Notes under the pieces: generated by a model
What the model was told of the DNA's origin: nothing
The model's input: the letters and a program-made list of their open reading frames with translations, nothing else
Databases searched by the model: none
Shown here: positions 1 to 64,000 of the stretch, piece after piece
Layout of the letters: every line of letters begins with the position of its first letter
Position numbering within the stretch: position 1 is the first letter of the stretch
NCBI GenBank assembly: GCA_016188865.1
Contig: JACPGX010000005.1
Coordinates: 114,081 to 178,080, forward strand
Reading direction: 5' to 3'
Length of the DNA: 64,000 nt
From: Candidatus Nealsonbacteria bacterium
Lineage (GTDB): Bacteria > Patescibacteriota > Minisyncoccia > Minisyncoccales > MHMH01
Made by a program: the position numbers and the translations under genes

Positions 1-1
1 T

Positions 2-565
2 ATAATTCTTTTAGATGAAATAGAAAAAGCCCATCCCAATATTCATAATTTATTTTTGCAAGTTTTAGACGAGGGCTCTTTGACGGATGGTCTGGGCAGA
101 AAGGTTGATTTTAAAAATTCCATTATCATTGCTACTTCTAACGCCGGCTACCAAATAATTCTGAAGGCCCTTGAAGAAAAAGCAGAGTGGGGGACAGTTA
201 AAGCAAATCTTTTGGATTATATTTTTGAAAATGCTATTTTTAGGCCGGAATTTATCAATCGTTTTGATGCAGTGGTAGTTTTTTCGCCCCTATCAAAAGA
301 TCATCTTTTGCAAATTGCCGAATTGATGCTGCGAAAATTAAAAAAGAATTTGGAGGAAAAGGGGATTGAGTTTGTAATTACCGCTCCCCTTAAAGAAAAA
401 ATCGTTGAATTAGGCTACGATGTCACTTTCGGCGCTAGAGAAATGAAAAGAGTGATTCAAGATAGGGTGGAAAATGTTTTGGCTCAAGCCCTGCTCTCAG
501 ATCAATTAAAAAGAGGGGATATGGTTGAGGTGGAGCCCGATGAGTTTAAATTGAAAATTTCATGA
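2..565 (+). CDS. ClpB/ClpC-type AAA+ chaperone, C-terminal fragment (5' end truncated by window edge)
   Basis: The frame is open from position 2. The translation IILLDEIEKAHPNIHNLFLQVLDEGSLTDGLGRKVDFKNSIIIATSN matches the AAA-2 sensor and C-terminal small domain of Clp/Hsp100 ATPases. Confidence 0.8.
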   Translation: MILLDEIEKAHPNIHNLFLQVLDEGSLTDGLGRKVDFKNSIIIATSNAGYQIILKALEEKAEWGTVKANLLDYIFENAIFRPEFINRFDAVVVFSPLSKDHLLQIAELMLRKLKKNLEEKGIEFVITAPLKEKIVELGYDVTFGAREMKRVIQDRVENVLAQALLSDQLKRGDMVEVEPDEFKLKIS

Positions 566-1785
566 AGTTATCAATAGCTTTAATGGCTATGGCCATTTTT
601 GCCTCTGTTGCCGGAGGAGTTTTTATTTTAAAACAAGAAAAAGAGATAGTTATTGAAAATAATGGGAGTCCGACTCCCATTATTGCGGCGACTTCGACGA
701 TATTAGGAGGTTCGATCTCCGAAACATTAAATCAGGAGGTCGAACCTCAAAACATCTCGACGTCGACAGAAGACGTCATCAAGCAGGTGCAGGCTCTAAT
801 CCTCGAGACTCAAAAATTCATTGAAAAAGAAAATGAGAAAAAAATACTGGTCGAGGAAGCTCGAGAGAAATCCAGCAAGATTAGGGGGATATATGCTGGG
901 ACAGCGAGAAACCAAGGTTATTTTAAGAATTTTCTTTCGGAAACAGATTTGAATGGGGTGGTTATTGATATTAAAGAAAGTTATGGAATTAATCTGCCCA
1001 TATCTTTGCGGAGTTTTATTTCAGAGCTGCATAAAGAAAGCAATTGGGTAATAGCTAGAATTGTGCTTTTTCGCGATTCCTCTTTAATCGAAGAGAAACC
1101 AGAGTGGTATTTATTTGCCACGAGTTCTCCTTGGCGGGACGGCAGCTCGCAATACTGGTTTGATCCCAGCAATAAAGAAGTTCAGGATTATTTGATTGAG
1201 TTTTCAAAGAAAGCGATTGATTACGGCTTTGACGAATTGCAGTTTGATTATATACGCTACCCCGATGATTACACTTATATTCCAGGCGAAGAGAAAGTAA
1301 AAATAATGGGTGAATTTTTTTCTGACATTTCCAAAGCTCTTAAGGAATACAAGCCGTCAATTATTCTTTCTGCCGACCTTTTCGGCTATGTGGCCACTCA
1401 ATTTAACAGTTATGGCACGGGCCAAAGATTATTTGATGCAGGAAAATATTTTGATTATTTGTCTTTCATGCTGTATCCAAGTCATTTTTACGGCGGTTTT
1501 AATTATCAGGAAATTTATTATTCTTATCCAGATGTGGTTGAACATCCTTACGATGTTGTTTATTATTCTATCGCTTCAGCCAGAGATTATCTTGCCTTAT
1601 TCGGTTCGGAAGCAAAAATTCGGCCATGGTTGCAGGATTTTGATTTAGCTATAGATTCCAGCAGGGGAGTATTTTACGATGCGGAAAAAATAGGTTTTGA
1701 AATTGAGGCTAGTCAGAACGCCACCTCTTCCGGCTGGCTTTTGTGGAATCCTTCATATATTTATACTAAAGAAGCCTTAAAATAG
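562..1785 (+). CDS. Putative glycoside-hydrolase-like (GHL/DUF4015-type TIM barrel) exported protein
   Basis: It has an N-terminal hydrophobic segment. The region GTARNQGYF...VVIDIKESYG...FDELQFDYIRYP...LSFMLYPSHF resembles the putative glycosyl hydrolase DUF4015 family. I have not verified this by search. Confidence 0.5.
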   Translation: MKLSIALMAMAIFASVAGGVFILKQEKEIVIENNGSPTPIIAATSTILGGSISETLNQEVEPQNISTSTEDVIKQVQALILETQKFIEKENEKKILVEEAREKSSKIRGIYAGTARNQGYFKNFLSETDLNGVVIDIKESYGINLPISLRSFISELHKESNWVIARIVLFRDSSLIEEKPEWYLFATSSPWRDGSSQYWFDPSNKEVQDYLIEFSKKAIDYGFDELQFDYIRYPDDYTYIPGEEKVKIMGEFFSDISKALKEYKPSIILSADLFGYVATQFNSYGTGQRLFDAGKYFDYLSFMLYPSHFYGGFNYQEIYYSYPDVVEHPYDVVYYSIASARDYLALFGSEAKIRPWLQDFDLAIDSSRGVFYDAEKIGFEIEASQNATSSGWLLWNPSYIYTKEALK

Positions 1786-1977
1786 CTCTATTGTGAACAA
1801 GGTGTGGAAAAGTGGGCCATAAAACGGGCCTTTTTCGCGTTTTTGGGCTATTTTTAGTGGTTTTAAGTGGGTTGACTAGGTTGCATAAGTGGGCAATAAT
1901 GGAAGTGTAGTGGATAATTGTGGATAACTATGGGGATAACCAAGAAAACGGTGGATAAGTGAACGGACGGATATTGA

Positions 1978-2021
1978 GGAGGTTCGACCTCCCGTCATAT
2001 CTGTCGGGAGGTCGAACCTCC
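1978..2021. repeat. Palindromic repeat family A: two inverted 17-nt arms (GGAGGTTCGACCTCCCG / CGGGAGGTCGAACCTCC) with a 10-nt spacer
   Basis: The arms are perfect reverse complements. Each arm is itself a 6-bp-stem hairpin (GGAGGT-TCG-ACCTCC). The same architecture recurs at 12275-12318, with a half copy at 15659-15672. Confidence 0.85.
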
Positions 2022-2029
2022 AGATATCT

Positions 2030-2461
2030 ATGCTCATCGGAGAATACAAACATACAATTGATAGCAAAAAAAGATTAGCCGTACCGGCGAAGTTTCGGTC
2101 TGATTTAGGCGAGAGCGCGGTAATCACAAAAGGATTAGAAAATTGTTTAGTGATTTACACTTTACGAGAGTGGGAAAGATTAGCAAAAAAGTTAGAAGAA
2201 TTGCCAAGCTCCCAGGCTGATGCCAGGAATTTTGCAAGAATAATGCTATCGGGGGCTTCCGACGTAGAGCTTGATAAACTTGGCAGAATTTTGATCCCTG
2301 ATTATTTAAAAAATTATGCTTGTTTGAAAAAGAATGTAGCCATCTTGGGCTTATCTAATAAAATAGAAATTTGGGACGGCGATCAATGGGAAGAGCATAA
2401 AAAGAAAACTGAAAACGAAGCGGGTAATATAGCCGAAAGATTGAAAGAGCTTGGCATTTAA
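2030..2461 (+). CDS. mraZ: Transcriptional regulator MraZ
   Basis: Translation MLIGEYKHTIDSKKRLAVPAKFR...GLSNKIEIWD shows the duplicated MraZ domain. It is the first gene of a dcw cluster. Confidence 0.9.
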   Translation: MLIGEYKHTIDSKKRLAVPAKFRSDLGESAVITKGLENCLVIYTLREWERLAKKLEELPSSQADARNFARIMLSGASDVELDKLGRILIPDYLKNYACLKKNVAILGLSNKIEIWDGDQWEEHKKKTENEAGNIAERLKELGI

Positions 2462-3275
2462 TATGCATATCCCGGTTCTTCAAAAAGAAGTTATTGAGTA
2501 TTTAGACCCCAAGCCGAATGAAAATTTTATAGATTGCACGATAGGAGAGGGGGGCCACAGCGCAGCTATTTTGGAAAGAATCGCTCCTCGCGGGAAAGTC
2601 TTGGGGATTGATCGGCAGTTGCGCTTAAAACAAAAAGAAAGATTGATTTTAGCGGAGGATAATTTTGCAAATTTAAAAAATATTATTGAGCAGTACAAAT
2701 TTCATCCAGTGAACGGAATTCTTTTTGATTTAGGCATGTCGTCCTGGCATTTAGAAGAATCTGGCAGAGGATTTTCTTTCAAGAAAAAAGAACCCCTCGA
2801 CATGAGATACGACCCTAAGGAAGGGCTTACTGCTCAAAAAATTATTAATTATTGGTCAAAAGCGGAAATAGAAAGAATTTTACGCGAATACGGCGAAGAA
2901 CGCCGAGCTAGCCAAATTGCAGAAAGAATAATTGAAACTAGGAAGGTGAGATCAATTGAAAATACCCCACAATTGAGAGCTATTATCGAAGGGGCGAGAG
3001 GAAATTTGGCACAAACCTTCCAAGCTTTAAGAGTTGCCGTCAATGATGAGCTGAATAATTTGGATAAAGCGCTGCCCCAGGCCGTTGAGATTTTAGAACC
3101 GGGCGGCAGATTGGCAGTAATTTCTTTTCATTCCTTGGAAGACAGGATGGTTAAAAATTTTTTTAAGAATCCATCTTTTGAAATATTAACTAAAAAGCCA
3201 GTTACTCCAAGCCGGGCAGAAATAGAAATCAATCCTCGTTCGAGGTCGGCCAAACTAAGAGTAATTAGAAAATAA
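2451..3275 (+). CDS. rsmH: 16S rRNA (cytosine1402-N4)-methyltransferase RsmH
   Basis: HIPVLQKEVIEYL...DCTIGEGGHS...DLGMSSWHLEE matches the RsmH/MraW family. It follows mraZ. Confidence 0.9.
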   Translation: MAFNMHIPVLQKEVIEYLDPKPNENFIDCTIGEGGHSAAILERIAPRGKVLGIDRQLRLKQKERLILAEDNFANLKNIIEQYKFHPVNGILFDLGMSSWHLEESGRGFSFKKKEPLDMRYDPKEGLTAQKIINYWSKAEIERILREYGEERRASQIAERIIETRKVRSIENTPQLRAIIEGARGNLAQTFQALRVAVNDELNNLDKALPQAVEILEPGGRLAVISFHSLEDRMVKNFFKNPSFEILTKKPVTPSRAEIEINPRSRSAKLRVIRK

Positions 3276-3277
3276 CC

Positions 3278-3607
3278 ATGCAAGTTTTGACTCAATCTAT
3301 AGTTTCAGTAGTTTTTCCCAGAATCAACCTGCAGAAAATTTGGGTTGCCTCATTCATTTTAATCACTTCGCTTATTATTTTTTACATTTTTCAAATTAGT
3401 GAAATTGCCAGCAGTACTTTCCACATTTCCAGCTACGAACAAAGCATTGCTCAACTGTCTCAAAATAATAAAGACTTGGAAATTAAGCTTTCCCAGCTGA
3501 ATTACCTGACTAATTTAGAGAGTATTTTGCAAAATTTTAATTACGAGAAAGTCGGCAAGGTGTACTATATTAGAATCATAGATGGCCAGATGGCTGCTAA
3601 GCCTTAA
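3278..3607 (+). CDS. ftsL: Cell division protein FtsL-like (single TM plus coiled coil)
   Basis: Small protein with one TM helix and a heptad-rich C-terminus. It lies between rsmH and ftsI, as in canonical dcw clusters. Confidence 0.5.
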   Translation: MQVLTQSIVSVVFPRINLQKIWVASFILITSLIIFYIFQISEIASSTFHISSYEQSIAQLSQNNKDLEIKLSQLNYLTNLESILQNFNYEKVGKVYYIRIIDGQMAAKP

Positions 3608-3616
3608 TAATATTTA

Positions 3617-5248
3617 ATGCGCAATTGGCGGATTAATTTAGTCTTAATATTTATTTTTTTATTCGGAGCGGCTATTATCAGCCGCTTAGTTTTTTTGCAA
3701 ATTATTCAAAATGACTTTTATTTGGCTTTGGCAAAAGGACAGCAGAAATTTTTCACAGACAACCGCGGAGAAAGGGGCAGGATTTTCCTTCAAAACCATG
3801 AATTTCCCGTAGCAACAGAAAAGATTAATTATTTTATTTATGCTTCTCCATTAGAAATCGGTCCAGAGGAAAAAGAAAAAATATCTGAAATCTTAAATCA
3901 GACTTTCGGATTGGAGAAGGGACCGGTTTTTAAAAAATTGCAGAATGATTCTCTTTATGAACTGCTTAAAGACAGACTCACGGAAAAAGAAGTGAGTGAT
4001 TTTGACGGTCTTTCCCTAAAAGGCATTTATCTTGGCCAGGAAAAACAGCGAGATTATCCTTATGGCCGTTTTGCATCTCATCTTTTAGGTTTCGTCAACA
4101 AAGACCTGGAGGGACAATACGGCATAGAAGAGTATTGGAATGATTATTTAGCCGGGAAGGAGAAAAGCGGTTCAGACTTGATATTGACAATTGATTATAA
4201 TATTCAGTATTTTGCAGAAAAATTATTGTCTGACGCCAGGAAAAATTTAGATTTTGAAGGAGGGACCATTATTGTAATCAAACCGCAATCCGGAGAGATT
4301 TTAGCTTTAGCGGATTTTCCCAATTTCGATCCAAATAAATATTATGAGCAAAGTAATTTTTTGGTTTTTCAGGCAGATGCCATTCAAAAAATATATGAGC
4401 CGGGTTCTGTTTTTAAGCCAATTACAATGGCCGGCGCTCTAAACGATTCTAAAATTACTCCCTCCACCACTTACCAAGACCCCGGGGTTATTCAAATCGG
4501 CGGCTGGCCTATTTATAATTACGATCAGAGAGTTTATCCGGGCGAGATAACCATGACAGAGGTTTTGGAAAAATCAATCAATACCGGCGCTGTTTTTACA
4601 GAGTCGCAGTTAGGCAATAGCAGATTTTTAGATTATATTGAAAAGTTCGGCATTTTTGATAAAACCGGGATTGATCTCCCGGGAGAAGCCCTTTCTTCCA
4701 ATAAAGAATTTAAAAAAGGATATGAAATCAATTTCGCAACAGCTTCTTTCGGACAAGGCATAGAGATGACCCCCATTCAACTGGCGAGAGCATTTTCTGT
4801 TATTGCTAACGGCGGAAAATTGATTAAGCCATTTATAGTTAAAGAAATTCATAACGATAATAAAATAATTGAAGTTCAGCCGGAAATAAGCGATAATAAT
4901 GTAATTTCTGAAGAAACTTCTTCGAAATTAACTGCTATGCTGACTAGCGTTGTTGAAAATGGTTTTGGCAAGGCAGCCAGAATCCCCGGTTATTATATTG
5001 CCGGCAAAACAGGCACTGCCCAAGTTTCTCTTTCGGCTTTAGGTCTTAATAAAACAGGCTATTCAGAAAAAACTTGGCAGAGCTTTATTGGTTTTGCGCC
5101 GGCTTTTGACCCTAAATTCCTAATTCTGGTAAAATTAAATAATCCAAAAACCAAAACTGCAGAATACTCTGCTGTGCCGATTTTCAGAGAATTAGCAAAA
5201 TATATTATTGATTATTGGCGAATTCCGCCAGATTATGAAAATTTTTAA
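3617..5248 (+). CDS. ftsI: Penicillin-binding protein 2 / FtsI-type peptidoglycan D,D-transpeptidase
   Basis: N-terminal TM. Motifs SVFKP (SxxK), SIN (SxN) and KTGT are all present. Confidence 0.85.
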   Translation: MRNWRINLVLIFIFLFGAAIISRLVFLQIIQNDFYLALAKGQQKFFTDNRGERGRIFLQNHEFPVATEKINYFIYASPLEIGPEEKEKISEILNQTFGLEKGPVFKKLQNDSLYELLKDRLTEKEVSDFDGLSLKGIYLGQEKQRDYPYGRFASHLLGFVNKDLEGQYGIEEYWNDYLAGKEKSGSDLILTIDYNIQYFAEKLLSDARKNLDFEGGTIIVIKPQSGEILALADFPNFDPNKYYEQSNFLVFQADAIQKIYEPGSVFKPITMAGALNDSKITPSTTYQDPGVIQIGGWPIYNYDQRVYPGEITMTEVLEKSINTGAVFTESQLGNSRFLDYIEKFGIFDKTGIDLPGEALSSNKEFKKGYEINFATASFGQGIEMTPIQLARAFSVIANGGKLIKPFIVKEIHNDNKIIEVQPEISDNNVISEETSSKLTAMLTSVVENGFGKAARIPGYYIAGKTGTAQVSLSALGLNKTGYSEKTWQSFIGFAPAFDPKFLILVKLNNPKTKTAEYSAVPIFRELAKYIIDYWRIPPDYENF

Positions 5249-6299
5249 AGAAATTGAATTTTTTTTTCAACGGCCGAAAGTGATTCTTGTAGCCGGCAAT
5301 GGCAAAAAGACAGCCAAAGAAGCGATTTCAAAGGTTCTCAATCGTTATTTTAAAATTGGCAAAGAAATCGTAATTTTAGATACAGACGCTAAAGACGCCG
5401 AACTTTTTTTAAAAAGATCGCGGCTGCCAATTCTGGTGGCAACGCATATTGGGGAATATCACCCAGATCGCGAATTTTTCGCTGGCGAAATGGACCAGGC
5501 GTTGGAAATAGAAAAACTGGCGGAAGCAATTCCGGCGCATGGTTTTTTAGTTTTGAATTTTGACGATGAAACCATCCGGGATATTAAAAATAAAAGCATA
5601 GCCCACCCCTTAACTTTTGGTTTTGGCTCTAGAGCCAATGTTAGCGGCACAGATATCGTGCTTACCCAGTTTCCCAGTTTGGGGACAAACTTCAAAATCA
5701 ATAATGACGGCAATATTGTTCCATGTTGGCTTGAAAATCTTTTCGGGAAAGAGAATATCTATGCGGCCTTAGCGGCTGCAGCTGTCGGCTTAGCTTTGGA
5801 TTTGAATTTGGTGGAAATTTCAGAGGCTCTTAAGGGCTATGGGGGTTTGCTCGGCAGAATGAAGCTCGCCAAGGGTATTAAGAAGTCTTTAATTTTGGAT
5901 GATGCCGAAAGCGCTTCATCTTTATCTATGTTGGAATCGTTGAGAATTTTAAAACAGATTGGAGAGACTTGCCCTGAGCCGTGCCGAAGGGTTGCCGTTT
6001 TGGGCGATATTGTGGGCATTGGTAAATATGCTATTGAAGCGCACGAGGCGCTGGGAGAAGAAATAAAGAATTCAGCTGATTTGCTCGTGACTGTTGGCGA
6101 GAGGGCTAAATTTTTTAGCGAAGGCGCCAAATCCAAGGGAATGGCAGAAGATAAAATTTTTCAATTTAGCGATGTTGTCTCCGCAAGTAAATTTTTGCAA
6201 AGCGAAATTAAAGAAGGCGATCTTATTCTTGTTGACGGTTCCAAGGAAATGAGTATGATTGATATAGTCAAAGAGATAGAAATTGGCCCTATCGTCTAG
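5235..6299 (+). CDS. Mur ligase family protein, MurF-like (lacks canonical N-terminal domain)
   Basis: The C-terminal half (RRVAVLGDIVGIG...LILVDGSKEMSMIDIV) aligns with the MurF C-terminal domain. The N-terminus has a degenerate P-loop (VAGNGKKT). The alternative ATG at 5208 overlaps ftsI. Confidence 0.55.
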   Translation: MKIFKEIEFFFQRPKVILVAGNGKKTAKEAISKVLNRYFKIGKEIVILDTDAKDAELFLKRSRLPILVATHIGEYHPDREFFAGEMDQALEIEKLAEAIPAHGFLVLNFDDETIRDIKNKSIAHPLTFGFGSRANVSGTDIVLTQFPSLGTNFKINNDGNIVPCWLENLFGKENIYAALAAAAVGLALDLNLVEISEALKGYGGLLGRMKLAKGIKKSLILDDAESASSLSMLESLRILKQIGETCPEPCRRVAVLGDIVGIGKYAIEAHEALGEEIKNSADLLVTVGERAKFFSEGAKSKGMAEDKIFQFSDVVSASKFLQSEIKEGDLILVDGSKEMSMIDIVKEIEIGPIV

Positions 6300-6359
6300 C
6301 CCGGTTCAGGACGCAGGGTTCTCATCCCTGTAACTCGGGTTCAAATCCCGATGGGGCCG
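6285..6359 (+). tRNA. tRNA-Glu (anticodon CTC)
   Basis: Cloverleaf with acceptor GGCCCTA/TGGGGCC, the D-arm GTC-TAGCCCGGTTCAG-GAC typical of tRNA-Glu, anticodon loop TTCTCAT and T-arm TCGGG-TTCAAAT-CCCGA. It overlaps the murF-like stop by 15 nt. Confidence 0.75.
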
Positions 6360-6433
6360 CAGTTTGACAATAATAGTTTTCAGGTGTAAGATAATTTGTT
6401 CTTTTAAAATAGTTGTTTTTAGGAGGATCGTTG

Positions 6434-7087
6434 ATGGGGAATAAAAATACTGCAGCGTTGTGGTTATTGTATGTTGTAGTTCTTTCGGGTTTTAGTATTT
6501 GGTTTTTTTTAACTGGGGGATTAAATGAACCGACAAGTCAGTTGATTTCCTTCTTCAAAGAAACGAGAGTAAACCGTCAAAGTATTTCTTTGGCTAACCT
6601 AAACGTACTGATCGGTTTTGTATTCATAAATTATTGCGTTTCGTTTGCAGCAATAATTTTTGCGTCGATAATAAAAAAAAGAGGACCCAAAATGCAGCCG
6701 ATAGATGCGTCCCTAAAATTACCTTTTTGGTTAATGAATTTTATTTTACTGGGCGTGGTAACGATGGAAGAAGTAATTTTTAGATGGCTTCCCCTAGGTT
6801 TTTTACTGCCCATTTTCGATACGAGATCCGCACTCTGGATATTAATTATCGTAAGCAGTTTAGCATTTGGTTTAGTCCATATCGGAAACCAAAAACTGTA
6901 TAGGAAGAGTATAATTTTTACTCTTCCTCAAATGCTAGGAGGCATAATCCTTTGCTATGTTTTTCTTGCATTCGGTTTTCTGGGGGCGCTATTAGTGCAT
7001 TTTATTTTTAACGCAATTTTATTCATCCCACTTTGGCTTGCATACCGCGTTGATGGAAATAACCAATCAAATAACCAATTATTGTAA
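6434..7087 (+). CDS. CPBP-family intramembrane metalloprotease (CAAX protease / Abi domain)
   Basis: Multi-TM protein with EEVIFRW (EExxxR), FGLVHIGN and HFIFN (HxxxN) motifs. SD AGGAGG sits 7 nt upstream of ATG 6434. Confidence 0.7.
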   Translation: MGNKNTAALWLLYVVVLSGFSIWFFLTGGLNEPTSQLISFFKETRVNRQSISLANLNVLIGFVFINYCVSFAAIIFASIIKKRGPKMQPIDASLKLPFWLMNFILLGVVTMEEVIFRWLPLGFLLPIFDTRSALWILIIVSSLAFGLVHIGNQKLYRKSIIFTLPQMLGGIILCYVFLAFGFLGALLVHFIFNAILFIPLWLAYRVDGNNQSNNQLL

Positions 7088-7097
7088 TTTAATCCAT

Positions 7098-7128
7098 AAT
7101 GGCGCGCCCGATCGCGCCATTTTTATTT
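7098..7128 (+). terminator. Rho-independent terminator (AATGGCGCG-CCCGAT-CGCGCCATT + T-run)
   Basis: A perfect 9-bp GC-rich stem followed by TTTTTATTT, directly after the CPBP stop codon. Confidence 0.8.
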
Positions 7129-7182
7129 GACTTTTTGGTGAGACTTGGTATGAGTTTATTAGTACCTTTAGAGGAGAATAAA

Positions 7183-7668
7183 ATGGTTGAACACTCGAAA
7201 ATTTTGATTATCTACGGGTACCATCCCAAAGAAATTTTTGCCATAAGAGTCGGAGAGAGCGTTCTCAAAGAGTTTTTAACTCCTTTCGTAAAAGTTGTGG
7301 AATATGCTGGCAAACAAGACGAGAAGTCTACATGCCATTTAAGACATTTTATTGCTAAATTTGGACCATTGATTTTGCCAATCGTTCTTCACAGTGATGA
7401 AAATTTTGATATTAAAATAGCGGATATTAATGCCAACGCAGTAATCATTTATTATGCCAGATCAATGCAAGAGAAAGAAAAAATACTGAAATTTCTATTT
7501 GATTTCATCTTCAGGTATAACAAAAGCAGAGTGTCGGTTATTTTTGATATTGTTTTAACCCGCAATGCCAAACACAGTTTGGTCGAGATAGAATTTAATC
7601 CAAAAATGGAGCTTAAAAAAGCCGTGAAATTGGTGGAAGATTTTTCCAAATATGTGCCCAATATATAA
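7183..7668 (+). CDS. Hypothetical protein with AstE/AspA-like GxHxxE and LHSD motifs (possible small zinc hydrolase)
   Basis: SD GAGGAG lies upstream of ATG 7183. The ORF-track start at 7099 lies inside the upstream terminator hairpin. Motifs IYGYHPKE and IVLHSDE resemble succinylglutamate desuccinylase/aspartoacylase family zinc ligands. Confidence 0.35.
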   Translation: MVEHSKILIIYGYHPKEIFAIRVGESVLKEFLTPFVKVVEYAGKQDEKSTCHLRHFIAKFGPLILPIVLHSDENFDIKIADINANAVIIYYARSMQEKEKILKFLFDFIFRYNKSRVSVIFDIVLTRNAKHSLVEIEFNPKMELKKAVKLVEDFSKYVPNI

Positions 7669-7697
7669 GCTTTAGCGTTTCGCTAAGGCTTTTTTAT
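7668..7697 (+). terminator. Rho-independent terminator (10-bp stem AGCTTTAGCG/CGCTAAGGCT + TTTTTT)
   Basis: A hairpin with one G-U pair followed by a T6 run, immediately after the stop at 7668. Confidence 0.75.
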
Positions 7698-7711
7698 GCT
7701 AAAATAAAATA

Positions 7712-10336
7712 ATGTCTGAGAAAATACTATGGCATGGCATCGGCTGGCAAGATGCTGTAATACAATTAGATTCCAACGCCGAACAGGGCCTTCCAGAGAA
7801 AGAGGCTGTTTTAAGGCAGAAGAAATTCGGGCCCAATCAGCTTCCCGAAGAAGAGCCGGCGTCAAGGGTGAGAATTTTACTTGACCAGATAAAAACCCCT
7901 TTAATTTATATTTTAATAATAGCTGGCATCATTACCTTAATTTTTCAAAAATGGGCTGATTCTATTGTTATTTTCGGAGCCGTGGCTCTTAATGCTTTTA
8001 TGGGTTTTTACCAAGAAAATAAAGCCAATCAAGCTCTAAGAGCTTTAAAGAAAATGGTAAAGATTGAAGCGCAGGTTATAAGAGAGGGCAGAGAAAGAAA
8101 CATTGACGCGGCAGATTTGGTGCCGGGAGATATAGTTGTCCTTACCTCGGGTAATAAAATTCCGGCTGACGGAAGATTAATAATGGCTCATCACTTGATG
8201 GCTCAGGAAGCTTCTTTAACCGGAGAATGGCTGGCATCGCCTAAAAATATTGATGTTTTACCTCAAGAAACTTTTCTAGCCGATAGAGAAAATATGGTTT
8301 ATATGGGCTGCACCGTTGAAAACGGCAAGGGCATGGCAATAGTTACGGCCATAGGCAAAGACAGTAAGATAGGGGAAGTAGCTGCTTTAGTCGGCCAGAC
8401 AAAAGAAGAGAAAACACCGCTGCAAAATAAAATAATTCATTTTAGCAAAATAGTTACGGCAGTAATTGCTTTTTTAGCTGTTTTTATTTTTTTAGAGGGA
8501 GTATTCAGGGGAAGAGATTTTTTGGAAATGTTCATGACCTCGATTGCCGTAGCTGTAGCTGCCATTCCTGAAGGATTGCCCGTAGCTTTAACTGTTATTC
8601 TAGCCATAGGCATGCAGAGAATTTTGAAAAGGCATGGCTTGGTAAGAAAATTAATAGCAGCAGAAATTTTGGGCGGCACTTCGGTGATAGCTTCCGACAA
8701 AACCCTTACTTTAACCCAAGGCAAAATGCGGGTTGCTGAAATCGCAGGCGATGACCCGGCCTTATTGCTTCAGATAGCAGTTCTGACTAGCGAGGGGTTT
8801 ATTGAAAATCCCGGAGACCCTTATCATTCTTGGATTATTAAAGGCAGGCCGACCGACAAAGCTTTAATTTTAGCTGGAGCGGAAGCGGGATTCGAAAAAC
8901 CGATTTTAGATAAAGCCTATGCTAAGATTGATGAAATACCGTTTAACCATGAAAATAAGTTTATAGCCGCCTTAGTGCAAGCCAAACCTTTAATAGATGG
9001 ATTTGAGCCGATTATCAACGGGAGCGATCAAGCGATATTGGTTTCCGGAGCTCCGGAAAAAATTCTCAATCATTCCTACCTTCAGGAAAGCGATCTTTCA
9101 AAGCTAAAAGACGAATTAAAAGAGCTTACCGGCAAAGGATTAAGAGTAGTTGCCTCAGCTTACAAAAAAATCGCAAACCATAAAACCGAGATTACTAACT
9201 TAAAAGATGAAATAGACGGTTTAACTTTTGTCGGATTCATTGGATTGGCTGACCCCTTAAGGCCGGAGGCCAAAGAAGCAATTTCGTCCTGCAAAGAAGC
9301 CGGCCTTAAGCCGATTATTGTTACAGGCGATCATCTTTTTACGGCTAAAGCTGTAGCGTCAGAGCTTGGCCTCAAAATAGAAGCAGAGAATATTATTGAA
9401 GGAGGGGAGCTGGATAAAATTTCAGACGAAGAATTTCAAAAAAGAATTAGAAGTATTGATGTTTATGCCAGAGTAGAGCCGCACCATAAATTAAGAATCG
9501 TTGAAGCATGGCAAAAACAAGGCGACGTTGTGGCCATGACCGGAGACGGGATTAACGATACGCCAGCTCTTAAAAAAGCAGATATTGGCATCGCCCTGGG
9601 ATCGGGAACTGATGCAGCTAAAGAAGTTTCGGATTTAGTTTTGCTTACCGACAACTTCAATGTTATTTTAGCTGCTGTGGAAGAGGGCAGAATTATTATT
9701 GATAATATCCGGAAAATTATCACTTATTTGCTTTCCGATTCTTTTACCGAAACTATCTTAATCGGAATGAGTATTTTTTTGGGATGGCCTTTGCCAATTT
9801 CAGCCGTTCAGATTTTATGGATTAATTTGATTGAAGATGGATTTCCTAATATGGCTTTAGCTTTTGAGCCAAAAGAAGAAGATGTTTTGAAGAGAAAACC
9901 GGAAGGTAAAGAGGTAAAACTCTTGACTCCTACAATGAAAACAATAATTTTTATCATCGGAATTATTACTGATTTTCTTTTGCTTGGGATTTTTTGGTGG
10001 TTTCTTGGCGGGAATTATGATATTCAATATATAAGGACGATTATTTTCACCGCCCTAGGGATTGATTCGCTTTTTTACGTTTTTTCCTGCAAGAGTTTAA
10101 GGAAAAATCTTTGGCGCACTAATTTATTTTCAAATAAATTTTTAATAATTTCTGTAATATTCGGTTTTGCCATGCTTTTTGCGGCGCTTTACGTTCCTGT
10201 TTTCCAGGCACTGTTAAAAACCACGCCTTTGGGGGTTAAGGAATGGCTAATTGTTTTAGGTTTGGGGATTGTTAATGTTTTATTGATTGAATTAGTCAAA
10301 TATATTTTTATTATTAGGCATAAGGCAAAAGCATGA
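7712..10336 (+). CDS. Cation-transporting P-type ATPase (P2/Ca-ATPase-like) with non-canonical DKTLT and TGEW motifs
   Basis: Ten TM segments. TGDGINDTPAL, DPLR, VTGDH and SGAPEKIL motifs are present. The phosphorylation motif reads DKTLTLT where DKTGTLT is canonical, and the actuator motif reads TGEW where TGES is canonical. Confidence 0.85.
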   Translation: MSEKILWHGIGWQDAVIQLDSNAEQGLPEKEAVLRQKKFGPNQLPEEEPASRVRILLDQIKTPLIYILIIAGIITLIFQKWADSIVIFGAVALNAFMGFYQENKANQALRALKKMVKIEAQVIREGRERNIDAADLVPGDIVVLTSGNKIPADGRLIMAHHLMAQEASLTGEWLASPKNIDVLPQETFLADRENMVYMGCTVENGKGMAIVTAIGKDSKIGEVAALVGQTKEEKTPLQNKIIHFSKIVTAVIAFLAVFIFLEGVFRGRDFLEMFMTSIAVAVAAIPEGLPVALTVILAIGMQRILKRHGLVRKLIAAEILGGTSVIASDKTLTLTQGKMRVAEIAGDDPALLLQIAVLTSEGFIENPGDPYHSWIIKGRPTDKALILAGAEAGFEKPILDKAYAKIDEIPFNHENKFIAALVQAKPLIDGFEPIINGSDQAILVSGAPEKILNHSYLQESDLSKLKDELKELTGKGLRVVASAYKKIANHKTEITNLKDEIDGLTFVGFIGLADPLRPEAKEAISSCKEAGLKPIIVTGDHLFTAKAVASELGLKIEAENIIEGGELDKISDEEFQKRIRSIDVYARVEPHHKLRIVEAWQKQGDVVAMTGDGINDTPALKKADIGIALGSGTDAAKEVSDLVLLTDNFNVILAAVEEGRIIIDNIRKIITYLLSDSFTETILIGMSIFLGWPLPISAVQILWINLIEDGFPNMALAFEPKEEDVLKRKPEGKEVKLLTPTMKTIIFIIGIITDFLLLGIFWWFLGGNYDIQYIRTIIFTALGIDSLFYVFSCKSLRKNLWRTNLFSNKFLIISVIFGFAMLFAALYVPVFQALLKTTPLGVKEWLIVLGLGIVNVLLIELVKYIFIIRHKAKA

Positions 10337-11277
10337 TTCTTTTATACATTTTAATTTTTATTACAGCTATTTTACTTTTGACAAGATCGGGCGCTTGGGC
10401 TGTCCAGGACCTTTCGAGAATTGCCAGATATTTAGGCTGGTCTGAATTTGTGGTTGCTTTTATTTTGATGGCTTTTGTTTCCTCTATCCCGGAATTTTTT
10501 ATCGGTATTTCATCGGTGATACATAAAGTTCCGGAAGTTTCTTTCGGCAATATTATAGGAGCTAATGTTATTAATTTGACCCTAGCTGTTGGTTTGGCGG
10601 TTGTATTCATAGGCGGCCTCAGCGTGGACAGAAAAATAGTTCAAAAAGATTCCACCTTAACTGCCATTTCGGCTTTTTTGCCTTTGATTTTAATTTTAGA
10701 TAAAGAGCTTTCCAGAATCGACGGCATAATTTTACTTTTAGGATTTTTAGCTTACATTTTTTGGCTTTTTTCCCAGAAAGACAGATTTTCCAGAATTTAT
10801 AATAATTCAAAAGAAGGACTTAAGCAGTTTATAAAAAATATTTTTGCCTTGTTGGGCAGTGTTTTTTTGCTTTTTTTGAGTGCCGAGGCGGTTATCAGGT
10901 CTTCGACTATTTTAGCCAAGGAATTTGGGATACCTCATATACTTATCGGAATTTTAATTATAGGAACAGGCACGGCTTTGCCAGAAACCTATTTTGTGGT
11001 AAGAGCAGCTTTGAAGCATAAAAAAGAAATGATTTTAGGCAACCTGATGGGCTGCGTAGTTGTAACTTCTTTATTTGTTCTTGGATTTGTTGCCCTGCTT
11101 TCTCCGATAAAAATTAATGACTTTAGCCCATATTTTTCTGCCAGAATTTTTCTTTTAATTTCTATTGTATCTTTTTTGATTATTCTCAGAACTGGGAACA
11201 AAATTACCAGAAAAGAATCTCTGTTGTTAATCTCCATTTATCTTGCTTTCGTTGCCGCAGAAATATTGTTTAAATAA
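10333..11277 (+). CDS. Ca2+/cation antiporter (CaCA, YrbG-type Na+/Ca2+ exchanger)
   Basis: Two alpha-repeats (GNIIGANVINLTLAVGL and GNLMGCVVVTSLFVLG). Ten TM segments. It is co-located with the P-type ATPase. Confidence 0.8.
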   Translation: MILLYILIFITAILLLTRSGAWAVQDLSRIARYLGWSEFVVAFILMAFVSSIPEFFIGISSVIHKVPEVSFGNIIGANVINLTLAVGLAVVFIGGLSVDRKIVQKDSTLTAISAFLPLILILDKELSRIDGIILLLGFLAYIFWLFSQKDRFSRIYNNSKEGLKQFIKNIFALLGSVFLLFLSAEAVIRSSTILAKEFGIPHILIGILIIGTGTALPETYFVVRAALKHKKEMILGNLMGCVVVTSLFVLGFVALLSPIKINDFSPYFSARIFLLISIVSFLIILRTGNKITRKESLLLISIYLAFVAAEILFK

Positions 11278-11299
11278 GGTTTAATGTTAATATAAATCA

Positions 11300-12262
11300 A
11301 TGCAAAATCAGTTTCTCGCTTTGATAGTTTTCTTTATTGTCGCGATAGCTGTTGGAGTGTTTTATTTTTTAATTAAGAAATCAAAAACTGACAGCAACCA
11401 AACCGAAGCCATAAAAGATTTGGAAAGGCGAATGACCGATTTAATGATGGGCCAGTCCAGAAACATGAACGACCAGATTCGTTCTTTTACGCAAGAAGCG
11501 ACTAAAATCAGGGAAGATTTGAAGCAAGTGCAAGACAGCGTTAAAGATGTTTCTACTTTTCAGGACATTTTTAGGTCGCCAAAATTAAGGGGTCAATGGG
11601 GCGAAGCTTCGTTGGAACATATTTTATCTCAACATTTTCCGGCAGAGCTTTTTAAAATTCAGCATTTATTTTCCTCGGGAGAGCAGGTGGACGCTGTCTT
11701 GAAGCTGCCCAATGGCAGAATTCTGCCCATTGACGCCAAGTTTCCTTCGGAAAATTTTGAAAAGATGATAAATACCGCCTCTGAAACAGAAAAGAATTTT
11801 TATAAAAAGACTTTTTTGGAAGACGTAAAATTTAAAATAAACGATATTGCCGCCAAATACATATTGCCATCGGAAGGCACGGTTGACTTTGCTTTAATGT
11901 ATATCCCCGCAGAAGCTATTTATTACGAAATTATCAACAATATCGGCAAAGAGGTTGATATGGCTTCTTTTGCCTGGTCAAAGAAAATCATTTTAACTTC
12001 GCCCAATACCATATATTTAGCTTTAAGGACTATTGAGCATTGGTTTAAAGATACGCAAATTTCAAAGCAAACACAGGAAATTTTAAAGAAATTAGGCAGA
12101 GTTCATCAAGACGCCCAAAAACTTATGGATGACTTCAGGAAATTGGGCAGTCATTTATCTAACGCTAAGTCTGCTTTCGACTCTTCAGAAAAACGCTTGA
12201 TTATGCTGGACGATAAGGTAGAAAAGCTAGAAGAAGTAGGGGAGACCAAGAAACTTGAGTGA
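11300..12262 (+). CDS. rmuC: DNA recombination protein RmuC
   Basis: N-terminal TM and coiled coil, then a RmuC domain (QWGEASLEHIL...YIPAEAIYYEI). Confidence 0.8.
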   Translation: MQNQFLALIVFFIVAIAVGVFYFLIKKSKTDSNQTEAIKDLERRMTDLMMGQSRNMNDQIRSFTQEATKIREDLKQVQDSVKDVSTFQDIFRSPKLRGQWGEASLEHILSQHFPAELFKIQHLFSSGEQVDAVLKLPNGRILPIDAKFPSENFEKMINTASETEKNFYKKTFLEDVKFKINDIAAKYILPSEGTVDFALMYIPAEAIYYEIINNIGKEVDMASFAWSKKIILTSPNTIYLALRTIEHWFKDTQISKQTQEILKKLGRVHQDAQKLMDDFRKLGSHLSNAKSAFDSSEKRLIMLDDKVEKLEEVGETKKLE

Positions 12263-12274
12263 CGATATTCGGGA

Positions 12275-12318
12275 GGAGGTCCGACCTCCCGACAAATATG
12301 ACGGGAGGTCGGACCTCC
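12275..12318. repeat. Palindromic repeat family A, second copy, inverted relative to the copy at 1978
   Basis: Arms are GGAGGTCCGACCTCCCG and CGGGAGGTCGGACCTCC, with a 10-nt spacer ACAAATATGA. It is flanked by GATATT / AGATATT, as copy 1 is. Confidence 0.85.
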
Positions 12319-12366
12319 AGATATTAAGGTATTGCATTTTTTTAGCAAAGTAGTAGTATAAACGAT

Positions 12367-12681
12367 ATGTTGGCGGTCATTAAAACCGGAGGGAAACAAT
12401 ATATTGTTGCTCCCGGACAAAAAATTAAAGTTGAGAAATTAGATAAAAAAGAAGGCTCGGAAATAGCCTTTAATGAGGTTTTATTATTGGAGAAAAGCAA
12501 CTACCTTGAGATTGGTTCTCCTTTCGTTCAAGACGCAAAAGTTACGGCTAAGGTCTTAAGCCACGGCAAAGGAGAAAAAGTGATTGCTTATAAATACAAA
12601 GCCAAAAAGCGCTATCATCGCAAAAAAGGCCACCGCCAATCTTTCACCGAAGTGGAAATTACCAGCCTCGAAACTAAATAA
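12367..12681 (+). CDS. rplU: 50S ribosomal protein L21
   Basis: MLAVIKTGGKQYIVAPGQKIKVEKL... is typical of bL21. Confidence 0.9.
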   Translation: MLAVIKTGGKQYIVAPGQKIKVEKLDKKEGSEIAFNEVLLLEKSNYLEIGSPFVQDAKVTAKVLSHGKGEKVIAYKYKAKKRYHRKKGHRQSFTEVEITSLETK

Positions 12682-12720
12682 AATGTGCGCTCCCCGAGAG
12701 TGCACATTTTTATTATTTTC
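12681..12720 (+). terminator. Rho-independent terminator after rplU
   Basis: A hairpin (AAATGTGCGCTC...GAGTGCACATTT, about 12 bp) followed by TTTTTATTATTTTC. Confidence 0.75.
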
Positions 12721-12735
12721 TATTATAGCGACACG

Positions 12736-12774
12736 TTGTTAGACACTCGGTGTTGGACACCGAGTGTCTAACAA
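12736..12774. repeat. REP-like palindrome, family 1 (TTGTTAGACACTCGGTGT-TGG-ACACCGAGTGTCTAACAA), at the 3' flank of RAYT-1
   Basis: It has perfect 18-bp arms. A second hairpin of the same family lies at 13469-13507 on the other side of the gene. A half-site lies inside the gene at 13266-13283. Confidence 0.9.
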
Positions 12775-12777
12775 TCT

Positions 12778-13452
12778 TCAATCAAGTAATTGTTTTTCAT
12801 CTAGTATTTTGGATAAATCTTTAGCTCCGCTTGTTTCCACGAATAATTTATACTTTTCACTGCTAGAAAATTGTTTGGTGACAATGCCAGTTTCTAAAAG
12901 ATTTCCCCACCGATTTTTATTTATACAATCCTGGTAACTAGAATAAGGGAAGAGGTGTTCTCTGTCGGCCCATTCCTTGATTTCTCTTGGATTGCGGTGA
13001 ATATAAGCGGAGAGATAAAGAAGCTGGTCGTCATTTTTAATATGGACAATTTGAAATGGGCCCTGAAAAAGATGCCCCGAGATTTTATATTTTGTATTGA
13101 AGTATTTTGTATAAGCGTTTAAAACTCTTTGCATATATTGGGAAATACCGTTTTCTTTTAATCCGTGGATAATTAAATGGAAATGATTTGGCATCAGCGT
13201 GAAATTAATCAATTCTATGCTTCGATTTTTTATTATTTCCTCTACAACCTCCCGCGAGATGTTAAACACCGAGTGTCTAACAAAGCAGGCAACTTGTCTG
13301 CCGAGATTATAGAAAGTCAAATGAGATTGGCAGTGAGTGATTAAGAAAAGAAATCTTATCCAATCTTTTTCATCACGAAAAACTGGTTGTTTATTATTAC
13401 CCCTATTGTAGATGTGATAATATTCTCCGGAAACAATTTTAACTTTTCTCAT
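12778..13452 (-). CDS. REP-associated tyrosine transposase (RAYT / IS200-IS605-like HUH Y1 transposase), paralog 1
   Basis: HUH motif MPNHFHLII, catalytic Tyr motif YIHRNP, and an N-terminal GEYYHIYNRG beta-strand. It is flanked on both sides by cognate hairpins. Confidence 0.75.
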   Translation of the reverse strand: MRKVKIVSGEYYHIYNRGNNKQPVFRDEKDWIRFLFLITHCQSHLTFYNLGRQVACFVRHSVFNISREVVEEIIKNRSIELINFTLMPNHFHLIIHGLKENGISQYMQRVLNAYTKYFNTKYKISGHLFQGPFQIVHIKNDDQLLYLSAYIHRNPREIKEWADREHLFPYSSYQDCINKNRWGNLLETGIVTKQFSSSEKYKLFVETSGAKDLSKILDEKQLLD

Positions 13453-13468
13453 ACGTTCTTATTCTAGC

Positions 13469-13507
13469 ATGTTAGACACTCGGTGTCCAACACCGAGTGT
13501 CTAACAT
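13469..13507. repeat. REP-like palindrome, family 1 (ATGTTAGACACTCGGTGT-CCA-ACACCGAGTGTCTAACAT), at the 5' flank of RAYT-1
   Basis: It has perfect 18-bp arms and lies 16 nt upstream of the RAYT-1 start. Confidence 0.9.
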
Positions 13508-13665
13508 GGCAGGATTATTCAACATAGTGCCCAACATTTACTAGTGGGACTTAAACAAAATGACCCCCGTTGAATACAGGGATCATTTGCTGGCATTAAA
13601 TGCCTAAAACGTGCTTTTTTATTCGTGTCCACTAAACGGGGTACACTTCACACCCGTGTATTTTT

Positions 13666-14262
13666 TTATTTCCTATTGTCAAGGGCGGAGGAGAGGGTTT
13701 CGTCGTCGGCGTATTCGAGTTCGGAGCCGACGGGCAGGCCGCGGCCGAGCTTGGTAACTTTTTTGCCAAGAGGCGCAAGGGTTCTTTCTAAGTATAGGGA
13801 AGTGGCTTCGCCTTCAGTAGTAGGATTAGTGGCTATAATAATTTCTTGAATTTCAGGCAATTTAGTAATTTCCAGCAGTTCTTTTACCCTTAGTTTTTCT
13901 ATATCTTCTTTTCTTAGTTTGGAAACAGTGCCCCCCAAAATAAAATACCTCCCGTGGTATTTTTTTGTTTTTTCAATGGTTTCTAGGTCGGTTTCTTTTT
14001 CCACAACACAGAGCAACGTTTTATCTCGGCCATTATCAGAGCAAATTGCGCAGAGTTCTATCTCTCCCTCAAATGGTTTGAAACAAAAAGAACATAGTTT
14101 TACTTTGTTTTTTAAATCAGCGATAGATTCAATGGCTTCTTTTACCTCGCTTTTGGGAAGTTTTAGCAAATAAAAAACAAAACGGGCGGCTGTTCTGGGG
14201 CCTACCGTGGGAAACTTGGAAAATATTGCGATTAGCCTTTCAATGGAAGGGGAGTAAGCCAT
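13666..14262 (-). CDS. recR: Recombination protein RecR
   Basis: HhH at the N-terminus, a C4 zinc finger (CSFCFK...CAICSD) and a Toprim domain. Confidence 0.9.
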   Translation of the reverse strand: MAYSPSIERLIAIFSKFPTVGPRTAARFVFYLLKLPKSEVKEAIESIADLKNKVKLCSFCFKPFEGEIELCAICSDNGRDKTLLCVVEKETDLETIEKTKKYHGRYFILGGTVSKLRKEDIEKLRVKELLEITKLPEIQEIIIATNPTTEGEATSLYLERTLAPLGKKVTKLGRGLPVGSELEYADDETLSSALDNRK

Positions 14263-14263
14263 T

Positions 14264-15616
14264 TTAAAAATCTTCGTTTACGTGGGTTTTGTCTAAATTT
14301 CTGAATGTTACTCTTTGGTCATCAAAAAACAGTTTTACGCTGCCGGTTGGTCCGTTTCTGTGTTTGGCAACAATAATTTCAGCCACATTGCTGGGCACGG
14401 TTTCACCTCTTTCTTTTTCGCGGTAGATGAAAAGTACGACGTCAGCATCTTGCTCCAGCGATCCGGACTGTCTAAGGTCGGCTAGTTTTGGTCGGGGAGG
14501 GATTCTTGCTTCTACGGCTCTAGATAGCTGAGAAAGAGCCAAAACAGGCACTTCTAATTCTCTAGCTAAACTTTTTAATGACCTCGATATTTCTGTAACC
14601 TGCTGGACTTCGCCGACATTGGTATTTCTTGGTTCCATTAATTGCAGATAATCTATCACAATCAAACCTAAACCTTTTTCTGCCTGGAGGCGTCTAGCCA
14701 TAGCTCTCATTTGAAGAATATTTGATGTGGCGGCATCATCAATATAAATTGGAGCACCGGAAAGATCTGCCATAGCTTGCTGAATTTTCGTGAAGTCATT
14801 TTCTTCGCCTGTACTTGAAAGTTTTCCAGTCCTTATCCGCCAAGCATCTACGCCAGATTGTGCAGAAATGAGCCTGTCAACGATTTGATCTTTCGACATT
14901 TCCAAACTGAATATCCCTACGGGAATTTTTTGCTGATTGGCAATATTTCTGGCTATATCTACTGCCAAAGCCGATTTTCCCATGGAAGGCCGGGCGGCTA
15001 AAATAATCAAATCAGATTTTTGCAGGCCAGCTAGTTTGTTGTCTAAGTCCGCAAAGCCGGTAGGCAGGCCGCGCAGCGCTCCCTCATATTTTGAAAGCTT
15101 GTCCAGTCTTTCAAAAGCATCTTCCAGCGTGTCTTTTACTGCTATAAAATTTTGGTTAAGAGATTTTTGGGTGATGCTGAAAATTTTCTTTTCAGCTTGG
15201 TCCAGCAATTCATCAACTTCTTCAGTCTCGTTATAGCCCATTAGCCCAATATCATAAGAAGCTTCTATTAAATCGCGCAAGATTCTTTTCTTTTGGACGA
15301 TTTTAGCATAGTTCAAAACATGAGCGGCCGTAGGCACGGTATTAATGAGTTCGGTTAAATAGGCGCTTCCGCCGATTTCTGGCAAAGTATTCTTTTCTTT
15401 AAGCCGGGCTGAAACCGACAATAAATCAATGGGTTCGTTTCTTTCAAAAAGATCCTGCGTAGCAGAATAAATCTCCTGATGAATGCCCCTATAAAAGTCT
15501 TTCGGCTGCAAAAAATCCACCACTTTTATAATAGCGTTTTTATCGAGCATCAAGCAGCCCAAAAGTGATTTTTCTGCTTCAATATTTTGCGGAGGAATTT
15601 TATCGGGTGTTTCCAT
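14264..15616 (-). CDS. dnaB: Replicative DNA helicase DnaB
   Basis: An N-terminal DnaB domain (PPQNIEAEKSLLGCLM) and a RecA-like domain with Walker A GARPSMGKS. Confidence 0.9.
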   Translation of the reverse strand: METPDKIPPQNIEAEKSLLGCLMLDKNAIIKVVDFLQPKDFYRGIHQEIYSATQDLFERNEPIDLLSVSARLKEKNTLPEIGGSAYLTELINTVPTAAHVLNYAKIVQKKRILRDLIEASYDIGLMGYNETEEVDELLDQAEKKIFSITQKSLNQNFIAVKDTLEDAFERLDKLSKYEGALRGLPTGFADLDNKLAGLQKSDLIILAARPSMGKSALAVDIARNIANQQKIPVGIFSLEMSKDQIVDRLISAQSGVDAWRIRTGKLSSTGEENDFTKIQQAMADLSGAPIYIDDAATSNILQMRAMARRLQAEKGLGLIVIDYLQLMEPRNTNVGEVQQVTEISRSLKSLARELEVPVLALSQLSRAVEARIPPRPKLADLRQSGSLEQDADVVLFIYREKERGETVPSNVAEIIVAKHRNGPTGSVKLFFDDQRVTFRNLDKTHVNEDF

Positions 15617-15658
15617 ACTTGATTAGTATACTAAAGTTTCTTGAATAGTTCAAATTTT

Positions 15659-15672
15659 AGGAGGTCGAACCT
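15659..15672. repeat. Palindromic repeat family A, half copy (GGAGGTCGAACCTC)
   Basis: A single arm plus the TAAATATT tail, lying between the cysS stop and the dnaB start. Confidence 0.6.
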
Positions 15673-15679
15673 CTAAATA

Positions 15680-17047
15680 TTATCGTTGAATTTTTTTTAA
15701 TTTCGAGCCTTGCTTGGTATCTTCAACCTGCCAGTCGAGCTTTATTATCTCATTTCTTATTTCATCGGCTTTTTGCCAGTCGCTTTTTTTTCGATATTCT
15801 TGGCGTTGCCTGACTAAGTCAAGCAACGCTTTCGGGGGCTTTTTTTGGTGTTTTGGCCAGAAGATAAAGTTTAAAAATTCGTCAATCTGTTTTAGAAATT
15901 TTAAAGTATCTTTAGCATCTAAAGTATTTTTTTGGCGCATTAGGTCAAATATCACGGCAATGGCTTTCGGCGTGTTAAAGTCGTCTTCCATGGCTTTTTC
16001 GAAGTTGGTTTCCAATTTTTTGATTTCCGAAATCCTCTCAAATTTGAGTGGATTTCGGAAATCTTTTAATCTGTCGACGAATTCATCAATCTTTTCCAAT
16101 TCTCTTTCGGCCTGCGCGACAGATTCTTCGGTATAATCAATAGGCGAACGGTAATGATTTTTTAGTATCAAAAATCTTAATAAGCGGGGGGAGTATTTTT
16201 CTGTAAAGTCTTTAATGGTTATAAAATTGCCTAGCGATTTAGACATTTTTTGCCCATTGACTTTTAAAAAGCCGGGATGCAGCCAGTATTTTACCATCGG
16301 CCTTTTACTGGAGATAGCTTCCATTTGAGCTATTTCAGCCTCGTGGTGGGGGAACATTAAATCAACCGCTCCTCCGTGCATATCATACTGGGAGCCGAAG
16401 AATTTTTCGGTAATGGCCGTATCCTCTATGTGCCAGCCTGGTCTGCCAAAACCCCACGGGCTAGGCCATTTGGGTTCTCCGGGTTTGGAGATTTTCCATA
16501 AAGCAAAGTCCCCTTTATTTTTTTTGCTTACAGCTTCATCGATTCTGGAAACCGCATCTTCTGCCTGCAGGGCGGTTCTTCCCGATAATTTTCCGTAATT
16601 TTTAAACTTTGAAATATCGTAATAAATACCGTCTTCTATCTGATAGGCATACTTTTTATCCAGCAGTTTTTTCACTTGGCCGATTATTTCTTTTATGTAA
16701 TCTGTAGCTCTTGCGTATTTTGTAACAGCATTAACCTTCAAATTCTTCATATCTTCCGAATATTTTTTTTCAAAATTTCGGGCTAGTTTTAAAGGAGAAA
16801 TTCCTTTTTCTTTTGCTCGGTTTATAATTTTGTCGTCGATGTCAGTAATATTCTGCAAATAAAAAATATTAAAGCCTCTTTGCTTTAAATATTTTGCAAT
16901 CATGTCAAAAGCCAGATATGTTCTAGCGTGCCCGATATGGGCTGAATCGTAAACCGTCGGCCCGCAAACAAAAAGTTTTATTTTTTTGCCATGGGCTGGC
17001 TTGAATATTTCTTTTTTCCGCGTTAAGGTACTATAAAGCTTTAGCAT
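15680..17047 (-). CDS. cysS: Cysteine--tRNA ligase
   Basis: HIGH-type motif CGPTVYDSAHIGHARTY and KMSKS motif KMSKSLGN. Confidence 0.9.
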   Translation of the reverse strand: MLKLYSTLTRKKEIFKPAHGKKIKLFVCGPTVYDSAHIGHARTYLAFDMIAKYLKQRGFNIFYLQNITDIDDKIINRAKEKGISPLKLARNFEKKYSEDMKNLKVNAVTKYARATDYIKEIIGQVKKLLDKKYAYQIEDGIYYDISKFKNYGKLSGRTALQAEDAVSRIDEAVSKKNKGDFALWKISKPGEPKWPSPWGFGRPGWHIEDTAITEKFFGSQYDMHGGAVDLMFPHHEAEIAQMEAISSKRPMVKYWLHPGFLKVNGQKMSKSLGNFITIKDFTEKYSPRLLRFLILKNHYRSPIDYTEESVAQAERELEKIDEFVDRLKDFRNPLKFERISEIKKLETNFEKAMEDDFNTPKAIAVIFDLMRQKNTLDAKDTLKFLKQIDEFLNFIFWPKHQKKPPKALLDLVRQRQEYRKKSDWQKADEIRNEIIKLDWQVEDTKQGSKLKKIQR

Positions 17048-17056
17048 GATTTTATT

Positions 17057-18154
17057 ATGACAAATCTAGTGCTCTATCGCAAATATCGGCCTAAGACTTT
17101 TAGTGAGGTTGTCGGGCAAGAGCATGTGGTACAGACTTTGACTAACGCCATAACTATGGGAATTATTTCCCATGCCTATTTATTTACAGGGCCCAGGGGC
17201 TCCGGTAAAACTACCATTGCCAGACTCTTGGCAAAATCTCTTAATTGCGAAAACAGAAAAGATGGTTTTGAGCCCTGTAATGAGTGTTCTTCCTGCAACG
17301 AAGTTAATGAAGCTAGGGCCATTGATTTAATTGAGGTAGATGCGGCTTCCAATAGGGGCATTGATGAAATCAGAGAATTGAGAGACGGCATCAGATTCGC
17401 GCCCACTAAGTCAAAATATAAAGTTTTTATTATTGACGAAGCCCATCAACTTTCCAAAGACGCGGCAAATGCCTTATTAAAAACCCTTGAAGAGCCGCCT
17501 TCCCACGCCATATTTATTTTGGCTACCACGGAAATTCATAAAATGATTCCCACTATAATTTCCCGCTGCCAAAGATTTGATTTCAGGAAGCTTAGTTTTC
17601 CCGAAATTATCAGCCGCCTTGAGTGGATCATTAATAAGGAAAAAGTTCAGATTGATAGAACAGCTTTAGAGCTTATCGCCTTAAATTCCAGCGGTTCCGT
17701 CAGAGATGCCGAAGCTTTATTGGACCAGGTTTTGGCTTTTGGCGGAAAGACCGCTCAAGATATCAAGGAATTATTGGGAATGGTTGATAATACTGTAGTC
17801 GGTCAGTTCGTCGATTATCTCTGCCAAGGGCAAGTAGGGCCGGCAATCGAGTTTTTGAATAAAACCATGGAAAAGGGCAAAGATCCTCAAGAATTTTCTA
17901 AAACTTTAGTTAATTATTTGAGGCAGGGGATGATTTTGAAAATGGGGCCGGAGTTGGCCAATCCGATTCTTACCGGCTTAACCGGAGAAGAGAAATCAAA
18001 ACTATGTTCTCAAGTCGCTAATTTCCAAGACAACGAATTACGCCGCATTTTAAAGCTTTTCCTCGAAGCCGAAAACAAAATAAAATATTCTCCCATACCT
18101 CAGCTGCCCATAGAGCTGGCAATCATTGAATCATTGCAAAATGAAGAAAAATAG
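17057..18154 (+). CDS. dnaX: DNA polymerase III subunit gamma/tau (short form)
   Basis: YRPKTFSEVVGQEHV, Walker A GPRGSGKTT, zinc module CNECSSC and the SRC motif. Confidence 0.85.
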   Translation: MTNLVLYRKYRPKTFSEVVGQEHVVQTLTNAITMGIISHAYLFTGPRGSGKTTIARLLAKSLNCENRKDGFEPCNECSSCNEVNEARAIDLIEVDAASNRGIDEIRELRDGIRFAPTKSKYKVFIIDEAHQLSKDAANALLKTLEEPPSHAIFILATTEIHKMIPTIISRCQRFDFRKLSFPEIISRLEWIINKEKVQIDRTALELIALNSSGSVRDAEALLDQVLAFGGKTAQDIKELLGMVDNTVVGQFVDYLCQGQVGPAIEFLNKTMEKGKDPQEFSKTLVNYLRQGMILKMGPELANPILTGLTGEEKSKLCSQVANFQDNELRRILKLFLEAENKIKYSPIPQLPIELAIIESLQNEEK

Positions 18155-18176
18155 GTATAATTTAAGCGATTATTAT

Positions 18177-18247
18177 TCCGGGGTCGTCTAATGGTAGGAC
18201 AAGGCCCTTTGAAGGCCTATATTGGGGTCCGAATCCCTACCCCGGAA
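18177..18247 (+). tRNA. tRNA-Gln (anticodon TTG)
   Basis: Acceptor TCCGGGG/CCCCGGA with the U1-A72 pair typical of tRNA-Gln. Anticodon stem AGGCC/GGCCT with loop CTTTGAA. T-arm TGGGG-TCCGAAT-CCCTA. Confidence 0.65.
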
Positions 18248-18258
18248 CATAACATCTT

Positions 18259-19749
18259 GTGAAAATCCTGCTTTTATATCCTAGGTTTCCCAGGACTTTC
18301 TGGGGATTTAAATACGCTTTACCCTTTATCGGAAAAAAGGCGACTTTTCCGCCCCTAGGATTATTAACGGTAGCGACTTTGCTGCCTCAAGATTGGGAAA
18401 AAAGAATAATTGATCTAAATATTGGAGATTTTAGTGGAAAAGATCTTCAATGGGCAGATTTGATTTTTATTTCAGCCATGGCCCTGCAGAAAGAATCGGT
18501 CTGGGAGATTATATATCATGCTAAAAAATTAGGAAAAAAAATTGTTGCCGGCGGGCCGCTTTTTACCACCGGTTACGAAGAATTTTTTAATAATATCGAT
18601 CATTTTGTTTTGGGCGAAGCGGAAGATGTCATGCCTCTTTTGGTCCAGGATTTAGAAAGGGGCAGTTTGCAGAAAATTTATCAATCCAACCAGCGGCCAG
18701 AGGCTGATAAAATTCCTCTGCCTTCGTGGGAATTAATTGATATGAACAAATACGCCTCGATGAGCATCCAGTTTTCCAGAGGCTGTCCTTTTAATTGCGA
18801 ATTTTGCGACATAGTTTATTTAAATGGCAGAGTTCCAAGAGTAAAAAATAAAGAACAGGTTTTGGCCGAGCTCGATGCTTTATACTTCAACGGTTGGCGT
18901 GGTAATGTATTTTTCGTAGACGATAATTTTATTGGGAATAAAATAAAGTTAAAAAGAGAAATTTTGCCAGCTATTATTGGATGGATGGGAGCCAAAAGGC
19001 ATCCTTTCTCTTTTCATACGCAAGTTTCTATTAATCTTGCCGACGACCTAGAACTGATAAAATTGATGACCATGGCCGGTTTCGATACTGTTTTTATCGG
19101 CATAGAGAGCCCCAAAGAAGAGAGCCTTAAGGGCTGCGGAAAAGTGCAGAATATTAACCGTGATTTATTGAACTCGATAAGAATTTTTCAAAATAATGGC
19201 TTGCAAGTTCAGGCAGGATTTATCATTGGCTTCGACCAGGATACGCCTTCGATTTTCGACCGCATGACGCTTTTTATCCAAAAAAGCGGCATAGCCATCG
19301 CTATGGTCGGGCTCTTGCAGGCGCCGCCAAAAACTAGATTGTGGGACAGAATGAAGAAAGAGGGAAGATTGGTTTCGCAAGCTAGTGGCGACAATACCAA
19401 TTGCACTATTAATTTTGTCCCTAAAATGAATCGTGAGATTTTGCTTGCTGGCTATAAAAAACTCACCGCTCATATTTATTCGTCTAAATATTACTATCAA
19501 AGATTGAAAACTTTTTTGAAAGAATATAAGCCCGAAAGGAAGAAGATATCCCGTCGGATTAGCTTTAGCCGGCTTCTGGCTTTTCCTAAATCGCTTTGGT
19601 TTTTAGGGTTCATGCATAAGGAGAGAATTTATTACTGGGAGCTTCTTTTTTGGTGTTTTTTTAGAAAGCCTAAATTTTTTCCGATGGTTATTGATATGGC
19701 GATTAAGGGATTCCATTTCCGTAAAATTTCAGAAAACCACCTATGTTAA
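18259..19749 (+). CDS. B12-binding domain radical SAM protein (class B, DUF4070-type C-terminus); GTG start
   Basis: An N-terminal cobalamin-binding Rossmann segment and a CPFNCEFC (CxxxCxxC) radical SAM cluster motif. Confidence 0.8.
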   Translation: MKILLLYPRFPRTFWGFKYALPFIGKKATFPPLGLLTVATLLPQDWEKRIIDLNIGDFSGKDLQWADLIFISAMALQKESVWEIIYHAKKLGKKIVAGGPLFTTGYEEFFNNIDHFVLGEAEDVMPLLVQDLERGSLQKIYQSNQRPEADKIPLPSWELIDMNKYASMSIQFSRGCPFNCEFCDIVYLNGRVPRVKNKEQVLAELDALYFNGWRGNVFFVDDNFIGNKIKLKREILPAIIGWMGAKRHPFSFHTQVSINLADDLELIKLMTMAGFDTVFIGIESPKEESLKGCGKVQNINRDLLNSIRIFQNNGLQVQAGFIIGFDQDTPSIFDRMTLFIQKSGIAIAMVGLLQAPPKTRLWDRMKKEGRLVSQASGDNTNCTINFVPKMNREILLAGYKKLTAHIYSSKYYYQRLKTFLKEYKPERKKISRRISFSRLLAFPKSLWFLGFMHKERIYYWELLFWCFFRKPKFFPMVIDMAIKGFHFRKISENHLC

Positions 19750-19851
19750 CTATCCGGTTCGGATTTCTGTCCCGCAACCGTCTAGTGCATCGTTCTCGGT
19801 GATCGAGGTGCGTCGAAAATCATCAAGTGGGGAATTTTTGCACACCAAAAT

Positions 19852-19880
19852 TTGACAAAAAAGTTTAGAATGCTATATTG
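19852..19880 (+). promoter_or_regulatory. Sigma70-like promoter (TTGACA-17-TATATT)
   Basis: Consensus -35, a 17-nt spacer and a near-consensus -10, upstream of a small ORF with an AAGGAGG SD. Confidence 0.55.
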
Positions 19881-19925
19881 CTTGTAGCAAATTTAAATGT
19901 ATATTTGTTGCAAGGAGGTAGTTAA

Positions 19926-20057
19926 ATGACAATATATCATGATAATGAAAAAAGATTATTTAAAATTCGCGAGCGCCTGGAGGAATATCGAAAACATAAG
20001 AATGACCCTTATGTCTATTATTTAGACGTTGAACGTCTAACATTGAGACCAAAATAA
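19926..20057 (+). CDS. Small hypothetical protein (43 aa, MTIYHDNEKRLFKIRERLEEYRKHKNDPYVYYLDVERLTLRPK)
   Basis: A strong SD (AAGGAGG) lies 7 nt upstream. A promoter lies upstream. The stop codon abuts the inverted repeat at 20056. Confidence 0.35.
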   Translation: MTIYHDNEKRLFKIRERLEEYRKHKNDPYVYYLDVERLTLRPK

Positions 20058-20075
20058 TGGTGCCTGTCCCCATTT
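20056..20075. repeat. 20-bp terminal-inverted-repeat-like element AATGGTGCCTGTCCCCATTT, copy A
   Basis: Reverse-complement copies lie at 20914-20933 and 22305-22325. A same-orientation copy lies at 20948-20968. Confidence 0.8.
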
Positions 20076-20128
20076 TCATTTTTGCTATGGGTGTAGGGCG
20101 ACTGAAACGCATTGCGTAAGCTCCCCCC

Positions 20129-20158
20129 TTTACAAAAATTTGGTTTAGGCGTATAATG
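20129..20158 (+). promoter_or_regulatory. Sigma70-like promoter (TTTACA-18-TATAAT)
   Basis: A consensus -10. It is followed by SD AAGGAGG and ATG 20207. Confidence 0.5.
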
Positions 20159-20206
20159 CAATATTCCAGTTAGATGGAAAGAGATTTGGTGTAAGGAGGG
20201 TATAGA

Positions 20207-20578
20207 ATGGAGAAAAAAAGAAAAAGGGAAACTTTCTTCTGTCCTCAATCTATAAATGAGGTTGAAAAGCAGAAAAAGAGGACGGGAATTCCTAGCACTT
20301 GTTCTTTGGATGAAATGGTCAAAATATTGAAGGATAATAGCAAGGAGCCAGTTTTCGTTACTATAGCTCAATTACGAGGATATCCGGCATATGGTATATA
20401 CGATGAAGCTGGACAAAAAAATCCACCGTATGGTTTCCATTTTGATGCTCAGATAATGGTGCCAGGAGGTGGTGTTACTACACACACTAGTCTTCTAGTG
20501 AGTGGTGAATTTCTTGAAGAAACGGGAGCAAAAGATCGCGACGAAGTGATAATTATCATAGCCAAAAGAGAAAAGTAA
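20207..20578 (+). CDS. Hypothetical protein, possible ribbon-helix-helix-like N-terminus (cargo of an inverted-repeat-bounded element)
   Basis: It has its own promoter, SD and terminator. It lies between inverted repeats A and B. Confidence 0.4.
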   Translation: MEKKRKRETFFCPQSINEVEKQKKRTGIPSTCSLDEMVKILKDNSKEPVFVTIAQLRGYPAYGIYDEAGQKNPPYGFHFDAQIMVPGGGVTTHTSLLVSGEFLEETGAKDRDEVIIIIAKREK

Positions 20579-20588
20579 GAATAGTGAA

Positions 20589-20630
20589 GGCCTAGAGGGT
20601 AACAAACTCTCTGGCCTTTTTATTTTTTAC
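20589..20630 (+). terminator. Rho-independent terminator
   Basis: A GGCCTAGAG...CTCTCTGGCC hairpin followed by TTTTTATTTTTT. Confidence 0.7.
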
Positions 20631-20913
20631 CCCGACCGAGACGCACCGGTGGAAGAGCTCAAAATAGCCTAATTTTTCCTCTGATAACTTGGTTCTAGAC
20701 CGGGGCACACAGCAAACTGAAATTTCCCCGAACAGGGGAAATTGAAGTTTGCTTGTGGGGTTTTCGGTGAGAATCAAGTCCCTGAATTCCGAGCCCACAG
20801 GCGAGGGAATGCCTTCGGGCAACTCTTCGAATTCAAGTCCCGCAGCCATCATATGCTAAGTCAGGTGACTGAGATGCATGTCTAAAATCGTAACGAAAAA
20901 TCACCGTAATGGT

Positions 20914-20933
20914 AAATGGGGACAGGCACCATT
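20914..20933. repeat. Inverted copy B of the 20-bp repeat (AAATGGGGACAGGCACCATT)
   Basis: It is the reverse complement of copy A. Confidence 0.8.
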
Positions 20934-20947
20934 TCTAATCTATTTGT

Positions 20948-20968
20948 AATGGTGCCCGCCCCCATTTT
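20948..20968. repeat. Copy C of the 20-bp repeat (AATGGTGCCCGCCCCCATTTT)
   Basis: It is in the same orientation as copy A and lies 15 nt after copy B. Confidence 0.7.
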
Positions 20969-21248
20969 CATCATTTTCACGAGGTTAAAAAAGAACGCGG
21001 AAAGGAATATTACAAATACACCAAAATAATGATGTTGCAAAAATTCAGCTTCGAAGGGTTTTTAAAGGCGCTGGAGGAGGGGAAAGTCCTCGTGGATTTT
21101 GATGCGCGCACCGGTCATAACCACGGAACAAAATTTAGAATGCGACAGGATTGCTTACCGATGCTTTATAAAAAGGCCACGAAGGTTCTTCCTTAAAATA
21201 TAACCGGCCATATAATCAATAGCTAAATAAATTAAATACAGTGCCAAT

Positions 21249-21437
21249 TTAGGCGTTTTTGCTTGATTTTGGTGTTCGATTTCGTAAATCGAACATTTTC
21301 TTTATCTCCTTAATTTGAGAATCAATGGAGAGCGCTTCATCCCTTTCAGTTGACTTCCTGGCGTAGAGGCAATAACGGAGAGGGGCGAGAATTGGCTGCT
21401 GCTCTCGAGCCGTTTCGATTGTTGTTTGTTGTTCCAT
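21249..21437 (-). pseudogene. Serine recombinase (resolvase/invertase) N-terminal fragment
   Basis: The translation contains YCLYARKSTERDEALSIDSQIKEIKKM, matching the catalytic-serine motif YxRVSTxxQ...SLxxQ. The frame breaks after about 60 aa. Confidence 0.5.
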
Positions 21438-21530
21438 AAAAGTCCCTTAAAATACTTGTTTTTTACCTTCGACCTTTCAAGACAAGGGATGACGCAACCC
21501 TCCTAGGGAGTCCAGTCCTGTTATCCCTAG

Positions 21531-22004
21531 TCAAGTCTTGCTGGGGATAAACGGCGTTCCGCGCCGAAGGACCGCATAAATGCGCGAAAGGAGTTTTCGT
21601 GTCGTGGCAACGGTCGCCACGGTATAGCATTTCCCTTCACTTCGTTTCTTTTCGTAATATGCTTTGAGTTCCGGATCAAACATACGCGCGACATTCGCCG
21701 CGATAAAGAGCGCTCTCCGGAGATAGGGCGATCCCCGTTTCGTAAGTTTGCCGTAGCTATTCAATGCGTGGCCGCTTCGGCGAATTATGGTTTGGAGAAG
21801 CGCGACTTCCGGCTCACGCTGTGATCGAGCGAAGAGTTCTCGTTCATGAGTGCGGATGGCATCTGCCAATGCTTCGCCACTCTGCTCTAATCGATTGCGG
21901 AGAGCCTCGAGTGACGGCGTGGAGCTTTGAAAATCAATGCTTTGCTGTGATCTGTACCCCGAAAAGTGGACACATTTGATCTGTACCCAGAAAAGTGGAC
22001 ACAT
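21531..22004 (-). pseudogene. IS110-family transposase, C-terminal fragment only
   Basis: GKLTKRGSPYLRRALFIAANVARMFDPELKAYYEKKRSEGKCYTVATVATTRKLL matches the Transposase_20 (IS116/IS110/IS902) C-terminal domain. The N-terminal DEDD domain is absent. Confidence 0.7.
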
Positions 22005-22005
22005 T
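21949..22005. repeat. Tandem direct repeat, two copies of about 29 bp (GATCTGTACCCCGAAAAGTGGACACATTT)
   Basis: Two adjacent copies with one indel and one substitution. It lies inside the degraded IS110 region. Confidence 0.8.
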
Positions 22006-22061
22006 GTGTCCCTTTTTTGTAGTTTTGGTAAGATGTAAAGGTAAAATTAAGCATAAAAAAT

Positions 22062-22355
22062 ATGAACAGAAAAATATTTACAGAGGAGCAGATAAAAGAG
22101 CTATCCAGGAACAAAAACGTGCGCCGCTGCGGCGCCAAGTCCGTGAGATACAAAAGGAGCTTCAAGGAATCAGCCCTCAGGCGGTACCATGAGGAAGGAT
22201 TGAGCGCGGTTGAAATATTCAAGGCAGCCGGCTTTAATCTGAACATCATCGGCATCAGGAAGCCTAACAAGCTGATGCACCAGTGGAGCAGGGCTCCCTG
22301 CAATAAATGGGGACAGGCACCATTTCCAATCTATAGTCCTTATGTTATTGTCTAA
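22062..22355 (+). pseudogene. Transposase-associated HTH protein fragment
   Basis: MNRKIFTEEQIKELSRNKNV...LSAVEIFKAAGF is an HTH typical of the N-terminal ORF of IS elements. The reading frame runs through the 20-bp repeat copy D. Confidence 0.35.
22305..22325. repeat. Inverted copy D of the 20-bp repeat (AAATGGGGACAGGCACCATTT)
   Basis: It is in the same orientation as copy B and bounds the IS-remnant island on the right. Confidence 0.8.
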
Positions 22356-22610
22356 GCGGGACACAATGGGTTTTGTTTGATTTCGTAAATCAAACAAATC
22401 AAACAATTTTTGACGGGAAGTTCTGAGAGAGCTTCCCTTTGTGTTAGTCTGTGAAATAAACTCAACCGAGATGCTTAGTTTTTGGAATCCCAAACCAGCC
22501 AAATTTGTTCCTGAATTTCTGGTTCTAGACCGAGGATGCCAGCAGTCTAGTGCTGAGTATCGAGGACCGAGAGGGATCATTATAGTTAATGAGATAAAAG
22601 AAAAGCAGGA

Positions 22611-22982
22611 TTAGTTATCCTGCTTTTGCAATAGTTTTTTTAGATGAGGTATTACTATTTTTTTAGCTATGAAATCTACGGGGCAAGTTATTCCATGAGC
22701 CCAACGCGTAATTGTCGGACGCGATACATCGAATTCTCTAGCGAGTTGTTGTTCACTTCCCGGGTTCTTAGACAGAAAAGCGTTTAGTAAGTCATACATT
22801 TCTGGCTGTCCGTAATTTTTGAGTGTGACGCAAGGATAGAATCCGCCATCTGCGCCTTTTTGACGTTCGATTCCAGCGATTACTACGGCTACTAGTTTGT
22901 CGTCTTCATAGACCAATACGCGAGCGGGGCGTTCTGAAGTTGCGACTTCAGATTCCGTTTCAACTCTTATCATTTCGCTCAT
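22611..22982 (-). CDS. HTH DNA-binding protein (C-terminal helix-turn-helix LAREFDVSRPTITRWAHG)
   Basis: A small protein with a C-terminal HTH. It is divergently oriented to the Cys-rich repeat protein operon. The start is chosen at the MSEMIRV ATG. Confidence 0.4.
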   Translation of the reverse strand: MSEMIRVETESEVATSERPARVLVYEDDKLVAVVIAGIERQKGADGGFYPCVTLKNYGQPEMYDLLNAFLSKNPGSEQQLAREFDVSRPTITRWAHGITCPVDFIAKKIVIPHLKKLLQKQDN

Positions 22983-23070
22983 AACTTTTCCTCCACACAT
23001 CAGTTTTTAAGGTTCCTTTCCAAACAGTAGCATATTCTTTAGTTATCCACAAGACAGTATTGACAGGGTT

Positions 23071-23079
23071 TGGTATAAT
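23071..23079 (+). promoter_or_regulatory. Extended -10 promoter element (TGgTATAAT) giving a near-leaderless transcript for the 23086 gene
   Basis: TGnTATAAT ends 6 nt before ATG 23086. An upstream TTGACA is too close (8 nt) to serve as a -35. Confidence 0.4.
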
Positions 23080-23085
23080 AAAGGC

Positions 23086-23313
23086 ATGAGAAATATTATT
23101 ATTTTTATTATCGTTTTAGTGTTAGCTGCAGCCGGAGCTTATTATTTCGGCTATCAGCAGGGTTTTTCCAAAGGGAAAGAAATGGGGAAGGCCGCGGCTG
23201 AAGTTGGCGCTGGCGCTGCGGTGGAAAATCCGCTAGAGGAAATGCCGTCAACCAATCCTTTCGAGGAGGCGGTAAATCCATTTAAGGATTTATATAAGAA
23301 TCCATTTAAATAA
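23086..23313 (+). CDS. Small membrane-anchored hypothetical protein (75 aa)
   Basis: An N-terminal TM helix, then a Gly/Ala-rich segment and NPF repeats. Confidence 0.5.
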   Translation: MRNIIIFIIVLVLAAAGAYYFGYQQGFSKGKEMGKAAAEVGAGAAVENPLEEMPSTNPFEEAVNPFKDLYKNPFK

Positions 23314-23330
23314 TATTATTTAAATGGATT
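23299..23330. promoter_or_regulatory. 32-bp perfect AT-rich palindrome (AATCCATTTAAATAAT|ATTATTTAAATGGATT) spanning the stop of the 23086 gene and the start codon of the Cys-rich gene
   Basis: It has perfect 16-bp arms. ATG 23324 lies within the right arm. Confidence 0.7.
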
Positions 23331-25030
23331 TTAAATTTATGAAGAAATATTATTTTTTATTAATTTTTATTTTTGTATTATTTTCCGGAGTTTTAGTTTT
23401 TGCTACCTCCAAAGAAGATATTACTTATCCTGTAGCTTCGTTGGGAAATTGCAAAAACGAAGCGGATTGTCTAGCTTACTGCGACAAGCCGGAAAATATG
23501 GAGCCCTGTCTTAATTTTGCCGAAAAGCATAATTTAATTACCGATAAAGAGATTGCTATAGCCAGAAAAATGCTGGCTGCAGGAAAAACTTCGGGACCCG
23601 GAGGCTGTAAAGGACAAGTTGAGTGCGGAAATTATTGTGATGACATGAGTCATATAAAAGAATGCGTTGCTTTTGCGGAAGAAAATGATTTGATGATGCC
23701 GGAAGAATTAGCAGAGGCAAAAAAAGTTGCCGCGGCCCTAGAAAGGGGGGTTCAACCTCCGCCGTGCAGCAGTAAAACAGAGTGCGATAGCGTTTGCACT
23801 CTTCCCGAAAACATGAGAACCTGCATTATTTTTGCTAAAGAAGCCGGTTTAATGCCTCCGGAAGAACTGGAAGAAGTTGAAAAAGTTTTAGCAGCGCTTG
23901 ATAAAGGAATAACGCCTCCGCCTTGCGGAGGTAGGGATAAATGCGATGAGTATTGTTCTTTGCCAGAAAATTTTGAAACCTGCATTACTTTTGCCGAAGC
24001 AGCTGGCTTTATGTCGGCAGAAGAAGCAGCTATGGTCAGGCGTACTGGGGGCAAGGGTCCGGGTGATTGTCGCGGCAAAGAAGCATGCGAAGCGTTTTGT
24101 GAAGACCCGGCTAATATGGAGCCATGTATAAATTTTGCTATTGAAAATGGTTTTATGTCCCCCGAAGAGGCGGAGCAAGCTAGAAAAATGCTAGCTGCCG
24201 GGTTTACTTCGGGCCCGGGTGGATGCAAGGGGCAGGGAGAATGCGAAGCTTATTGCGATGATATGACTCATATGACAGAATGCGTTGATTTTGCTGAAAA
24301 AGCCGGCTTTATGACTGCAGAAGATGCTGCTCGAGCCAGAAAAATGGCAGAAATGGGCATGACTGGCGGTCCGGGAGGTTGCAAGGGCGAAGAAGAATGC
24401 CGGTCATTCTGCGAAGACCCTGCCAATATGAATACTTGCATTGATTTTGCAGTTCAAATTGGCGATATGAGCCCCGAAGAAGCTGATCAAGCCCGCCAAA
24501 GAATGGGGCAGATGCAAGAGATGGAGGGCCGGATGAAAGAATGTTTAGTAATGCCCTGTCCGGATGCTCTTGCTTGTTTCCAAAGTATTCAAGGTGAACA
24601 AGGCGGCTCACCAGAAGAAGGTGAAGCAGGCGAGGGCGGCGGCGCTATGGGTTCCAGCGCAGAAATTCAGACTAAGATAGAATCCTGCATACAGGAAATG
24701 CAGCAGCAAGGTGGCGGGGAAGGAGCAGGTTTTGGTCCGGGTTCGGAAATGATGCCGCCTGAAGGGTTTGAAGGAGAAATGCCGCCGTTTAATCAAGGAG
24801 AATTTCATGAAGGCCAAATACCAGAAGGTTTTGTACCATCGGAAGGTATGAGCCAACCTCCTTCCCAAGAAGAAATGGAGAGAATAATTCAAGAAGAAAC
24901 TCAAAGAAGAATTCAGGAGGAAACTCAAAGAATGATGGAGCAATTTGTTCCGCCTCCATCTACCGAACCTCCGCCGCAGTCTTTTTTAAACCAAGTCAAA
25001 AATTTCTTAGCAGGCTTAATGGTAAGATAA
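23324..25030 (+). CDS. Secreted cysteine-rich tandem-repeat protein (about 7.5 modules of about 48 aa with the spacing C-x5-C-x3-C-x8-C and a PENM...C..FAE..G motif) with an acidic Gly/Pro/Gln-rich C-terminal tail
   Basis: An N-terminal signal peptide. The repeats are visible in the translation (CLAYCDKPENMEPCLNFAEKHN, CGNYCDDMSHIKECVAFAEEND, CDSVCTLPENMRTCIIFAKEAG, and so on). GC content is higher than in the flanks. Confidence 0.7.
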   Translation: MDFKFMKKYYFLLIFIFVLFSGVLVFATSKEDITYPVASLGNCKNEADCLAYCDKPENMEPCLNFAEKHNLITDKEIAIARKMLAAGKTSGPGGCKGQVECGNYCDDMSHIKECVAFAEENDLMMPEELAEAKKVAAALERGVQPPPCSSKTECDSVCTLPENMRTCIIFAKEAGLMPPEELEEVEKVLAALDKGITPPPCGGRDKCDEYCSLPENFETCITFAEAAGFMSAEEAAMVRRTGGKGPGDCRGKEACEAFCEDPANMEPCINFAIENGFMSPEEAEQARKMLAAGFTSGPGGCKGQGECEAYCDDMTHMTECVDFAEKAGFMTAEDAARARKMAEMGMTGGPGGCKGEEECRSFCEDPANMNTCIDFAVQIGDMSPEEADQARQRMGQMQEMEGRMKECLVMPCPDALACFQSIQGEQGGSPEEGEAGEGGGAMGSSAEIQTKIESCIQEMQQQGGGEGAGFGPGSEMMPPEGFEGEMPPFNQGEFHEGQIPEGFVPSEGMSQPPSQEEMERIIQEETQRRIQEETQRMMEQFVPPPSTEPPPQSFLNQVKNFLAGLMVR

Positions 25031-25043
25031 AAAATAAATAAAA

Positions 25044-25075
25044 ACATACGAGAACGGTTCTCGTATGTTTTTATG
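25044..25075. terminator. Bidirectional rho-independent terminator (perfect 12-bp stem ACATACGAGAAC-CG-GTTCTCGTATGT, T-runs on both sides)
   Basis: The hairpin is followed by TTTTTAT on the plus strand. On the minus strand it is followed by TTTTTATTTATTTTTT, downstream of the rnpB 3' end. Its core ACGAGAACGGTTCTCGT also occurs inside miaA and thrS. Confidence 0.8.
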
Positions 25076-25076
25076 T

Positions 25077-25442
25077 CCCAGCAAGTCTATAAGCCGAATT
25101 CTGTTCCGCCTCGTCGGCGGATGGTAATTATCTATCTAGGTCCGACATCGCTGTCGAGACTCTGTGCGAGTTACTTTTAACGAAAGTTCCAAGATGAATC
25201 CCAGAACTTCCGGTTTACTCTTGCTCTTGGGTAAGAATTTAGCCGTTTCACCCTTCGACAAGCTCAGGGCAAGCCCCAAACTAGTGAAGACTCGTCTCTG
25301 TTCGCATCTCTGCCTCGCCCAAAATTTTGGGCGGGCGGCAGGTGTTACCTGCTACCTTTTTAACCCCCGTTAAACGGGGAGTAAGAGTTCGGACTTTCCT
25401 CCAGGCACAGTCTTGTGCCTGGCAATCACCCGACTTACTGGG
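25077..25442 (-). ncRNA. rnpB: RNase P RNA (bacterial type A-like)
   Basis: The minus strand contains GGAGGAAAGTCCGAACTC (P4 5' strand), AGGGTGAAACGGC (the GGGUGAAA region) and ACAGAATTCGGCTTAT (P4 3' strand). A P1 helix forms between CCCAGTAAGTC and GACTTGCTGGG. Confidence 0.8.
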
Positions 25443-25450
25443 ACAAAGAT

Positions 25451-25479
25451 ATTGTAGCAGATTTTAAGTAGTCTGTCAA
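25451..25479 (-). promoter_or_regulatory. Promoter for rnpB (TTGACA-17-TACAAT on the minus strand)
   Basis: It sits about 7 nt upstream of the predicted P1 5' end. Confidence 0.55.
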
Positions 25480-25520
25480 ATTTTTTTGTATTAGAATACG
25501 GATATTAGGAAGTCGGACTT

Positions 25521-25555
25521 CGCGAAATCGAAAAACCCGTTCGTTGGAACGGGTT
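25521..25555 (-). terminator. Rho-independent terminator downstream of pyrB (AACCCGTTC-GTTG-GAACGGGTT)
   Basis: A perfect 9-bp stem. On the minus strand it is followed by TTTTTCGATTT. Confidence 0.65.
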
Positions 25556-25561
25556 TTGCTT

Positions 25562-26503
25562 TTATTTCAAAATCATTTTTAAGAGGGCCATTCTGACGTA
25601 AAGGCCGTTTTCCGCTTGGCGGAAGTAAACAGCTCGAGGGTCTTTATCGACTTCTGGAGCAATTTCTTCCAAATGCGGCAGGGGGTGCATAACGATGGCG
25701 TCTTTTTTCATCAGGTTGAGAATCTCCTGATTGACCTCCCAGGAATATTCAAGATCGGGACTGGGCTTATAATGCAAAAGAATATCTCCGCCTCTTTCCC
25801 TTTGGATCCTGGTACTATAGATAATATCAACTTTTGAAGCAACTTCCTTTAAATTATAAAGTTCTTCAAAATCGACGTTATGTTTCTTCAAATAATCTTT
25901 GATATTCTGCGGTATTCTGCCCATTTCCGGAGAAACAAAAGATATTTTCACATTAGGAAATTTAGCGTAGAGATACGCTAACGAGTGGACCGTTCTGCCT
26001 CTAGCAAGGTCGCCGGCCACAGCCATCCAAGTGCCGGAAATTCTCCCCATTTTTTCTTGAATAGTGTAAAGATCAGGCAATGTTTGAGTCGGGTGTTGGC
26101 CGGTACCGTCTCCTGCGTTGATAACCGGCACCGGGCTAAGCTCAGCGGCTTTTTCTGCCATTCCCTCCTCACTAGTCCGAAGAACTACAACATCGGGATG
26201 GTATCCGCAAATCACCCTTATAGTATCTTCAATTTTTTCGCCTTTAGCTGCAGATGAGAATTCTTTGGCATTTTCTGTAGAGACTACTCCGCCTCCCAAT
26301 TTTTGCATTGCCATTTCAAAAGATAATCTTGTCCTTGTGCTTGGTTCATAAAAAAGAGTGACCATTATTTTACCAGTCAGCATTGTCTTCTTTTTCTTTG
26401 CTTTGACTATTTTTTCCATTTCTTTTGCTAATGGGAAAAGTTCGCCTTCTAACAATTCTTTGCTGAACTGCTGCGATTTAAGAATGTGATGCAGTTTTGT
26501 CAT
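25562..26503 (-). CDS. pyrB: Aspartate carbamoyltransferase catalytic subunit
   Basis: STRTR carbamoyl-phosphate motif, HPTQ and HPLP motifs. Confidence 0.9.
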   Translation of the reverse strand: MTKLHHILKSQQFSKELLEGELFPLAKEMEKIVKAKKKKTMLTGKIMVTLFYEPSTRTRLSFEMAMQKLGGGVVSTENAKEFSSAAKGEKIEDTIRVICGYHPDVVVLRTSEEGMAEKAAELSPVPVINAGDGTGQHPTQTLPDLYTIQEKMGRISGTWMAVAGDLARGRTVHSLAYLYAKFPNVKISFVSPEMGRIPQNIKDYLKKHNVDFEELYNLKEVASKVDIIYSTRIQRERGGDILLHYKPSPDLEYSWEVNQEILNLMKKDAIVMHPLPHLEEIAPEVDKDPRAVYFRQAENGLYVRMALLKMILK

Positions 26504-26520
26504 TTTCTACCTCCTCTCGA

Positions 26521-27702
26521 TTAAGTTACAATCTTATCCAAAAGGTCGTGTTTGATGGCTCTGCGGATTTCGAAAGCGATTCTTCGACCAGTGGACATTC
26601 TTTCGCCCCACAAGGAGTTTAAATACGGATGTCCGGAAAAGGTGGTTATATTGTCGCCGCCCGGAATTCTGAAAGCCACGTCATAACAAGTTGGCTTCAT
26701 GTCATCTTCAATGATGCATTGAAGGCCGAAAGGCCCAATCATGCCCGGCGGATAAAGCTCTTTCATGGTTTTGACGAATTTTTCGCCCATTTCATAAAGA
26801 TATCTTAAAAGCGATTCTCGCACCGTCATTGCAGCATGCCCCACAACGATATAGGTTTCCGGGGTTTTTTCCAACAGGGCTAATTGTTGATGAGCCGGCA
26901 ATCTTACCATGCCGTCCAGATTGGATTCAAATCGCCATTCGGTTGACATTAATTCGAGAGGCTCGCCTTCCCAAATTTCTCTAGAGATAGGCGAATAAAA
27001 GAAATTAACATTGCAGACAGGCCCTATGGCGAATCTTTCGATTCTTATTTCTTCCCGCCAATTATTTTTGGAAATGATATTTTTGGCTATTCTTTTATCT
27101 AGCTCCTCATGGAATTTTTCCGTGGTGGGAGCCATAAAAAATCCTCTTTCCAGCCTGTGGACTGCGTGAGGTATTTTAACCATGGCCGGGCCTAATCTAT
27201 CAATATCTTCGGGAGAATTGTATTTTTCAGGGGCTCGAATTCCTGCTTTCATCAAGACATCATAATAATTGAATGATTCTTTTTCCCTGTCTTCCAAATG
27301 CAATGCTTGTCTTGAGCCGAAAATCGGCACTCGGAATTTTTCTTGGATTTCTTTTTCTCCGCAGTAAACCCAGAAAGAACGGTTGGGAATCCAGACGACC
27401 GACTCATCGCATAGGAAGGTCTGGCATGTTAAAATATCTTTAAAATTATCTAGGACAATTGGCCGGTCTACGACGCCACGGATTCTTTTTCCGCCGTCAA
27501 AAATAGATCGAAAATATCTGGAATAGGGATACTCTCTGCCTTTTTCGCAAAATACTATCGTATGAAACCTTTCGCTGATTGCCCCTTCGCAAACATCTAA
27601 AGCCGAATGGCTGCCAAGACATCCGATGGCAATTTTTTTCTTATTATAGTTTTTCAGCGTTTCCTGTATTTCTTTTTGAGTGATCATTTTCCTCCTTTTC
27701 AA
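26521..27702 (-). CDS. PurP-like 5-formaminoimidazole-4-carboxamide ribonucleotide (FAICAR) synthetase (archaeal-type ATP-grasp)
   Basis: It aligns along its length with archaeal PurP (IAIGCLGSHSALD...; YSPISREIW...ESNLDGMVRLPA...PGMIGPFGLQ...). I have not verified this by search. Confidence 0.55.
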   Translation of the reverse strand: MKRRKMITQKEIQETLKNYNKKKIAIGCLGSHSALDVCEGAISERFHTIVFCEKGREYPYSRYFRSIFDGGKRIRGVVDRPIVLDNFKDILTCQTFLCDESVVWIPNRSFWVYCGEKEIQEKFRVPIFGSRQALHLEDREKESFNYYDVLMKAGIRAPEKYNSPEDIDRLGPAMVKIPHAVHRLERGFFMAPTTEKFHEELDKRIAKNIISKNNWREEIRIERFAIGPVCNVNFFYSPISREIWEGEPLELMSTEWRFESNLDGMVRLPAHQQLALLEKTPETYIVVGHAAMTVRESLLRYLYEMGEKFVKTMKELYPPGMIGPFGLQCIIEDDMKPTCYDVAFRIPGGDNITTFSGHPYLNSLWGERMSTGRRIAFEIRRAIKHDLLDKIVT

Positions 27703-27762
27703 TTTGTCAAAGTCCTGGTGTCATAGTAAGATGATATTGGTTTTTTGACAAGGAGGTGTAAA

Positions 27763-28986
27763 ATGCCGGTTACAGTAGTTCTAGGAGCACAATGGGGAGA
27801 CGAGGGCAAAGGAAAGATAACCGATTTTTTAGCCAAAAAAGCCGATGTTTGCGTTAGATTCAGCGGCGGCGATAATGCCGGACACACGGTAATAAACAAG
27901 CGGGGCGAGTTTAAGCTTCATTTGATACCTTGCGGAATCTTCAATCCGGAAACCTTGTGTATTATCGGAAACGGAGTAGCGGTCAATCCTAATGTTTTGA
28001 TTGGGGAAATGGCTGCCTTGGAGCAGAGAGGCGTTAGCTGTAAAAATTTGAGAATAAGCAGTAAGGCTCATTTAATTATGCCATGGCATTTGGCCCTTGA
28101 CGGCCTGCAGGAAGAAGAAAGAGGCGAAGGAAAAATCGGCACAACCAAGCGCGGCATAGGCCCGGTATTTTCAGATAAAATAGGCAGATTCGGATTGAGG
28201 GTAGAAGATCTTTTTGCGGAAAACATGGAGCAAAAATTAAGAAAACTTCGAGAGCGGTCAGCCACTTTGCTTTTGATGGTTTATGGCTACAAGAGCTATG
28301 ATTTAATGTACGATGTTATTTTGAAAAACCTGCTAGACTTTAAAAATCGCATTTCTCCGTTTGTCACCGAAACCGAACCGGTTCTTTGGGAAGCTTGCGA
28401 TCAAAAGAAAAGAATTTTAATGGAAGGGGCTCAGGGGATTATGCTTGATCCTGATTTTGGAACTTACCCCGAAACCACTTCTTCGCCATGCACCTTAGCT
28501 AGCGCTTTGCAGGGTTCCGGAATTTCCTGGATGGAGATTAAGGAAGTAATCGGCGTGGTTAAGGCTTATACGACAAGGGTTTGCGAAAAAAATATCCCCT
28601 TTAAAACTGAAATGCCAAGCGCAATAGCCGATCCCTTCAGGGAGCACACCAAAGAGTATGGCGCAACTACCAACAGGCCGAGAAGAATCGGCTGGCTGGA
28701 TGCTTCCTATTTAAGATACGCTGCGAGAATAAATGGTTTTACCGGTTTGGCGGTTACTCGGATGGACAGCTTGGGCACATTTCACTTTTCTGGAGGAAAA
28801 GTGAAAATTTGGGACGGCAATAAATATCTTGAGATGCCGGGCAAGTGGGGCAGAGATATTAAACACCTCAATGCCATACTGTTTTTGCAAGCTGTTGAAA
28901 AACTGGCAGGGGTTAGGGTCAAATACATTTCTTACGGGCCGGAAAGAGAACAGGTGGCGATTGTAAAAAACAGATTTTTATTTTAA
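27763..28986 (+). CDS. purA: Adenylosuccinate synthetase
   Basis: GAQWGDEGKGK and GGDNAGHT motifs. SD AGGAGG lies upstream of ATG 27763. The ORF-track start at 27745 is upstream of the SD. Confidence 0.9.
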   Translation: MPVTVVLGAQWGDEGKGKITDFLAKKADVCVRFSGGDNAGHTVINKRGEFKLHLIPCGIFNPETLCIIGNGVAVNPNVLIGEMAALEQRGVSCKNLRISSKAHLIMPWHLALDGLQEEERGEGKIGTTKRGIGPVFSDKIGRFGLRVEDLFAENMEQKLRKLRERSATLLLMVYGYKSYDLMYDVILKNLLDFKNRISPFVTETEPVLWEACDQKKRILMEGAQGIMLDPDFGTYPETTSSPCTLASALQGSGISWMEIKEVIGVVKAYTTRVCEKNIPFKTEMPSAIADPFREHTKEYGATTNRPRRIGWLDASYLRYAARINGFTGLAVTRMDSLGTFHFSGGKVKIWDGNKYLEMPGKWGRDIKHLNAILFLQAVEKLAGVRVKYISYGPEREQVAIVKNRFLF

Positions 28987-29021
28987 AATAAAAGCGCCCG
29001 CCAATGGCGAGGTAAATCCTC

Positions 29022-30650
29022 ATGAGGGCGCTTTTCAATTCTCAAGCAAAAACAATCGGCGGAGCAACCGCCGTATTGATAGTTTTCTCTGTAATCAGCG
29101 GCTTCTTCGGTTTGCTGTCGGATCGGCTTTTGGCTGCCCGGTTTGGAGCTGGCATCGAAGCCAGTATTTATTTCGCAGCCTTTAAAATACCCGACGTAGT
29201 TTATAATATTTTGATTTTAGGAGGCATTTTGGTTGCATTTTTGCCGATTTTTGCCGAGTACTTTGCCAAAAGTCAGGAAGGGGCTTGGCAAATGGCAAAC
29301 CATGTTTTAAGCGTCTTTTTCTTTTTATTGGCGATTTCAGCTATAATCCTCTTTATCTTAAGCCCGTGGCTGGTAAAATTAATGGCGCCCGGTTTTACTG
29401 AAAGCGCCCAATCAATGCTCTTAATTTTAGTCAGAATTTTATTAGTGCAGCCGATTATTTTAGGGATATCCAATATTTTTTCCGGAGTTTTGCATTATTT
29501 TTCAAGATTCTTGGCTTATTCTTTAGCTCCCATTTTATATAATTTTGGAATTATTTTTGGCATTTTATTTTTAACTCCTCGCTTCGGAATTTACGGAGTC
29601 GGCATCGGCGTTATTTTGGGAGCTTTTTTGCATTTGTTAATTCAAATTATAGCGGCTGTAAACTGCGGTTTCAAATTTCATTTTTCGTTTGATTTAGAAT
29701 ATCTGGCAATCAAAAGAATCTTTATTCTAATGATTCCCCGGATTTTTGGCATAGCGGCAAATCAGATTAATCTGATTGTTATAACAGCCATTGCTTCAAC
29801 CATAGCTTCCAGCTCCATAGCTGTTTTTAATTTTGCTAACAATCTTCAAGGAATGCTTACCGGCGTTTTGGGAATATCTTTAGCTACAGCCGCTTTCCCT
29901 GCTTTTTCCAAGCTTTGGGTAAACGGTCAAAAAAAAGAGTTTAGCGATAAGCTGTCTATAATTTTGCGCCAGATTTTTTTCCTGGTGATACCCGCCAGTA
30001 TTTTATTATTTCTTTTAAGGGCTCAACTGGTCAGAATTGTTTTGGGCACGGGAAATTTTGGCTGGCAGGAAACAAGATTGACTGCAGCTTCTCTTGGATT
30101 GTTTGCTTTCAGCATTTTTGCTTCAACCCTAGTTCCTCTTTTGACCAGAACATTCTTTTCATTTCAGGATACTAAAACTCCCACTATAGTAAGTTTAATT
30201 TCCGTGTCAGTGAATATCGGCTTCAGCTTTCTTTTTATTTCACTATTTAAGTCGTCTATTTTATTCGCTGATTTTTTTCAAAAAACCTTAAAACTTCAGG
30301 GAATTTCTGATATAGCTGTTGTTGCTCTTCCTTTGGCTTTTTCCATTTCCGCCATATTGCAATTCGTTTTATTATCGATATTTTTGTACAAAAAAATCGG
30401 TGGTTTTAAAATTAAGAAAGTTATATATTCTTTAAAAAATATCTTAATCGCCAGTACTTTAATGGCAGTTGCCGTTTATTTCGTGTTGCGTTTTTCAGCC
30501 AATTTTGTAAATATGTCTACTTTTGGCGGAGTTTTTCTCCAGGCAGTCCTCGCCGTTTTATCCGGCGCCTTCGTTTATATTTTTACAGCCTATTATCTTA
30601 GCTTCCCCGAACTTAAAACTATTTTATCATTGCGGTCTTTACGGAAATAA
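29022..30650 (+). CDS. murJ: Lipid II flippase MurJ (MviN)
   Basis: Fourteen TM segments. The N-terminal region is conserved (SRLLGLLRDRLLAARFGAG-like). Confidence 0.85.
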   Translation: MRALFNSQAKTIGGATAVLIVFSVISGFFGLLSDRLLAARFGAGIEASIYFAAFKIPDVVYNILILGGILVAFLPIFAEYFAKSQEGAWQMANHVLSVFFFLLAISAIILFILSPWLVKLMAPGFTESAQSMLLILVRILLVQPIILGISNIFSGVLHYFSRFLAYSLAPILYNFGIIFGILFLTPRFGIYGVGIGVILGAFLHLLIQIIAAVNCGFKFHFSFDLEYLAIKRIFILMIPRIFGIAANQINLIVITAIASTIASSSIAVFNFANNLQGMLTGVLGISLATAAFPAFSKLWVNGQKKEFSDKLSIILRQIFFLVIPASILLFLLRAQLVRIVLGTGNFGWQETRLTAASLGLFAFSIFASTLVPLLTRTFFSFQDTKTPTIVSLISVSVNIGFSFLFISLFKSSILFADFFQKTLKLQGISDIAVVALPLAFSISAILQFVLLSIFLYKKIGGFKIKKVIYSLKNILIASTLMAVAVYFVLRFSANFVNMSTFGGVFLQAVLAVLSGAFVYIFTAYYLSFPELKTILSLRSLRK

Positions 30651-30706
30651 ATTATTTTGCTATATCTTGTTAACTGCTCTTTGAATAATTGAGGAGGGAC
30701 CGTTGA

Positions 30707-31315
30707 ATGAATGGGTTGCGGCGGCCGCTGGTTGAGGGAGAAAATTACATTTTTACTGTAAACAAAAAGAAAATTTGCATTAATTACTGCAAAATAAAAG
30801 ACTTAACCGGTCTTTTAGTGCCCATATTTGATTTTCATTCTTTTGATTTGCATGGCGTAGCGTATAAGCCGGAAAAGAGCGACGAGGTAGCTTGGGTGGC
30901 CCTAAATTTTAAAAGTCTTGCCGGGTCAAAGGCAAATCATATTATTCAAAAAAGAGTTGTGGCTGTTTTAGCTCATGAAATAAGGCATTTATTCCAAACT
31001 AAATCAAAAAATCGGTTTGCCGGATTTTTAAAAAGATGGCAGGCAACAATGTACCGTTATTATTTGCCCGCCATTGCCATATCTATAGTTATTTTGTTTC
31101 TGGTTGCTATTTTCCGCTTGCCGGATCCTTGGTTGTTAATGGCGAACCTAATCCCATTTTTTCTTTTTATTTTATGGGTGATATTATCGGTGGCAAATGC
31201 GCTATTTTATTATTTCTTTAGTGAAGACGAAAAAGATGCCAGGAAATTTGAAAAAGAGGCCTTAAAAGACTCAAGGTGGCTTAATGCAGTTAAGATTGAA
31301 GATATCCCAAACTAA
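30707..31315 (+). CDS. Hypothetical membrane-anchored protein with an HExxH motif (HEIRH), possible zinc metallopeptidase
   Basis: SD GAGGAGG is present. HEIRH is followed by two C-terminal TM helices. Confidence 0.4.
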   Translation: MNGLRRPLVEGENYIFTVNKKKICINYCKIKDLTGLLVPIFDFHSFDLHGVAYKPEKSDEVAWVALNFKSLAGSKANHIIQKRVVAVLAHEIRHLFQTKSKNRFAGFLKRWQATMYRYYLPAIAISIVILFLVAIFRLPDPWLLMANLIPFFLFILWVILSVANALFYYFFSEDEKDARKFEKEALKDSRWLNAVKIEDIPN

Positions 31316-31379
31316 AAATAAAGAACGCTCCAAAAGAGCGCTTTTCTTTTTGATTCAATTTTGATATAGTAAAAATAAT

Positions 31380-31937
31380 ATGGAATATAAAGAAATTATT
31401 GATAAAGTTAAGCCGGAGATGGATAGGGTCGCGGCGTTTTTGGATGGAGAATTGGCAAAGATCAGGACCGGCAGGGCCAATCCTTCTTTGGTTGAAGACG
31501 TGGTCTGCGATTGTTTTGGGCAGAAGTTTCCCTTAAAGCAGTTAGCTGCTATTTCCATACCCGAACCCAAACAAATTTTGATTCAGCCGTGGGATAAGTC
31601 TTACGTTGAAGGGATTGTTTCTGCTTTGCAAAAAACTGGCACTGGAGCCAATCCGATAGTTGACAGGGATGCCATTAGAATAAATTTGCCTCCCATGACT
31701 GAAGAATACAGAAAGGATTTGTCCCGCCTTATTTCCGAAAAACAAGAGCAGTCTCGCCAGTCAATTAGGCGTTGGCGAGAGCAGGCTTGGGAAGAAATTC
31801 AGGAGCAGACCAAAGCTAGTAAGATCAGGGAAGACGATAAATTTAAGGCGAAAGAAGAGTTGCAGGGAATAGTTGACGAGTACAATAAAAAAATCGATGA
31901 TTTGGGAGAAAAAAAGAAAAAAGAAATTTCAGAATAA
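31380..31937 (+). CDS. frr: Ribosome recycling factor
   Basis: MEYKEIIDKVKPEMDRVAAFLDGELAKIRTGRANPSLVEDV... is typical of RRF. Confidence 0.9.
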   Translation: MEYKEIIDKVKPEMDRVAAFLDGELAKIRTGRANPSLVEDVVCDCFGQKFPLKQLAAISIPEPKQILIQPWDKSYVEGIVSALQKTGTGANPIVDRDAIRINLPPMTEEYRKDLSRLISEKQEQSRQSIRRWREQAWEEIQEQTKASKIREDDKFKAKEELQGIVDEYNKKIDDLGEKKKKEISE

Positions 31938-32038
31938 CATTACGCTCGTAGCAGGGTTTCTAAAGTACCGGTTGTTCTCGGCTCCAGCGAGCCGAGTCAA
32001 CCTGCATTCTCGCCTCGCCATCCCGCTTCGCGGGAACC

Positions 32039-33160
32039 ATGCTGGCGAGGTTGCGAAAGCTACTTTATGAAACCCAGCTACTTCGCTTATTTATGATTCT
32101 TACTATTTTAATCGCTTTTATCAGTCTTATCGGCTTAATGGTTATTCATGAATTGGGCCATTTTGTTTTAGCTAAAAAATTTGGCACTGAAGTCGAAGAA
32201 TTCGGCGTAGGATATCCTCCGAGAATTTTTGGGAAAAAAATAGGTGAAACGATTTATTCCCTGAATCTCATTCCCTTCGGAGCTTTTGTCAAAGTGAAAG
32301 GCGAAATGGGCGGGATAGAGGATTATCACAGTTTTTCGAGCAAGCCGATGTGGCAGAGATTTTCCATTGTTTTGGGCGGGGTAGTTTCTTTTTGGGTAGT
32401 TTCATTCATTATTTTAAGCGTAGTGGCTGGAGTTTGGGGGCTTCCGACAGAAGTTAAAGATACCGATAAGTCAGTGGCCAGCCCGAAAGTTTATATAGCC
32501 GCCATATCGTCCGATTCGCCGGCTAAAGAAGCTGATTTAAGGCTGGGAGACATTGTACTGGGTTTTAGCAAAATTAAAGAAGTCCAGGAATTCATTGATT
32601 TAAATAGAGGCAAAGAACTTATTTTTACAGTTAAAAGAGGCAGTGAGGTTGTGGAAAAAAAAATGATTCCAAGAGTGCTGCCGCCCGAAGGCCAAGGCCC
32701 CTTGGGAGTGGGATTGGCTAGAAGCGGATTGAAAATATATCCCTGGTATCAAGCTCCTTTGCAAGGGGCAGTTGCCACGGGCAGTCTGACGGCGAATATT
32801 TTTTCTGGCTGGCAACTGGGATTAAAAAGCCTTTTGGGCATAACTGAACTTCCCGAAGGGTTAAAGATGGAATTAATGGGCCCCTTGGGCATATTTGATT
32901 TGCTAAGGCAGCATTTTGAAATGGGAGTAAATTATTTCCTTTTTTTGATTGCTGTAATTTCTATAGCTTTGGCCCTGGCAAATATCTTGCCCATACCAGC
33001 CCTGGACGGCGGGAAATTGGTATTTTTAAGCATTGAAGCGATAAGGGGAAAACCAATTAACCATAAATTAGAGCAAAGAATTTCTTCAACTTTTTTCGCT
33101 CTGCTGATTATTTTAATGATTTTCGTTACTATTAAATTCGATATTCCAAGAGTATTTTAA
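32039..33160 (+). CDS. rseP: RseP-type site-2 zinc metalloprotease (M50, PDZ-containing)
   Basis: HELGHF motif, a PDZ segment and LDGG in the C-terminal TM region. An alternative start at 32093 is possible. Confidence 0.85.
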   Translation: MLARLRKLLYETQLLRLFMILTILIAFISLIGLMVIHELGHFVLAKKFGTEVEEFGVGYPPRIFGKKIGETIYSLNLIPFGAFVKVKGEMGGIEDYHSFSSKPMWQRFSIVLGGVVSFWVVSFIILSVVAGVWGLPTEVKDTDKSVASPKVYIAAISSDSPAKEADLRLGDIVLGFSKIKEVQEFIDLNRGKELIFTVKRGSEVVEKKMIPRVLPPEGQGPLGVGLARSGLKIYPWYQAPLQGAVATGSLTANIFSGWQLGLKSLLGITELPEGLKMELMGPLGIFDLLRQHFEMGVNYFLFLIAVISIALALANILPIPALDGGKLVFLSIEAIRGKPINHKLEQRISSTFFALLIILMIFVTIKFDIPRVF

Positions 33161-33164
33161 AATT

Positions 33165-34427
33165 ATGAAACAATCGGAATTATTTACTAAAGTTTTAAGG
33201 GAAACGCCTAGGGAAGCGACCTTTGTCAGCCATCAATTACTATTGAGGGGAGGTTTTATTTATCGCTTTGCTTCCGGCATGTATGCTCTTTTGCCCCTGG
33301 GTTTTCTAGTTTTCAAAAAAATTGAAAATATTATCAGGGAAGAATTCAATAAAGCCGGAATTCAGGAATTATTGATGTCTCTTTTGCATCCGGCTGAACT
33401 CTGGAAAAAAACTGGAAGATTTGAAACTGCTGGCAAGGAATTATGGAAAATAAAAAGCCGAACTGGCGAAGAGATGGTTTTGGCAATGACTCACGAAGAA
33501 ACCATAGCTGCCATAGCCGCAGATACCGTAAGGTCGGAGTCGGAACTGCCTTTCATTGTTAATCAGTTTCAAACTAAGGTTAGAGACGAGGAAAGGCCAA
33601 GAGGAGGATTATTGCGCCTTAGAGAATTTATTATGCAAGACGCTTATTCTTTTGATAAAGATGAAGAGGGATTGAGTAGAAGTTTTCAGAAAATGATCGG
33701 AATTTATCAAAAAATATTCAAAAACATAGGCTTGCCGGCAATTCCAGTCAAAGCTTCGGCCGGCCTTATGGGCGGCGAAGACTCTTATGAATTTATGGTA
33801 TTGGCGGATAGCGGAGAAGACGAAGTCGTGATTTGCCGGAAATGCGGATTTGCGGCTAACACAGAGATCGCAAAGGACAAAAAAGAATGCCCTCAATGCG
33901 GAGGAGAGATGGTGATTAAGAATTCAATTGAGGTTGCTCACGCTTTTAAATTAGGCACCAAATACAGCAAGGCAATGAATATTTTTTGGAATGACAAAAA
34001 AGGTGAAAAACATTTGGTTCAAATGGGCTGTTACGGCATAGGATTGGAGAGGGCAATGGCTACCATTATTGAGATTTCTCATGACGATCATGGAATAATT
34101 TGGCCGCTCAAAGTCGGTCCTTTTAGGGTTCATTTGCTGGCCTTAGGAAGCAGCAAGAAAGCAGTGTGGAAAAAAATAAAGAAAATTAGCGAGAAATTAT
34201 ACCAAGATTTGAAAAAATCCGGAACAGATGTATTATATGACGATAGGGAAGGCAGGTCTGCGGGCGAGAAATTCGCCGAAGCCGACCTTATCGGAATTCC
34301 GATTAGAGTTGTGGTCAGCGAAAGAACTTTGGAGAAAAACTCTGTGGAAATAAAAAAACGCAAAGAAGATAAAGTAAAATTATGTTTAATAAAATTCTTT
34401 CCTTCTTATCTCAAGACATTGCTATAG
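33165..34427 (+). CDS. proS: Proline--tRNA ligase (short form lacking the INS editing domain; contains a C4 zinc ribbon)
   Basis: Class II motifs (FRDE..RPRGGLLRLREF; GCYGIGLERA). A CRKCG...CPQCGG zinc-ribbon insertion. Confidence 0.85.
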   Translation: MKQSELFTKVLRETPREATFVSHQLLLRGGFIYRFASGMYALLPLGFLVFKKIENIIREEFNKAGIQELLMSLLHPAELWKKTGRFETAGKELWKIKSRTGEEMVLAMTHEETIAAIAADTVRSESELPFIVNQFQTKVRDEERPRGGLLRLREFIMQDAYSFDKDEEGLSRSFQKMIGIYQKIFKNIGLPAIPVKASAGLMGGEDSYEFMVLADSGEDEVVICRKCGFAANTEIAKDKKECPQCGGEMVIKNSIEVAHAFKLGTKYSKAMNIFWNDKKGEKHLVQMGCYGIGLERAMATIIEISHDDHGIIWPLKVGPFRVHLLALGSSKKAVWKKIKKISEKLYQDLKKSGTDVLYDDREGRSAGEKFAEADLIGIPIRVVVSERTLEKNSVEIKKRKEDKVKLCLIKFFPSYLKTLL

Positions 34428-35434
34428 ACTTGGGCACTGCCACTACCTTGGTTTACGCCCGAGGCCGGGGAATTATTATTTTTGAGCCGTCAGTAGTGGC
34501 GGTAAACCAGAAAACTGGCCAGATTTTAGCTATTGGCCAGGAAGCCAAAAAGATGGTGGGCCGCACGCCAGCTCATATTGTTGCTACCCGTCCTTTGGTT
34601 AAAGGAGTAATTTCTGATTTTGAGGTGACAGAGCAAATGCTGAGATATTTTGTAGAGAAAGTCCAAAAAAGAAAGATGCTGCTCGCTTCGCGGCCGAGAG
34701 TTATTATCGGCGTGCCTTGCGAGGTCACTGAAGTTGAGAAGAAATCTGTCAGAGATGCTGCCTTATCAGCCGGCGCAAGGGAGGTTTATTTAATCGAACA
34801 GCCAATGGCAGCAGCCATAGGCGCCAGACTTCCGGTACAAGAAGCCGGAGGAAATTTAATAGTGGACATTGGCGGAGGCACTGCCCAAGTCGTAGTTATT
34901 TCTTTGGGAGGAATAGTTTTGGCTAAAAGCTTGCGGATTGCCGGAGATAAATTAAATGAAGACATAATTCATTTTGCTCAAGAAGAATATAAGCTTCTTA
35001 TTGGCGAGCGGACTGCTGAAGAAATAAAAATTGGCATAGGTTCGGCCTCTCCCATGAAAGAACGCAAACATATGGCAATGAGGGGGAGAAATTTAGTGAC
35101 CGGTCTTCCCGAAGAAATTTTAGTTTCAGATGAAGACATTAGAAGGGCCCTAGAAAAATCAGTGGGCCAAATTGTAAATACAATTAAAAGCGCAGTCGAA
35201 GAAACTCCGCCCGAGCTTCTTGCCGACGTGATGCGCCGAGGCATTTATCTTACTGGTGGTGGCAGTCTTTTGCACGGCTTAGACTCGCTTGTTGCCAAAG
35301 AAACAAAAATTCATACTCAAATCATAGAAGATCCAGTGACAGCCGTAGCTAGGGGAGCCGGCTTAGTTTTAGAAAATTTAGATGAGTTGAGAGAAGTCCT
35401 TTCGAAAACAGAGGACCTAGAACCACCCAGATGA
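34382..35434 (+). CDS. mreB: Rod shape-determining protein MreB
   Basis: DLGTATTLVY, an actin-like ATPase phosphate-1 motif, and LTGGGSLL. Confidence 0.9.
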   Translation: MFNKILSFLSQDIAIDLGTATTLVYARGRGIIIFEPSVVAVNQKTGQILAIGQEAKKMVGRTPAHIVATRPLVKGVISDFEVTEQMLRYFVEKVQKRKMLLASRPRVIIGVPCEVTEVEKKSVRDAALSAGAREVYLIEQPMAAAIGARLPVQEAGGNLIVDIGGGTAQVVVISLGGIVLAKSLRIAGDKLNEDIIHFAQEEYKLLIGERTAEEIKIGIGSASPMKERKHMAMRGRNLVTGLPEEILVSDEDIRRALEKSVGQIVNTIKSAVEETPPELLADVMRRGIYLTGGGSLLHGLDSLVAKETKIHTQIIEDPVTAVARGAGLVLENLDELREVLSKTEDLEPPR

Positions 35435-35685
35435 TGAATAAAAAAGAAGTGAAACATATTGCTCAATTGGCTAGGCTTGGAATGACGCCGCGTGAAGAAG
35501 AAAGGTTTGCCAAAGAACTTTCTTCTGTTTTGAAATATGTGGGAAAACTCAAGGAGGTTGATGTTTCTAAAACCGAAGCTGTCAGCCATCCCTTTAAAGT
35601 TGAGAATGTAATGAGAGTTGATGAAGCGACAAAAGACAAAAAAAAATTAATTGAGGGATTTTTGCAGGTAAAATCAGTTTTTTAA
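35431..35685 (+). CDS. gatC: Asp/Glu-tRNA(Asn/Gln) amidotransferase subunit C
   Basis: A small protein with VKHIAQLARLGMTPREEERF, typical of GatC. It lies upstream of gatA. Confidence 0.85.
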   Translation: MMNKKEVKHIAQLARLGMTPREEERFAKELSSVLKYVGKLKEVDVSKTEAVSHPFKVENVMRVDEATKDKKKLIEGFLQVKSVF

Positions 35686-35706
35686 CGATTAAAGATTCGA
35701 TACATC

Positions 35707-37140
35707 ATGAATTTAGCCAGCTTAACTATTACCCAAGCTCACGATGGCTTGGTGAAAAAAGAATTTTCCGCCCTAGAGCTAGCCCGGGCTTTTTTAGATG
35801 AGATAGAAAAATCAGATAAAAGTATATTTGCTTTTTTAACCTTAACTCCAGACTTAGCGCTTTTCCAAGCTAAAAAGATTGATGATTTAATTTCCCAAGG
35901 AAACAGCATACCGCTTTTAGCCGGTATTCCAGCGGCAATAAAAGATAATATATTGGTCGAGAACATGAGATGCACAGCTGCCTCAAAAATTTTGGAAAAT
36001 TATACAGCTCCCTACAGCGCAACCGTCATTAAGAAACTCGAGAAACATGGATCAATAATTTTGGGAAAAACTAACCTTGATGAGTTTGCCATGGGGGCTT
36101 CAACTGAAAATTCAGCATTTGGCCCGACTAAAAATCCCCGCAATTTAAGCAGGGTTCCCGGCGGTTCATCGGGAGGGTCGGCAGCAGCGGTAGCGGGCAA
36201 TCTTGCGGTTTATGCCTTGGGGTCAGATACCGGCGGCTCCATAAGGCAGCCAGCTTCTTTTTGCGGAGTGGTCGGCTTGAAGCCGACCTATGGGGCAGTT
36301 TCCAGATACGGTCTAATTGCCATGGCTTCTTCGTTGGACCAAATAGGGCCGCTCGCTAAGACAGTCGAAGATGCAAGAATAGTTTTCGATGCTATTCGCG
36401 GCAGAGATCATTTTGACTCAACATCAATCGAACCGGAAGTTAAAAATTTAAAATTTAAAATTAAAAATTTAAGGGTTGGCGTGCCGAAGGAATATTTCAT
36501 TAAAGGAATGGAGAAAGGCGTGGAGAAAGCTGTTAAAAATGCTATAAATAAATTAGAGGAAGCCGGAGCTAAAATTGTAGAAGTGAGCTTGCCTCATTGC
36601 ACTGATTACGCTTTAGCGGCTTATTATATCCTTATGTCATCGGAGGTTTCAGCCAATTTAGCCAGATATGACGGCATAAAATACGGATACTCCGAAGCAC
36701 GAAATCCGAAGCACGAAATCCGAAACCTTATAGACGTTTATTTGCAAAGCAGAAAAAATGGATTAGGCCACGAAGTGCGCCGGCGAATAATGTTAGGAAC
36801 TTATGCCTTATCGTCGGGTTATTATGAAGCTTATTATTTACGGGCTCAAAAAGTAAGGGCTAAAATTATTGAAGATTTTGCCAATGCTTTCAAGAAGGCA
36901 GACGTCATTGCTACTCCGGTTGCTCCCACTACAGCTTTTAAGCTCGGCGATAAAACAAAAGACCCATTAAGCATGTATTTAGCGGATATTTTTGTTACGG
37001 CCGTTAATTTAGCAGGGCTCCCCGGACTTTCCCTGCCCTGCGGCAAATCTAGTGATTTGCCTGTTGGACTGCAATTTATCGGCAAACACTTCGAAGATAA
37101 TTTTATTTTAGAATTAGGAGAATTTTTCGAGAAATTGTAA
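35707..37140 (+). CDS. gatA: Asp/Glu-tRNA(Asn/Gln) amidotransferase subunit A (amidase signature)
   Basis: GGSSGGSAAAVA amidase signature and the Ser-cisSer-Lys triad context. Confidence 0.9.
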   Translation: MNLASLTITQAHDGLVKKEFSALELARAFLDEIEKSDKSIFAFLTLTPDLALFQAKKIDDLISQGNSIPLLAGIPAAIKDNILVENMRCTAASKILENYTAPYSATVIKKLEKHGSIILGKTNLDEFAMGASTENSAFGPTKNPRNLSRVPGGSSGGSAAAVAGNLAVYALGSDTGGSIRQPASFCGVVGLKPTYGAVSRYGLIAMASSLDQIGPLAKTVEDARIVFDAIRGRDHFDSTSIEPEVKNLKFKIKNLRVGVPKEYFIKGMEKGVEKAVKNAINKLEEAGAKIVEVSLPHCTDYALAAYYILMSSEVSANLARYDGIKYGYSEARNPKHEIRNLIDVYLQSRKNGLGHEVRRRIMLGTYALSSGYYEAYYLRAQKVRAKIIEDFANAFKKADVIATPVAPTTAFKLGDKTKDPLSMYLADIFVTAVNLAGLPGLSLPCGKSSDLPVGLQFIGKHFEDNFILELGEFFEKL

Positions 37141-37707
37141 ATGAATCCCTTTAAATTTATCAGCAATATTAATATTGATTTCAATGAAATTATTTTACGT
37201 CTTATTTTATATTTAACTTCGAATGAACTTCAAGATAAGCTTCTTGTCTTGAAGATAGTTTTTCTCGCAATAATCGCCGCGCTTCTTGGGTTGATAATAT
37301 TCACCATAAGCAGAACTCATTATCTGCAGTGGTGGTTTATACAGGACGTTTCTCAATTTCTTACCAGGAGGCCGTACGGCGCAAAAAAAATAAATAGACA
37401 ATGGAATAAGATTTTGGAGCGCCTGGAAACAGGAATTGAATCGGATTATAAATTGGCGATTATTGAGGCGAATGATATGCTGGATGCCTCCTTAAAGAGA
37501 CTGGGGTTTGACGGGCAGACTCTTGAGGATAAATTAAAAAATTTGACTTCAGCTACTTTGCCTAATATTCTGCAACTTTTTGAAATTTATCGTCTTAGAA
37601 ATAATATTGTTCACGATCCCGATTACAGGCTGGCCTTAAATGAGGCTAAAGCAGCTTTGGATGTTTATGCTCAAGCTTTTCGCGACTTGCAAATCTTGGG
37701 AGAATAG
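37141..37707 (+). CDS. Hypothetical membrane protein
   Basis: One TM helix. No recognisable domain. Confidence 0.4.
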   Translation: MNPFKFISNINIDFNEIILRLILYLTSNELQDKLLVLKIVFLAIIAALLGLIIFTISRTHYLQWWFIQDVSQFLTRRPYGAKKINRQWNKILERLETGIESDYKLAIIEANDMLDASLKRLGFDGQTLEDKLKNLTSATLPNILQLFEIYRLRNNIVHDPDYRLALNEAKAALDVYAQAFRDLQILGE

Positions 37708-37720
37708 TATAAAATTACCT

Positions 37721-37792
37721 CGCGGGGTGGACTAGCAGTAGGTCGTCTGGCTCATAACCAGAAAATCGCCGGTGCAATTCCGGCCCCCGCAA
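37721..37792 (+). tRNA. Initiator tRNA-fMet (anticodon CAT)
   Basis: 5' CGCGGGG and 3' CCCCGCA give the C1xA72 mismatch. An A11:U24 pair and the anticodon loop CTCATAA are present. It closely parallels E. coli tRNA-fMet. Its anticodon stem has only two consecutive G-C pairs. Confidence 0.8.
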
Positions 37793-37808
37793 CACTTCGA
37801 CTCCAAGA

Positions 37809-37883
37809 GCCGGCGTAGCTCAGTGGTAGAGCAATGCCTTCATAAGGCAGTGGTCGTCAGTTCGAATCTGACCGTCGGCACCA
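37809..37883 (+). tRNA. tRNA-Met or tRNA-Ile2 (anticodon CAT), CCA encoded
   Basis: Acceptor GCCGGCG/CGTCGGC with G1-C72. D-arm GCTC-AGTGGTA-GAGC, anticodon loop TTCATAA, T-arm GTCAG-TTCGAAT-CTGAC, and a genomically encoded ACCA. Confidence 0.75.
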
Positions 37884-37964
37884 CGTAAAAAAATTTTATT
37901 GCGTAAAATTTTCACGTGGTAGCCTCGCGGGAAATTCAACAAAATTTTCTTTACGGAGGCATAT

Positions 37965-37987
37965 GGGCTCATGGCGTAGCCCGGTCT
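37965..37987 (+). repeat. Orphan 5' fragment of tRNA-Asp (23 nt, 1 mismatch)
   Basis: GGGCTCATGGCGTAGCCCGGTCT matches positions 1-23 of the intact tRNA-Asp at 38057. It is followed by an unrelated hairpin. Confidence 0.7.
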
Positions 37988-38056
37988 GACCCCGTACAAA
38001 TCCTGCGGGATTATACGGGGCAAGCACGCCTCTCGAAAAATGAATTTGCGCAAAGC

Positions 38057-38132
38057 GGGCTCATGGTGTAGCCCGGTCTAACACGCCTCCCTGTCACGGA
38101 GGAGATCAGGGGTTCAAATCCCCTTGGGCCCG
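38057..38132 (+). tRNA. tRNA-Asp (anticodon GTC)
   Basis: Acceptor GGGCTCA/TGGGCCC, discriminator G73, D-stem GTGT/ACAC, anticodon loop CTGTCAC and T-arm AGGGG-TTCAAAT-CCCCT. Inverted TTTGCGCAAAGC / GCTTTGCGCA flanks extend the acceptor helix. Confidence 0.85.
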
Positions 38133-38182
38133 CTTTGCGCAGGGAAGTCACGCTTGCCCGCCGAAGCCGAAGGCGTAGGCGG

Positions 38183-38218
38183 GGAGGAGATCAGGGGTTC
38201 AAATCCCCTTGGGCCCGC
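38183..38218 (+). repeat. Orphan 3' fragment of tRNA-Asp (36 nt identical to the anticodon-stem-to-3'-end segment)
   Basis: GGAGGAGATCAGGGGTTCAAATCCCCTTGGGCCCGC is repeated 50 nt downstream of the intact gene. Confidence 0.8.
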
Positions 38219-38226
38219 CCAATAGT

Positions 38227-38258
38227 TTACGAGGCTTCGCCTCGTAAGTTTTATTTTT
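38227..38258 (+). terminator. Rho-independent terminator (TTACGAGGC-TTC-GCCTCGTAA + GTTTTATTTTT)
   Basis: A perfect 9-bp stem with a T-run. It closes the tRNA cluster. Confidence 0.8.
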
Positions 38259-38272
38259 CCACAGGTAAGGTA

Positions 38273-38301
38273 TTGACAAGCAGTTATGCGTGAAATATAA
38301 T
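38273..38301 (+). promoter_or_regulatory. Consensus sigma70 promoter (TTGACA-17-TATAAT) giving a leaderless ArsR-family mRNA
   Basis: Perfect hexamers. The -10 ends 7 nt before ATG 38309, so the transcript is predicted to start at or next to the start codon. Confidence 0.65.
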
Positions 38302-38308
38302 TCACATA

Positions 38309-38599
38309 ATGAGGGATAAGTGCCATTTATTTTTTGAAACTCTGGGGACGGGCCTGAAAATAGATCTGATTTTTCAGCTCAAAAAAAGACCCTTGAGTGT
38401 TAAGCAGCTGTCGGAAAACCTTAAAGAAGAGAGAAGTAAGGTTTCTCACGCCTTGATTTCTCTTTTGGAATGCGGTTTAGTAAGAGTGAAGAAAGAGGGC
38501 AAGAGCAGAATTTACTTTTTGAATAAAGATACTATTTTGCCCTTGCTGAATTTAGTTGAGAAACATATTAAAAAATATTGTAAAATATGCAAAAAATAA
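38309..38599 (+). CDS. ArsR/SmtB-family winged-helix transcriptional regulator
   Basis: An HTH segment LSVKQLSENLKEERSKVSHALISLLECGLV within a small protein of about 96 aa. Confidence 0.7.
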   Translation: MRDKCHLFFETLGTGLKIDLIFQLKKRPLSVKQLSENLKEERSKVSHALISLLECGLVRVKKEGKSRIYFLNKDTILPLLNLVEKHIKKYCKICKK

Positions 38600-38790
38600 C
38601 AAAAGATATGACGCTCGGCGAAATAGCCGAGAAATATTCAAAAGCGGTCGACATACTTATGAAATACGGCCTGCACTGCATAGGCTGTTCGGTTGCTGTC
38701 TGGGAAACCTTAGAGCAGGGAGCAGCAGCTCACGGCATAACAGGCAAGAAATTAGACGAAATATTGAAAGAATTGAACGAGGAGGCGTAG
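38587..38790 (+). CDS. DUF1858-type redox-disulfide small protein (CIGC motif)
   Basis: MTLGEIAEKYSKAVDILMKYGLHCIGCSVAVWETL matches the hybrid-cluster-protein-associated redox disulfide domain pattern. Confidence 0.55.
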   Translation: MQKITKDMTLGEIAEKYSKAVDILMKYGLHCIGCSVAVWETLEQGAAAHGITGKKLDEILKELNEEA

Positions 38791-38794
38791 ATAG

Positions 38795-39469
38795 ATGATT
38801 GATAAGTGTCCGGGGCAGAGCAATATTGTCAGGGGCCCTCAGGATGTCGAGTTTAAGTGTTCCAAGTGCGGCAAGATAGTTGAGGTTTGGCCGCCGGCTC
38901 TCGGAGTTAAATGTCCGAATTGCGGAACTTGGGTGAGCAGAGGAGAGTCCTGCGCTGATTGGTGCCCCGGCGGTGAAGAAATGGTTAAGCAATGTTTGGG
39001 TGAGGAGAAATATAAGGAGTGGAAAAAATCAAAAGCTATGGCAGAGTGTTGTCATCACAATTGCATAGAGGAACTCCGGTCAGACCACGAAAAGATTTTG
39101 GCCGAGCTGGATAAATTAGAAGCAGATCCTGCGGGTTATGCCAAGGAGTTTTTGAAATTCACCGAGGAGTTCGCCGAACCTCACCATCACAAAGAGGAAG
39201 AAGTGTTGTTTCCGGCTTTGGAGAAAAAAGGCATACCCAATGAGGGCGGTCCTATTGGCATGATGTTAATGGAGCACGAGATGAAGAGGGGATACGTCAA
39301 AGAACTGGCAGCCGGGAAAATAGAAGCGGCAATGAAGATAGTTTCTCTCTTGAGGGATCATATTAATAAAGAAAATAATATTCTGTATCCTATGGCTGAA
39401 CAGGTTTTGACTGAAGAAGAATTAGCGGAAATGGGTCATAGGTGTGAAAAGTTGAAAGATAAAAAGTAG
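38795..39469 (+). CDS. Hemerythrin (HHE cation-binding) domain protein with an N-terminal Cys-rich zinc-ribbon region
   Basis: Conserved His/Glu in DHEKILAELD, HHHKEEEVLFPAL, MLMEHEMKRGY and HINKENNILYP. An N-terminal CxxC...CxxC...CC cluster. Confidence 0.7.
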   Translation: MIDKCPGQSNIVRGPQDVEFKCSKCGKIVEVWPPALGVKCPNCGTWVSRGESCADWCPGGEEMVKQCLGEEKYKEWKKSKAMAECCHHNCIEELRSDHEKILAELDKLEADPAGYAKEFLKFTEEFAEPHHHKEEEVLFPALEKKGIPNEGGPIGMMLMEHEMKRGYVKELAAGKIEAAMKIVSLLRDHINKENNILYPMAEQVLTEEELAEMGHRCEKLKDKK

Positions 39470-39475
39470 GAATAC

Positions 39476-39515
39476 AAAAGAGTCGAGCAAATGCTTGACT
39501 CTTTTTTGTTTTTGG
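39476..39515 (+). terminator. Rho-independent terminator (13-bp stem AAAAGAGTCGAGC/GCTTGACTCTTTT, one mismatch, + TTTTGTTTTT)
   Basis: It directly follows the hemerythrin stop. Confidence 0.8.
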
Positions 39516-39557
39516 CTTAAACTTTTTTTGGTACTTTAAATTAAAGGAGGAGAACTA

Positions 39558-40400
39558 TTGCCGGAAAGAAATTTCAATGAGATGATCCAGAGGAAATGGA
39601 ATGAGGGTAAGTCCATCTGCGTCGGCTTAGACAGCGATCCCGATAAAATTCCTGCGATAATTCGCAGCGGCCAAGATTATGGCGTAGGGCTTTTTAACTT
39701 CGCAATTATTGATGCTACATATGATTTAGTCTGCGCCTATAAACCCAATCTTGCTTTCTATGAAAGCTTGGGAGAATTTGGGCCTATCGCTCTCAAAGCA
39801 ACCATAAATCGTATAAGATTTATGGACCCGGAACTGCCCGTAATCGGCGACATGAAGGCAGGCGATATTGGCAATACCAATTGGAAATATGTTAGAAAAG
39901 CTTTTGAGTATTTTGGTTTTGACGCTATCACAATAAATCCGTATCCCGGCAGGGAGGCGTTGCAGCCATTTTTAGACCAGAAAAATAAGGGGATTTTTGT
40001 TCTTTGCCGGACCTCTAACGAAGGTTCTGATGAATTTCAGGGCCGGAATGTTATTGTTTTAGACAGGCATGTTCCTCTTTATCGGTATGTTGCTCACAGG
40101 GTGGCAAATTTCTGGAATCAGAATGGAAATTGCGGTTTGGTGGTTGGGGCGACTTGTCCGGAAGAACTGTCCGAGGTTAGAATGATTGCCGGCGACAATA
40201 TGCCGATTCTTATTCCCGGCATTGGCGAGCAGGGCGGAGATCTTAAAGCTGTATTGAAAGCCGGTAGAAACAGCGATGGTCAGGGCATGATTATTAATTC
40301 TTCTCGAAAGATTATTTTCGCTTCTTCCGGTCCGGATTTTGCTGAAGCTGCCAGAAAGGAAGTTATTAAACTTTTAAAGGCCGTAAATCAATGTTTCTGA
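39558..40400 (+). CDS. pyrF: Orotidine 5'-phosphate decarboxylase (type 2)
   Basis: DSDPDKIP, DMKAGDIGNT (the DxKxxDIxxT motif) and the C-terminal PGIGEQGG. Confidence 0.85.
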   Translation: MPERNFNEMIQRKWNEGKSICVGLDSDPDKIPAIIRSGQDYGVGLFNFAIIDATYDLVCAYKPNLAFYESLGEFGPIALKATINRIRFMDPELPVIGDMKAGDIGNTNWKYVRKAFEYFGFDAITINPYPGREALQPFLDQKNKGIFVLCRTSNEGSDEFQGRNVIVLDRHVPLYRYVAHRVANFWNQNGNCGLVVGATCPEELSEVRMIAGDNMPILIPGIGEQGGDLKAVLKAGRNSDGQGMIINSSRKIIFASSGPDFAEAARKEVIKLLKAVNQCF

Positions 40401-40411
40401 TGAGAGGGTAA

Positions 40412-41014
40412 ATGGATAAAAAACACTGGGTTGAAGAGAAATTTGAAGAATGCGGGGCAATTTTAGACGGGCATTTTGTTTTAGCTTCCGAAAGGCACAG
40501 TAAGACATATTTGGAAAAAGCCTTAGTTTACGTTAACCCGGAAATAGTCTCAGAGCTATGCTATCAGATGGCTATAAATGTCGGCCTATCTTCAAAAGTA
40601 AGCGTTTCAAATATCGAATGCGTTGTTGGTCCATCTTTGGGCGGTATTATTTTATCTCAATTTACCGCCTATCATTTAAGCTCTATGTTTTCGAAAAATG
40701 TATTATCGCTATTCACAGAAAAAGATGCCGCCGGGAAACAAGTTCTTAAGAGAGGATATCAGAAACTCATTGCTGGTAAAAGAGTATTAATTGTTGACGA
40801 TATTTTAACCACTGGGGAATCGATTAAGCAAGTAGCTCAAGCAGTTGAGCAAGCCGGAGGAATAATTGTGGCTGTAGCTGTGATATGTAACCGCGAAGAT
40901 GTAACTTCAGCAAAGCTCGGCTATCCGCTTTTCTGTCTGTGGAGAACAAATATCGAAAGCTGGCCGGCAAAAGAGTGCCCCCTATGTCAGCGAGGCATTC
41001 CCATCACAATGTAA
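40412..41014 (+). CDS. pyrE: Orotate phosphoribosyltransferase
   Basis: PRPP-binding motif VLIVDDILTTGESI. Confidence 0.85.
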   Translation: MDKKHWVEEKFEECGAILDGHFVLASERHSKTYLEKALVYVNPEIVSELCYQMAINVGLSSKVSVSNIECVVGPSLGGIILSQFTAYHLSSMFSKNVLSLFTEKDAAGKQVLKRGYQKLIAGKRVLIVDDILTTGESIKQVAQAVEQAGGIIVAVAVICNREDVTSAKLGYPLFCLWRTNIESWPAKECPLCQRGIPITM

Positions 41015-41033
41015 CTGGTACGACCCGTTACAT
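41009..41033. repeat. REP-like palindrome, family 2 (ATGTAACtGGTACGACCCGTTACAT, 1 mismatch), overlapping the pyrE stop
   Basis: The same palindrome occurs at 41109-41133 and 41851-41875 (both perfect). Confidence 0.85.
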
Positions 41034-41037
41034 ATTA

Positions 41038-41066
41038 AAAAGAGCTTTGTAAAAAGCTCTTTTATG
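41038..41066 (+). terminator. Rho-independent terminator (AAAAGAGCTTT-GTA-AAAGCTCTTTT)
   Basis: An 11-bp stem flanked by A- and T-runs, between two REP copies after pyrE. Confidence 0.7.
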
Positions 41067-41108
41067 TTTGCGTTATTCTTGATTTGTATCTTTCCTTAAT
41101 CTATAATA

Positions 41109-41133
41109 ATGTAACGGGTACGACCCGTTACAT
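41109..41133. repeat. REP-like palindrome, family 2 (ATGTAACGGGTACGACCCGTTACAT), at the 5' flank of RAYT-2
   Basis: A perfect 10-bp stem with an ACG loop. It ends at the RAYT-2 start codon. Confidence 0.9.
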
Positions 41134-41851
41134 GCATAATATGCCGGGGAAAAGAAAGGTACAATTTGTTAATGGGGGAATATATCATATCGTAACGAGA
41201 GCCGTTGATGGCACGGAACTTTTTCGTGAACAAGGCGATAATCTTCGGATGACTCATGATATTTTTGAATTTAATGATTTAACGCCACTTTCATCAGCGT
41301 TGCGAATTGTTCATTGTCGAAATAAAAATAACACCATTCCTCTTACTACGGAACGCAGAGAAAGGAAATTATTAGTGGAAATCTTGGCATTTTGTTTTAT
41401 GCCTAACCATGTTCATTTATTACTTAGACAACTTCAAGACAGGGGAGTTCAAAAATTTATGCAAAAATTAGGTGGTTACACCACTTATTATAATAAAAAA
41501 TATCAGAGGCAGGGTTATCTTTTTCAGGGCAGATATCGAGCAGTTCACATTAAAGATGATAAACAATTAATGACGGTATTTGTTTATATTCATACTAATC
41601 CAGTGGCCCTTCTTTACCCGGGCTGGAAAGAAAGAGGTATTAAAGATATTAAAAAGGCCATAGAATTTATTAATCAATATAGATGGTCAAGCTATTTGGA
41701 TTATCTGGGAATTAAGAATTTTCCGTCTTTGACCAGTAGAGAATTTTTAATAAAAACAATAGGTGGAATGGAAGAGTGCCAAAGATTAGTAGAAGATTGG
41801 CTTTATCAAAAACGTGTACTATTTGACCTTGATAAGGTCGCACTGGAATAA
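41132..41851 (+). CDS. REP-associated tyrosine transposase (RAYT), paralog 2
   Basis: HUH motif MPNHVHLLL, Tyr motif YIHTNP, and the C-terminal WSSY motif (RWSSYLDYLG). The start is set at the ATG overlapping the palindrome; 41141 is also possible. The ORF-track start at 41084 reads through the palindrome. Confidence 0.75.
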   Translation: MHNMPGKRKVQFVNGGIYHIVTRAVDGTELFREQGDNLRMTHDIFEFNDLTPLSSALRIVHCRNKNNTIPLTTERRERKLLVEILAFCFMPNHVHLLLRQLQDRGVQKFMQKLGGYTTYYNKKYQRQGYLFQGRYRAVHIKDDKQLMTVFVYIHTNPVALLYPGWKERGIKDIKKAIEFINQYRWSSYLDYLGIKNFPSLTSREFLIKTIGGMEECQRLVEDWLYQKRVLFDLDKVALE

Positions 41852-41875
41852 TGTAACGGGTACGACCCGTTACAT
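41851..41875. repeat. REP-like palindrome, family 2, at the 3' flank of RAYT-2
   Basis: A perfect copy overlapping the RAYT-2 stop codon. Confidence 0.9.
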
Positions 41876-41932
41876 TTAGTTTTCCACAATTGGGGGCTTG
41901 ATTTTGACTTAATTTTAGGGTAAAATAGAGTA

Positions 41933-42925
41933 ATGGCAAAGACGAAAATTAGCTTAAAATTGCTCAAAAATAAGGCGCAAAAAGAGATGCTTCAGGCGAA
42001 AGACCTGAAGGATTTAGACATTGTTTTTAAGAAGTACCTAGGTGACGAGGGAGAGGTTACTTTGGTATTACGTTCCTTAAAAAAATTACCGAAAACAAAG
42101 AAAGCCAAGATCGGCAAAGAGGCAAATGAGCTTAAAAATTTCTTAAAAATTAAGTTTGCCGAGGCAGCCGCTGCCTTGAAAGAGAAAGCTCAAAAAGAGG
42201 CTGAATTAAAAGAGTGGTTTGACATTACTGTCCCTGGAGAGAAAGTTGCCTTTGGGCATTTGCATCCGTTAACTTTAGTGCAGAGAAAATGCGAAGAGAT
42301 TTTCCAATTTATGGGTTTTTCAATAATTGAAGGGCCTGAAATGGAAGAAGAATGGTATAATTTCGACGCTTTAAACATCCCCAAAAATCACCCGGCGCGG
42401 GACCTTTGGGATACTTTTTATTTAAAAAACGGTTTGCTTTTGCGTACTCATACCAGCCCTGTCCAGATTCGCTATATGGAGAAAAATCAGCCGCCCCTCA
42501 GGATTATAGCCCCGGGTCGTGTTTTCCGCCACGAGGCCACTGATTCATCGCATGAAGTTAATTTTTATCAGGTCGAAGGATTAATGATTGGCAGAGATAT
42601 TTCCGTTGCTAATTTTAAAGCCATAATTCAGGAATTTTTCAGAAGATTTTTTTCCAAGGACGTAGAAATTAGGCTTAGGCCAAGTTATTTTCCATTTGTG
42701 GAGCCGGGCTTCGAAATAGACATAAAATGGGGAGACCAATGGATGGAAATAATGGGGGCTGGAATGGTTCATCCCAATGTATTGAAAAATGCCGGGCTGA
42801 ATCCTAGTGACTGGCAAGGTTTTGCTTTTGGCATGGGTTTGGATAGATTAGCAATGATAAAGTATAAAGTTGACGATGTTAGATTATTTTATTCGGGAGA
42901 TTTAAGATTTTTGAATCAGTTTTAA
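41933..42925 (+). CDS. pheS: Phenylalanine--tRNA ligase alpha subunit
   Basis: Class II motifs (FRHEATDSSHEVNFYQVEG; GAGMVHP...GFAFGMGLDR). Confidence 0.9.
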   Translation: MAKTKISLKLLKNKAQKEMLQAKDLKDLDIVFKKYLGDEGEVTLVLRSLKKLPKTKKAKIGKEANELKNFLKIKFAEAAAALKEKAQKEAELKEWFDITVPGEKVAFGHLHPLTLVQRKCEEIFQFMGFSIIEGPEMEEEWYNFDALNIPKNHPARDLWDTFYLKNGLLLRTHTSPVQIRYMEKNQPPLRIIAPGRVFRHEATDSSHEVNFYQVEGLMIGRDISVANFKAIIQEFFRRFFSKDVEIRLRPSYFPFVEPGFEIDIKWGDQWMEIMGAGMVHPNVLKNAGLNPSDWQGFAFGMGLDRLAMIKYKVDDVRLFYSGDLRFLNQF

Positions 42926-43008
42926 GTTATTCATATTTTGTCTTTTCTTCGCGCTTTACCCTAAAGGGCTCCGACGCGACTCAGAAAATCCAAAATATTA
43001 ATTTTTTT

Positions 43009-44976
43009 ATGATATTTTCATATAATTGGCTGCAATCTTTTTTCACGAGAAAATTGCCCAAGCCGGAAAAATTGGCAGAGCTTTTGACTATGCATAGTTT
43101 TGAAGTAGGGGAAGTTAAAAAAGCCGGTAGCGATTGGACACTAGATATCGATGTCTTGCCAAACAGGGCGGGAGATTGTTTTTCGCATTTCGGAATAGCC
43201 AGAGAAATAGCCGCTATTATAAATTCGAAATTCGAAATTCGAAATTCGAAACAAATTATAAATTCTAAATTACAAACGAAAGATTTTGTTTCGGTGGACG
43301 TTAGGGCTAAACAGGCGTGTTTAAGATATACGGCCAAAGTGATTACAGACGTTAAGGTGGGGCCATCCCCAAAGTGGTTGAAAGATAAGCTGGAAGTTTG
43401 CGGCTTGAATTCCATTAATAATGTGGTAGATGCCGCCAATTACGTGATGCTAGAGACTGGTCAGCCAATGCATGCCTTTGATTTAGAGAAATTAGAAGAT
43501 CAAAAAATTATTGTTAGATTTGCCAAAGAAGACGAGAAAATTACGACTTTAGACAATCAGGTATTCAATCTAAACCCAGCAATACTGGTTATTGCCGATG
43601 TTAAAAAACCGGTAGCTATAGCCGGAATTAAGGGGGGCACATCTCCGGAGATCAGTGAAGCGACAAAAACCATAGTTTTGGAGTCGGCCAATTTCGATCC
43701 GACTATTACCCGTAGAGCATCAAAAGAGTTAAATCTTAAAACAGACGCATCCTTGAGATTTGAACACGGAATTGATCCCAATTTATCCGAAATAGCAATC
43801 GATAGGGCAGCCGAGATTATTTCACGAGTTGCTGGCGGTCAAATTGCTTCAGGATTAGTTGATTTTTATTCCAAGAAAGTTTTGCCCAAAAGAATTAAAT
43901 TGGATTTGGATTATTTAAAAAGCTTGTTAGGCATTGAAATTTCAGCTGCTGAAGTAAAAGTGATTTTAAACAGCTTAGGTTTTAAAATAATCGGAGTCCG
44001 ACTCCCATTATTGGTTGAAATTCCGACATTCAGGTTAGATATTTCTCTGCAGGAAGATTTGATTGAAGAAGTTGGCCGGATTTATGGTTATGATAAAATA
44101 CCGGTTGTTTTTCCTCTGGCTTCTTTGATCCCGCCCGTCAGAAACGATAATTTATTTTGGACCAGCATAGTAAAAGATATTTTTAGAGGAGTCGGTTTTA
44201 CAGAAATATATAACTATTCTTTTCAAAAAGAAGCAGGAGAAGTAGAAGTAGAAAATCCCCAAAGTTTGGAATATCGATATTTAAGGCCAAGTTTGATTCC
44301 TAATTTATTGAAAAACGTTGAAAAGAACAGCGTCAATTTTAAAAAGATAAAAATTTTTGAGTTGGGGAAGGTATTCGAAGATAAGACAGAGAAGAGAATG
44401 CTTACCGGGATGCTTGTTGGAGAAGATTTCTATCGGTTGAAAGGAGTGATAGATTCGCTTTTCAATAAATTGGGCATAGTTAAAGTTTGGTATGACGATT
44501 ATCAGGCTAGCCCGGAAGATAGTCCAAAATCTTTGTGGCATCATAAAAAATCCGCAGAAATTAAAGTTAGAGACATTGAGCTGGGTTTTTTGGGTGAACT
44601 AAAAGATAAGCCCAATATAGTGGCTTTCGATTTAGATTTTGATAAATTAACGGCTCTGGCTTCAGAAGAGCACGAATACAGGCAAATTTCTAAATACCCT
44701 GCGACAATAAGAGATTTAGCAGTTTTGGTGCCCGCATTAACCAGAGTGGAAGAAGTGCTGAATGTTATAGAAACGGCAGGCGGCAGTATTTTAAAAGATG
44801 TTGATTTATTTGATATTTATGAAGGAGAAGGCATTGGAGATGGGAAGAAAAATTTAGCTTTTCATTTTGTTTATCAGGCAGAGGACAGAACTTTAACCTC
44901 GATTGAAGTTTATAAAATTCATCAAAAAATAATTGAAGCTCTGGAGGAAAATCCAGAGTGGGAAGTGAGACGATAA
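43009..44976 (+). CDS. pheT: Phenylalanine--tRNA ligase beta subunit (short form)
   Basis: It has B3/B4 and B5 domains and a C-terminal anticodon-binding domain. It follows pheS. It contains an in-frame heptamer microsatellite at 43221-43252. Confidence 0.85.
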   Translation: MIFSYNWLQSFFTRKLPKPEKLAELLTMHSFEVGEVKKAGSDWTLDIDVLPNRAGDCFSHFGIAREIAAIINSKFEIRNSKQIINSKLQTKDFVSVDVRAKQACLRYTAKVITDVKVGPSPKWLKDKLEVCGLNSINNVVDAANYVMLETGQPMHAFDLEKLEDQKIIVRFAKEDEKITTLDNQVFNLNPAILVIADVKKPVAIAGIKGGTSPEISEATKTIVLESANFDPTITRRASKELNLKTDASLRFEHGIDPNLSEIAIDRAAEIISRVAGGQIASGLVDFYSKKVLPKRIKLDLDYLKSLLGIEISAAEVKVILNSLGFKIIGVRLPLLVEIPTFRLDISLQEDLIEEVGRIYGYDKIPVVFPLASLIPPVRNDNLFWTSIVKDIFRGVGFTEIYNYSFQKEAGEVEVENPQSLEYRYLRPSLIPNLLKNVEKNSVNFKKIKIFELGKVFEDKTEKRMLTGMLVGEDFYRLKGVIDSLFNKLGIVKVWYDDYQASPEDSPKSLWHHKKSAEIKVRDIELGFLGELKDKPNIVAFDLDFDKLTALASEEHEYRQISKYPATIRDLAVLVPALTRVEEVLNVIETAGGSILKDVDLFDIYEGEGIGDGKKNLAFHFVYQAEDRTLTSIEVYKIHQKIIEALEENPEWEVRR

Positions 44977-44977
44977 T

Positions 44978-46915
44978 ATGACGAAAAAAACACCAAAAAA
45001 AGAATCAAATTATACGGCAAAAGATATTTATGTTTTAGAGGGGCTGGAGCCTGTTAGGAAAAGGCCCGGAATGTATATTGGGTCTACCGGTCCCGACGGG
45101 CTTCACCATTTAATTTGGGAAGTAGCCGATAACTCTTTAGATGAAGCTATGGGCGGTTATGCTAAGAATATTACGGTTATTCTTCTTCCTCAAAGCAGAA
45201 TAGAAATAACTGACGATGGTCGGGGAATTCCCGTGGAAAAGCATCCGCAAACCAAAAAATCAACTTTGGAAACAGTCATGACCACATTGCATGCGGGCGG
45301 TAAATTCGGAGGCGAGGCTTACAAGGTTTCTGGCGGACTGCACGGCGTGGGGGTTTCTGTTGTCTGCGCTCTTTCCAAGTGGATGAAAGCTGAAGTTTGC
45401 CGCGATGGCTCAAAATATGCTCAAGAGTATGTCAGGGGCAAGCCTCAGGGAGCAGTTAAGAAAATAGGCCCATGCCGGCAGACGGGGACCACCGTATCTT
45501 TTGAGCCTGATCCGGAAATTTTTAAAGAAATTAAGTTTGATATCAAAAAGATTTTGAACCATTTGCGCCAGCAGGCTTATCTAACTCAAGGCGTAAGGAT
45601 TAACGTTATAGACAGAACTTTAACGGGCCAGATTTTTAATTATACTTTTTATTTTGAAGGCGGGGTAAAATCTTACGTGAAATATTTAGTAAGAGGCCAG
45701 GAGTTAAGCCATCAGACTATTTTTTATGCCGTAGGCGAAAAAGACGGAATCGCAGTAGATACGGCCTTTCAATATACTAATGAGATAGAAGGTTATGAAG
45801 AAGGCTTTGCCAATAATATTCATACAGGAGAAGGCGGAACGCATATTACCGGCTTTAGGGCCGGCTTGACTAGGTCGCTTAATGACTATGCCAAGAAAAA
45901 TAATTACCTTAAAGGAGAAGGCGAGAATAGTTTAGCAGGCGAGGATGTGAGAGAGGGTTTGACAGCTGTTGTGTCGGTTAAAATAAGGGAGCCGCAATTT
46001 GAGGGACAGACTAAAGCAAAATTAGGCAATCCTGAAGCTAAAGTAGCTGTGGAGACAGTAGTTTCCGACGGTTTGGCTGATTTTTTGGAAAGAAATCCAT
46101 CGGATGCCAGGGCCATAATTGAAAAATGCCTTTTAGTAGCAAAAGCCAGAAAAGCTGCCAAGGCTGCCCGCCAGACTGTTTTGAGAAAAGGAGCCTTGGA
46201 TGGGTTAGCTTTGCCGGGAAAACTAGCTGACTGCAGTTCCAGGAATCCGGAAGAATCAGAATTGTATATCGTCGAAGGCGAGAGCGCCGGCGGAAGTTCT
46301 AGGCAGGCGAGAGATCGCCATTTTCAGGCGATACTGCCCTTGAGAGGTAAAATTCTGAACGTTGAAAAAGCCAGACTGGATAAAATGCTGGACTCCAAAG
46401 AAATTAAATCTCTCATTATCGCTTTGGGCACCGCTATTGCCGATGACTTCGATTTAACTAAATTGAGATACCACAGAATTATTATTATGACCGATGCCGA
46501 CGTTGACGGCTCGCATATCAGAACTTTGCTTTTGACTCTTTTTTACCGGCATTTTAAACAAATGGTTGAGCAAGGCCATATTTATATCGCTCAGCCGCCG
46601 CTTTACAGGATTCAGGCCGGGAAAAGAATTGACTATGCTTATACTGACGCTGACAAGGAAGGGGTTCTAAAAAGCATGGCGAAAGAAGTAAAAATAGCTC
46701 CCTCGATTCAGCGATATAAAGGCTTGGGAGAAATGAATCCGGATCAGTTGTGGGAAACAACTATGAACCCTCAAAATAGAGTACTCTTGCAGGTTACCGT
46801 TGAGGATGCTAAGGAAGCTGACAGGATTTTTGATATTTTAATGGGCGATGAAGTATTGCCGCGCAAAAAATTTATTCAAGCTCATGCCAAAAGCGTGAAG
46901 AATCTTGACATTTAA
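44978..46915 (+). CDS. gyrB: DNA gyrase subunit B (short form without the large insertion)
   Basis: GHKL ATPase N-terminus, Toprim EGESAGGS, and PLRGKILNVEKA. Confidence 0.9.
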   Translation: MTKKTPKKESNYTAKDIYVLEGLEPVRKRPGMYIGSTGPDGLHHLIWEVADNSLDEAMGGYAKNITVILLPQSRIEITDDGRGIPVEKHPQTKKSTLETVMTTLHAGGKFGGEAYKVSGGLHGVGVSVVCALSKWMKAEVCRDGSKYAQEYVRGKPQGAVKKIGPCRQTGTTVSFEPDPEIFKEIKFDIKKILNHLRQQAYLTQGVRINVIDRTLTGQIFNYTFYFEGGVKSYVKYLVRGQELSHQTIFYAVGEKDGIAVDTAFQYTNEIEGYEEGFANNIHTGEGGTHITGFRAGLTRSLNDYAKKNNYLKGEGENSLAGEDVREGLTAVVSVKIREPQFEGQTKAKLGNPEAKVAVETVVSDGLADFLERNPSDARAIIEKCLLVAKARKAAKAARQTVLRKGALDGLALPGKLADCSSRNPEESELYIVEGESAGGSSRQARDRHFQAILPLRGKILNVEKARLDKMLDSKEIKSLIIALGTAIADDFDLTKLRYHRIIIMTDADVDGSHIRTLLLTLFYRHFKQMVEQGHIYIAQPPLYRIQAGKRIDYAYTDADKEGVLKSMAKEVKIAPSIQRYKGLGEMNPDQLWETTMNPQNRVLLQVTVEDAKEADRIFDILMGDEVLPRKKFIQAHAKSVKNLDI

Positions 46916-46918
46916 ATC

Positions 46919-47332
46919 TTGATATTTAATATGTCAGAAAATTTCGATAAAAAGGGAACAATTAAAGCAATGGGGATTGCTTTAATTGTAGCTATTTTGG
47001 GAATAGTGGTTTTGGGCTGGCAGTATAATCGGTTAGAAAAACAGCAACTGCCGGCCCTAGAAGAAAAAATAGAGCAGAATTCTGCCCGGGATGTTTTAAG
47101 AAGGTATTTAGAAACGAGAGCAGATATTCTTTTGACGGAAAGGGCGATGGAGCAAAAAGTTAGGGGAGAGTTTGTTTTGGAGGATATTAAATCTTACGAA
47201 ATTTTAAAAGTTGAAAAGGTAGCCGATGAGCAATATAAATTTCACGTTAAAGTCGGAGATTTTACTGAGATAATTACTCTGATTAAGGTTCTGAGCAGTT
47301 ATTATATAGACGCCATTGACACAGCTGGTTAA
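46919..47332 (+). CDS. Hypothetical membrane-anchored protein
   Basis: One TM helix. No recognisable domain. Confidence 0.4.
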   Translation: MIFNMSENFDKKGTIKAMGIALIVAILGIVVLGWQYNRLEKQQLPALEEKIEQNSARDVLRRYLETRADILLTERAMEQKVRGEFVLEDIKSYEILKVEKVADEQYKFHVKVGDFTEIITLIKVLSSYYIDAIDTAG

Positions 47333-47379
47333 TTTTGCTAATATCAAAATTGAGCCCGCAAGGGCTTTTTAAAAACCTT

Positions 47380-47565
47380 ATGTTATTAAAAATCGCCGCT
47401 TTTCTTAAAGAAGTAAATATGGAAATAAAAAAAGTAAACTGGCCCACAAAACACCAGCTTTTAAGATACACCATGATTGTCCTTGGTATTTCTGGAGCCG
47501 TAGCGTTATTTTTAGGCAGTTTAGACTTCCTTTTTACCACTATATTGAATAAATTCGTACTCTAA
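47380..47565 (+). CDS. secE: Protein translocase subunit SecE
   Basis: KEVNMEIKKVNWPTKHQLLRYTMIVLGISGAVALFLG, conserved position upstream of nusG. The start is chosen at the internal ATG. Confidence 0.6.
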   Translation: MLLKIAAFLKEVNMEIKKVNWPTKHQLLRYTMIVLGISGAVALFLGSLDFLFTTILNKFVL

Positions 47566-47566
47566 T

Positions 47567-48112
47567 ATGCCAAAACAGCAGGTAGAACAAGCGAAAAATT
47601 GGTATGTTATACATACTTACTCGGGATATGAAGATGCAGTAGCCGCAGCCCTTAAGCAGCGGGTTGAGTCTTTGGGCATGGAAGACAGAATTTTTAATGT
47701 AATAGTGCCCAAAGAAAAAAAGATAAAAATTAAAGAAGGCAAGAGAAGAGTAGTTGAAGAAAAAATTTATCCGGGGTATGTTTTAGTTGAGATGGTAGTT
47801 ACCGACGACAGCTGGTATGTGGTGAGAAATACGCCCAATGTTACGGGTTTTGTCGGGGCTGGCACCACTCCTGTGCCAGTTTCTCAACAGGAAATGGATA
47901 CTTTAAAGAAGAAAATGGGGGTTGATGTTCCGCAGTATAAAATCGATGTCCAAATTGGCGAGGCTGTTAAAATTACCGATGGCCCATTTAAGGATTTTGA
48001 CGGCAAGGTTTCAGAGATTGATGAGCAAAGAGGCAAAGTTAAAGTGTTGGTCAACATGTTCGGTAGAGATACGCCCGTCGAATTAGATTCATTACAAATC
48101 AAAAAGATTTAA
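47567..48112 (+). CDS. nusG: Transcription termination/antitermination factor NusG
   Basis: An NGN domain ([11 protein letters not shown]) and a KOW motif ([15 protein letters not shown]). Confidence 0.9.
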
Positions 48113-48114
48113 TT

Positions 48115-48540
48115 ATGGCAAAGAAAATTAAAGCTATTGTAAAACTTCAGATTCAAGCAGGAGCAGCTACCCCGGCGCCGCCGGTGGGGCCGGCTTTGGC
48201 TCAGCACGGTTTGAACATTATGGAGTTTTGCCAAAAATTCAATGAAGCCACTAAAGCTAACGCCGGTTTTAAAATTCCTGTGGAAATTACGATTTTTGAG
48301 GACAGAACTTATACTTTCAAACTAAAACAGCCGCCTGCCTCCGAGCTTTTAAAGAAAATAGCTGGCATTGAAAAAGGCTCCGGTGTGCCAAACAAAACAA
48401 AGGTTGCTAAAATTACTAGAGATCAGCTTAAAAAGGTGGCCGAACAGAAAATGCAGGATTTGAATGCCAATGATATTGAAGCAGCTATGAGAATTATTGA
48501 GGGTACAGCCCGCAACATGGGGATTGAAATAACCGGTTAA
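48115..48540 (+). CDS. rplK: 50S ribosomal protein L11
   Basis: [43 protein letters not shown] is typical of uL11. Confidence 0.9.
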
Positions 48541-48547
48541 ATATTTG

Positions 48548-48621
48548 GGATGTCCGAAACCGCGCGTCAACACCCGGTGTTGACGAAGAAACACCGGGTG
48601 TTTAATCGGTTTCGGACATCC
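48548..48621. promoter_or_regulatory. Composite palindromic element: an outer 15-bp perfect inverted repeat (GGATGTCCGAAACCG / CGGTTTCGGACATCC) enclosing two tandem palindromes (GTCAACACCCGGTGTTGAC and AAACACCGGGTGTTT) whose centres are 21 bp apart
   Basis: Read directly from the sequence between rplK and the dCMP deaminase start. There is no downstream T-run. The ORF-track N-terminal extension at 48550 lies within this structure and is rejected. Confidence 0.6.
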
Positions 48622-48633
48622 AGACATAAAAAC

Positions 48634-49185
48634 ATGGAATCAACAAATTCTCAAAATCAGAGGCCTTCATGGGATGAGTTTTGGTTCACTTTGGCGCTTT
48701 TTTATTCTACTCGTGGAACTTGCGACAGGTTGAAAGCAGCCTGTCTTTTAATTGATAAAAATAATAGGCTGGTTGGAGCCGGTTATAACGGTTCTCTGCC
48801 CGGGCATCCGCATTGCGACGAGGCAGGGCATTTGATGGTTGACGGCCATTGTTTGAGGACTTTGCATGCTGAAGTTAATGCCATTATGCACAGCGTGGGA
48901 GATTTGGAGGGAGCTACTGCTTATGTTTTGGGGACTCCCTGCATTGACTGCGTCAAAAAACTTCTTGCTAAAAAAGTGAAAAAGATTTTTTTTACCAGGG
49001 ATTACGATAATCAGGCCCGCGGGGGAGAATATATTTTTGATTTAGCCAAAACATCGGGAGCGGAAATGAGGAGAGTTGATGTGGATTTTACGGAAGTTTT
49101 AAGTAAGGAAATGACAATTCTTACCGGAACAGGTGGCGCTTTCTTCGGCCAAAATTATGGGTTTACGAAACCCACTCAAATTTGA
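48634..49185 (+). CDS. dCMP deaminase (ComEB-type CMP/dCMP deaminase, zinc-binding)
   Basis: HAEVNAI and PCIDCVKKL zinc-ligand motifs. Confidence 0.8.
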   Translation: MESTNSQNQRPSWDEFWFTLALFYSTRGTCDRLKAACLLIDKNNRLVGAGYNGSLPGHPHCDEAGHLMVDGHCLRTLHAEVNAIMHSVGDLEGATAYVLGTPCIDCVKKLLAKKVKKIFFTRDYDNQARGGEYIFDLAKTSGAEMRRVDVDFTEVLSKEMTILTGTGGAFFGQNYGFTKPTQI

Positions 49186-49210
49186 GAGGGTTTCGTAAAC
49201 CCCAAATATA

Positions 49211-49633
49211 ATGGAAATACGAATTCAAAAAATAGATCCCTCGGCTAAGGTTCCCGTTTTCGCTTACGAGGGCGACGCTGGAATGGATATTTTTTCCTGC
49301 GAAGATTGCAAAATAGAGCCCTTTGAAAAGAAGGCCATAAGCACTGGTTTGAAAATAGCGGTGCCTGCTGGTTTTGCCGGTTTTATTTGGGACAAATCCG
49401 GTTTAGCTCTTAATAATTCATTAAAAACTATGGCCGGAGTTTTAGATTCAGGCTATAGGGGAGAGTTGAAAATAATTTTAATGAATTTAGGCAAAGAGCC
49501 TTACGAGGTTAAAAAAGGCCAGAAAGTTGCCCAGCTTATAATCAAAAAAATAGAAAAACCGGAAATTATTGAAGATGTTTTGGATGATACCGAGCGCGGC
49601 GAAAGGGGGTTTGGCAGTTCGGGGCTAACTTAA
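49211..49633 (+). CDS. dut: dUTP diphosphatase
   Basis: dUTPase motifs AGMDI, GVLDSGYRGE and RGERGFGSSG. Confidence 0.9.
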   Translation: MEIRIQKIDPSAKVPVFAYEGDAGMDIFSCEDCKIEPFEKKAISTGLKIAVPAGFAGFIWDKSGLALNNSLKTMAGVLDSGYRGELKIILMNLGKEPYEVKKGQKVAQLIIKKIEKPEIIEDVLDDTERGERGFGSSGLT

Positions 49634-49638
49634 ATTTT

Positions 49639-50256
49639 ATGGAAAAAAATCCATATCTTGGCAAATTTATCGTTTTTGAGGGGTTGGATGGCTCCGGGCA
49701 ATCAACTCAGGCAGCTCTTTTAAAAGATTTTTTGGTTCAGAGTGGCCATGGTGTTATTTTAACAAAAGAGCCGACTATGGATTCCGGAGCCGGCAGGCAA
49801 ATCCGCCAAGTTTTGAACAAAAATACAGGGGTGCAACCCCTGTATCTGCAGGAGTTGTTTGCCGAGGATAGAAGAGAGCATTTGGCTAATGTCATCGCTC
49901 CAGCTTTAAAAGACGGAAAAATAGCGATATCTGATCGGTATTTTTTTTCCTCCTTTGCTTATGGAGCAGCTTCGGGAGTAGACTTAGAAGAGCTTATTAA
50001 ATTAAACCAAGGTTTTTTGACACCCGATTTAACTATAATTTTAAAAGTAAGGCCGGAAGTTTGTATGGAAAGAATAGGGAAAAGAGGAGAACCGCAAACT
50101 CTTTTTGAGGAAGCAGAAAGACTTGGGATGGTATGGCAGACCTATCAGGCATTGCCGGAACGTTTCGAAAATGTTTATATTATAAATGGTGAAAGGCAAA
50201 TTAAAGAAGTTTTTTCAGAAGTCAAAGAAATAGTACGTTCAAAATTGAATTTATAA
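49639..50256 (+). CDS. tmk: Thymidylate kinase
   Basis: P-loop FEGLDGSGQST, the DRY-like DRYFFSS motif and a lid region. Confidence 0.9.
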   Translation: MEKNPYLGKFIVFEGLDGSGQSTQAALLKDFLVQSGHGVILTKEPTMDSGAGRQIRQVLNKNTGVQPLYLQELFAEDRREHLANVIAPALKDGKIAISDRYFFSSFAYGAASGVDLEELIKLNQGFLTPDLTIILKVRPEVCMERIGKRGEPQTLFEEAERLGMVWQTYQALPERFENVYIINGERQIKEVFSEVKEIVRSKLNL

Positions 50257-50266
50257 GGAGGTTAAA

Positions 50267-50935
50267 TTGGTGAAAAAATTTTTGGATGTAGTTTCTCTTG
50301 AAGCGAGGGATTTACCCGAAGCTTGGCGGTCTTGCGTGAGAGAGCTTTTCGATAAGGGCCATAAATATAAGATTGACAGGGGCAGCTTTGCCGGACAGCA
50401 TAGACTGGAATTTGATTTTATCACCGTCAGAGTCAAGTATCCCGGTACCAGACCCATAGTTCCGGTGCTTGATGTGCCTCAAGGCGTGCCGCCGCCTTCA
50501 ACGATGGATTATGTTGAATCTTACCTGCCTTATTTAATGACTTCTGAAAGAAAAGAAGGCGAGCAATATACTTACGGCCAATATCTTGAACCGCAGATTG
50601 CCAAAGCGATCAAAATGTACAAAGAAGACGGACACGGCACCAATCAGGCGTACATGGCCGTGGGCGATAAAAACTCCATTGATCTTTCCGATCCTCCTTG
50701 TTTGAGAGGCATTGATACCAGAATAAGGTACGGAAAACTCCACTTTATGGTCTATTTTCGCTCTTGGGACCTTTGGGCCGGCTTTCCTTCTAATTTGGCG
50801 GCTATACAGCTTTTGAAAGAATATATGGGCTCCGAAATCGGCGTGGAGGACGGAGAACTGATAGCTTGCAGCAAGGGCCTGCACCTTTACGAATATATTT
50901 GGGATATGGCCAAAGTGATGTGCGGAATAAAATAG
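50267..50935 (+). CDS. Thymidylate synthase ThyA-family protein, short divergent (archaeal-like) form
   Basis: PPC (nucleophile Cys), LHFMVYFRSWDLWAGFPSN (aligns with LSCQLYQRSADVFLGLPFN, including the uracil-specifying Asn) and GELIACSKGLHLY. Only 222 aa. Confidence 0.6.
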   Translation: MVKKFLDVVSLEARDLPEAWRSCVRELFDKGHKYKIDRGSFAGQHRLEFDFITVRVKYPGTRPIVPVLDVPQGVPPPSTMDYVESYLPYLMTSERKEGEQYTYGQYLEPQIAKAIKMYKEDGHGTNQAYMAVGDKNSIDLSDPPCLRGIDTRIRYGKLHFMVYFRSWDLWAGFPSNLAAIQLLKEYMGSEIGVEDGELIACSKGLHLYEYIWDMAKVMCGIK

Positions 50936-50943
50936 AATAATAA

Positions 50944-50974
50944 AGCTCTCGACTTTCGAGGGCTTTTCATTTTG
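50944..50974 (+). terminator. Rho-independent terminator (AGCTCTCGA-CTT-TCGAGGGCT + TTTCATTTT)
   Basis: A hairpin with one mismatch and a T-rich tail after the ThyA-like gene. Confidence 0.55.
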
Positions 50975-50999
50975 TATTTATTAATCCATATGTTATATT

Positions 51000-51028
51000 A
51001 AAGTAGCGGGAACATTTCCCGTTACTTT
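51000..51028. repeat. REP-like palindrome, family 3 (AAAGTAGCGGGAA-CAT-TTCCCGTTACTTT), at the 5' flank of RAYT-3
   Basis: 13-bp arms with one A-C mismatch. It is related to family 2 through the shared GTAACGGG...CCCGTTAC core. Confidence 0.85.
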
Positions 51029-51032
51029 AATT

Positions 51033-51743
51033 ATGCCGAGTAAAAAAAGGCCGCCATTAGTTAATAGCGAGATATATCATATAGTAATAAGGACAGTAGA
51101 GGATCTTAAACTTTTTCGTGATGACCACGATTTTTTAAGAATGATACATGATTTATTCGCTTTTAATGACACAGTGCCAGTTTCCTCATATTTTCGTAGG
51201 GATAAAGTAACGGGAACGTTTCCCGCTACTTTTATGAAGAGAAAAAGAGAAGTATTGGTTGAAATTTTAGCCTTTTGCTTGATGTCGAATCATGTTCATT
51301 TATTAGTACGTCAATTAAAAGACGATGGAATAAGTAATTTTATGAGAAAAATTGGAGCCGGTTACAGCGCTTATTATAATCAGAAATATAAGAGAGCTGG
51401 TCATGTTTTTCAGGGAAGATATAAAATAGTTCATATAACCAATGATAATCAGCTAAAAACTATTTTTGTATATATTCACACTAATCCAGTGGCAATTATT
51501 TATCCCCACTGGAAGGAGGAAGGGATCGGAATTAAATATTTAGGCAAAGTTATTCAATTTATAGAAGAATACCGTTGGTCAAGTTATTCAGATTATCTTG
51601 GAAATAAAAATTTTCCATCTCTGACTTTCAGAGAATGGTTGATGGGAGAGATTGGCGGGATCAACGAGTGCCGAAGATTTATTAATGATTGGCTGGAAAC
51701 AAAAAAAGATTTAGCTGATTTGGATAAAATTGCTATCAATTAA
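51033..51743 (+). CDS. REP-associated tyrosine transposase (RAYT), paralog 3
   Basis: HUH motif MSNHVHLLV, Tyr motif YIHTNP and the RWSSYSDYLG motif. It is closest to paralog 2. It contains an in-frame copy of its own REP palindrome at 51204-51232. Confidence 0.75.
   Translation: MPSKKRPPLVNSEIYHIVIRTVEDLKLFRDDHDFLRMIHDLFAFNDTVPVSSYFRRDKVTGTFPATFMKRKREVLVEILAFCLMSNHVHLLVRQLKDDGISNFMRKIGAGYSAYYNQKYKRAGHVFQGRYKIVHITNDNQLKTIFVYIHTNPVAIIYPHWKEEGIGIKYLGKVIQFIEEYRWSSYSDYLGNKNFPSLTFREWLMGEIGGINECRRFINDWLETKKDLADLDKIAIN
51204..51232. repeat. REP family 3 palindrome embedded in-frame within the RAYT-3 coding sequence (encodes KVTGTFPATF)
   Basis: AAAGTAACGGGAA-CGT-TTCCCGCTACTTT. It lies in the variable loop between the N-terminal strand and the HUH motif. 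Paralog 2 has no insertion at this position. Confidence 0.85.
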
Positions 51744-51747
51744 TTTT

Positions 51748-51776
51748 AAAGTAACGGGAAATGTTCCCGCTACTTT
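51748..51776. repeat. REP-like palindrome, family 3, at the 3' flank of RAYT-3 (inverted orientation)
   Basis: AAAGTAACGGGAA-ATG-TTCCCGCTACTTT, 5 nt after the stop. Confidence 0.85.
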
Positions 51777-51819
51777 GCAGTTTGAGTTGTTTGTGCTATT
51801 TTGGTTATAGAAGATTATT

Positions 51820-52122
51820 ATGCCATACATAAAACAAGAAGTTCGCAAGGAACTTGATTCCGGTATTAAAAGCCTTGCAGATAAAATTAACGATTTGGCT
51901 AAAAAAGAGGGAGATGAGGCGGCTTTTGCCGGGCTTTTGAATTATACTTGCACAAAATTAACATTAAAAACAATTCCCGCTAGGCGCTACAAATGGATTG
52001 CAATGGTTTGCGGAGTTTTTTCAAATATAATTCATGAGTTCTATCGCCGCTATGCCGCCCCCTACGAAGAAGAGAAAATCAAAGAGAGCGGTGATGTTTA
52101 TCCAGAAAGCAGAGATAATTAG
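51820..52122 (+). CDS. Hypothetical protein (100 aa)
   Basis: An ORF with reasonable codon usage. No recognisable motif. Confidence 0.35.
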   Translation: MPYIKQEVRKELDSGIKSLADKINDLAKKEGDEAAFAGLLNYTCTKLTLKTIPARRYKWIAMVCGVFSNIIHEFYRRYAAPYEEEKIKESGDVYPESRDN

Positions 52123-53177
52123 GGAAGCTTGAAATGGTTTTTGAAGGGACGGTAGTTTTTCTTTAAGAAATTAAAGAACTCCCTTTCGTTATTGAAGACC
52201 TTGTCGCAGAAATAAGTGATAAATGGAGAGCCTTCGCCGCCCGGGTGTATCACCCAGACGGTTTTATTTGTTTCATGAGCTTCTCTAAGTTCGTTTATAA
52301 CTCCGGGAGAAGAAACGACTTTCGGGAAAAAGGCTACCACTTTTTTGCTTTGCCTGACTAGCCAATAAAGGTCTCTGTTAACTATTTGCGTGTAAAAAAC
52401 TGGATTTTTCTGTCCGGTTTTTTTATTAAATTTGACTATGCCGGGGCCAGAGGTGGCTTCAACGCTTCTTGGGTCGAAAACAACGAAATATTTATTTAAT
52501 TCCCCAACAAATTTATCAACTCTTGATTGCAATTTTTTATCTCTAAGGTGGGTTATTGGCATGCTGACATAAACCGGCTCCTGCCTTTGGTCAAAAAGCA
52601 GGCGATAGAGCCCTGAAAACGGGTGTTTGGCAGGGATTACGTAGAATGGCTTTAAATTTATATCCGCCCAGGAAGAAGTTACCTCTACTTCAACATTTTG
52701 CCAGAGCAGTATTTCTTCGAGTGTTAATTTTTCCGGCTTCCATTGCGGCCTTGCATCAAGATTTTTTTTGATTACAGTAGCATCATCGATAAAAGTTAAA
52801 AATACATCTGCGTTAAATTGAGTAGGATAAAATCTGTCATAGGCTTTGGTAAATATTTTTTTCCATAAAAAGAAAGCGTGAATATTGATAAATACGGCAT
52901 CGTATTTTTTTAAATCATGCTTAAGAGTGCTTAGGATATTCTCGAAAATAGCGCTTCTCAGGGAGTTTATTACGTGAGGATTAGCATTGAGCACATTTTC
53001 CGGAGTAAGGGTGATGCCTATTTTTTCTGCCTGTTCGAAAATCATTTGGCCGACATTATGAATTTTGACCAATTTTTTGTGGCTTTTGGCAAATTTTTCA
53101 AGCTGGGCCAAAAATTCTTTTCCCCCGCAGCCTGAAATACCAGTAGTAATAATTAGCATATCCATTGATTTTAACAC
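52119..53177 (-). CDS. Hypothetical protein: N-terminal P-loop-like segment (GISGCGGKE) and a C-terminal region resembling the nucleoside 2-deoxyribosyltransferase fold
   Basis: C-terminal SPGVINELREAHETNKTVWVI resembles the NDT catalytic-Glu segment (DSGTAFELGYAYALGKPVI). I have not verified this by search. Confidence 0.35.
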   Translation of the reverse strand: MLKSMDMLIITTGISGCGGKEFLAQLEKFAKSHKKLVKIHNVGQMIFEQAEKIGITLTPENVLNANPHVINSLRSAIFENILSTLKHDLKKYDAVFINIHAFFLWKKIFTKAYDRFYPTQFNADVFLTFIDDATVIKKNLDARPQWKPEKLTLEEILLWQNVEVEVTSSWADINLKPFYVIPAKHPFSGLYRLLFDQRQEPVYVSMPITHLRDKKLQSRVDKFVGELNKYFVVFDPRSVEATSGPGIVKFNKKTGQKNPVFYTQIVNRDLYWLVRQSKKVVAFFPKVVSSPGVINELREAHETNKTVWVIHPGGEGSPFITYFCDKVFNNEREFFNFLKKNYRPFKNHFKLP

Positions 53178-53201
53178 TATTTTGGATTAAAATCAAAGAA
53201 T

Positions 53202-54611
53202 ATGGCCTATAAAACAACCATCGGTTTGGAAATACATGTTGAGCTCAAGACAAAGAGCAAAATGTTTTGTGATTCATCTAACGATCCCTTGGAAAGGCAC
53301 CCCAATGTTAATATTTGCCCCATTTGCTTGGGGCATCCGGGAGTGTTGCCGGTTATCAATGAAGAAGCGGTGAGGAAAGTTATTAAAACCGGCTTGGCTT
53401 TGGGTTGTCAGATTCAGGAACACTCCAAGTTTGACAGGAAAAATTATTTCTATCCAGATTTGCCTAAGGGCTACCAAATTTCCCAGTACGATATGCCGCT
53501 TTGTAAAAATGGGTATCTGGGGAAAATTCGTATTCGGCGCGTGCACCTTGAAGAAGATACGGGCAGATTAATCCACCCCAAAGGGGCAGACTATTCTTTG
53601 GTTGATTTTAATCGGGCGGGCATCCCCTTGATGGAATTAGTTACAGAGCCCGATATCAGTTCGGCTAAAGAGGCTCGTCAATTTGCCGAAGAATTGCAGT
53701 TAATTTTGAGATATATCGGAGTTTCTGACGCTGACATGGAAAAAGGGCAAATGCGGGTGGAAGTTAACATTTCTTTGGGGAAAAACAATAAATTAGGCAC
53801 GAAGGCAGAAATTAAAAATTTAAATTCCTTTAAAGCCGTGCAAGACGCTTTAGATTATGAGATTGCCAGACAATCTGAAATTTTGGAATCTGGCCAGAAG
53901 CTTGTTCAGGAGACCAGAGGCTGGGATGACATTAGAGGTAAAACTTATAGCCAAAGAATCAAAGAGGAAGCACAGGATTACAGGTATTTTCCGGAGCCGG
54001 ATTTGCCGCCTTTGCATTTTACTAAGGAGCAAATTAAGAAAATCTCTGCGGAGATTGCCGAACTTCCCCAACAGAGGAGAGAACGTTTTAAAAAAGAATA
54101 CGGCTTAGGAGAAAAAGAGGTTGAAGTTTTGGTGCGTGATAAGGACCTGGGAGAATACTTTGAGAAAGCGGCTTCCGAGCTGGGCGATATTAAACTTATT
54201 AAACTTTGCGTTAATTACATTCTTACCGATCTTCATGGCTTATTGAAAAGAGCCTCAATTACCGATGAAAATTTCAGGATTACTCCAGAGAATTTCGCCG
54301 ACTTTATTAGATTCATCGGAAACGGAAAATTATCCAGCAAATTGGCCAAGGAAGTTTTGGCCGAGATGTTTTCCAGCGGAGCAGAACCATCGCATATTAT
54401 TCAGGAAAGAGGGCTGGTTCAGATTAGCGATGAGTCAGAACTGGGTAAAATAGTGGAAGAAATTATTTCTCAAAATCCAAATCCTGTGGAAGATTTTAAA
54501 AAAGGCAAAGAAAACGCCTTGCAATTCTTAGTCGGTCAAGCAATGGCTAAAACCCGCGGCAAAGCCAACCCGGAGAAAGTCCGCCAAATACTCTTGACAA
54601 AACTGAAATAA
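53202..54611 (+). CDS. gatB: Asp/Glu-tRNA(Asn/Gln) amidotransferase subunit B
   Basis: TIGLEIHVEL, NICPICLGHPGVLP and a C-terminal YqeY-like domain. Confidence 0.9.
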   Translation: MAYKTTIGLEIHVELKTKSKMFCDSSNDPLERHPNVNICPICLGHPGVLPVINEEAVRKVIKTGLALGCQIQEHSKFDRKNYFYPDLPKGYQISQYDMPLCKNGYLGKIRIRRVHLEEDTGRLIHPKGADYSLVDFNRAGIPLMELVTEPDISSAKEARQFAEELQLILRYIGVSDADMEKGQMRVEVNISLGKNNKLGTKAEIKNLNSFKAVQDALDYEIARQSEILESGQKLVQETRGWDDIRGKTYSQRIKEEAQDYRYFPEPDLPPLHFTKEQIKKISAEIAELPQQRRERFKKEYGLGEKEVEVLVRDKDLGEYFEKAASELGDIKLIKLCVNYILTDLHGLLKRASITDENFRITPENFADFIRFIGNGKLSSKLAKEVLAEMFSSGAEPSHIIQERGLVQISDESELGKIVEEIISQNPNPVEDFKKGKENALQFLVGQAMAKTRGKANPEKVRQILLTKLK

Positions 54612-54649
54612 TGCTGTATAATTTAAGTATAAAATAAAAAGGAGGCGTT

Positions 54650-54784
54650 ATGAAAATCCGAGAAAACTTTCCCGTCCAAGCCTTGGACAGACTACGGAGG
54701 ATCCGCATGAGCCGCCTGGCGTTCGTTTGCAACGCCAGTGGTTCGACCACGACCCCGACCATTGAGATCAAATCCAATCAGTAG
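54650..54784 (+). CDS. Small ORF (44 aa, MKIRENFPVQALDRLRRIRMSRLAFVCNASGSTTTPTIEIKSNQ), GC-rich
   Basis: An extended -10 (TGTATAAT, 54615-54622). SD AAGGAGG lies 7 nt upstream. A bidirectional terminator lies downstream. Confidence 0.3.
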   Translation: MKIRENFPVQALDRLRRIRMSRLAFVCNASGSTTTPTIEIKSNQ

Positions 54785-54796
54785 GGTCGGCGAACA

Positions 54797-54840
54797 AAAA
54801 GGGGAGAGATCGCTAAGATCTTCTCCCCTTATTTGTTTAT
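54797..54840. terminator. Bidirectional rho-independent terminator (GGGGAGAGATC...GATCTTCTCCCC)
   Basis: The stem is flanked by an A-run upstream and a T-run downstream. It serves the small ORF on the plus strand and miaA on the minus strand. Confidence 0.7.
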
Positions 54841-55722
54841 AAATTTTTGAGCTAAACTTTTAGCTTCTTTGTAGTTTTTCACCCAATAAATGCGATTATC
54901 TCTTTTGAACCAAGTCATTTGGCGTTTGGCAAAATGCTCAATATCTTTTTGCAATAAACTAACGAGAACCGTTCTCGTCAGTTTTGATTGCAAATATCGC
55001 GCGAGCCAGCGGTATTCTAAGCCGAATTCTTCCAGCTGTTTCCAAGAAACGCCCGACTGGCGCAGTTTTTTAACTTCGGCAATCATGCCTTGTTTAAGCC
55101 TTTTAAGCAGGCGTTTTTTTATTAATTTTTTTAACTCTTCAGGAGATTTTTTAATTCCAATCATTAATACGGGATAGGGCAGTGGATTTTTCTGCAAAAC
55201 AGGGACAACTCCTATTTTTTTTGCAATTTCTATGGCCCTGATTAGCCTTCTGCGGTTATATCTATCAATAGTGTTAGCCCTTCTCGGATCAAGCTTTTTT
55301 ATCTTTTCAAATAACGCTTCAGTGTTTAAACTATTGAGGCCCGACCTCAATAGTAAATCAGGTTTTACTTCGGGGATTGCGATGCCATCTACCACTGCTT
55401 GGATATAAAAACCAGTTCCGCCGCAAAGAATGGGAATTTTGTTTTTTTTGAATATTTTATTTATTGCCGCCAGCGCCATTTTTTTATATTCAGCTACTGT
55501 AAATCTTCTTTTAGGAGAAGCGACGTCTAAAAGATGGTGAAGGATGCCTTGCTTTTCTCTTTTGCTGATTTTGCCTGTGCCGATATCCATGCCTTTGTAA
55601 ACCTGCCTTGAATCAGCTGAAATAATCTCGCCATTGAATTTTTTAGCGAGCTTGACGGCTAATCCAGATTTTCCGGAAGCTGTTTGCCCTAAAATAACGA
55701 TGATTTTTTGAGCTATTGACAT
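54829..55722 (-). CDS. miaA: tRNA dimethylallyltransferase
   Basis: P-loop GQTASGKS and DSRQVYKGMDIGT motifs. It contains an in-frame 23-bp palindrome at 54959-54981. Confidence 0.9.
   Translation of the reverse strand: MSIAQKIIVILGQTASGKSGLAVKLAKKFNGEIISADSRQVYKGMDIGTGKISKREKQGILHHLLDVASPKRRFTVAEYKKMALAAINKIFKKNKIPILCGGTGFYIQAVVDGIAIPEVKPDLLLRSGLNSLNTEALFEKIKKLDPRRANTIDRYNRRRLIRAIEIAKKIGVVPVLQKNPLPYPVLMIGIKKSPEELKKLIKKRLLKRLKQGMIAEVKKLRQSGVSWKQLEEFGLEYRWLARYLQSKLTRTVLVSLLQKDIEHFAKRQMTWFKRDNRIYWVKNYKEAKSLAQKFINK
54959..54981. repeat. Palindrome CTAACGAGAACCGTTCTCGTCAG (22/23) in-frame within miaA, encoding LTRTVLV
   Basis: The same palindrome occurs perfect within thrS at 60281-60303. Its core occurs in the terminator at 25044-25068. 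Confidence 0.9.
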
Positions 55723-55776
55723 TTTTATATAAATTGTTTAATATATATATTAGAAACAAAGTTTTAAGGAGGATAG

Positions 55777-56124
55777 ATGGGAAGGTGTTATTTCAGCGTA
55801 GAGTACAATCATCCGGAGCACCCCGATAATATCTGCGCAGTGGACTGGGATTGTTGGGCTAAGGGCCGCTGGGTAAGATCGTGGAGGAGCGATTTCCAGT
55901 GGCACAAAGAAGACGAAGACGGAGGTCATGTGGGAAAACTCGGGTTCCAGGCTATAGTCGATAAATTTGGACTAAATGGCTTGGATCACGAATTAACCCC
56001 AGAAAATATTGAGTTTATGAGTCCGGCACGATTGATGGCGTTCAGAAGGCAAAAGGGTTTGCCGTATAGAACAATACTGAGCGATACATTGGGCGATCCT
56101 AGTCCGGCTGAAGAATACGACTAA
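55777..56124 (+). CDS. Hypothetical protein (115 aa), GC-rich relative to flanks
   Basis: SD AAGGAGG. A terminator at 56135-56160. No recognisable motif. Confidence 0.4.
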   Translation: MGRCYFSVEYNHPEHPDNICAVDWDCWAKGRWVRSWRSDFQWHKEDEDGGHVGKLGFQAIVDKFGLNGLDHELTPENIEFMSPARLMAFRRQKGLPYRTILSDTLGDPSPAEEYD

Positions 56125-56134
56125 AAGAAATTAC

Positions 56135-56160
56135 AAAGGCTGAGAAATCAGCCTTTTTGC
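56135..56160. terminator. Hairpin GGCTGA-GAAA-TCAGCC with flanking T-runs on both strands
   Basis: It overlaps the last codons of the miaB-like gene. Confidence 0.55.
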
Positions 56161-57209
56161 TTGCCCTGAGGACCTTCGGCTGAGCTCAGTCGAAGACCCG
56201 CGTCGAAGGGCTTAACCATACTCATTAAAACCATTTCTCTTCGTTTTTTTTCCTTGAAAGGAACGTCGTCTTTTATAAGAAATGCGGCGGTGCCGGTCCT
56301 TGGAGAGTATTTGGAGATATAAGCTATGTTAAAACAAAGTTCCTTGAATAATTTAACGGTATTTCCGAATTGCTTTTTTGTTTCTCCGGGGAATCCGACT
56401 ATTGCATCAGTAGATAGGTTTATATCGGGCATTTTGTCTTGTATTTTCTTAATTAAATCCTTGTACTGCTTAATGGTGTAGCGCCTGTTCATTTTTTTTA
56501 AGATTTCGTTATCCCCTGACTGTACCGGCAAATTAAGAAATTTTGCCACCTTCCTGCATTTCGCCATAGTTTCAATTAATTCATCCGTAAAATCTGCAGG
56601 ATTCGGGCTGGTAAATCTTATTTGAAAATCTCCAGGAATTTTGTTAATCATATTCAGCAGTTTTGCAAAGTTAATCCGGTCTGATTTGTAGTCGTTGACG
56701 TTTTGTCCTAATAGCCATATTTCTTTAATGCCGTTTTTAACCGCGTTTTTTACTTCGTTTAAGATTTCTTTGTGGTTGCGGCAAACCAAAGGCCCACGAG
56801 TATGGGGAACTACGCAATAAGTGCAAAAGTTATTGCAACCGTTAGATATGGGAATATATTTTGACTTGACGTAAGATTGAGACCATGGTTTGAATTGTAC
56901 GTCGTCAAAGATTTTTTGGAATTTCCCCCTGTCTTTTTTTAAAATACAGCCGGTTAAAATTTTCTTAGCTTTTAAATTTTTGAATTTTGGCGTCAAGCCG
57001 ATAACCCGATCAACGGCAGATTGCCTTACCGAGCACATATTAACCATGACCAAATCGGCCTCGCTTATTTTTAATGTTAATTTATAGCCCTTGTATTCCA
57101 AATCGGCAGCAATTTTCTCTGAATCAGATTTATTCATCTGGCAGCCGAATGTAATGATATGATATTTCTTCATATCAAGCATTTTACAATAAAAAAGCGG
57201 CTTTTTCAA
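56148..57209 (-). CDS. MiaB/RimO-family radical SAM methylthiotransferase, C-terminally truncated (no TRAM domain)
   Basis: MTTase N-terminal domain (ITFGCQMN) and radical SAM CNNFCTYC. The last 16 codons run into GC-rich sequence that appears foreign. Confidence 0.7.
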   Translation of the reverse strand: MKKPLFYCKMLDMKKYHIITFGCQMNKSDSEKIAADLEYKGYKLTLKISEADLVMVNMCSVRQSAVDRVIGLTPKFKNLKAKKILTGCILKKDRGKFQKIFDDVQFKPWSQSYVKSKYIPISNGCNNFCTYCVVPHTRGPLVCRNHKEILNEVKNAVKNGIKEIWLLGQNVNDYKSDRINFAKLLNMINKIPGDFQIRFTSPNPADFTDELIETMAKCRKVAKFLNLPVQSGDNEILKKMNRRYTIKQYKDLIKKIQDKMPDINLSTDAIVGFPGETKKQFGNTVKLFKELCFNIAYISKYSPRTGTAAFLIKDDVPFKEKKRREMVLMSMVKPFDAGLRLSSAEGPQGKQKG

Positions 57210-57218
57210 GGCCGCAGT

Positions 57219-58808
57219 TTAGTGTATTTCTTCTTTCTTTTCCCTTAAAAACGATCTCCATTGTTCTAGAAATTCCAAAAATACCTGAAATGGCATATCG
57301 AGCAGGGAATTTAACAAAACAGCTACCGCGTTATATTTCTGCCATTGGCTGGAAAGCCATTTGCCGACCTGGATTATCGGCAAAGAGAAAAGATCAATAA
57401 AGGTTTGCAGGAAGCTCTCTTTATCTTTTTCCATCTTAAGCTCTCTCGCCCTTTGGCGGATTTTTATACCGGCAAAAGATATTAAAGAAGTGAACATTAG
57501 AAAAATAATAATAGAAATCGGGCTGAAATTTAATTTTCGCAAGCCCCAGACGATCAAACCGAAAGAGGCGATAAAGCTAAGGAGGTAAATAAGCACCATA
57601 ATTGAATTTAAAATAAGTCCTCTTTTGGGCGCTGTTCTGATTTCATAAATATCTTTCCCTTCTCTTTCATAGGCTATTTTCATTATTTCCATTACAACCA
57701 ATTGTTCATTTTGCCTTGAAGGGGGTTTAATGGAAATAACCAAAAAAACCATCAGAAGCGGAGGAATCAAGATATTTATTCCCATATTGAAATAATCAAA
57801 GGCGCCCGTGACATATTTATCGAAAGGCACTTCAATCGCAAAAGCTATCAGCATTTTAGATAATAATATGGAAAGAGTGCTGTAAAAAGCAGCTCTTTTC
57901 AAACTGCCCTTAACTTTTTTTAATCTTTCTTTATAAACAGCTTTGATTTTGTTTTCTAAAACTTCGGGATTACTTAAAATATTTTCTATTTCCGATGGTT
58001 CTGCAGAAATAATATCGCCCAATATTAAGTAAGCCGTATCGTATCTTTCGCAAATAGCATAGAATTTTTCAGTAAGAGGGTGGCGAAGGCTGTTTTCCAC
58101 CTTTTCCCAAGTAAAATAAATATTTTTTGCTATTTGTTCAAATTTTTCTGAAGGAAGGTTGCGCCAATCGGGCAGCCAAGTCTTTAAAAGGTTATAACTT
58201 ATAAGCGGAACATCAAACTTAAAAAGAGCTTTTTGAATTGCAATGTAAATTTGAGTATTTTTTTCTTCCTGGCTGATTTTTGATTCGATTCTTTCCCGCA
58301 TCAGTTCGAGCATAAAACCCATTAAAGCAGTTTCTCTGATAGGCGGAGCTAAAATTTCTTCTATTTCGCAAGCAGCAATTCCTAAAACCCAGTCATGAAG
58401 CTGCATATGCCCCTTTTTATTTGACGAAGACGGAATACTGTCTAGATTATCTAAAATATAAGTGTACTTATCGATTGACTTTTGAATTTCGGCTATTTTT
58501 GTTTCAGGAATGGCATCATTAAGAAAGTGTCCGCCTCTGATTAATTCATTGACAAATGGTTCTGAAATCTCTTTGCCTTTTCTTCTTAAAAATAACCGCC
58601 TTTTTAAAACCCTTTCTATGGCAGTTTTTCTCAAGAGGTGCTCTTCCCGCCAGTCAACAATACCTCGCATTTTTTCATAAAAAGTGGCAACCCTGCTCAC
58701 CACTTCATCGACGTGGATTGTGGGAATTCCTTCCTTAATTCTGGAGGAGCTGTACCAATTTTTATAGCCGGATATGAGTTTTTTTGTTGCTTGAGATATT
58801 TCAGGCAT
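57219..58808 (-). CDS. Large hypothetical membrane protein (soluble N-terminal half, multi-TM C-terminal half)
   Basis: A 529-aa ORF with about 5 TM helices between residues 300 and 470. No recognisable motif. Confidence 0.4.
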   Translation of the reverse strand: MPEISQATKKLISGYKNWYSSSRIKEGIPTIHVDEVVSRVATFYEKMRGIVDWREEHLLRKTAIERVLKRRLFLRRKGKEISEPFVNELIRGGHFLNDAIPETKIAEIQKSIDKYTYILDNLDSIPSSSNKKGHMQLHDWVLGIAACEIEEILAPPIRETALMGFMLELMRERIESKISQEEKNTQIYIAIQKALFKFDVPLISYNLLKTWLPDWRNLPSEKFEQIAKNIYFTWEKVENSLRHPLTEKFYAICERYDTAYLILGDIISAEPSEIENILSNPEVLENKIKAVYKERLKKVKGSLKRAAFYSTLSILLSKMLIAFAIEVPFDKYVTGAFDYFNMGINILIPPLLMVFLVISIKPPSRQNEQLVVMEIMKIAYEREGKDIYEIRTAPKRGLILNSIMVLIYLLSFIASFGLIVWGLRKLNFSPISIIIFLMFTSLISFAGIKIRQRARELKMEKDKESFLQTFIDLFSLPIIQVGKWLSSQWQKYNAVAVLLNSLLDMPFQVFLEFLEQWRSFLREKKEEIH

Positions 58809-60531
58809 CTTTTTCCATTTTAACTTTTTCTGTGAATTTACTCAACTCCATAGCTCCAATATCGCCCCTTCCCCTTTCTCTAACGCTTATTTTGCCAGAT
58901 TCAGCTTCCTTGTCGCCCACGACTATGAGGTAGGGGACTTTTTGAAGTTCGCCTTCTCTGATTCTTTTAGAAACAGTTTCATTTCCATTATTTATCTCAA
59001 TTCTAAGGAAGTTAAGCTCATCTCTAATTTTTTCCGCATATTGATTATGTCTGTCGGCTATGGGAATGATCATGCATTGAACCGGTGATAGCCATAAAGG
59101 TAAGGCTCCCGCATAGTGTTCCAGAAGAAAAGCCATGGTTCTTTCTATGGCGCCGATTGAAGAGCGGTGTATGACAATCGGCTCTTTTTCCTTGCCATCT
59201 TGATCAATATAGCTAAGTTTGAATCTTTTGGGCATAACAAAATCGTACTGTATGGTAAAGGCAGTGTCTTCTTTCCCGGCGAAGTTTTTCATTTGAATGT
59301 CGATTTTCGGGCCGTAAAAAGCAGCCTCTTTTTGAGCTTCAAAAAAGTTATCTTTGCCTCTTTTGGTAAGAACGTTTCTTAAAACTCCCTCGGCAAAATT
59401 CCAGGCCTCGTTATCTTTAAAATATTTTTTAGAGTCTTTTCTGTCGCCTAAGGATAATCTATAGCGATAATTTACGCCGGCTTTCAGCCCTAATTTTAAA
59501 GCCATATATTCGATTAAATCTAAAACTCCATTGATTTCGTCCATAGCCTTTTCTTTTTGGCAGATAATATGGGCATCGGCTAAACAGAAAGATCGTACCC
59601 TGATTAGGCCGGTCAATTCGCCCGATTTTTCGTATCGAAATTGCTTGGCTAATTCGGCAATCCTAAAGGGCAATTCTTTATATGACCTTGGTTTTGAAGC
59701 ATACAGCTGAAAATGATGAGGGCAGGTCATAGGTCTTAAAATCAGCTCTTCCTCGTCAATTTTCATGACAGGATACATTGAATCTTTGTAATACGGATAA
59801 TGCCCCGACGTTTTATACAGTTCCACTTTGGCTAATTCTGGAGTATAAACGTGCTTATAGCCTCTTTTTATTTCTTCATCGACTACAAAACGTTCCAGTT
59901 CCCTTCTAATGATAGATCCCTTTTCGGTAAACAAGGGGAGGCCCTTGCCGACTAAATCGGAAAAAACAAATAAATCTAAATTTTTTCCTATAATCCTATG
60001 GTCTCTTTTTTCAGCTTCTTCCTGTATTTTGAGAAAATCCTCCAGTTCTTTTTTTATTGCAAAAGCTACCCCGTATATTCTGGTCAGCATTTTATTTTTT
60101 TCAGAGCCCTTCCAATAAGCTCCGGCAATTTTCGTCAGCTTAAAAGCATCGGGGGTTATCTCTTTTGTTGATTTAACATGCGGCCCCGAACACAAATCAA
60201 CAAACGTTCCTGATTCGTATATAGTCGGCTGCTTAATTTCCTTTAGCAGCTCTAGCTTATACGGTTGTTTTTTGAACATCCTGACGAGAACGGTTCTCGT
60301 CAGTTTTTGTTTTTTGAAAACAATGTTTTGCGCCAGCAGTTCGCGCATTTTTTTCTCTATTTTCAGCAGGTCTTCCGGCGCTAGGGGAACGGATAATTCG
60401 AAATCGTAATAAAAGCCGTTTTCAATGGCGGGCCCAATGCCAAATTTGGCGCCGGGATATAACTCCTGCACTGCGTAAGCCATTATATGGGCCAAAGAAT
60501 GGCGGATAGTTTCGATTTTAGCAGACATCAA
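58801..60531 (-). CDS. thrS: Threonine--tRNA ligase (short form without the N-terminal TGS/editing extension)
   Basis: SLAHIMAYAV (zinc-site HxxxH region), class II motifs and a C-terminal anticodon-binding domain. It contains an in-frame 23-bp palindrome at 60281-60303. Confidence 0.9.
   Translation of the reverse strand: MMSAKIETIRHSLAHIMAYAVQELYPGAKFGIGPAIENGFYYDFELSVPLAPEDLLKIEKKMRELLAQNIVFKKQKLTRTVLVRMFKKQPYKLELLKEIKQPTIYESGTFVDLCSGPHVKSTKEITPDAFKLTKIAGAYWKGSEKNKMLTRIYGVAFAIKKELEDFLKIQEEAEKRDHRIIGKNLDLFVFSDLVGKGLPLFTEKGSIIRRELERFVVDEEIKRGYKHVYTPELAKVELYKTSGHYPYYKDSMYPVMKIDEEELILRPMTCPHHFQLYASKPRSYKELPFRIAELAKQFRYEKSGELTGLIRVRSFCLADAHIICQKEKAMDEINGVLDLIEYMALKLGLKAGVNYRYRLSLGDRKDSKKYFKDNEAWNFAEGVLRNVLTKRGKDNFFEAQKEAAFYGPKIDIQMKNFAGKEDTAFTIQYDFVMPKRFKLSYIDQDGKEKEPIVIHRSSIGAIERTMAFLLEHYAGALPLWLSPVQCMIIPIADRHNQYAEKIRDELNFLRIEINNGNETVSKRIREGELQKVPYLIVVGDKEAESGKISVRERGRGDIGAMELSKFTEKVKMEKDA
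60281..60303. repeat. Perfect palindrome CTGACGAGAACGGTTCTCGTCAG in-frame within thrS, encoding LTRTVLV
   Basis: It is the reverse-complement orientation of the miaA copy. The encoded peptide is identical. Confidence 0.9.
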
Positions 60532-60646
60532 CTTTTATTATACCAGTTCTTGGGATTGTTAACAACTATTGACAAATTTATAAAAATATGCTACGGTATA
60601 AGTGTAAGAGAAGAGTATAGGGAAAAAAATAAAAAAGGAGAGAAAA

Positions 60647-60862
60647 ATGATTATCATGGTTATTCTTACGGGGGTATGCCTAAACGCTATGATCATTCTT
60701 CATAACATTCGTATGACGAGGCTGACGAGGCGCATCAACAAAGAACTAAGGGAGAGGAGAGAAATAAACGCAGCCCTGAACCAGTTAATCATAGGGCTTT
60801 CTGAGCTGATAGGTGAGTTGCTCATAAAGTTCTACGGAAAGGAGGTTGGTATCAAGTCATAA
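60647..60862 (+). CDS. Small hypothetical membrane protein (71 aa)
   Basis: SD AAGGAG lies 7 nt upstream. An N-terminal TM helix. Confidence 0.35.
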   Translation: MIIMVILTGVCLNAMIILHNIRMTRLTRRINKELRERREINAALNQLIIGLSELIGELLIKFYGKEVGIKS

Positions 60863-61416
60863 CTCCAACCTCCTCCCCTTGAGAGATTGTTAAGCAATTA
60901 ATGATTTCTCAAGGGGAAAATAGCTGTATTTGAAAAATAAGCAAATGGAGGCGACTAGATGGAGCTGAAGTTTTGCCCAAGGTGCGGGGGTGAGTTAAAC
61001 TGGTTAATGCGGTGGAGGCAATTAGTCTGACCCTCCCTTGAGTGCAGTTGGCACTCTTCAGGAGCCTCATCTCGCCGTACTCTCTATTCATTTTTAATGC
61101 GACGAAGAAGGGGGAAGACGTAAGTCTTGCCCCTCTGCCAGAGATTATTAATTAGTAATCTCTGGCGGGGAATGTAGCTTTCATGGCGGCGAAATGGACA
61201 TCGATTTAGTGTCTGATAACCAAAAATTAACTGATTAAGAACTAATAATGGTGTTCATTTCGCCGCGATGAAACATGATAGGATGTCCGACTTCCTATCA
61301 TAAGCGAGGCTGGAAGCGCTTTCGTCCCGTCATTGTCCTCTTTTTTAAGGAATACAAAAGCGGGATGGGAGCACTTCCAGTCTTGACAGAAAATAAAAAA
61401 ATAAAAAGGAGGAGCC

Positions 61417-61554
61417 ATGTCAACTGCCACCGTGATTAAACCGAGTGATCAGCCAACCCAACCAGCATATTGCACGTTTTCCCTGTGCCCCAGGATCCAG
61501 CAGTTCGGCGCTATTGCCTGCGAGAAATGCCCCCGTGGCGACAATAAGAAATAG
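61417..61554 (+). CDS. Small 4-Cys protein (45 aa, C-x5-C-x10-C-x2-C), possible zinc-ribbon peptide
   Basis: SD AAGGAGG lies 7 nt upstream. An upstream TTGACA. A terminator directly downstream. GC-rich. Confidence 0.35.
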   Translation: MSTATVIKPSDQPTQPAYCTFSLCPRIQQFGAIACEKCPRGDNKK

Positions 61555-61578
61555 CGCCGTCCCGGTTCCCCCTCCAAG

Positions 61579-61617
61579 CTCGTCAGTTCGAATCTGGCGA
61601 GTTCTTGTTTTTTTATT
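61579..61617 (+). terminator. Rho-independent terminator (CTCGTCAG-TTCGAAT-CTGGCGAG + TTCTTGTTTTTTTATT)
   Basis: An 8-bp stem with one G-U. The loop resembles a tRNA T-loop. A long T-run follows. Confidence 0.7.
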
Positions 61618-64000
61618 CCTCCACGATTTCTTCTATGGTGTTGCAGATGATTTTTGGGACATTGTCGCGCATATCAACTTTGCCGGAAACAAAGACGATT
61701 TTGTTTTCCTGAAATACAGCAGGATAATTTTCTAAAGTTGACGGGAATACGACTAACTCGATGCGGCTGGCTTCATCTTCCAAATTAACAAAAAGCATAG
61801 GCTGGCCTTTTTTGGTGATAATTTTTTTAATAGTGGAAATAATGCCGCCTATTCTGACCACTCTTCCTGCCAAGTCTTGGGAAACATCAATGATTGGCAG
61901 GCATTTTTGTTCAAAAAGTTTTCTATAATTTCTAAGAGGATGCCCGGAGACGTAAAGTCCGAGCAGTTCTTTTTCCCATTTTAGTTTTTCTAATTCCAGC
62001 GAGGGAGCTGCCGCCAGCAGTTTTATCCCGCGTATGGTTTGAGGAGCCGAGTCAAATAAACCCTTTTGGCCGTTTGTTTTATTTTTCTGCGACTGTCTGG
62101 CGTGCTCTAAAAGTGTTTCCATATTTTGTAAAAGCTGGTTTCTTTCAGCTAACTTATCGAAAGCTCCGGCTTTGATTAAGCTTTCCAGCGATTTTTTATT
62201 TAAATCTTTAGAATTAACCCTGGAAACAAAGTTATCAATAGAAAGGTATGCCCCTCCAGTTTTTCTTTCCGTTAAAATAGCTTCCACGACTTTTTCGCCA
62301 ACATTTTTAATAGCCAAAAGTCCGAACCTTATTTGGTTTTTTTGCGGCACTACGCTGAAATTCATAAAGCTTTCATTGATATCCGGAGGCAAAACTTCAA
62401 TTTTCATTTTTTTGCACTCTTCTATCAAGACGGCAATTCTTTCGATATCAGCTTTTTCTGAAGTTAAAACAGCTGACATAAATTCAACAGGATAATGTGT
62501 TTTTAGCCAAGCGGTCTGGTAGGCAATAGTGGCGTAAGAAGCGGAGTGCGACCTGTTGAAACCATAATGAGCGAATGGCAAAATCCATTCCCAAATTTCC
62601 TCGGCGATTGCCTTATCAATGCCATTCTTAATCATTCCTTGAATCAGTTTTTCTTTTTGGGCCATCAATAAAGATTCTATTTTTTTACCCACAGCTTTCC
62701 TTAAGAAATCCGCTTCTCCCATAGTAAAGCCGGCCATATCTCTGGCAATTTGCATGAGCTGCTCCTGATATATGCAAATGCCTTGCGTTTTTTCCAGAAT
62801 CGGCTTTAACTTTGGATGCAAATATTCAATTTTTTCCTTGCCGTGTTTTCTGGCGATATAGTCGGGTATAAATTCCATGGGCCCCGGCCTGTATAAAGCA
62901 ACCATAGCAATAATGTCTTCAAACTCCGTGGGTTTTAATTGTTTTAAATACCTTTGCATTCCTCCGGATTCTAACTGGAAAACCGATACCGTATCGCCGC
63001 GCTGTAAAATTTTGTAAACCTCCTTATCGTCCATGGGAAGATGTTCTATGTCAATTGATTTATTATGAACTTTATAGATTCGCGCTAAAGTATCTTCGAT
63101 AATCGTTAAATTTTTTAATCCTAGAAAATCCATTTTTAAAAGACCAAGATCTTCGATGGCGTGCATTTCATATTGAGTAACGATAGCTTTGTCGTCCTGT
63201 GTGGGGTGCTGCAGGGGCACAATATTCTCCAAAGGTTCTTTTGAAATAACTACTCCGCAGGCATGAGTGGAGGCATGGCGGGCAACGCCTTCCAGTTTTT
63301 TTGCCAAATCAATCAATTTTTGCGCTTGCGCATCAGATTCGTATAATGCGCGGAATTCGGTAATTTGGCCGATGGTTTGATCCAAAGTAAAACCAAAGGG
63401 GATCATTTTGGCCATTTGGTCGCAGTAGCTGTAGGTATAGCCAAGAGCTCTTCCGACATCTCTGATAACAGCTCTGGCAGCCATAGTCCCGAAAGTGATT
63501 ATTTGAGCAACTTTATCTCTGCCGTATTTTTGGGCAACATACTCTATAACTTCGTTTCTTCTCCTGTCGGCGAAATCAAGGTCAATATCGGGAAGGCCGG
63601 CTGCCCTTTCGGGATTTAAAAATCTTTCAAACAAAAGATCGTATTTTAAAGGGTCAACGTTGGTAATATTTAAAACATAAGAAACGAGGGAGCCCGCGGC
63701 CGAGCCCCTGCCCGGGCCAACAACGATCCTGTTTTCTTTTGCCCAATTGACAAAATCCTGAACAATTAAAAAATAAGGAGCAAAGCCGGTTTGTTTTATT
63801 ATTTGGAGTTCGTATTCCAGCCGTTTCATAATTCCTTCAGTCGGTTTTGGATATTTATTTTCCAATCTTTGCAAGCAAAGATTCTTGATATAATCGTCCG
63901 GTGTTTTGTTTTCGGGCAAATCGAAAGAGGGGAGCTTGGCTTTTCCTAATTCAAAACCAAAATTGCACATTTCTTTTATTTTTTGAGTGTTTTCGATGGC
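61613..64000 (-). CDS. dnaE: DNA polymerase III alpha subunit DnaE, C-terminal about 795 aa (5' end beyond window)
   Basis: Palm/fingers segments (GLLKMDFLGLKNLT; FNRSHSASYA) and an OB domain. The frame is open to position 64000. Confidence 0.9.
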   Translation of the reverse strand, partial: AIENTQKIKEMCNFGFELGKAKLPSFDLPENKTPDDYIKNLCLQRLENKYPKPTEGIMKRLEYELQIIKQTGFAPYFLIVQDFVNWAKENRIVVGPGRGSAAGSLVSYVLNITNVDPLKYDLLFERFLNPERAAGLPDIDLDFADRRRNEVIEYVAQKYGRDKVAQIITFGTMAARAVIRDVGRALGYTYSYCDQMAKMIPFGFTLDQTIGQITEFRALYESDAQAQKLIDLAKKLEGVARHASTHACGVVISKEPLENIVPLQHPTQDDKAIVTQYEMHAIEDLGLLKMDFLGLKNLTIIEDTLARIYKVHNKSIDIEHLPMDDKEVYKILQRGDTVSVFQLESGGMQRYLKQLKPTEFEDIIAMVALYRPGPMEFIPDYIARKHGKEKIEYLHPKLKPILEKTQGICIYQEQLMQIARDMAGFTMGEADFLRKAVGKKIESLLMAQKEKLIQGMIKNGIDKAIAEEIWEWILPFAHYGFNRSHSASYATIAYQTAWLKTHYPVEFMSAVLTSEKADIERIAVLIEECKKMKIEVLPPDINESFMNFSVVPQKNQIRFGLLAIKNVGEKVVEAILTERKTGGAYLSIDNFVSRVNSKDLNKKSLESLIKAGAFDKLAERNQLLQNMETLLEHARQSQKNKTNGQKGLFDSAPQTIRGIKLLAAAPSLELEKLKWEKELLGLYVSGHPLRNYRKLFEQKCLPIIDVSQDLAGRVVRIGGIISTIKKIITKKGQPMLFVNLEDEASRIELVVFPSTLENYPAVFQENKIVFVSGKVDMRDNVPKIICNTIEEIVEE

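Follow-up and report, generated by a model that had tools for sequence, protein, structure and literature searches.

Why does a gene for a palindrome-recognizing enzyme carry, inside its own reading frame, a copy of the palindrome found at both of its ends? This question is raised by RAYT-3, one of three Y1 HUH paralogues in the 64-kb stretch of DNA that was analyzed as a whole (64,000 nucleotides, hereafter the window), whose product is 100% identical to a protein of Candidatus Nealsonbacteria (CPR/Patescibacteria). RAYTs are the best candidates for the enzymes that spread REP sequences. The 29 nucleotides in question are a third copy of the hairpin palindrome that bounds RAYT-3, and they lie in frame in a surface loop, predicted to be disordered, leading from helix A to the HUH strand.

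The three gene products were assigned to their family by sequence profiles, motifs and fold. Pfam family PF01797 (Y1_Tnp) is matched by RAYT-3, RAYT-2, and RAYT-1 with 47.6, 40.8, and 44.6 bits, respectively, all of them above the curated cutoff of 23. The top NCBIfam match of each is REP_Tyr_transpos (NF047646), yet the scores of 52.9, 47.7, and 40.9 bits stay below the equivalog cutoff of 80. The HUH motif of RAYT-3 is NHVH at codons 86-89 (nt 51288-51299), and the catalytic tyrosine, Y147 within YIHTNP (nt 51471-51473), follows about 60 residues downstream. H87, H89, and Y147 are invariant in both alignments; H149, N151, and P152 are invariant as well, which gives the Y---NP signature described for class 2 (RAYT/TnpAREP; PMC6006769). 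A fold search was required because a sequence-profile search of the PDB gave no match at E ≤ 0.01. The AlphaFold model of RAYT-3 (mean pLDDT = 73.8) has as its top Foldseek match the E. coli RAYT with REP hairpin (PDB: 4ER8, E = 6e-6, target-normalized TM = 0.65), followed by IS608 TnpA and ISDra2 TnpA. The family is a large one: in a representative library of 1.84 billion proteins (50%-identity clusters), 142 members score E ≤ 1e-30, and 4841 are reached when the limit is relaxed to E ≤ 1e-10.

At the level of motifs, by inspection against Table 1 of PMC6006769, RAYT-3 fits subclass 2.1 (TIRYT), with NHVH, FQG, YIHTNP, RWSSY, an SS-containing tail, and a length of 236 residues. No match at E ≤ 0.01 was obtained to the Pfam HTH domains found at the C terminus in subclass 2.1 (Bac_DnaA_C, HTH_23, HTH_28). 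Subclass 2.1 is also reported to lack REP-like hairpins nearby (PMC6006769), whereas hairpins adjoin the genes studied here.

Each RAYT gene of the window is bracketed by its own private palindrome a few nucleotides from the start and stop codons, which is the layout of a REPtron (Table 1), and within the 64-kb window no copy of families 1 to 3 was found beyond the neighborhoods of these genes. The left and right copies of family 3 are exact reverse complements of one another. The internal copy, AAAGTAACGGGAACGTTTCCCGCTACTTT, has the arms of the right copy and a different 3-nt loop, and its center lies 73 nt upstream of the first His codon of the HUH motif. When up to three mismatches are allowed, the family-3 pattern occurs at just these three sites in 64 kb, with none expected from 100 shuffles. 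As single-stranded DNA the left copy folds with −12.7 kcal/mol (z = −6.8), and the internal copy with −8.9 kcal/mol on the plus strand (z = −3.7) and −10.5 kcal/mol on the minus strand (z = −5.1). A 5′ GT[AG]G foot was looked for as well: GTAG is found within the family-3 stem on one strand only, where it arises from a G.T/A.C mismatch, and it is not consistent in families 1 and 2 or in most other loci.

Table 1. RAYT genes of the window and the palindromes at their ends and in their interiors (positions are those of the window)
Feature	Position	Strand	Remarks
RAYT-1 coding sequence	12778-13452	-	224 aa; 30-35% amino acid identity to RAYT-3
Family-1 palindrome, downstream	12736-12774	-	adjoins RAYT-1 stop codon; loop complementary to that of the upstream copy
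Family-1 internal relic in RAYT-1	13260-13282	-	TGTTAGACACTCGGTGT + TTAACA: one full arm and the outer end of the second
Family-1 palindrome, upstream	13468-13508	-	adjoins RAYT-1 start codon
Family-2 further copy	41009-41033	+	1 mismatch
Family-2 palindrome, upstream	41109-41133	+	just 5′ of RAYT-2
RAYT-2 coding sequence	41141-41851	+	58-60% amino acid identity to RAYT-3
Family-2 palindrome, downstream	41851-41875	+	just 3′ of RAYT-2; orientation as in the upstream copies
Family-3 left flank copy	51000-51028	+	ends 4 nt before the RAYT-3 ATG; stem reaches 50997-51031
RAYT-3 coding sequence	51033-51743	+	236-aa open reading frame
Family-3 internal copy	51204-51232	+	29 nt; in frame, residues 58-67 (KVTGTFPATF)
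Family-3 right flank copy	51748-51776	+	starts 4 nt past the RAYT-3 stop codon

The interiors of the other two genes were examined in the same way. In RAYT-1, one arm of the gene's own palindrome recurs as an exact 17-nt copy, TGTTAGACACTCGGTGT, at positions 13266-13282 of the minus strand, in a loop that the alignment places as homologous to that of RAYT-3; the four other copies of this arm in the window are all arms of the two palindromes flanking RAYT-1. The arm and the 6 nt after it still pair into a hairpin of 10 bp, one of them G.T (−4.8 kcal/mol, z = −1.9), and the relic is consistent with a full 39-nt palindrome that has undergone a 14-nt deletion between two GTGT repeats. The interior of RAYT-2 contains no palindrome (fold z = +1.2), and its loop is as long as or longer than that of RAYT-3. 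A relic that seemed visible there when the loop was aligned by eye to the RAYT-3 palindrome was rejected, as its best agreement of 14/21 nt is background.

The anatomy given by the initial annotation is therefore confirmed in its parts. RAYT-3 does hold a copy of its own family-3 palindrome that matches the two copies abutting the gene, is read in frame as the decapeptide stated, and falls in the variable loop that joins the N-terminal strand/helix to the HUH strand, where the AlphaFold model has pLDDT <50 for residues 52-69, including all those encoded by the hairpin. The absence of such a copy from RAYT-2 and the presence of a single arm at the homologous loop of RAYT-1 were likewise described correctly. 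On the other hand, one of its two options, a REP insertion tolerated as an expansion of the RAYT-3 loop, does not agree with the alignment, in which this loop is 3-4 residues shorter than that of RAYT-2.

We then turned to homologous genes elsewhere. DNA was retrieved for 160 homologous loci and reduced to 144 non-redundant CPR/Patescibacteria loci including the three genes of the window; all surveyed loci come from metagenome assemblies, in which palindromes may be assembled wrongly. The palindromes are wholly different from one locus to another (e.g., AAGCTGGTCGAAGCCCGGCTTCGACCAGCTT, TCTATTGATTTCCGAAATCAATA, and AATATTCGGTCCTTGAAGGACCGAATATT). In most loci they abut the gene, at 0-25 nt from the start codon and −2 to +15 nt from the stop codon, and in most loci the strongest hairpin within the open reading frame sits in the same loop as in RAYT-3 and has the sequence of the locus's own flanking palindromes. 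An exact word of at least 15 nt from its own flanks is present in the gene interior at 99 of the 144 loci, compared with a 99th percentile of 14 nt and a maximum of 17 when foreign flanks are used. All but three of these 99 matches have their centers 52-115 nt before the His codon of the HUH motif, and the remaining three are found elsewhere in the gene (+218, +243, and +362). Without any preselection, the loop agrees with its own flanks at ≥19/21 nt in 105/144 loci (73%). The same threshold is reached in 38/144 loci with the flanks of the nearest relative, in 1/144 with those of a random locus, and in 5/144 when the gene outside the loop, which is three times longer, is compared with its own flanks.

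The internal copy is thus a property of the clade: it is retained in 73%-82% of loci, in the same loop, among proteins that have diverged to 35%-40% amino acid identity. The homologue comparison suggested by the initial annotation accordingly speaks against lineage specificity, and the layout with three hairpins (left, internal, and right) is ancestral or nearly so in a large clade of CPR class-2 Y1 HUH proteins of the RAYT/TIRYT-like type. About a fifth of loci, RAYT-2 among them, have no internal copy while their reading frames are intact and their flanking palindromes perfect. These losses are scattered at the tips, as the nearest relative also lacks the copy in only 2 of 26 cases. In the E. 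coli K-12 rayT gene, the one gene taken as outgroup, no internal REP was found (longest common word 8-9 nt, best window 15/21). Within the flanks surveyed, which total 1.03 Mb over all loci, dispersal of the palindromes is low, with 32 far copies (0.31 per 10 kb).

What is maintained at this position is DNA, not a peptide or an RNA structure. The internal copy is 94.6% identical to the flank of its own locus, against 72.6% when it is compared with its counterpart in the nearest relative gene (median amino acid identity of the gene pairs 71%), in a comparison set preselected for a flank match of ≥80%; the own-flank loop test above (105/144) is free of that bias. The center of the hairpin falls in codon phases 0, 1, and 2 at 33, 34, and 24 loci, respectively, and the phase is specific to subclades, being the same in 86 of 91 nearest-neighbor pairs and different in five. 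A telling case is that of two loci, L090 and L093, with 77% amino acid identity: they have the core CGAGAACGTTTCTCG in common and read it in different frames, as ARTFLA and YENVSRS, so it is the DNA and not the peptide that has been conserved. Loop peptides of 120 close homologues (LTRTVLVS, LTGSDPVN, KSRTVLDS, ARTVLA, PRSVLG, and others) covary as T-V, S-D, A-A, and P-G, which is what an in-frame palindrome of the form NCGAGG...CCTCGN′ yields. The initial annotation had held that orthologues sharing the peptide over divergent, non-palindromic DNA would point to an ancestral coding sequence rather than a REP; what we observe is a third outcome, in which the orthologues have no common peptide and each has its own palindrome matching its own flanks.

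Nor do the stems look like RNA. Mismatches in the internal stems are G.T in 25 cases and A.C in 20, and the orientation of the internal copy is random relative to the gene and relative to the left and right copies, with no strand rule. Both the parity of mismatches and the random orientation disfavor a strand-specific or RNA role, and the only demand of the protein that is visible on this element is that the reading frame stays open. Loops with and without a palindrome have nearly equal median lengths (36 and 35 residues, respectively, over 144 loci), so loci without it look like decayed copies and not empty sites. Relics in intermediate states of decay are also found, namely half-palindromes in L081 and in RAYT-1, and a point-mutated copy in L092.

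The internal and terminal copies of a locus show concerted evolution, and we infer that all three are homogenized by a DNA copying process, since it is not believable that up to ~10 stem positions in each locus acquired matching mutations independently. Repeated copying at the DNA level would keep the internal copy near-identical to the terminal ones, and may proceed by strand exchange carried out by the encoded enzyme or by template switching between palindromes during replication. The first route is plausible because TnpAREP in vitro cuts on either the 5′ or the 3′ side of a folded REP and then rejoins or transfers the strands (PMC8266576). Whenever copying failed, the internal copy would decay, either through point mutations or through loss of one arm by slippage, which could account for the one-arm relic in RAYT-1 and for the absence of a copy from RAYT-2.

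Our preferred reading, to which we assign a probability of roughly 0.6, is that the internal palindrome is an ancient third copy that is tolerated, changes together with the ends, and is a real substrate in vivo; action of the enzyme on this copy in the cell is suggested by the pattern. Of the two interpretations offered initially, the tolerated REP copy was the better one, except that the element is an ancient one co-evolving with its flanks and not a loop expansion. Two observations do not sit easily with tolerance. A neutral passenger that is lost irreversibly should leave entire subclades bare, whereas the losses are scattered at the tips as described above, which hints at selection or at frequent re-acquisition. 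In addition, 96 of the 99 copies share one loop, even though variation is also seen in other loops and in the C-terminal tail, a placement that exceeds simple tolerance unless it goes back to a single ancestral event.

These two observations favor the strongest competing explanation, which we regard as possible but unlikely. According to it, selection maintains the internal hairpin as a cis-acting control site, the third site of a REPtron with three hairpins: the RAYT would bind, or nick and reseal, its cognate hairpin in single-stranded DNA (a transcription bubble or the lagging-strand template), the hairpin would limit expression of its own gene or load the enzyme in cis, and a match would be needed as one protein reads all three sites. 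The enzyme would then be acting on its own embedded substrate and would itself homogenize the three sites, for self-regulation or for coupling the gene to its recognition sequence. Retention in most loci of so divergent a clade, always at the same loop, is what would be expected of such a site, as are losses confined to the tips; the flank copies, furthermore, adjoin start and stop codons, so all three sites fall on the transcription unit. Precedents exist among HUH initiator genes: phiX174 gene A and pT181 repC have the cognate site within their own coding sequence. The tnpA gene of IS200, for its part, is regulated by hairpins. In the two initiator genes the site serves as the replication origin of a circular replicon and is its only, essential one, whereas in the present case the gene is chromosomal, two more copies stand at its ends, and the internal one is dispensable in about a fifth of loci. 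This dispensability, with reading frame and flanking palindromes left intact as in RAYT-2, is also an argument against a selected control site. The random orientation relative to the gene does not favor it either, and the lack of a G.U-type wobble bias disfavors any version that relies on mRNA structure. If the selected third site were nevertheless real, it would be a natural case of site-specific gene conversion catalyzed by an HUH enzyme within a coding sequence, and one that is widespread among CPR bacteria.

A less probable alternative, in our view improbable on balance, is that there is no ancient element at all and that REPs have inserted independently and recurrently into one permissive loop, by homing to a hot spot, and then decayed. 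The occurrence of all three codon phases could be explained in this way, and so could the five nearest-neighbor pairs that differ in phase, an internal doublet in L142, and the three copies elsewhere in the gene. In-frame REP-like palindromes are present in other genes of the same genome, and comparable copies in other RAYT genes are called insertions by Quentin et al. (PMC6006769). Agreement of phase in 86 of 91 nearest-neighbor pairs is, however, not what recurrent insertion predicts, and the equal loop lengths together with the visible relic peptides and half-palindromes indicate decayed sites where empty ones should be found. A hot spot would also need a target that is conserved, whereas the loop DNA is divergent and shows no evident one.

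Far less likely is a hairpin that functions in the mRNA, by pausing ribosomes, by making the transcript more stable, by masking the start codon through pairing with the 5′ copy, or by ending transcription early. RAYT-3 itself invites such an interpretation, given a terminator-like call at 51211-51225 followed by CTACTTTTAT and a left copy only 4 nt from the ATG, and IS200 employs mRNA hairpins (cited in PMC3733652). The T-run after the stem is missing in most homologues, however, and the mismatch on the sense strand of RAYT-3 is A.C, which does not pair in RNA. A fixed orientation would be expected where a random one is found, and the near-equal numbers of G.T and A.C mismatches in the internal stems (25 vs 20) give no support to the mRNA version of the autoregulatory hairpin that the initial annotation had put forward. 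Chance resemblance or coding constraint on the peptide, for which nothing speaks but the short length of the element, is next to impossible in view of three sites against none expected from shuffles, a match to own flanks at 105/144 loci against 1/144 for random flanks, and a peptide that varies between relatives, some of which read the DNA in another frame.

Several more specific ideas were tried and abandoned. A phase-variation switch, working by inversion or deletion between the hairpins, was sought among 163 loci in the form of inverted or isolated gene segments, either N-terminal (left end to internal hairpin) or C-terminal (internal hairpin to right end); none was found in these assemblies, which hide minority states, and the search turned up only extra full paralogues and fragments at contig ends. 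L117, which looked like a gene truncated at the internal hairpin, is simply a case where the contig ends 26 nt upstream. M68, the methionine just after the RAYT-3 hairpin, is not conserved among homologues and was dismissed as an internal start. The idea that the peptide encoded by the hairpin serves as a reader of the hairpin was given up as well, for this peptide is disordered, unconserved, and frame-shifted between relatives.

The general phenomenon of in-frame REPs in RAYT genes is already known. Quentin, Siguier, Chandler, and Fichant (2018, PMC6006769) described tnpAREP genes with REPs in frame inside them and called this a "unique feature of subclass 2.4" (RAYT group 4), with some in subclass 2.8, and theirs was the sole match in our literature searches on CPR RAYTs and on REPs inside RAYT genes. 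The resemblance to subclass 2.4 is close in that a REP-flanked RAYT gene has REP copies inside its coding sequence, with the frame unbroken and at a variable, peripheral place in the protein, remote from the catalytic site. Subclass 2.4, however, is found in Cyanobacteria and Bacteroidetes and has long or double-foot REPs of the GTAG type (PMC6006769), whereas the present clade has CPR hosts and bears its copy upstream of the HuH motif, in the loop between helix A and strand 2. With this position (52-115 nt upstream of HuH in 96/99), FQ, YIHTNP, a length of 236 residues, and the SS tail, these proteins fall outside subclass 2.4, and their motifs (NHVH, FQ, YIHTNP, SS tail, ~236 aa) are those of subclass 2.1. 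Intragenic REPs in RAYT genes hence extend beyond the single subclass for which they were deemed unique, and hairpins can be assigned to a subclass said to be without them. No description of a fixed position across a clade, of concerted evolution with the flanks, or of frame independence was found in the searchable literature.

The clade was compared with other known systems as well. It shares with REPtrons and TIRtrons (Ton-Hoang 2012; Di Nocera 2013, PMC3733652) a lone Y1 HUH gene with cognate palindromes on both sides, with one family per paralogue, and differs from them in the third, intragenic copy, in palindromes that are barely dispersed over the window and the flanks covered, and in the presence of three paralogues within 64 kb. 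IS200/IS605 elements such as IS608 and ISDra2 have the same fold and hairpins at both gene ends. Unlike these elements, the present genes have Y---NP in place of Y---Q, an extra C-terminal tail, no tnpB, and no high-identity multicopy spread; their end hairpins are near-perfect palindromes without fixed orientation, and the internal hairpin copy has no equivalent in IS200/IS605. The likeness of the clade to phiX174 gene A and pT181 repC is limited to the site of an HUH endonuclease lying within its own coding sequence.

For the question of how RAYTs act on hairpins, the clade offers three sites in one gene at hundreds of independent loci, and thereby a compact natural read-out of hairpin-to-hairpin copying in vivo over distances of ~200 and ~500 nt. 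It also carries a warning for annotation, as a hairpin inside these genes should not be taken for a frameshift, a terminator, or an assembly error.

Short palindromic repeats in frame in protein genes are known from Rickettsia palindromic elements (RPE) and from intragenic REPs in uvrA/uvrB (PMC3733652). We noticed that REP-like palindromes also occur in frame in pheT, miaA, thrS, cysS, and a DUF4015 gene of the same window. As with RPE, short palindromic repeats are tolerated here in surface loops of functional proteins, and CPR genomes evidently tolerate them even within aminoacyl-tRNA synthetase genes. RPE hosts are unrelated genes, whereas the host of the element described here is the gene of the palindrome-recognizing enzyme itself, with a copy matched to its own ends.

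The stem of family 3, the palindrome family of RAYT-3, contains a single mismatch, read as G.T on one strand and A.C on the other, and owing to this mismatch just one of the two strands carries GTAG, the canonical REP tetranucleotide. In the left copy GTAG is found on the top strand, in both the internal and the right copies on the bottom strand. In its arms the internal copy agrees with the right copy, but its loop, CGT, is nearer to the CAT of the left copy.

On the 5′ side of RAYT-3, about 35 nt (50966-51000) separate the left hairpin from the terminator-like hairpin of the upstream gene, so that the left hairpin would form the extreme 5′ end of the RAYT-3 transcript. This stretch contains TTGTAT...TATATT, a possible promoter picked by eye; a consensus promoter scan called no promoter in it. 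The palindrome of RAYT-2 is likewise present in three copies, all extragenic and in the same orientation, one of which is an extra copy 100 nt upstream, with a terminator-like palindrome between it and the gene-proximal copy.

Coordinates of palindromes and hairpins in the window
Feature	Position	Context
Family 3 palindrome, left copy	51000-51028	
Family 3 palindrome, internal copy	51204-51232	in frame in RAYT-3
Family 3 palindrome, right copy	51748-51776	
Terminator-like hairpin	50942-50966	end of upstream gene 50267-50935
RAYT-2 palindrome, extra copy	41009-41033	extragenic
Terminator-like palindrome	41038-41063	between extra and gene-proximal copies
RAYT-2 palindrome, gene-proximal copy	41109-41133	extragenic
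RAYT-2 palindrome, third copy	41851-41875	extragenic
REP-like palindrome in pheT	43986-44012	ORF 43009-44976
REP-like palindrome in DUF4015 gene	658-684	ORF 562-1785
REP-like palindromes (two) in miaA	54956-54984; 55330-55354	ORF 54829-55722, minus
REP-like palindrome in thrS	60281-60303	ORF 58801-60531, minus
REP-like palindrome, doublet, in cysS	16022-16063	ORF 15680-17047, minus
REPIN-like doublets	1978-2021; 12275-12318; 49159-49202	intergenic

Homologous loci depart from the usual layout in several ways. The internal REP is a doublet in locus L142, and internal copies are in rare cases found 3′ of the HUH motif, outside the usual loop, namely in L045 (about +224 nt from HUH) and in two further loci (about +218/+243 and +362). 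In the representative search the alignments of several homologues fall into two parts, with the break at residues about 64-73, an indication that their loops are much longer. A great many homologues (L081-L160; P0002-P0120) come from contigs about 0.9-1.5 kb long, close to the length of the gene and its flanks. Assemblies breaking at the flanking palindromes could account for these short contigs, or they may merely mirror the short median contig size of the collection.

REP-like palindromes are also found in frame within housekeeping genes of the window, where they share the build of the RAYT hairpins; those in pheT and the DUF4015 gene belong to a single family (AATAATSGGAGTCCGACTCCCATTATT). 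The Pfam spans give no obvious net length gain that would mark these palindromes as insertions in the palindrome-bearing genes, for example B5 (296-361 against HMM 1-67) and, likewise, IPPT (residues 40-275 against HMM positions 1-243). The intergenic REPIN-like doublets are pairs of short GC-rich hairpins in inverted orientation, such as GGAGGTTCGACCTCC...GGAGGTCGAACCTCC; two of the three are near-identical to each other, and no cognate RAYT for these families was found within the window.

In contrast to the one-RAYT-per-genome picture in proteobacteria, several paralogues occur here: 64 kb of this small CPR genome hold RAYT-1 (12778-13452), RAYT-2 (41141-41851) and RAYT-3 (51033-51743), which have diverged to 30-60% identity and each have a palindrome of their own. 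A related 271-kb contig carries at least four (P0016, P0029, P0034, and P0095).

Follow-up and report, generated by a model that had tools for sequence, protein, structure and literature searches.

A probable REP-type hairpin repeat of a RAYT-like transposase family lies in frame within thrS and miaA of a Candidatus Nealsonbacteria bacterium

The window analyzed here, i.e., the whole 64-kb stretch of Candidatus Nealsonbacteria DNA, consists for ~89% of ORFs. Among these, both on the minus strand, are miaA (54829..55722), which encodes a tRNA dimethylallyltransferase of 297 aa (PF01715), and thrS (58801..60531), which encodes a threonine-tRNA ligase of 576 aa (PF07973, PF00587, and PF03129). 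As had been noticed in a first-pass annotation, the two genes contain the same 23-mer, CTGACGAGAACGGTTCTCGTCAG, which is found at 60281-60303 in thrS without mismatch (codons 76-83, read as LTRTVLV+R) and at 54959-54981 in miaA on the minus strand with one mismatch (22/23; codons 248-255), against a chance expectation of 0.00 matches in 100 dinucleotide shuffles. It had been described as a perfect palindrome, which holds for its symmetric arms but not for the centre base of the 23 nt, which is unpaired; in the predicted RNA structure, a 3-nt loop caps a stem of 10 bp. The two genic copies differ at this centre base, which falls at the wobble position of the Thr codon (ACC/ACG), so that orientation is silent in the LTRTVLV frame, and both ORFs indeed encode this peptide.

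The central 17-mer, ACGAGAAC[C/G]GTTCTCGT, is present at 25048-25064, 54962-54978, and 60284-60300, and at no other window site with up to two mismatches; by chance, no copy would be expected. A scan of the window returned 0 sites with 1-3 mismatches and, R51's own repeats (see below) excepted, only a chance level of sites with 4-5 mismatches, while the half-site GTTCTCGT occurs four times, three of them inside palindromes, and is not enriched alone. Copies are all-or-none, either perfect or absent, and so they stem from copying rather than from drift toward a consensus. The thrS copy represents a subtype with the consensus AAAA-CTG-ACGAGAAC-S-GTTCTCGT-CAG-TTTT. In miaA, the flanks TTGCAA...TTGCAA lengthen the copy to a 45-nt hairpin (54949..54993), the sense-strand RNA of which folds at -22.8 kcal/mol (z -7.0), with pairing kept via a G.U wobble. 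The third copy is intergenic (25038..25074; subtype AAAAACAT-ACGAGAAC-G-GTTCTCGT-ATGTTTTT) and lies between an ORF on the plus strand (23324..25030) and the 3' end of rnpB on the minus strand. Here the 17-mer forms the apex of a palindrome with an 18-bp stem and A/T runs on both sides, and this G+C-rich hairpin with its U-run has the predicted features of a bidirectional intrinsic terminator, in which the core had already been located by the earlier annotation. For the genic copies the same features fit the antisense strand only, where T-runs follow both copies. Two of the three window copies lie in ORFs and hence lack the extragenic location expected of REPs.

Three transposase genes lie in the window, each with its own related palindrome, and all three ORFs match PF01797. 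R51 (51033..51743, plus strand) is a RAYT-like Y1 transposase gene with the HUH motif NHVHLL and the Tyr motif VYIHTNP. Its 5' repeat (50997..51031; AAAGTAGCGGGAA-CAT-TTCCCGTTACTTT) ends 1 nt before the start codon and is a GTAG-tagged member of the ACGAGAAC family in which one compensatory pair differs; an internal in-frame copy (51204..51232, codons ~58-67, VTGTFPAT) encodes a linker that is disordered in the structure model, and the 3' copy (51748..51776) is inverted relative to the 5' copy. The RAYT-like gene R41 (41132..41851, plus strand) is bracketed by GTAACGGGT-ACG-ACCCGTTAC at 41109-41133 and 41850-41876, with an additional degenerate copy from 41011, and the RAYT-like gene R12 (12778..13452, minus strand) is bracketed by 39-41-nt palindromes at 12736-12774 and 13468-13508 and has a shortened internal copy near 13266. 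For all three proteins the best NCBIfam match was NF047646, REP-associated tyrosine transposase (E 3.5e-14 to 1.7e-10), with scores of 41-53 bits (top 52.9) that lie under the NCBI cut-off of 80 bits; the IS200 TnpA profile gave E ~2e-3 to 5e-3. An AlphaFold model of the RAYT-like protein (pLDDT 82.9) had 4ER8_A as its top PDB match (E 5.9e-6, TMt 0.68), and 4ER8, a RAYT bound to a REP hairpin, outranked the IS608 and ISDra2 transposases in the fold search. N86, H87, H89, Y147, H149, N151, and P152 were invariant in 57 homologues.

The enzyme superfamily and the logic of ssDNA hairpin recognition are common to these genes and IS200/IS605, and here, as in IS200, a hairpin covers the ribosome-binding region directly 5' of the start codon. 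The hairpins might represent the termini or remains of an autonomous insertion sequence of the IS200/IS605 type, with gene and hairpins as the mobile unit. This would suit the Y1_Tnp family membership, the presence of three paralogues within 64 kb and of four within a single Nealsonbacteria contig of 271 kb, and the many homologues on ~1-kb contigs, as with assembly-breaking repeats; contig L113, discussed below, terminates within its 3' hairpin. Such an origin is nevertheless quite improbable, given that the flanks are one identical palindrome in inverted orientation and not distinct left and right ends, that each paralogue has a separate repeat family, that solitary hairpins exceed the transposase genes in number and are found far from any of them, and that both HMM and fold comparison rank RAYT over the IS200, IS608, and ISDra2 TnpA proteins.

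Within the 64-kb window no RAYT gene bracketed by the exact thrS/miaA palindrome was found. The palindrome does bracket a Y1/HUH transposase gene in six other Patescibacteria contigs (L105, L113, L040, L030, L048, and L022), and we infer the cognate RAYT gene of the thrS/miaA palindrome from these relatives' genomes. The layout of these units, known as REPtrons, is fixed: one copy adjoins the start codon, a second is in frame at codons ~54-72, and a third adjoins the stop codon. In L105, AAAACTGACGAGAACCGTTCTCGTCAGTTTT, which is the exact thrS/miaA subtype, flanks on both sides a RAYT gene with 62% identity to R51. In L113, a Nealsonbacteria contig, the 5', internal, and 3' copies are of a CAT...ATG subtype that is exactly that of the 25038-25074 copy, and the same layout is seen in L040 (Saccharibacteria), L030 (Parcubacteria), L048, and L022. 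The RAYT proteins are 225-250 aa long, extend C-terminally with YRWSSY.DYLG..NFPSLT, and contain their own repeat in frame in a disordered linker. The linker peptides TRTVLV, ARTVLA, SRTVLD, and PRTVLG together represent the outer base pair in each of its four variants. R51's repeat and the subtype of Parcubacteria RS_17_37 have a GTAG foot, and the thrS/miaA subtype has a CGTC foot; the CAT...ATG subtype has neither.

In a search of 185,579 species genomes 92 loci were found, about half of them in Patescibacteria. MAGs of Nealsonbacteria, Parcubacteria, Portnoybacteria, and Saccharibacteria contain multiple copies of the core, often within housekeeping genes, with 6-10 exact copies in individual MAGs and three in the window. 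Approximately 40% of the CPR copies lie inside ORFs, as counted by eye with ORFs >200 aa. Host genes include pheT, enolase, a Mur ligase, an AddA-like helicase, and others, which does not support the suggestion that the element is a signal specific to thrS and miaA. The apical core of 15-17 nt (CGAGAAC-N-GTTCTCG) is conserved over CPR phyla, which suggests horizontal spread, and the stem beneath covaries per genome: pairing in the stem flanks amounts to 59-78% versus 31-36% in shuffles, and all four pair types are found. The conservation of the core in distant CPR lineages could also be expected from a DNA uptake signal, or from the operator of a dimeric protein, that became enriched genome-wide via biased uptake or selection. 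CPR bacteria are believed to rely on taking up DNA, and copies at terminators and in tolerated reading frames resemble uptake sequences. However, the absence of a near-match continuum in the window, a half-site that is not enriched by itself, and the tight physical linkage of the element to a transposase gene make this very improbable, as does the covariation of the stems, which is indicative of a folded single strand.

The palindrome takes the place of eight codons in a helical, variable segment of both ThrS and MiaA and leaves the protein length unchanged, which bears out the first-pass annotation against 120 homologues of each protein. The displaced helix had been given as S-x-EEA-[LI]-E; this is right in spirit, as ThrS of near relatives carries [IV]-[ST]-K-x-x-A-K-K, their MiaA carries [IL]-[SN]-Y-x-E-M-x-E, and farther relatives have ISKEEAKELF or ISKEEMIEKL. 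The thrS site is at the 92nd and the miaA site at the 99.7th percentile of sequence variability. Most orthologues are without the palindrome: the hairpin is absent at the site in ~115 of the 120 ThrS and ~108 of the 120 MiaA homologues, including close relatives at 81-85% identity. At the orthologous sites, some relatives have this palindrome with compensatory changes, and others have a perfect palindrome of different sequence. Where their peptide is the same or similar (LTRTVLV, LARNVLA, VTRSVLV), it is in all cases palindrome-encoded, with compensatory arm changes; the refuting case named in the first-pass annotation, the same peptide from non-palindromic DNA, was thus not encountered. Codons 76-83 of thrS bear differing perfect palindromes on exactly one centre nucleotide in at least three lineages, and the miaA site has at least five different palindromes. 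Neither target duplication nor boundary microhomology was found at the length-neutral sites in thrS, miaA, and several orthologues. An assembly or sequencing artefact is hardly credible: chimeric reads can yield palindromes, but many assemblies made independently in different projects (NCBI, ENA, JGI, and Logan) have the element in frame within intact ORFs, and substitutions between orthologous copies are compensatory.

A second, unrelated perfect palindrome lies in miaA at 55330..55354 (stem 10, LLRSGLNS) and is likewise length-neutral; in one orthologue (L100), these codons contain another palindrome of stem 10, and both colonized MiaA sites are still helical in the structure model. Over the whole window, in-gene perfect palindromes number 16 versus 2.4 expected for stems >=9, and 6 versus 0.17 expected for stems >=11.

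These observations raise the question of whether the hairpins in thrS and miaA evolve in place, as locally selected intragenic RNA or ssDNA structures whose resemblance to REPs is secondary. Candidate roles would be a terminator of antisense transcripts, a translational pause site, or a protein-binding site, with upkeep by selection or by arm-to-arm template switching. Such a hairpin would agree with the excess of in-gene perfect palindromes, with the G.U wobble that preserves sense-strand pairing in miaA, with the antisense T-runs after both genic copies, called terminator-like, and with four thrS orthologues whose perfect palindromes share one centre nucleotide although 5 of the 11 stem pairs are changed on both sides. 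It is nonetheless unlikely, as the hairpin is missing from so many homologues, close ones included, whereas the element occurs in many unrelated genes and intergenic sites and is identical, flanks too, to the repeats that flank RAYT genes; the T-runs, moreover, are ancestral Lys codons seen from the opposite strand.

The closest known counterparts are the REP/REPIN-RAYT systems, such as E. coli TnpA-REP (PDB 4ER8) and the Pseudomonas REPIN-RAYT. These share with the system described here a hairpin repeat of 20-40 nt, a transposase gene between inverted copies of its own repeat, an own repeat family per paralogue with covarying stems, a GTAG foot with a G.T/A.C mismatch (here in R51's repeat), and intergenic, terminator-like copies at the 3' ends of genes. 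In contrast, CPR copies are often intragenic and in frame, are mostly singlets and not REPIN doublets, and are low in number; the CPR RAYT has a C-terminal extension and its own repeat in frame in the linker, and one core is common to distant CPR phyla. In the literature searched, no papers were found that link RAYT or REPIN with CPR. GTAG/CGTC REPs inside genes, including tRNA synthetase and DNA repair genes, were reported by Di Nocera et al. 2013 (PMC3733652), who found them read in frame and judged them tolerable where the protein is flexible. Those were described as insertions, more than half being dimers or grouped repeats that encode 20-30 residues (PMC3733652), whereas the copies in thrS and miaA and several orthologous palindromes are length-neutral replacements of 8-10 codons, and the same codons have been struck repeatedly by different palindromes. 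Rickettsia palindromic elements are cited there as selfish palindromic DNA in frame in housekeeping genes of reduced genomes, the proteins being thought functional (PMC3733652). In-frame presence in protein genes is shared with the element studied here, which belongs to an unrelated sequence family and host lineage, measures 23-31 nt, and causes zero net length change in ThrS and MiaA. Rickettsia palindromic elements are ~100-150 bp long and add tens of residues, and they are not known to have an associated transposase gene.

Taken together, the 23-mer, in frame within housekeeping genes of a Patescibacteria lineage with tiny genomes, is very likely a REP-type hairpin repeat of a RAYT (Y1/HUH) family that is widespread in Patescibacteria and presumably copies it. 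The reading as a mobile or REP-type sequence, already proposed in the first-pass annotation, is supported by the bracketing of RAYT-like genes, the multicopy occurrence in Patescibacteria MAGs, and the absence from most orthologues. RAYT would recognize the hairpin on single-stranded DNA and mediate its spread. With little intergenic room, copies may survive mainly where the peptide (TRTVLV or the ENGSR frame) is tolerated, which would explain the repeated hits at the same permissive sites. Net length may be restored either as part of the copying process or through subsequent trimming. Most likely, the copies in genes are passengers that the host tolerates; possible side effects are a stable hairpin in the mRNA and, on the antisense strand, a structure resembling a terminator. 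Several observations count against a REP origin: known Y1 transposition adds DNA, whereas length is exactly unchanged here; the window has no RAYT gene bracketed by this exact palindrome; the RAYT HMM score lies under the NCBI cut-off; copy number is low compared with classical REPs (>100 per genome); and the shared centre nucleotide at the thrS site could also mean a locally maintained hairpin instead of repeated insertion.

Intragenic REPs in general are already known; what looks new is the RAYT-REP family of CPR with its copy inside the ORF, together with repeated colonization that leaves length unchanged. Somewhat more speculatively, RAYT-linked hairpins may overwrite coding DNA in a length-preserving exchange, hairpin for sequence or hairpin for hairpin, that strikes the same codons repeatedly and keeps the arms complementary, while the in-ORF repeat of each RAYT would serve as a cis-acting site of self-recognition or autoregulation that covaries with the flanking copies; this combined proposal is doubtful at present. 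If true, the overwriting exchange would represent an undescribed activity of Y1 transposases or an undescribed way in which template switching maintains palindromes.

The 23-nt palindrome CTGACGAGAACGGTTCTCGTCAG occurs twice in the window, namely at 60281-60303 without mismatch and at 54959-54981 on the opposite strand with one mismatch, and its 17-nt core, ACGAGAAC[C/G]GTTCTCGT, is found a third time at 25048-25064; neither the 23-mer nor the 17-mer had any match in shuffled sequence. Both longer copies lie within minus-strand ORFs of clear identity, those of ThrS (58801..60531) and MiaA (54829..55722), and in both the palindrome is read as LTRTVLV, which confirms the shared in-frame element described in the first-pass annotation. 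The window belongs to a Candidatus Nealsonbacteria MAG, and three of its proteins (ThrS, MiaA, and one transposase) have 100% identical NCBI entries on a 245-kb contig. The orientation of the palindrome is set by the centre base alone, which is the wobble position of the Thr codon in thrS and miaA. The third core forms the apex of a palindrome with an 18-bp stem (25038-25074), located 8 nt 3' of the stop codon of ORF 23324..25030 and adjoining, on the other strand, the 3' end of the RNase P RNA (25074-25441, minus strand; RF00010, 114.9 bits). This intergenic copy is a plausible bidirectional terminator of the ORF and rnpB, and the RNase P RNA is probably terminated by this hairpin. No known RNA family was found at the three palindrome sites in an Rfam search. 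ORF 23324-25030 (plus strand) encodes a 568-aa secreted-looking protein with Cys-rich repeats of about 45 residues (C..C..PENM..C..FA) and an acidic, low-complexity tail. The window also contains five tRNA genes (6285-6359, 18177-18247, 37721-37792, 37809-37880, and 38057-38132), three of which are clustered at 37.7-38.1 kb.

With one genome per species (185,579 species), the 17-mer was retrieved at 92 loci, about half of them in Patescibacteria (Candidate Phyla Radiation, CPR). The scattered single matches can be attributed to chance, because by our own arithmetic about 70 are expected. The core is multicopy in several Patescibacteria MAGs, with 10 copies in Parcubacteria RS_17_37, 8 in Saccharibacteria CAYIJU01, and 6 each in Nealsonbacteria CSMAG_2411 and Portnoybacteria PFOG01. 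Among 82 CPR copies, the stem is lengthened by its flanks in a genome-specific manner: at the four pair positions below the core, 59-78% of copies have complementary bases, as against 31-36% of shuffled sequences, and each of the four pair types is represented. Gradual drift towards a consensus, as in uptake sequences, was considered as the origin of the copies and rejected, as the window contains three perfect cores and no site at 1-3 mismatches; the copies therefore arose by copying rather than by stepwise convergence. Carriage by phages was rejected as well, since IMG/VR yielded only four single matches, i.e., chance level. The same 17-mer is present in Bacteroidaceae MAGs (L018 at 7300-8000, L034, L042, and L079; three come from ruminant gut samples) and in an unlabelled metagenome contig (L108), where it forms part of consecutive palindromic units; the L018 arrays are tandem, with 22-nt units that combine several distinct short palindromes. 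Such arrays seem to represent another type of repeat.

Three Y1_Tnp-family ORFs resembling RAYTs (REP-associated tyrosine transposases; REP = short mobile hairpin repeat) are encoded in the window, namely R51 (51033..51743, plus strand), R41 (41132..41851, plus strand), and R12 (12778..13452, minus strand), and each has its own palindrome family on both sides. The R51 repeat, GTA[G/A]CGGGAA...TTCCCG[T/C]TAC, shares the core described above apart from one compensatory pair change; its foot is GTAG and contains a G.T/A.C mismatch, and the copy on the 3' side is inverted with respect to that on the 5' side. A cognate RAYT for the thrS/miaA palindrome is absent from the 64-kb window. In other genomes and metagenomes, R51 homologues are bracketed by the ACGAGAAC palindrome (L040, L030, L048, and L022), and a metagenome scan revealed a contig (L105) in which the exact thrS/miaA subtype, AAAACTGACGAGAACCGTTCTCGTCAGTTTT, adjoins an R51-type gene at its start codon and again at its stop codon. 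In a Nealsonbacteria contig (L113), a RAYT gene has 5', internal, and 3' copies of the AAACAT...ATGTTT subtype, to which the intergenic copy in the window belongs. The layout of these REPtrons (RAYT genes bracketed by inverted copies of their own repeat) is constant: the distance between the end of the 5' copy and the start codon is -2 to 30 nt, the internal copy lies in frame at about codons 54-72, and the distance between the stop codon and the 3' copy is -2 to 16 nt. A 5' copy over the start region would occlude ribosome binding, as such a hairpin does in IS200. The palindrome is genuine, and its initial reading as a REP-type mobile sequence is supported with high confidence, as the same palindrome subtypes bracket RAYT genes in L105 and L113. 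To the extent that sequence can decide it, the identity of the element is established.

The protein evidence concerns the same family. The best NCBIfam model for the window proteins is the REP-associated tyrosine transposase, with a score under the curated cut-off, and IS200 TnpA scores far worse. A PDB sequence search with the RAYT gave no match; by fold search, the closest structure to the R51 model (pLDDT 82.9) is 4ER8, a solved RAYT-REP complex, with the IS608 and ISDra2 transposases ranking lower. No variation in the HUH and Tyr motifs is seen among 57 homologues, and the family comprises more than 1000 protein clusters, those named by source belonging to Nealsonbacteria, Parcubacteria, Pacebacteria, and 'Patescibacteria group'. 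The R51 linker encoded by the internal repeat (residues 52-69) is the only low-confidence stretch besides the two termini. Linker peptides across the family include TRTVLV, ARTVLA, SRTVLD, and PRTVLG, i.e., all four outer-base-pair variants of N-CGAGAAC.GTTCTCG-N', and the in-ORF repeat therefore tracks the repeat type; other linkers are YENGSR (another frame) or peptides of other repeat families.

Comparison of orthologous sites indicates that constraint acts on the hairpin and not on the peptide. At the thrS site, the window has CTGACGAGAAC-C-GTTCTCGTCAG and L093 has AAACTAACGAGAAC-G-GTTCTCGTTAGTTT, which is also perfect, with the foot pair changed from G:C to A:T and the centre base flipped; L094 has ATTAGCGAGAA-ACG-TTCTCGCTAAT, with an A:T to G:C change. 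A distant Nealsonbacteria contig (L070) has another perfect palindrome, TTATCGAAGTC-C-GACTTCGATAA, at exactly the same centre nucleotide, and five sites are empty, with ordinary codons (L096, L097, L115, L114, and L101). The filled L093 allele and the empty L096 allele both come from ERZ4903072. At the miaA site, the same core is found in L098 (ATGTAACGAGAA-GTG-TTCTCGTTACAT) and a stem-14 palindrome of unrelated sequence in L099, both at unchanged length; L100 has a different stem-14 palindrome with two additional residues, L094 has two palindromes with 19 additional residues, and L101 has none. A second miaA palindrome (55330-55354) shows the same behaviour as the first across orthologues. 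In-gene perfect palindromes far exceed synonymous-codon shuffles of the window, with 16 versus 2.4 expected for stems of ≥9 and 6 versus 0.17 for stems of ≥11. Five further perfect palindromes in ORFs (stems 10-14), each single-copy in the window, are located at 658-684, 46958-46989, 28780-28806, 48565-48585, and 49823-49845, with a DUF4015 glycosyl hydrolase gene, an unknown 137-aa ORF, and the dCMP deaminase and thymidylate kinase genes as hosts. An IS110-family transposase fragment (PF02371; 21531-22004, minus strand) lies between the related palindromes TGTTCGATTTCGTAAATCGAACA and TTTGTTTGATTTCGTAAATCAAACAAA (21273-21295 and 22372-22398), the second of which falls within ORF 22170..22580. 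The related Nealsonbacteria contig L101 (1-3649) carries an intein in dnaE, with weak Hint and faint LAGLIDADG matches, which the window dnaE does not have.

Among 120 homologues of each protein, most lack the element, and the absence of a length change noted initially holds for both ThrS and MiaA. The ThrS segment aligns gap-free to [IV][ST]K..AKK; LTRTVLV is otherwise present only in homologue P0003, and LARNVLA in P0007 and P0012. The MiaA segment aligns to [IL][SN]Y.EM.E, and about a dozen MiaA homologues deviate here, differing in length by -1 to about +30 residues. The colonised segment is at the 92nd percentile of sequence variability in ThrS and the 99.7th in MiaA. In an AlphaFold model of the window MiaA (pLDDT 87.6), both palindrome-encoded segments fall within confident helices or at their beginning. 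As most sequences of the alignment that drives the model do not have the element, this means no more than that the segment could form a helix.

A single gain at the thrS site was rejected, as P0007 (with hairpin) is 85% identical to P0013 (without); P0001-P0005 are not resolved by an NJ tree of ThrS or by the identity matrix. At least two to three gains, or recombination, are required to explain the distribution. An origin in which one arm is ancestral and the other was copied by simple template switching is not supported, since neither arm corresponds to the empty-site sequence in L099, L100, or the window, with CTC-CAA at one edge of L099 as a possible exception. No convincing target-site duplication or boundary microhomology was found at the thrS and miaA sites; the TTCAAAAAACAA repeat flanking the thrS copy was rejected as a target duplication, as it derives from ancestral FKK...FKxQ motifs and differs in L093. 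Exact length neutrality could result from the copying mechanism itself, or from selection and trimming at helices of fixed length.

In other genomes, the same element is found in pheT, an AddA-like helicase gene, enolase, a Mur ligase gene, glycosyltransferase genes, and an RNase HII-like gene. Both net insertion and near-neutral replacement occur: pheT gained 11 residues and PMT 5, and the RNase HII-like gene has two tandem REPs, read in two frames as YENRSR and then ARTVLV, that add 11-14 residues relative to L096 (L046 at ~453-492 and L089 at ~3840-3880); other genic copies are near length-neutral (-3 or -1). An unannotated protein of 416/479 aa without Pfam match is shared by a Saccharibacteria MAG and a Parcubacteria MAG (L050 at 6353-7600 and L058 at 5803-7239; 47% identity), and both versions contain a REP at one and the same N-terminal position; either this copy is ancient, or the gene and the element move together. 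In the sense mRNA, the hairpins are predicted to fold stably (-15.6 kcal/mol for thrS and -22.8 kcal/mol for miaA versus -4.9 kcal/mol at an empty site). Sense termination is unlikely in thrS, since no U-run follows the hairpin, and both genic copies score as terminator-like on the antisense strand because the Lys codons upstream of them appear there as T-runs.

REP/RAYT systems and REPtrons are well described and are regarded as residents of intergenic DNA, and the Rickettsia RPEs are the classic in-frame case. In contrast to the classical systems, the CPR hairpins lie in frame in essential genes, e.g., thrS, miaA, pheT, enolase, and a Mur ligase gene. Di Nocera et al. 2013 (PMC3733652) described REPs inside genes, among them tRNA synthetase genes. 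The literature searched contained no paper on RAYT or REPIN together with CPR taxa. Apparently new here are a CPR-wide RAYT-REP family with frequent in-frame copies in essential genes, the length-neutral recurrent replacement at the same codons, and the repeat copy inside the transposase ORF. Such repeats break CPR assemblies, with several RAYT contigs stopping within the hairpin, and could mislead annotation and recombination analyses. The recurrent length-neutral replacement poses a mechanistic question on Y1 transposases and palindrome maintenance, and the natural 'peptide swaps' made by hairpins mark permissive sites in conserved enzymes. The RAYT family and the conserved hairpin core span several CPR phyla, which shows selfish DNA persisting in genomes almost without spacer.
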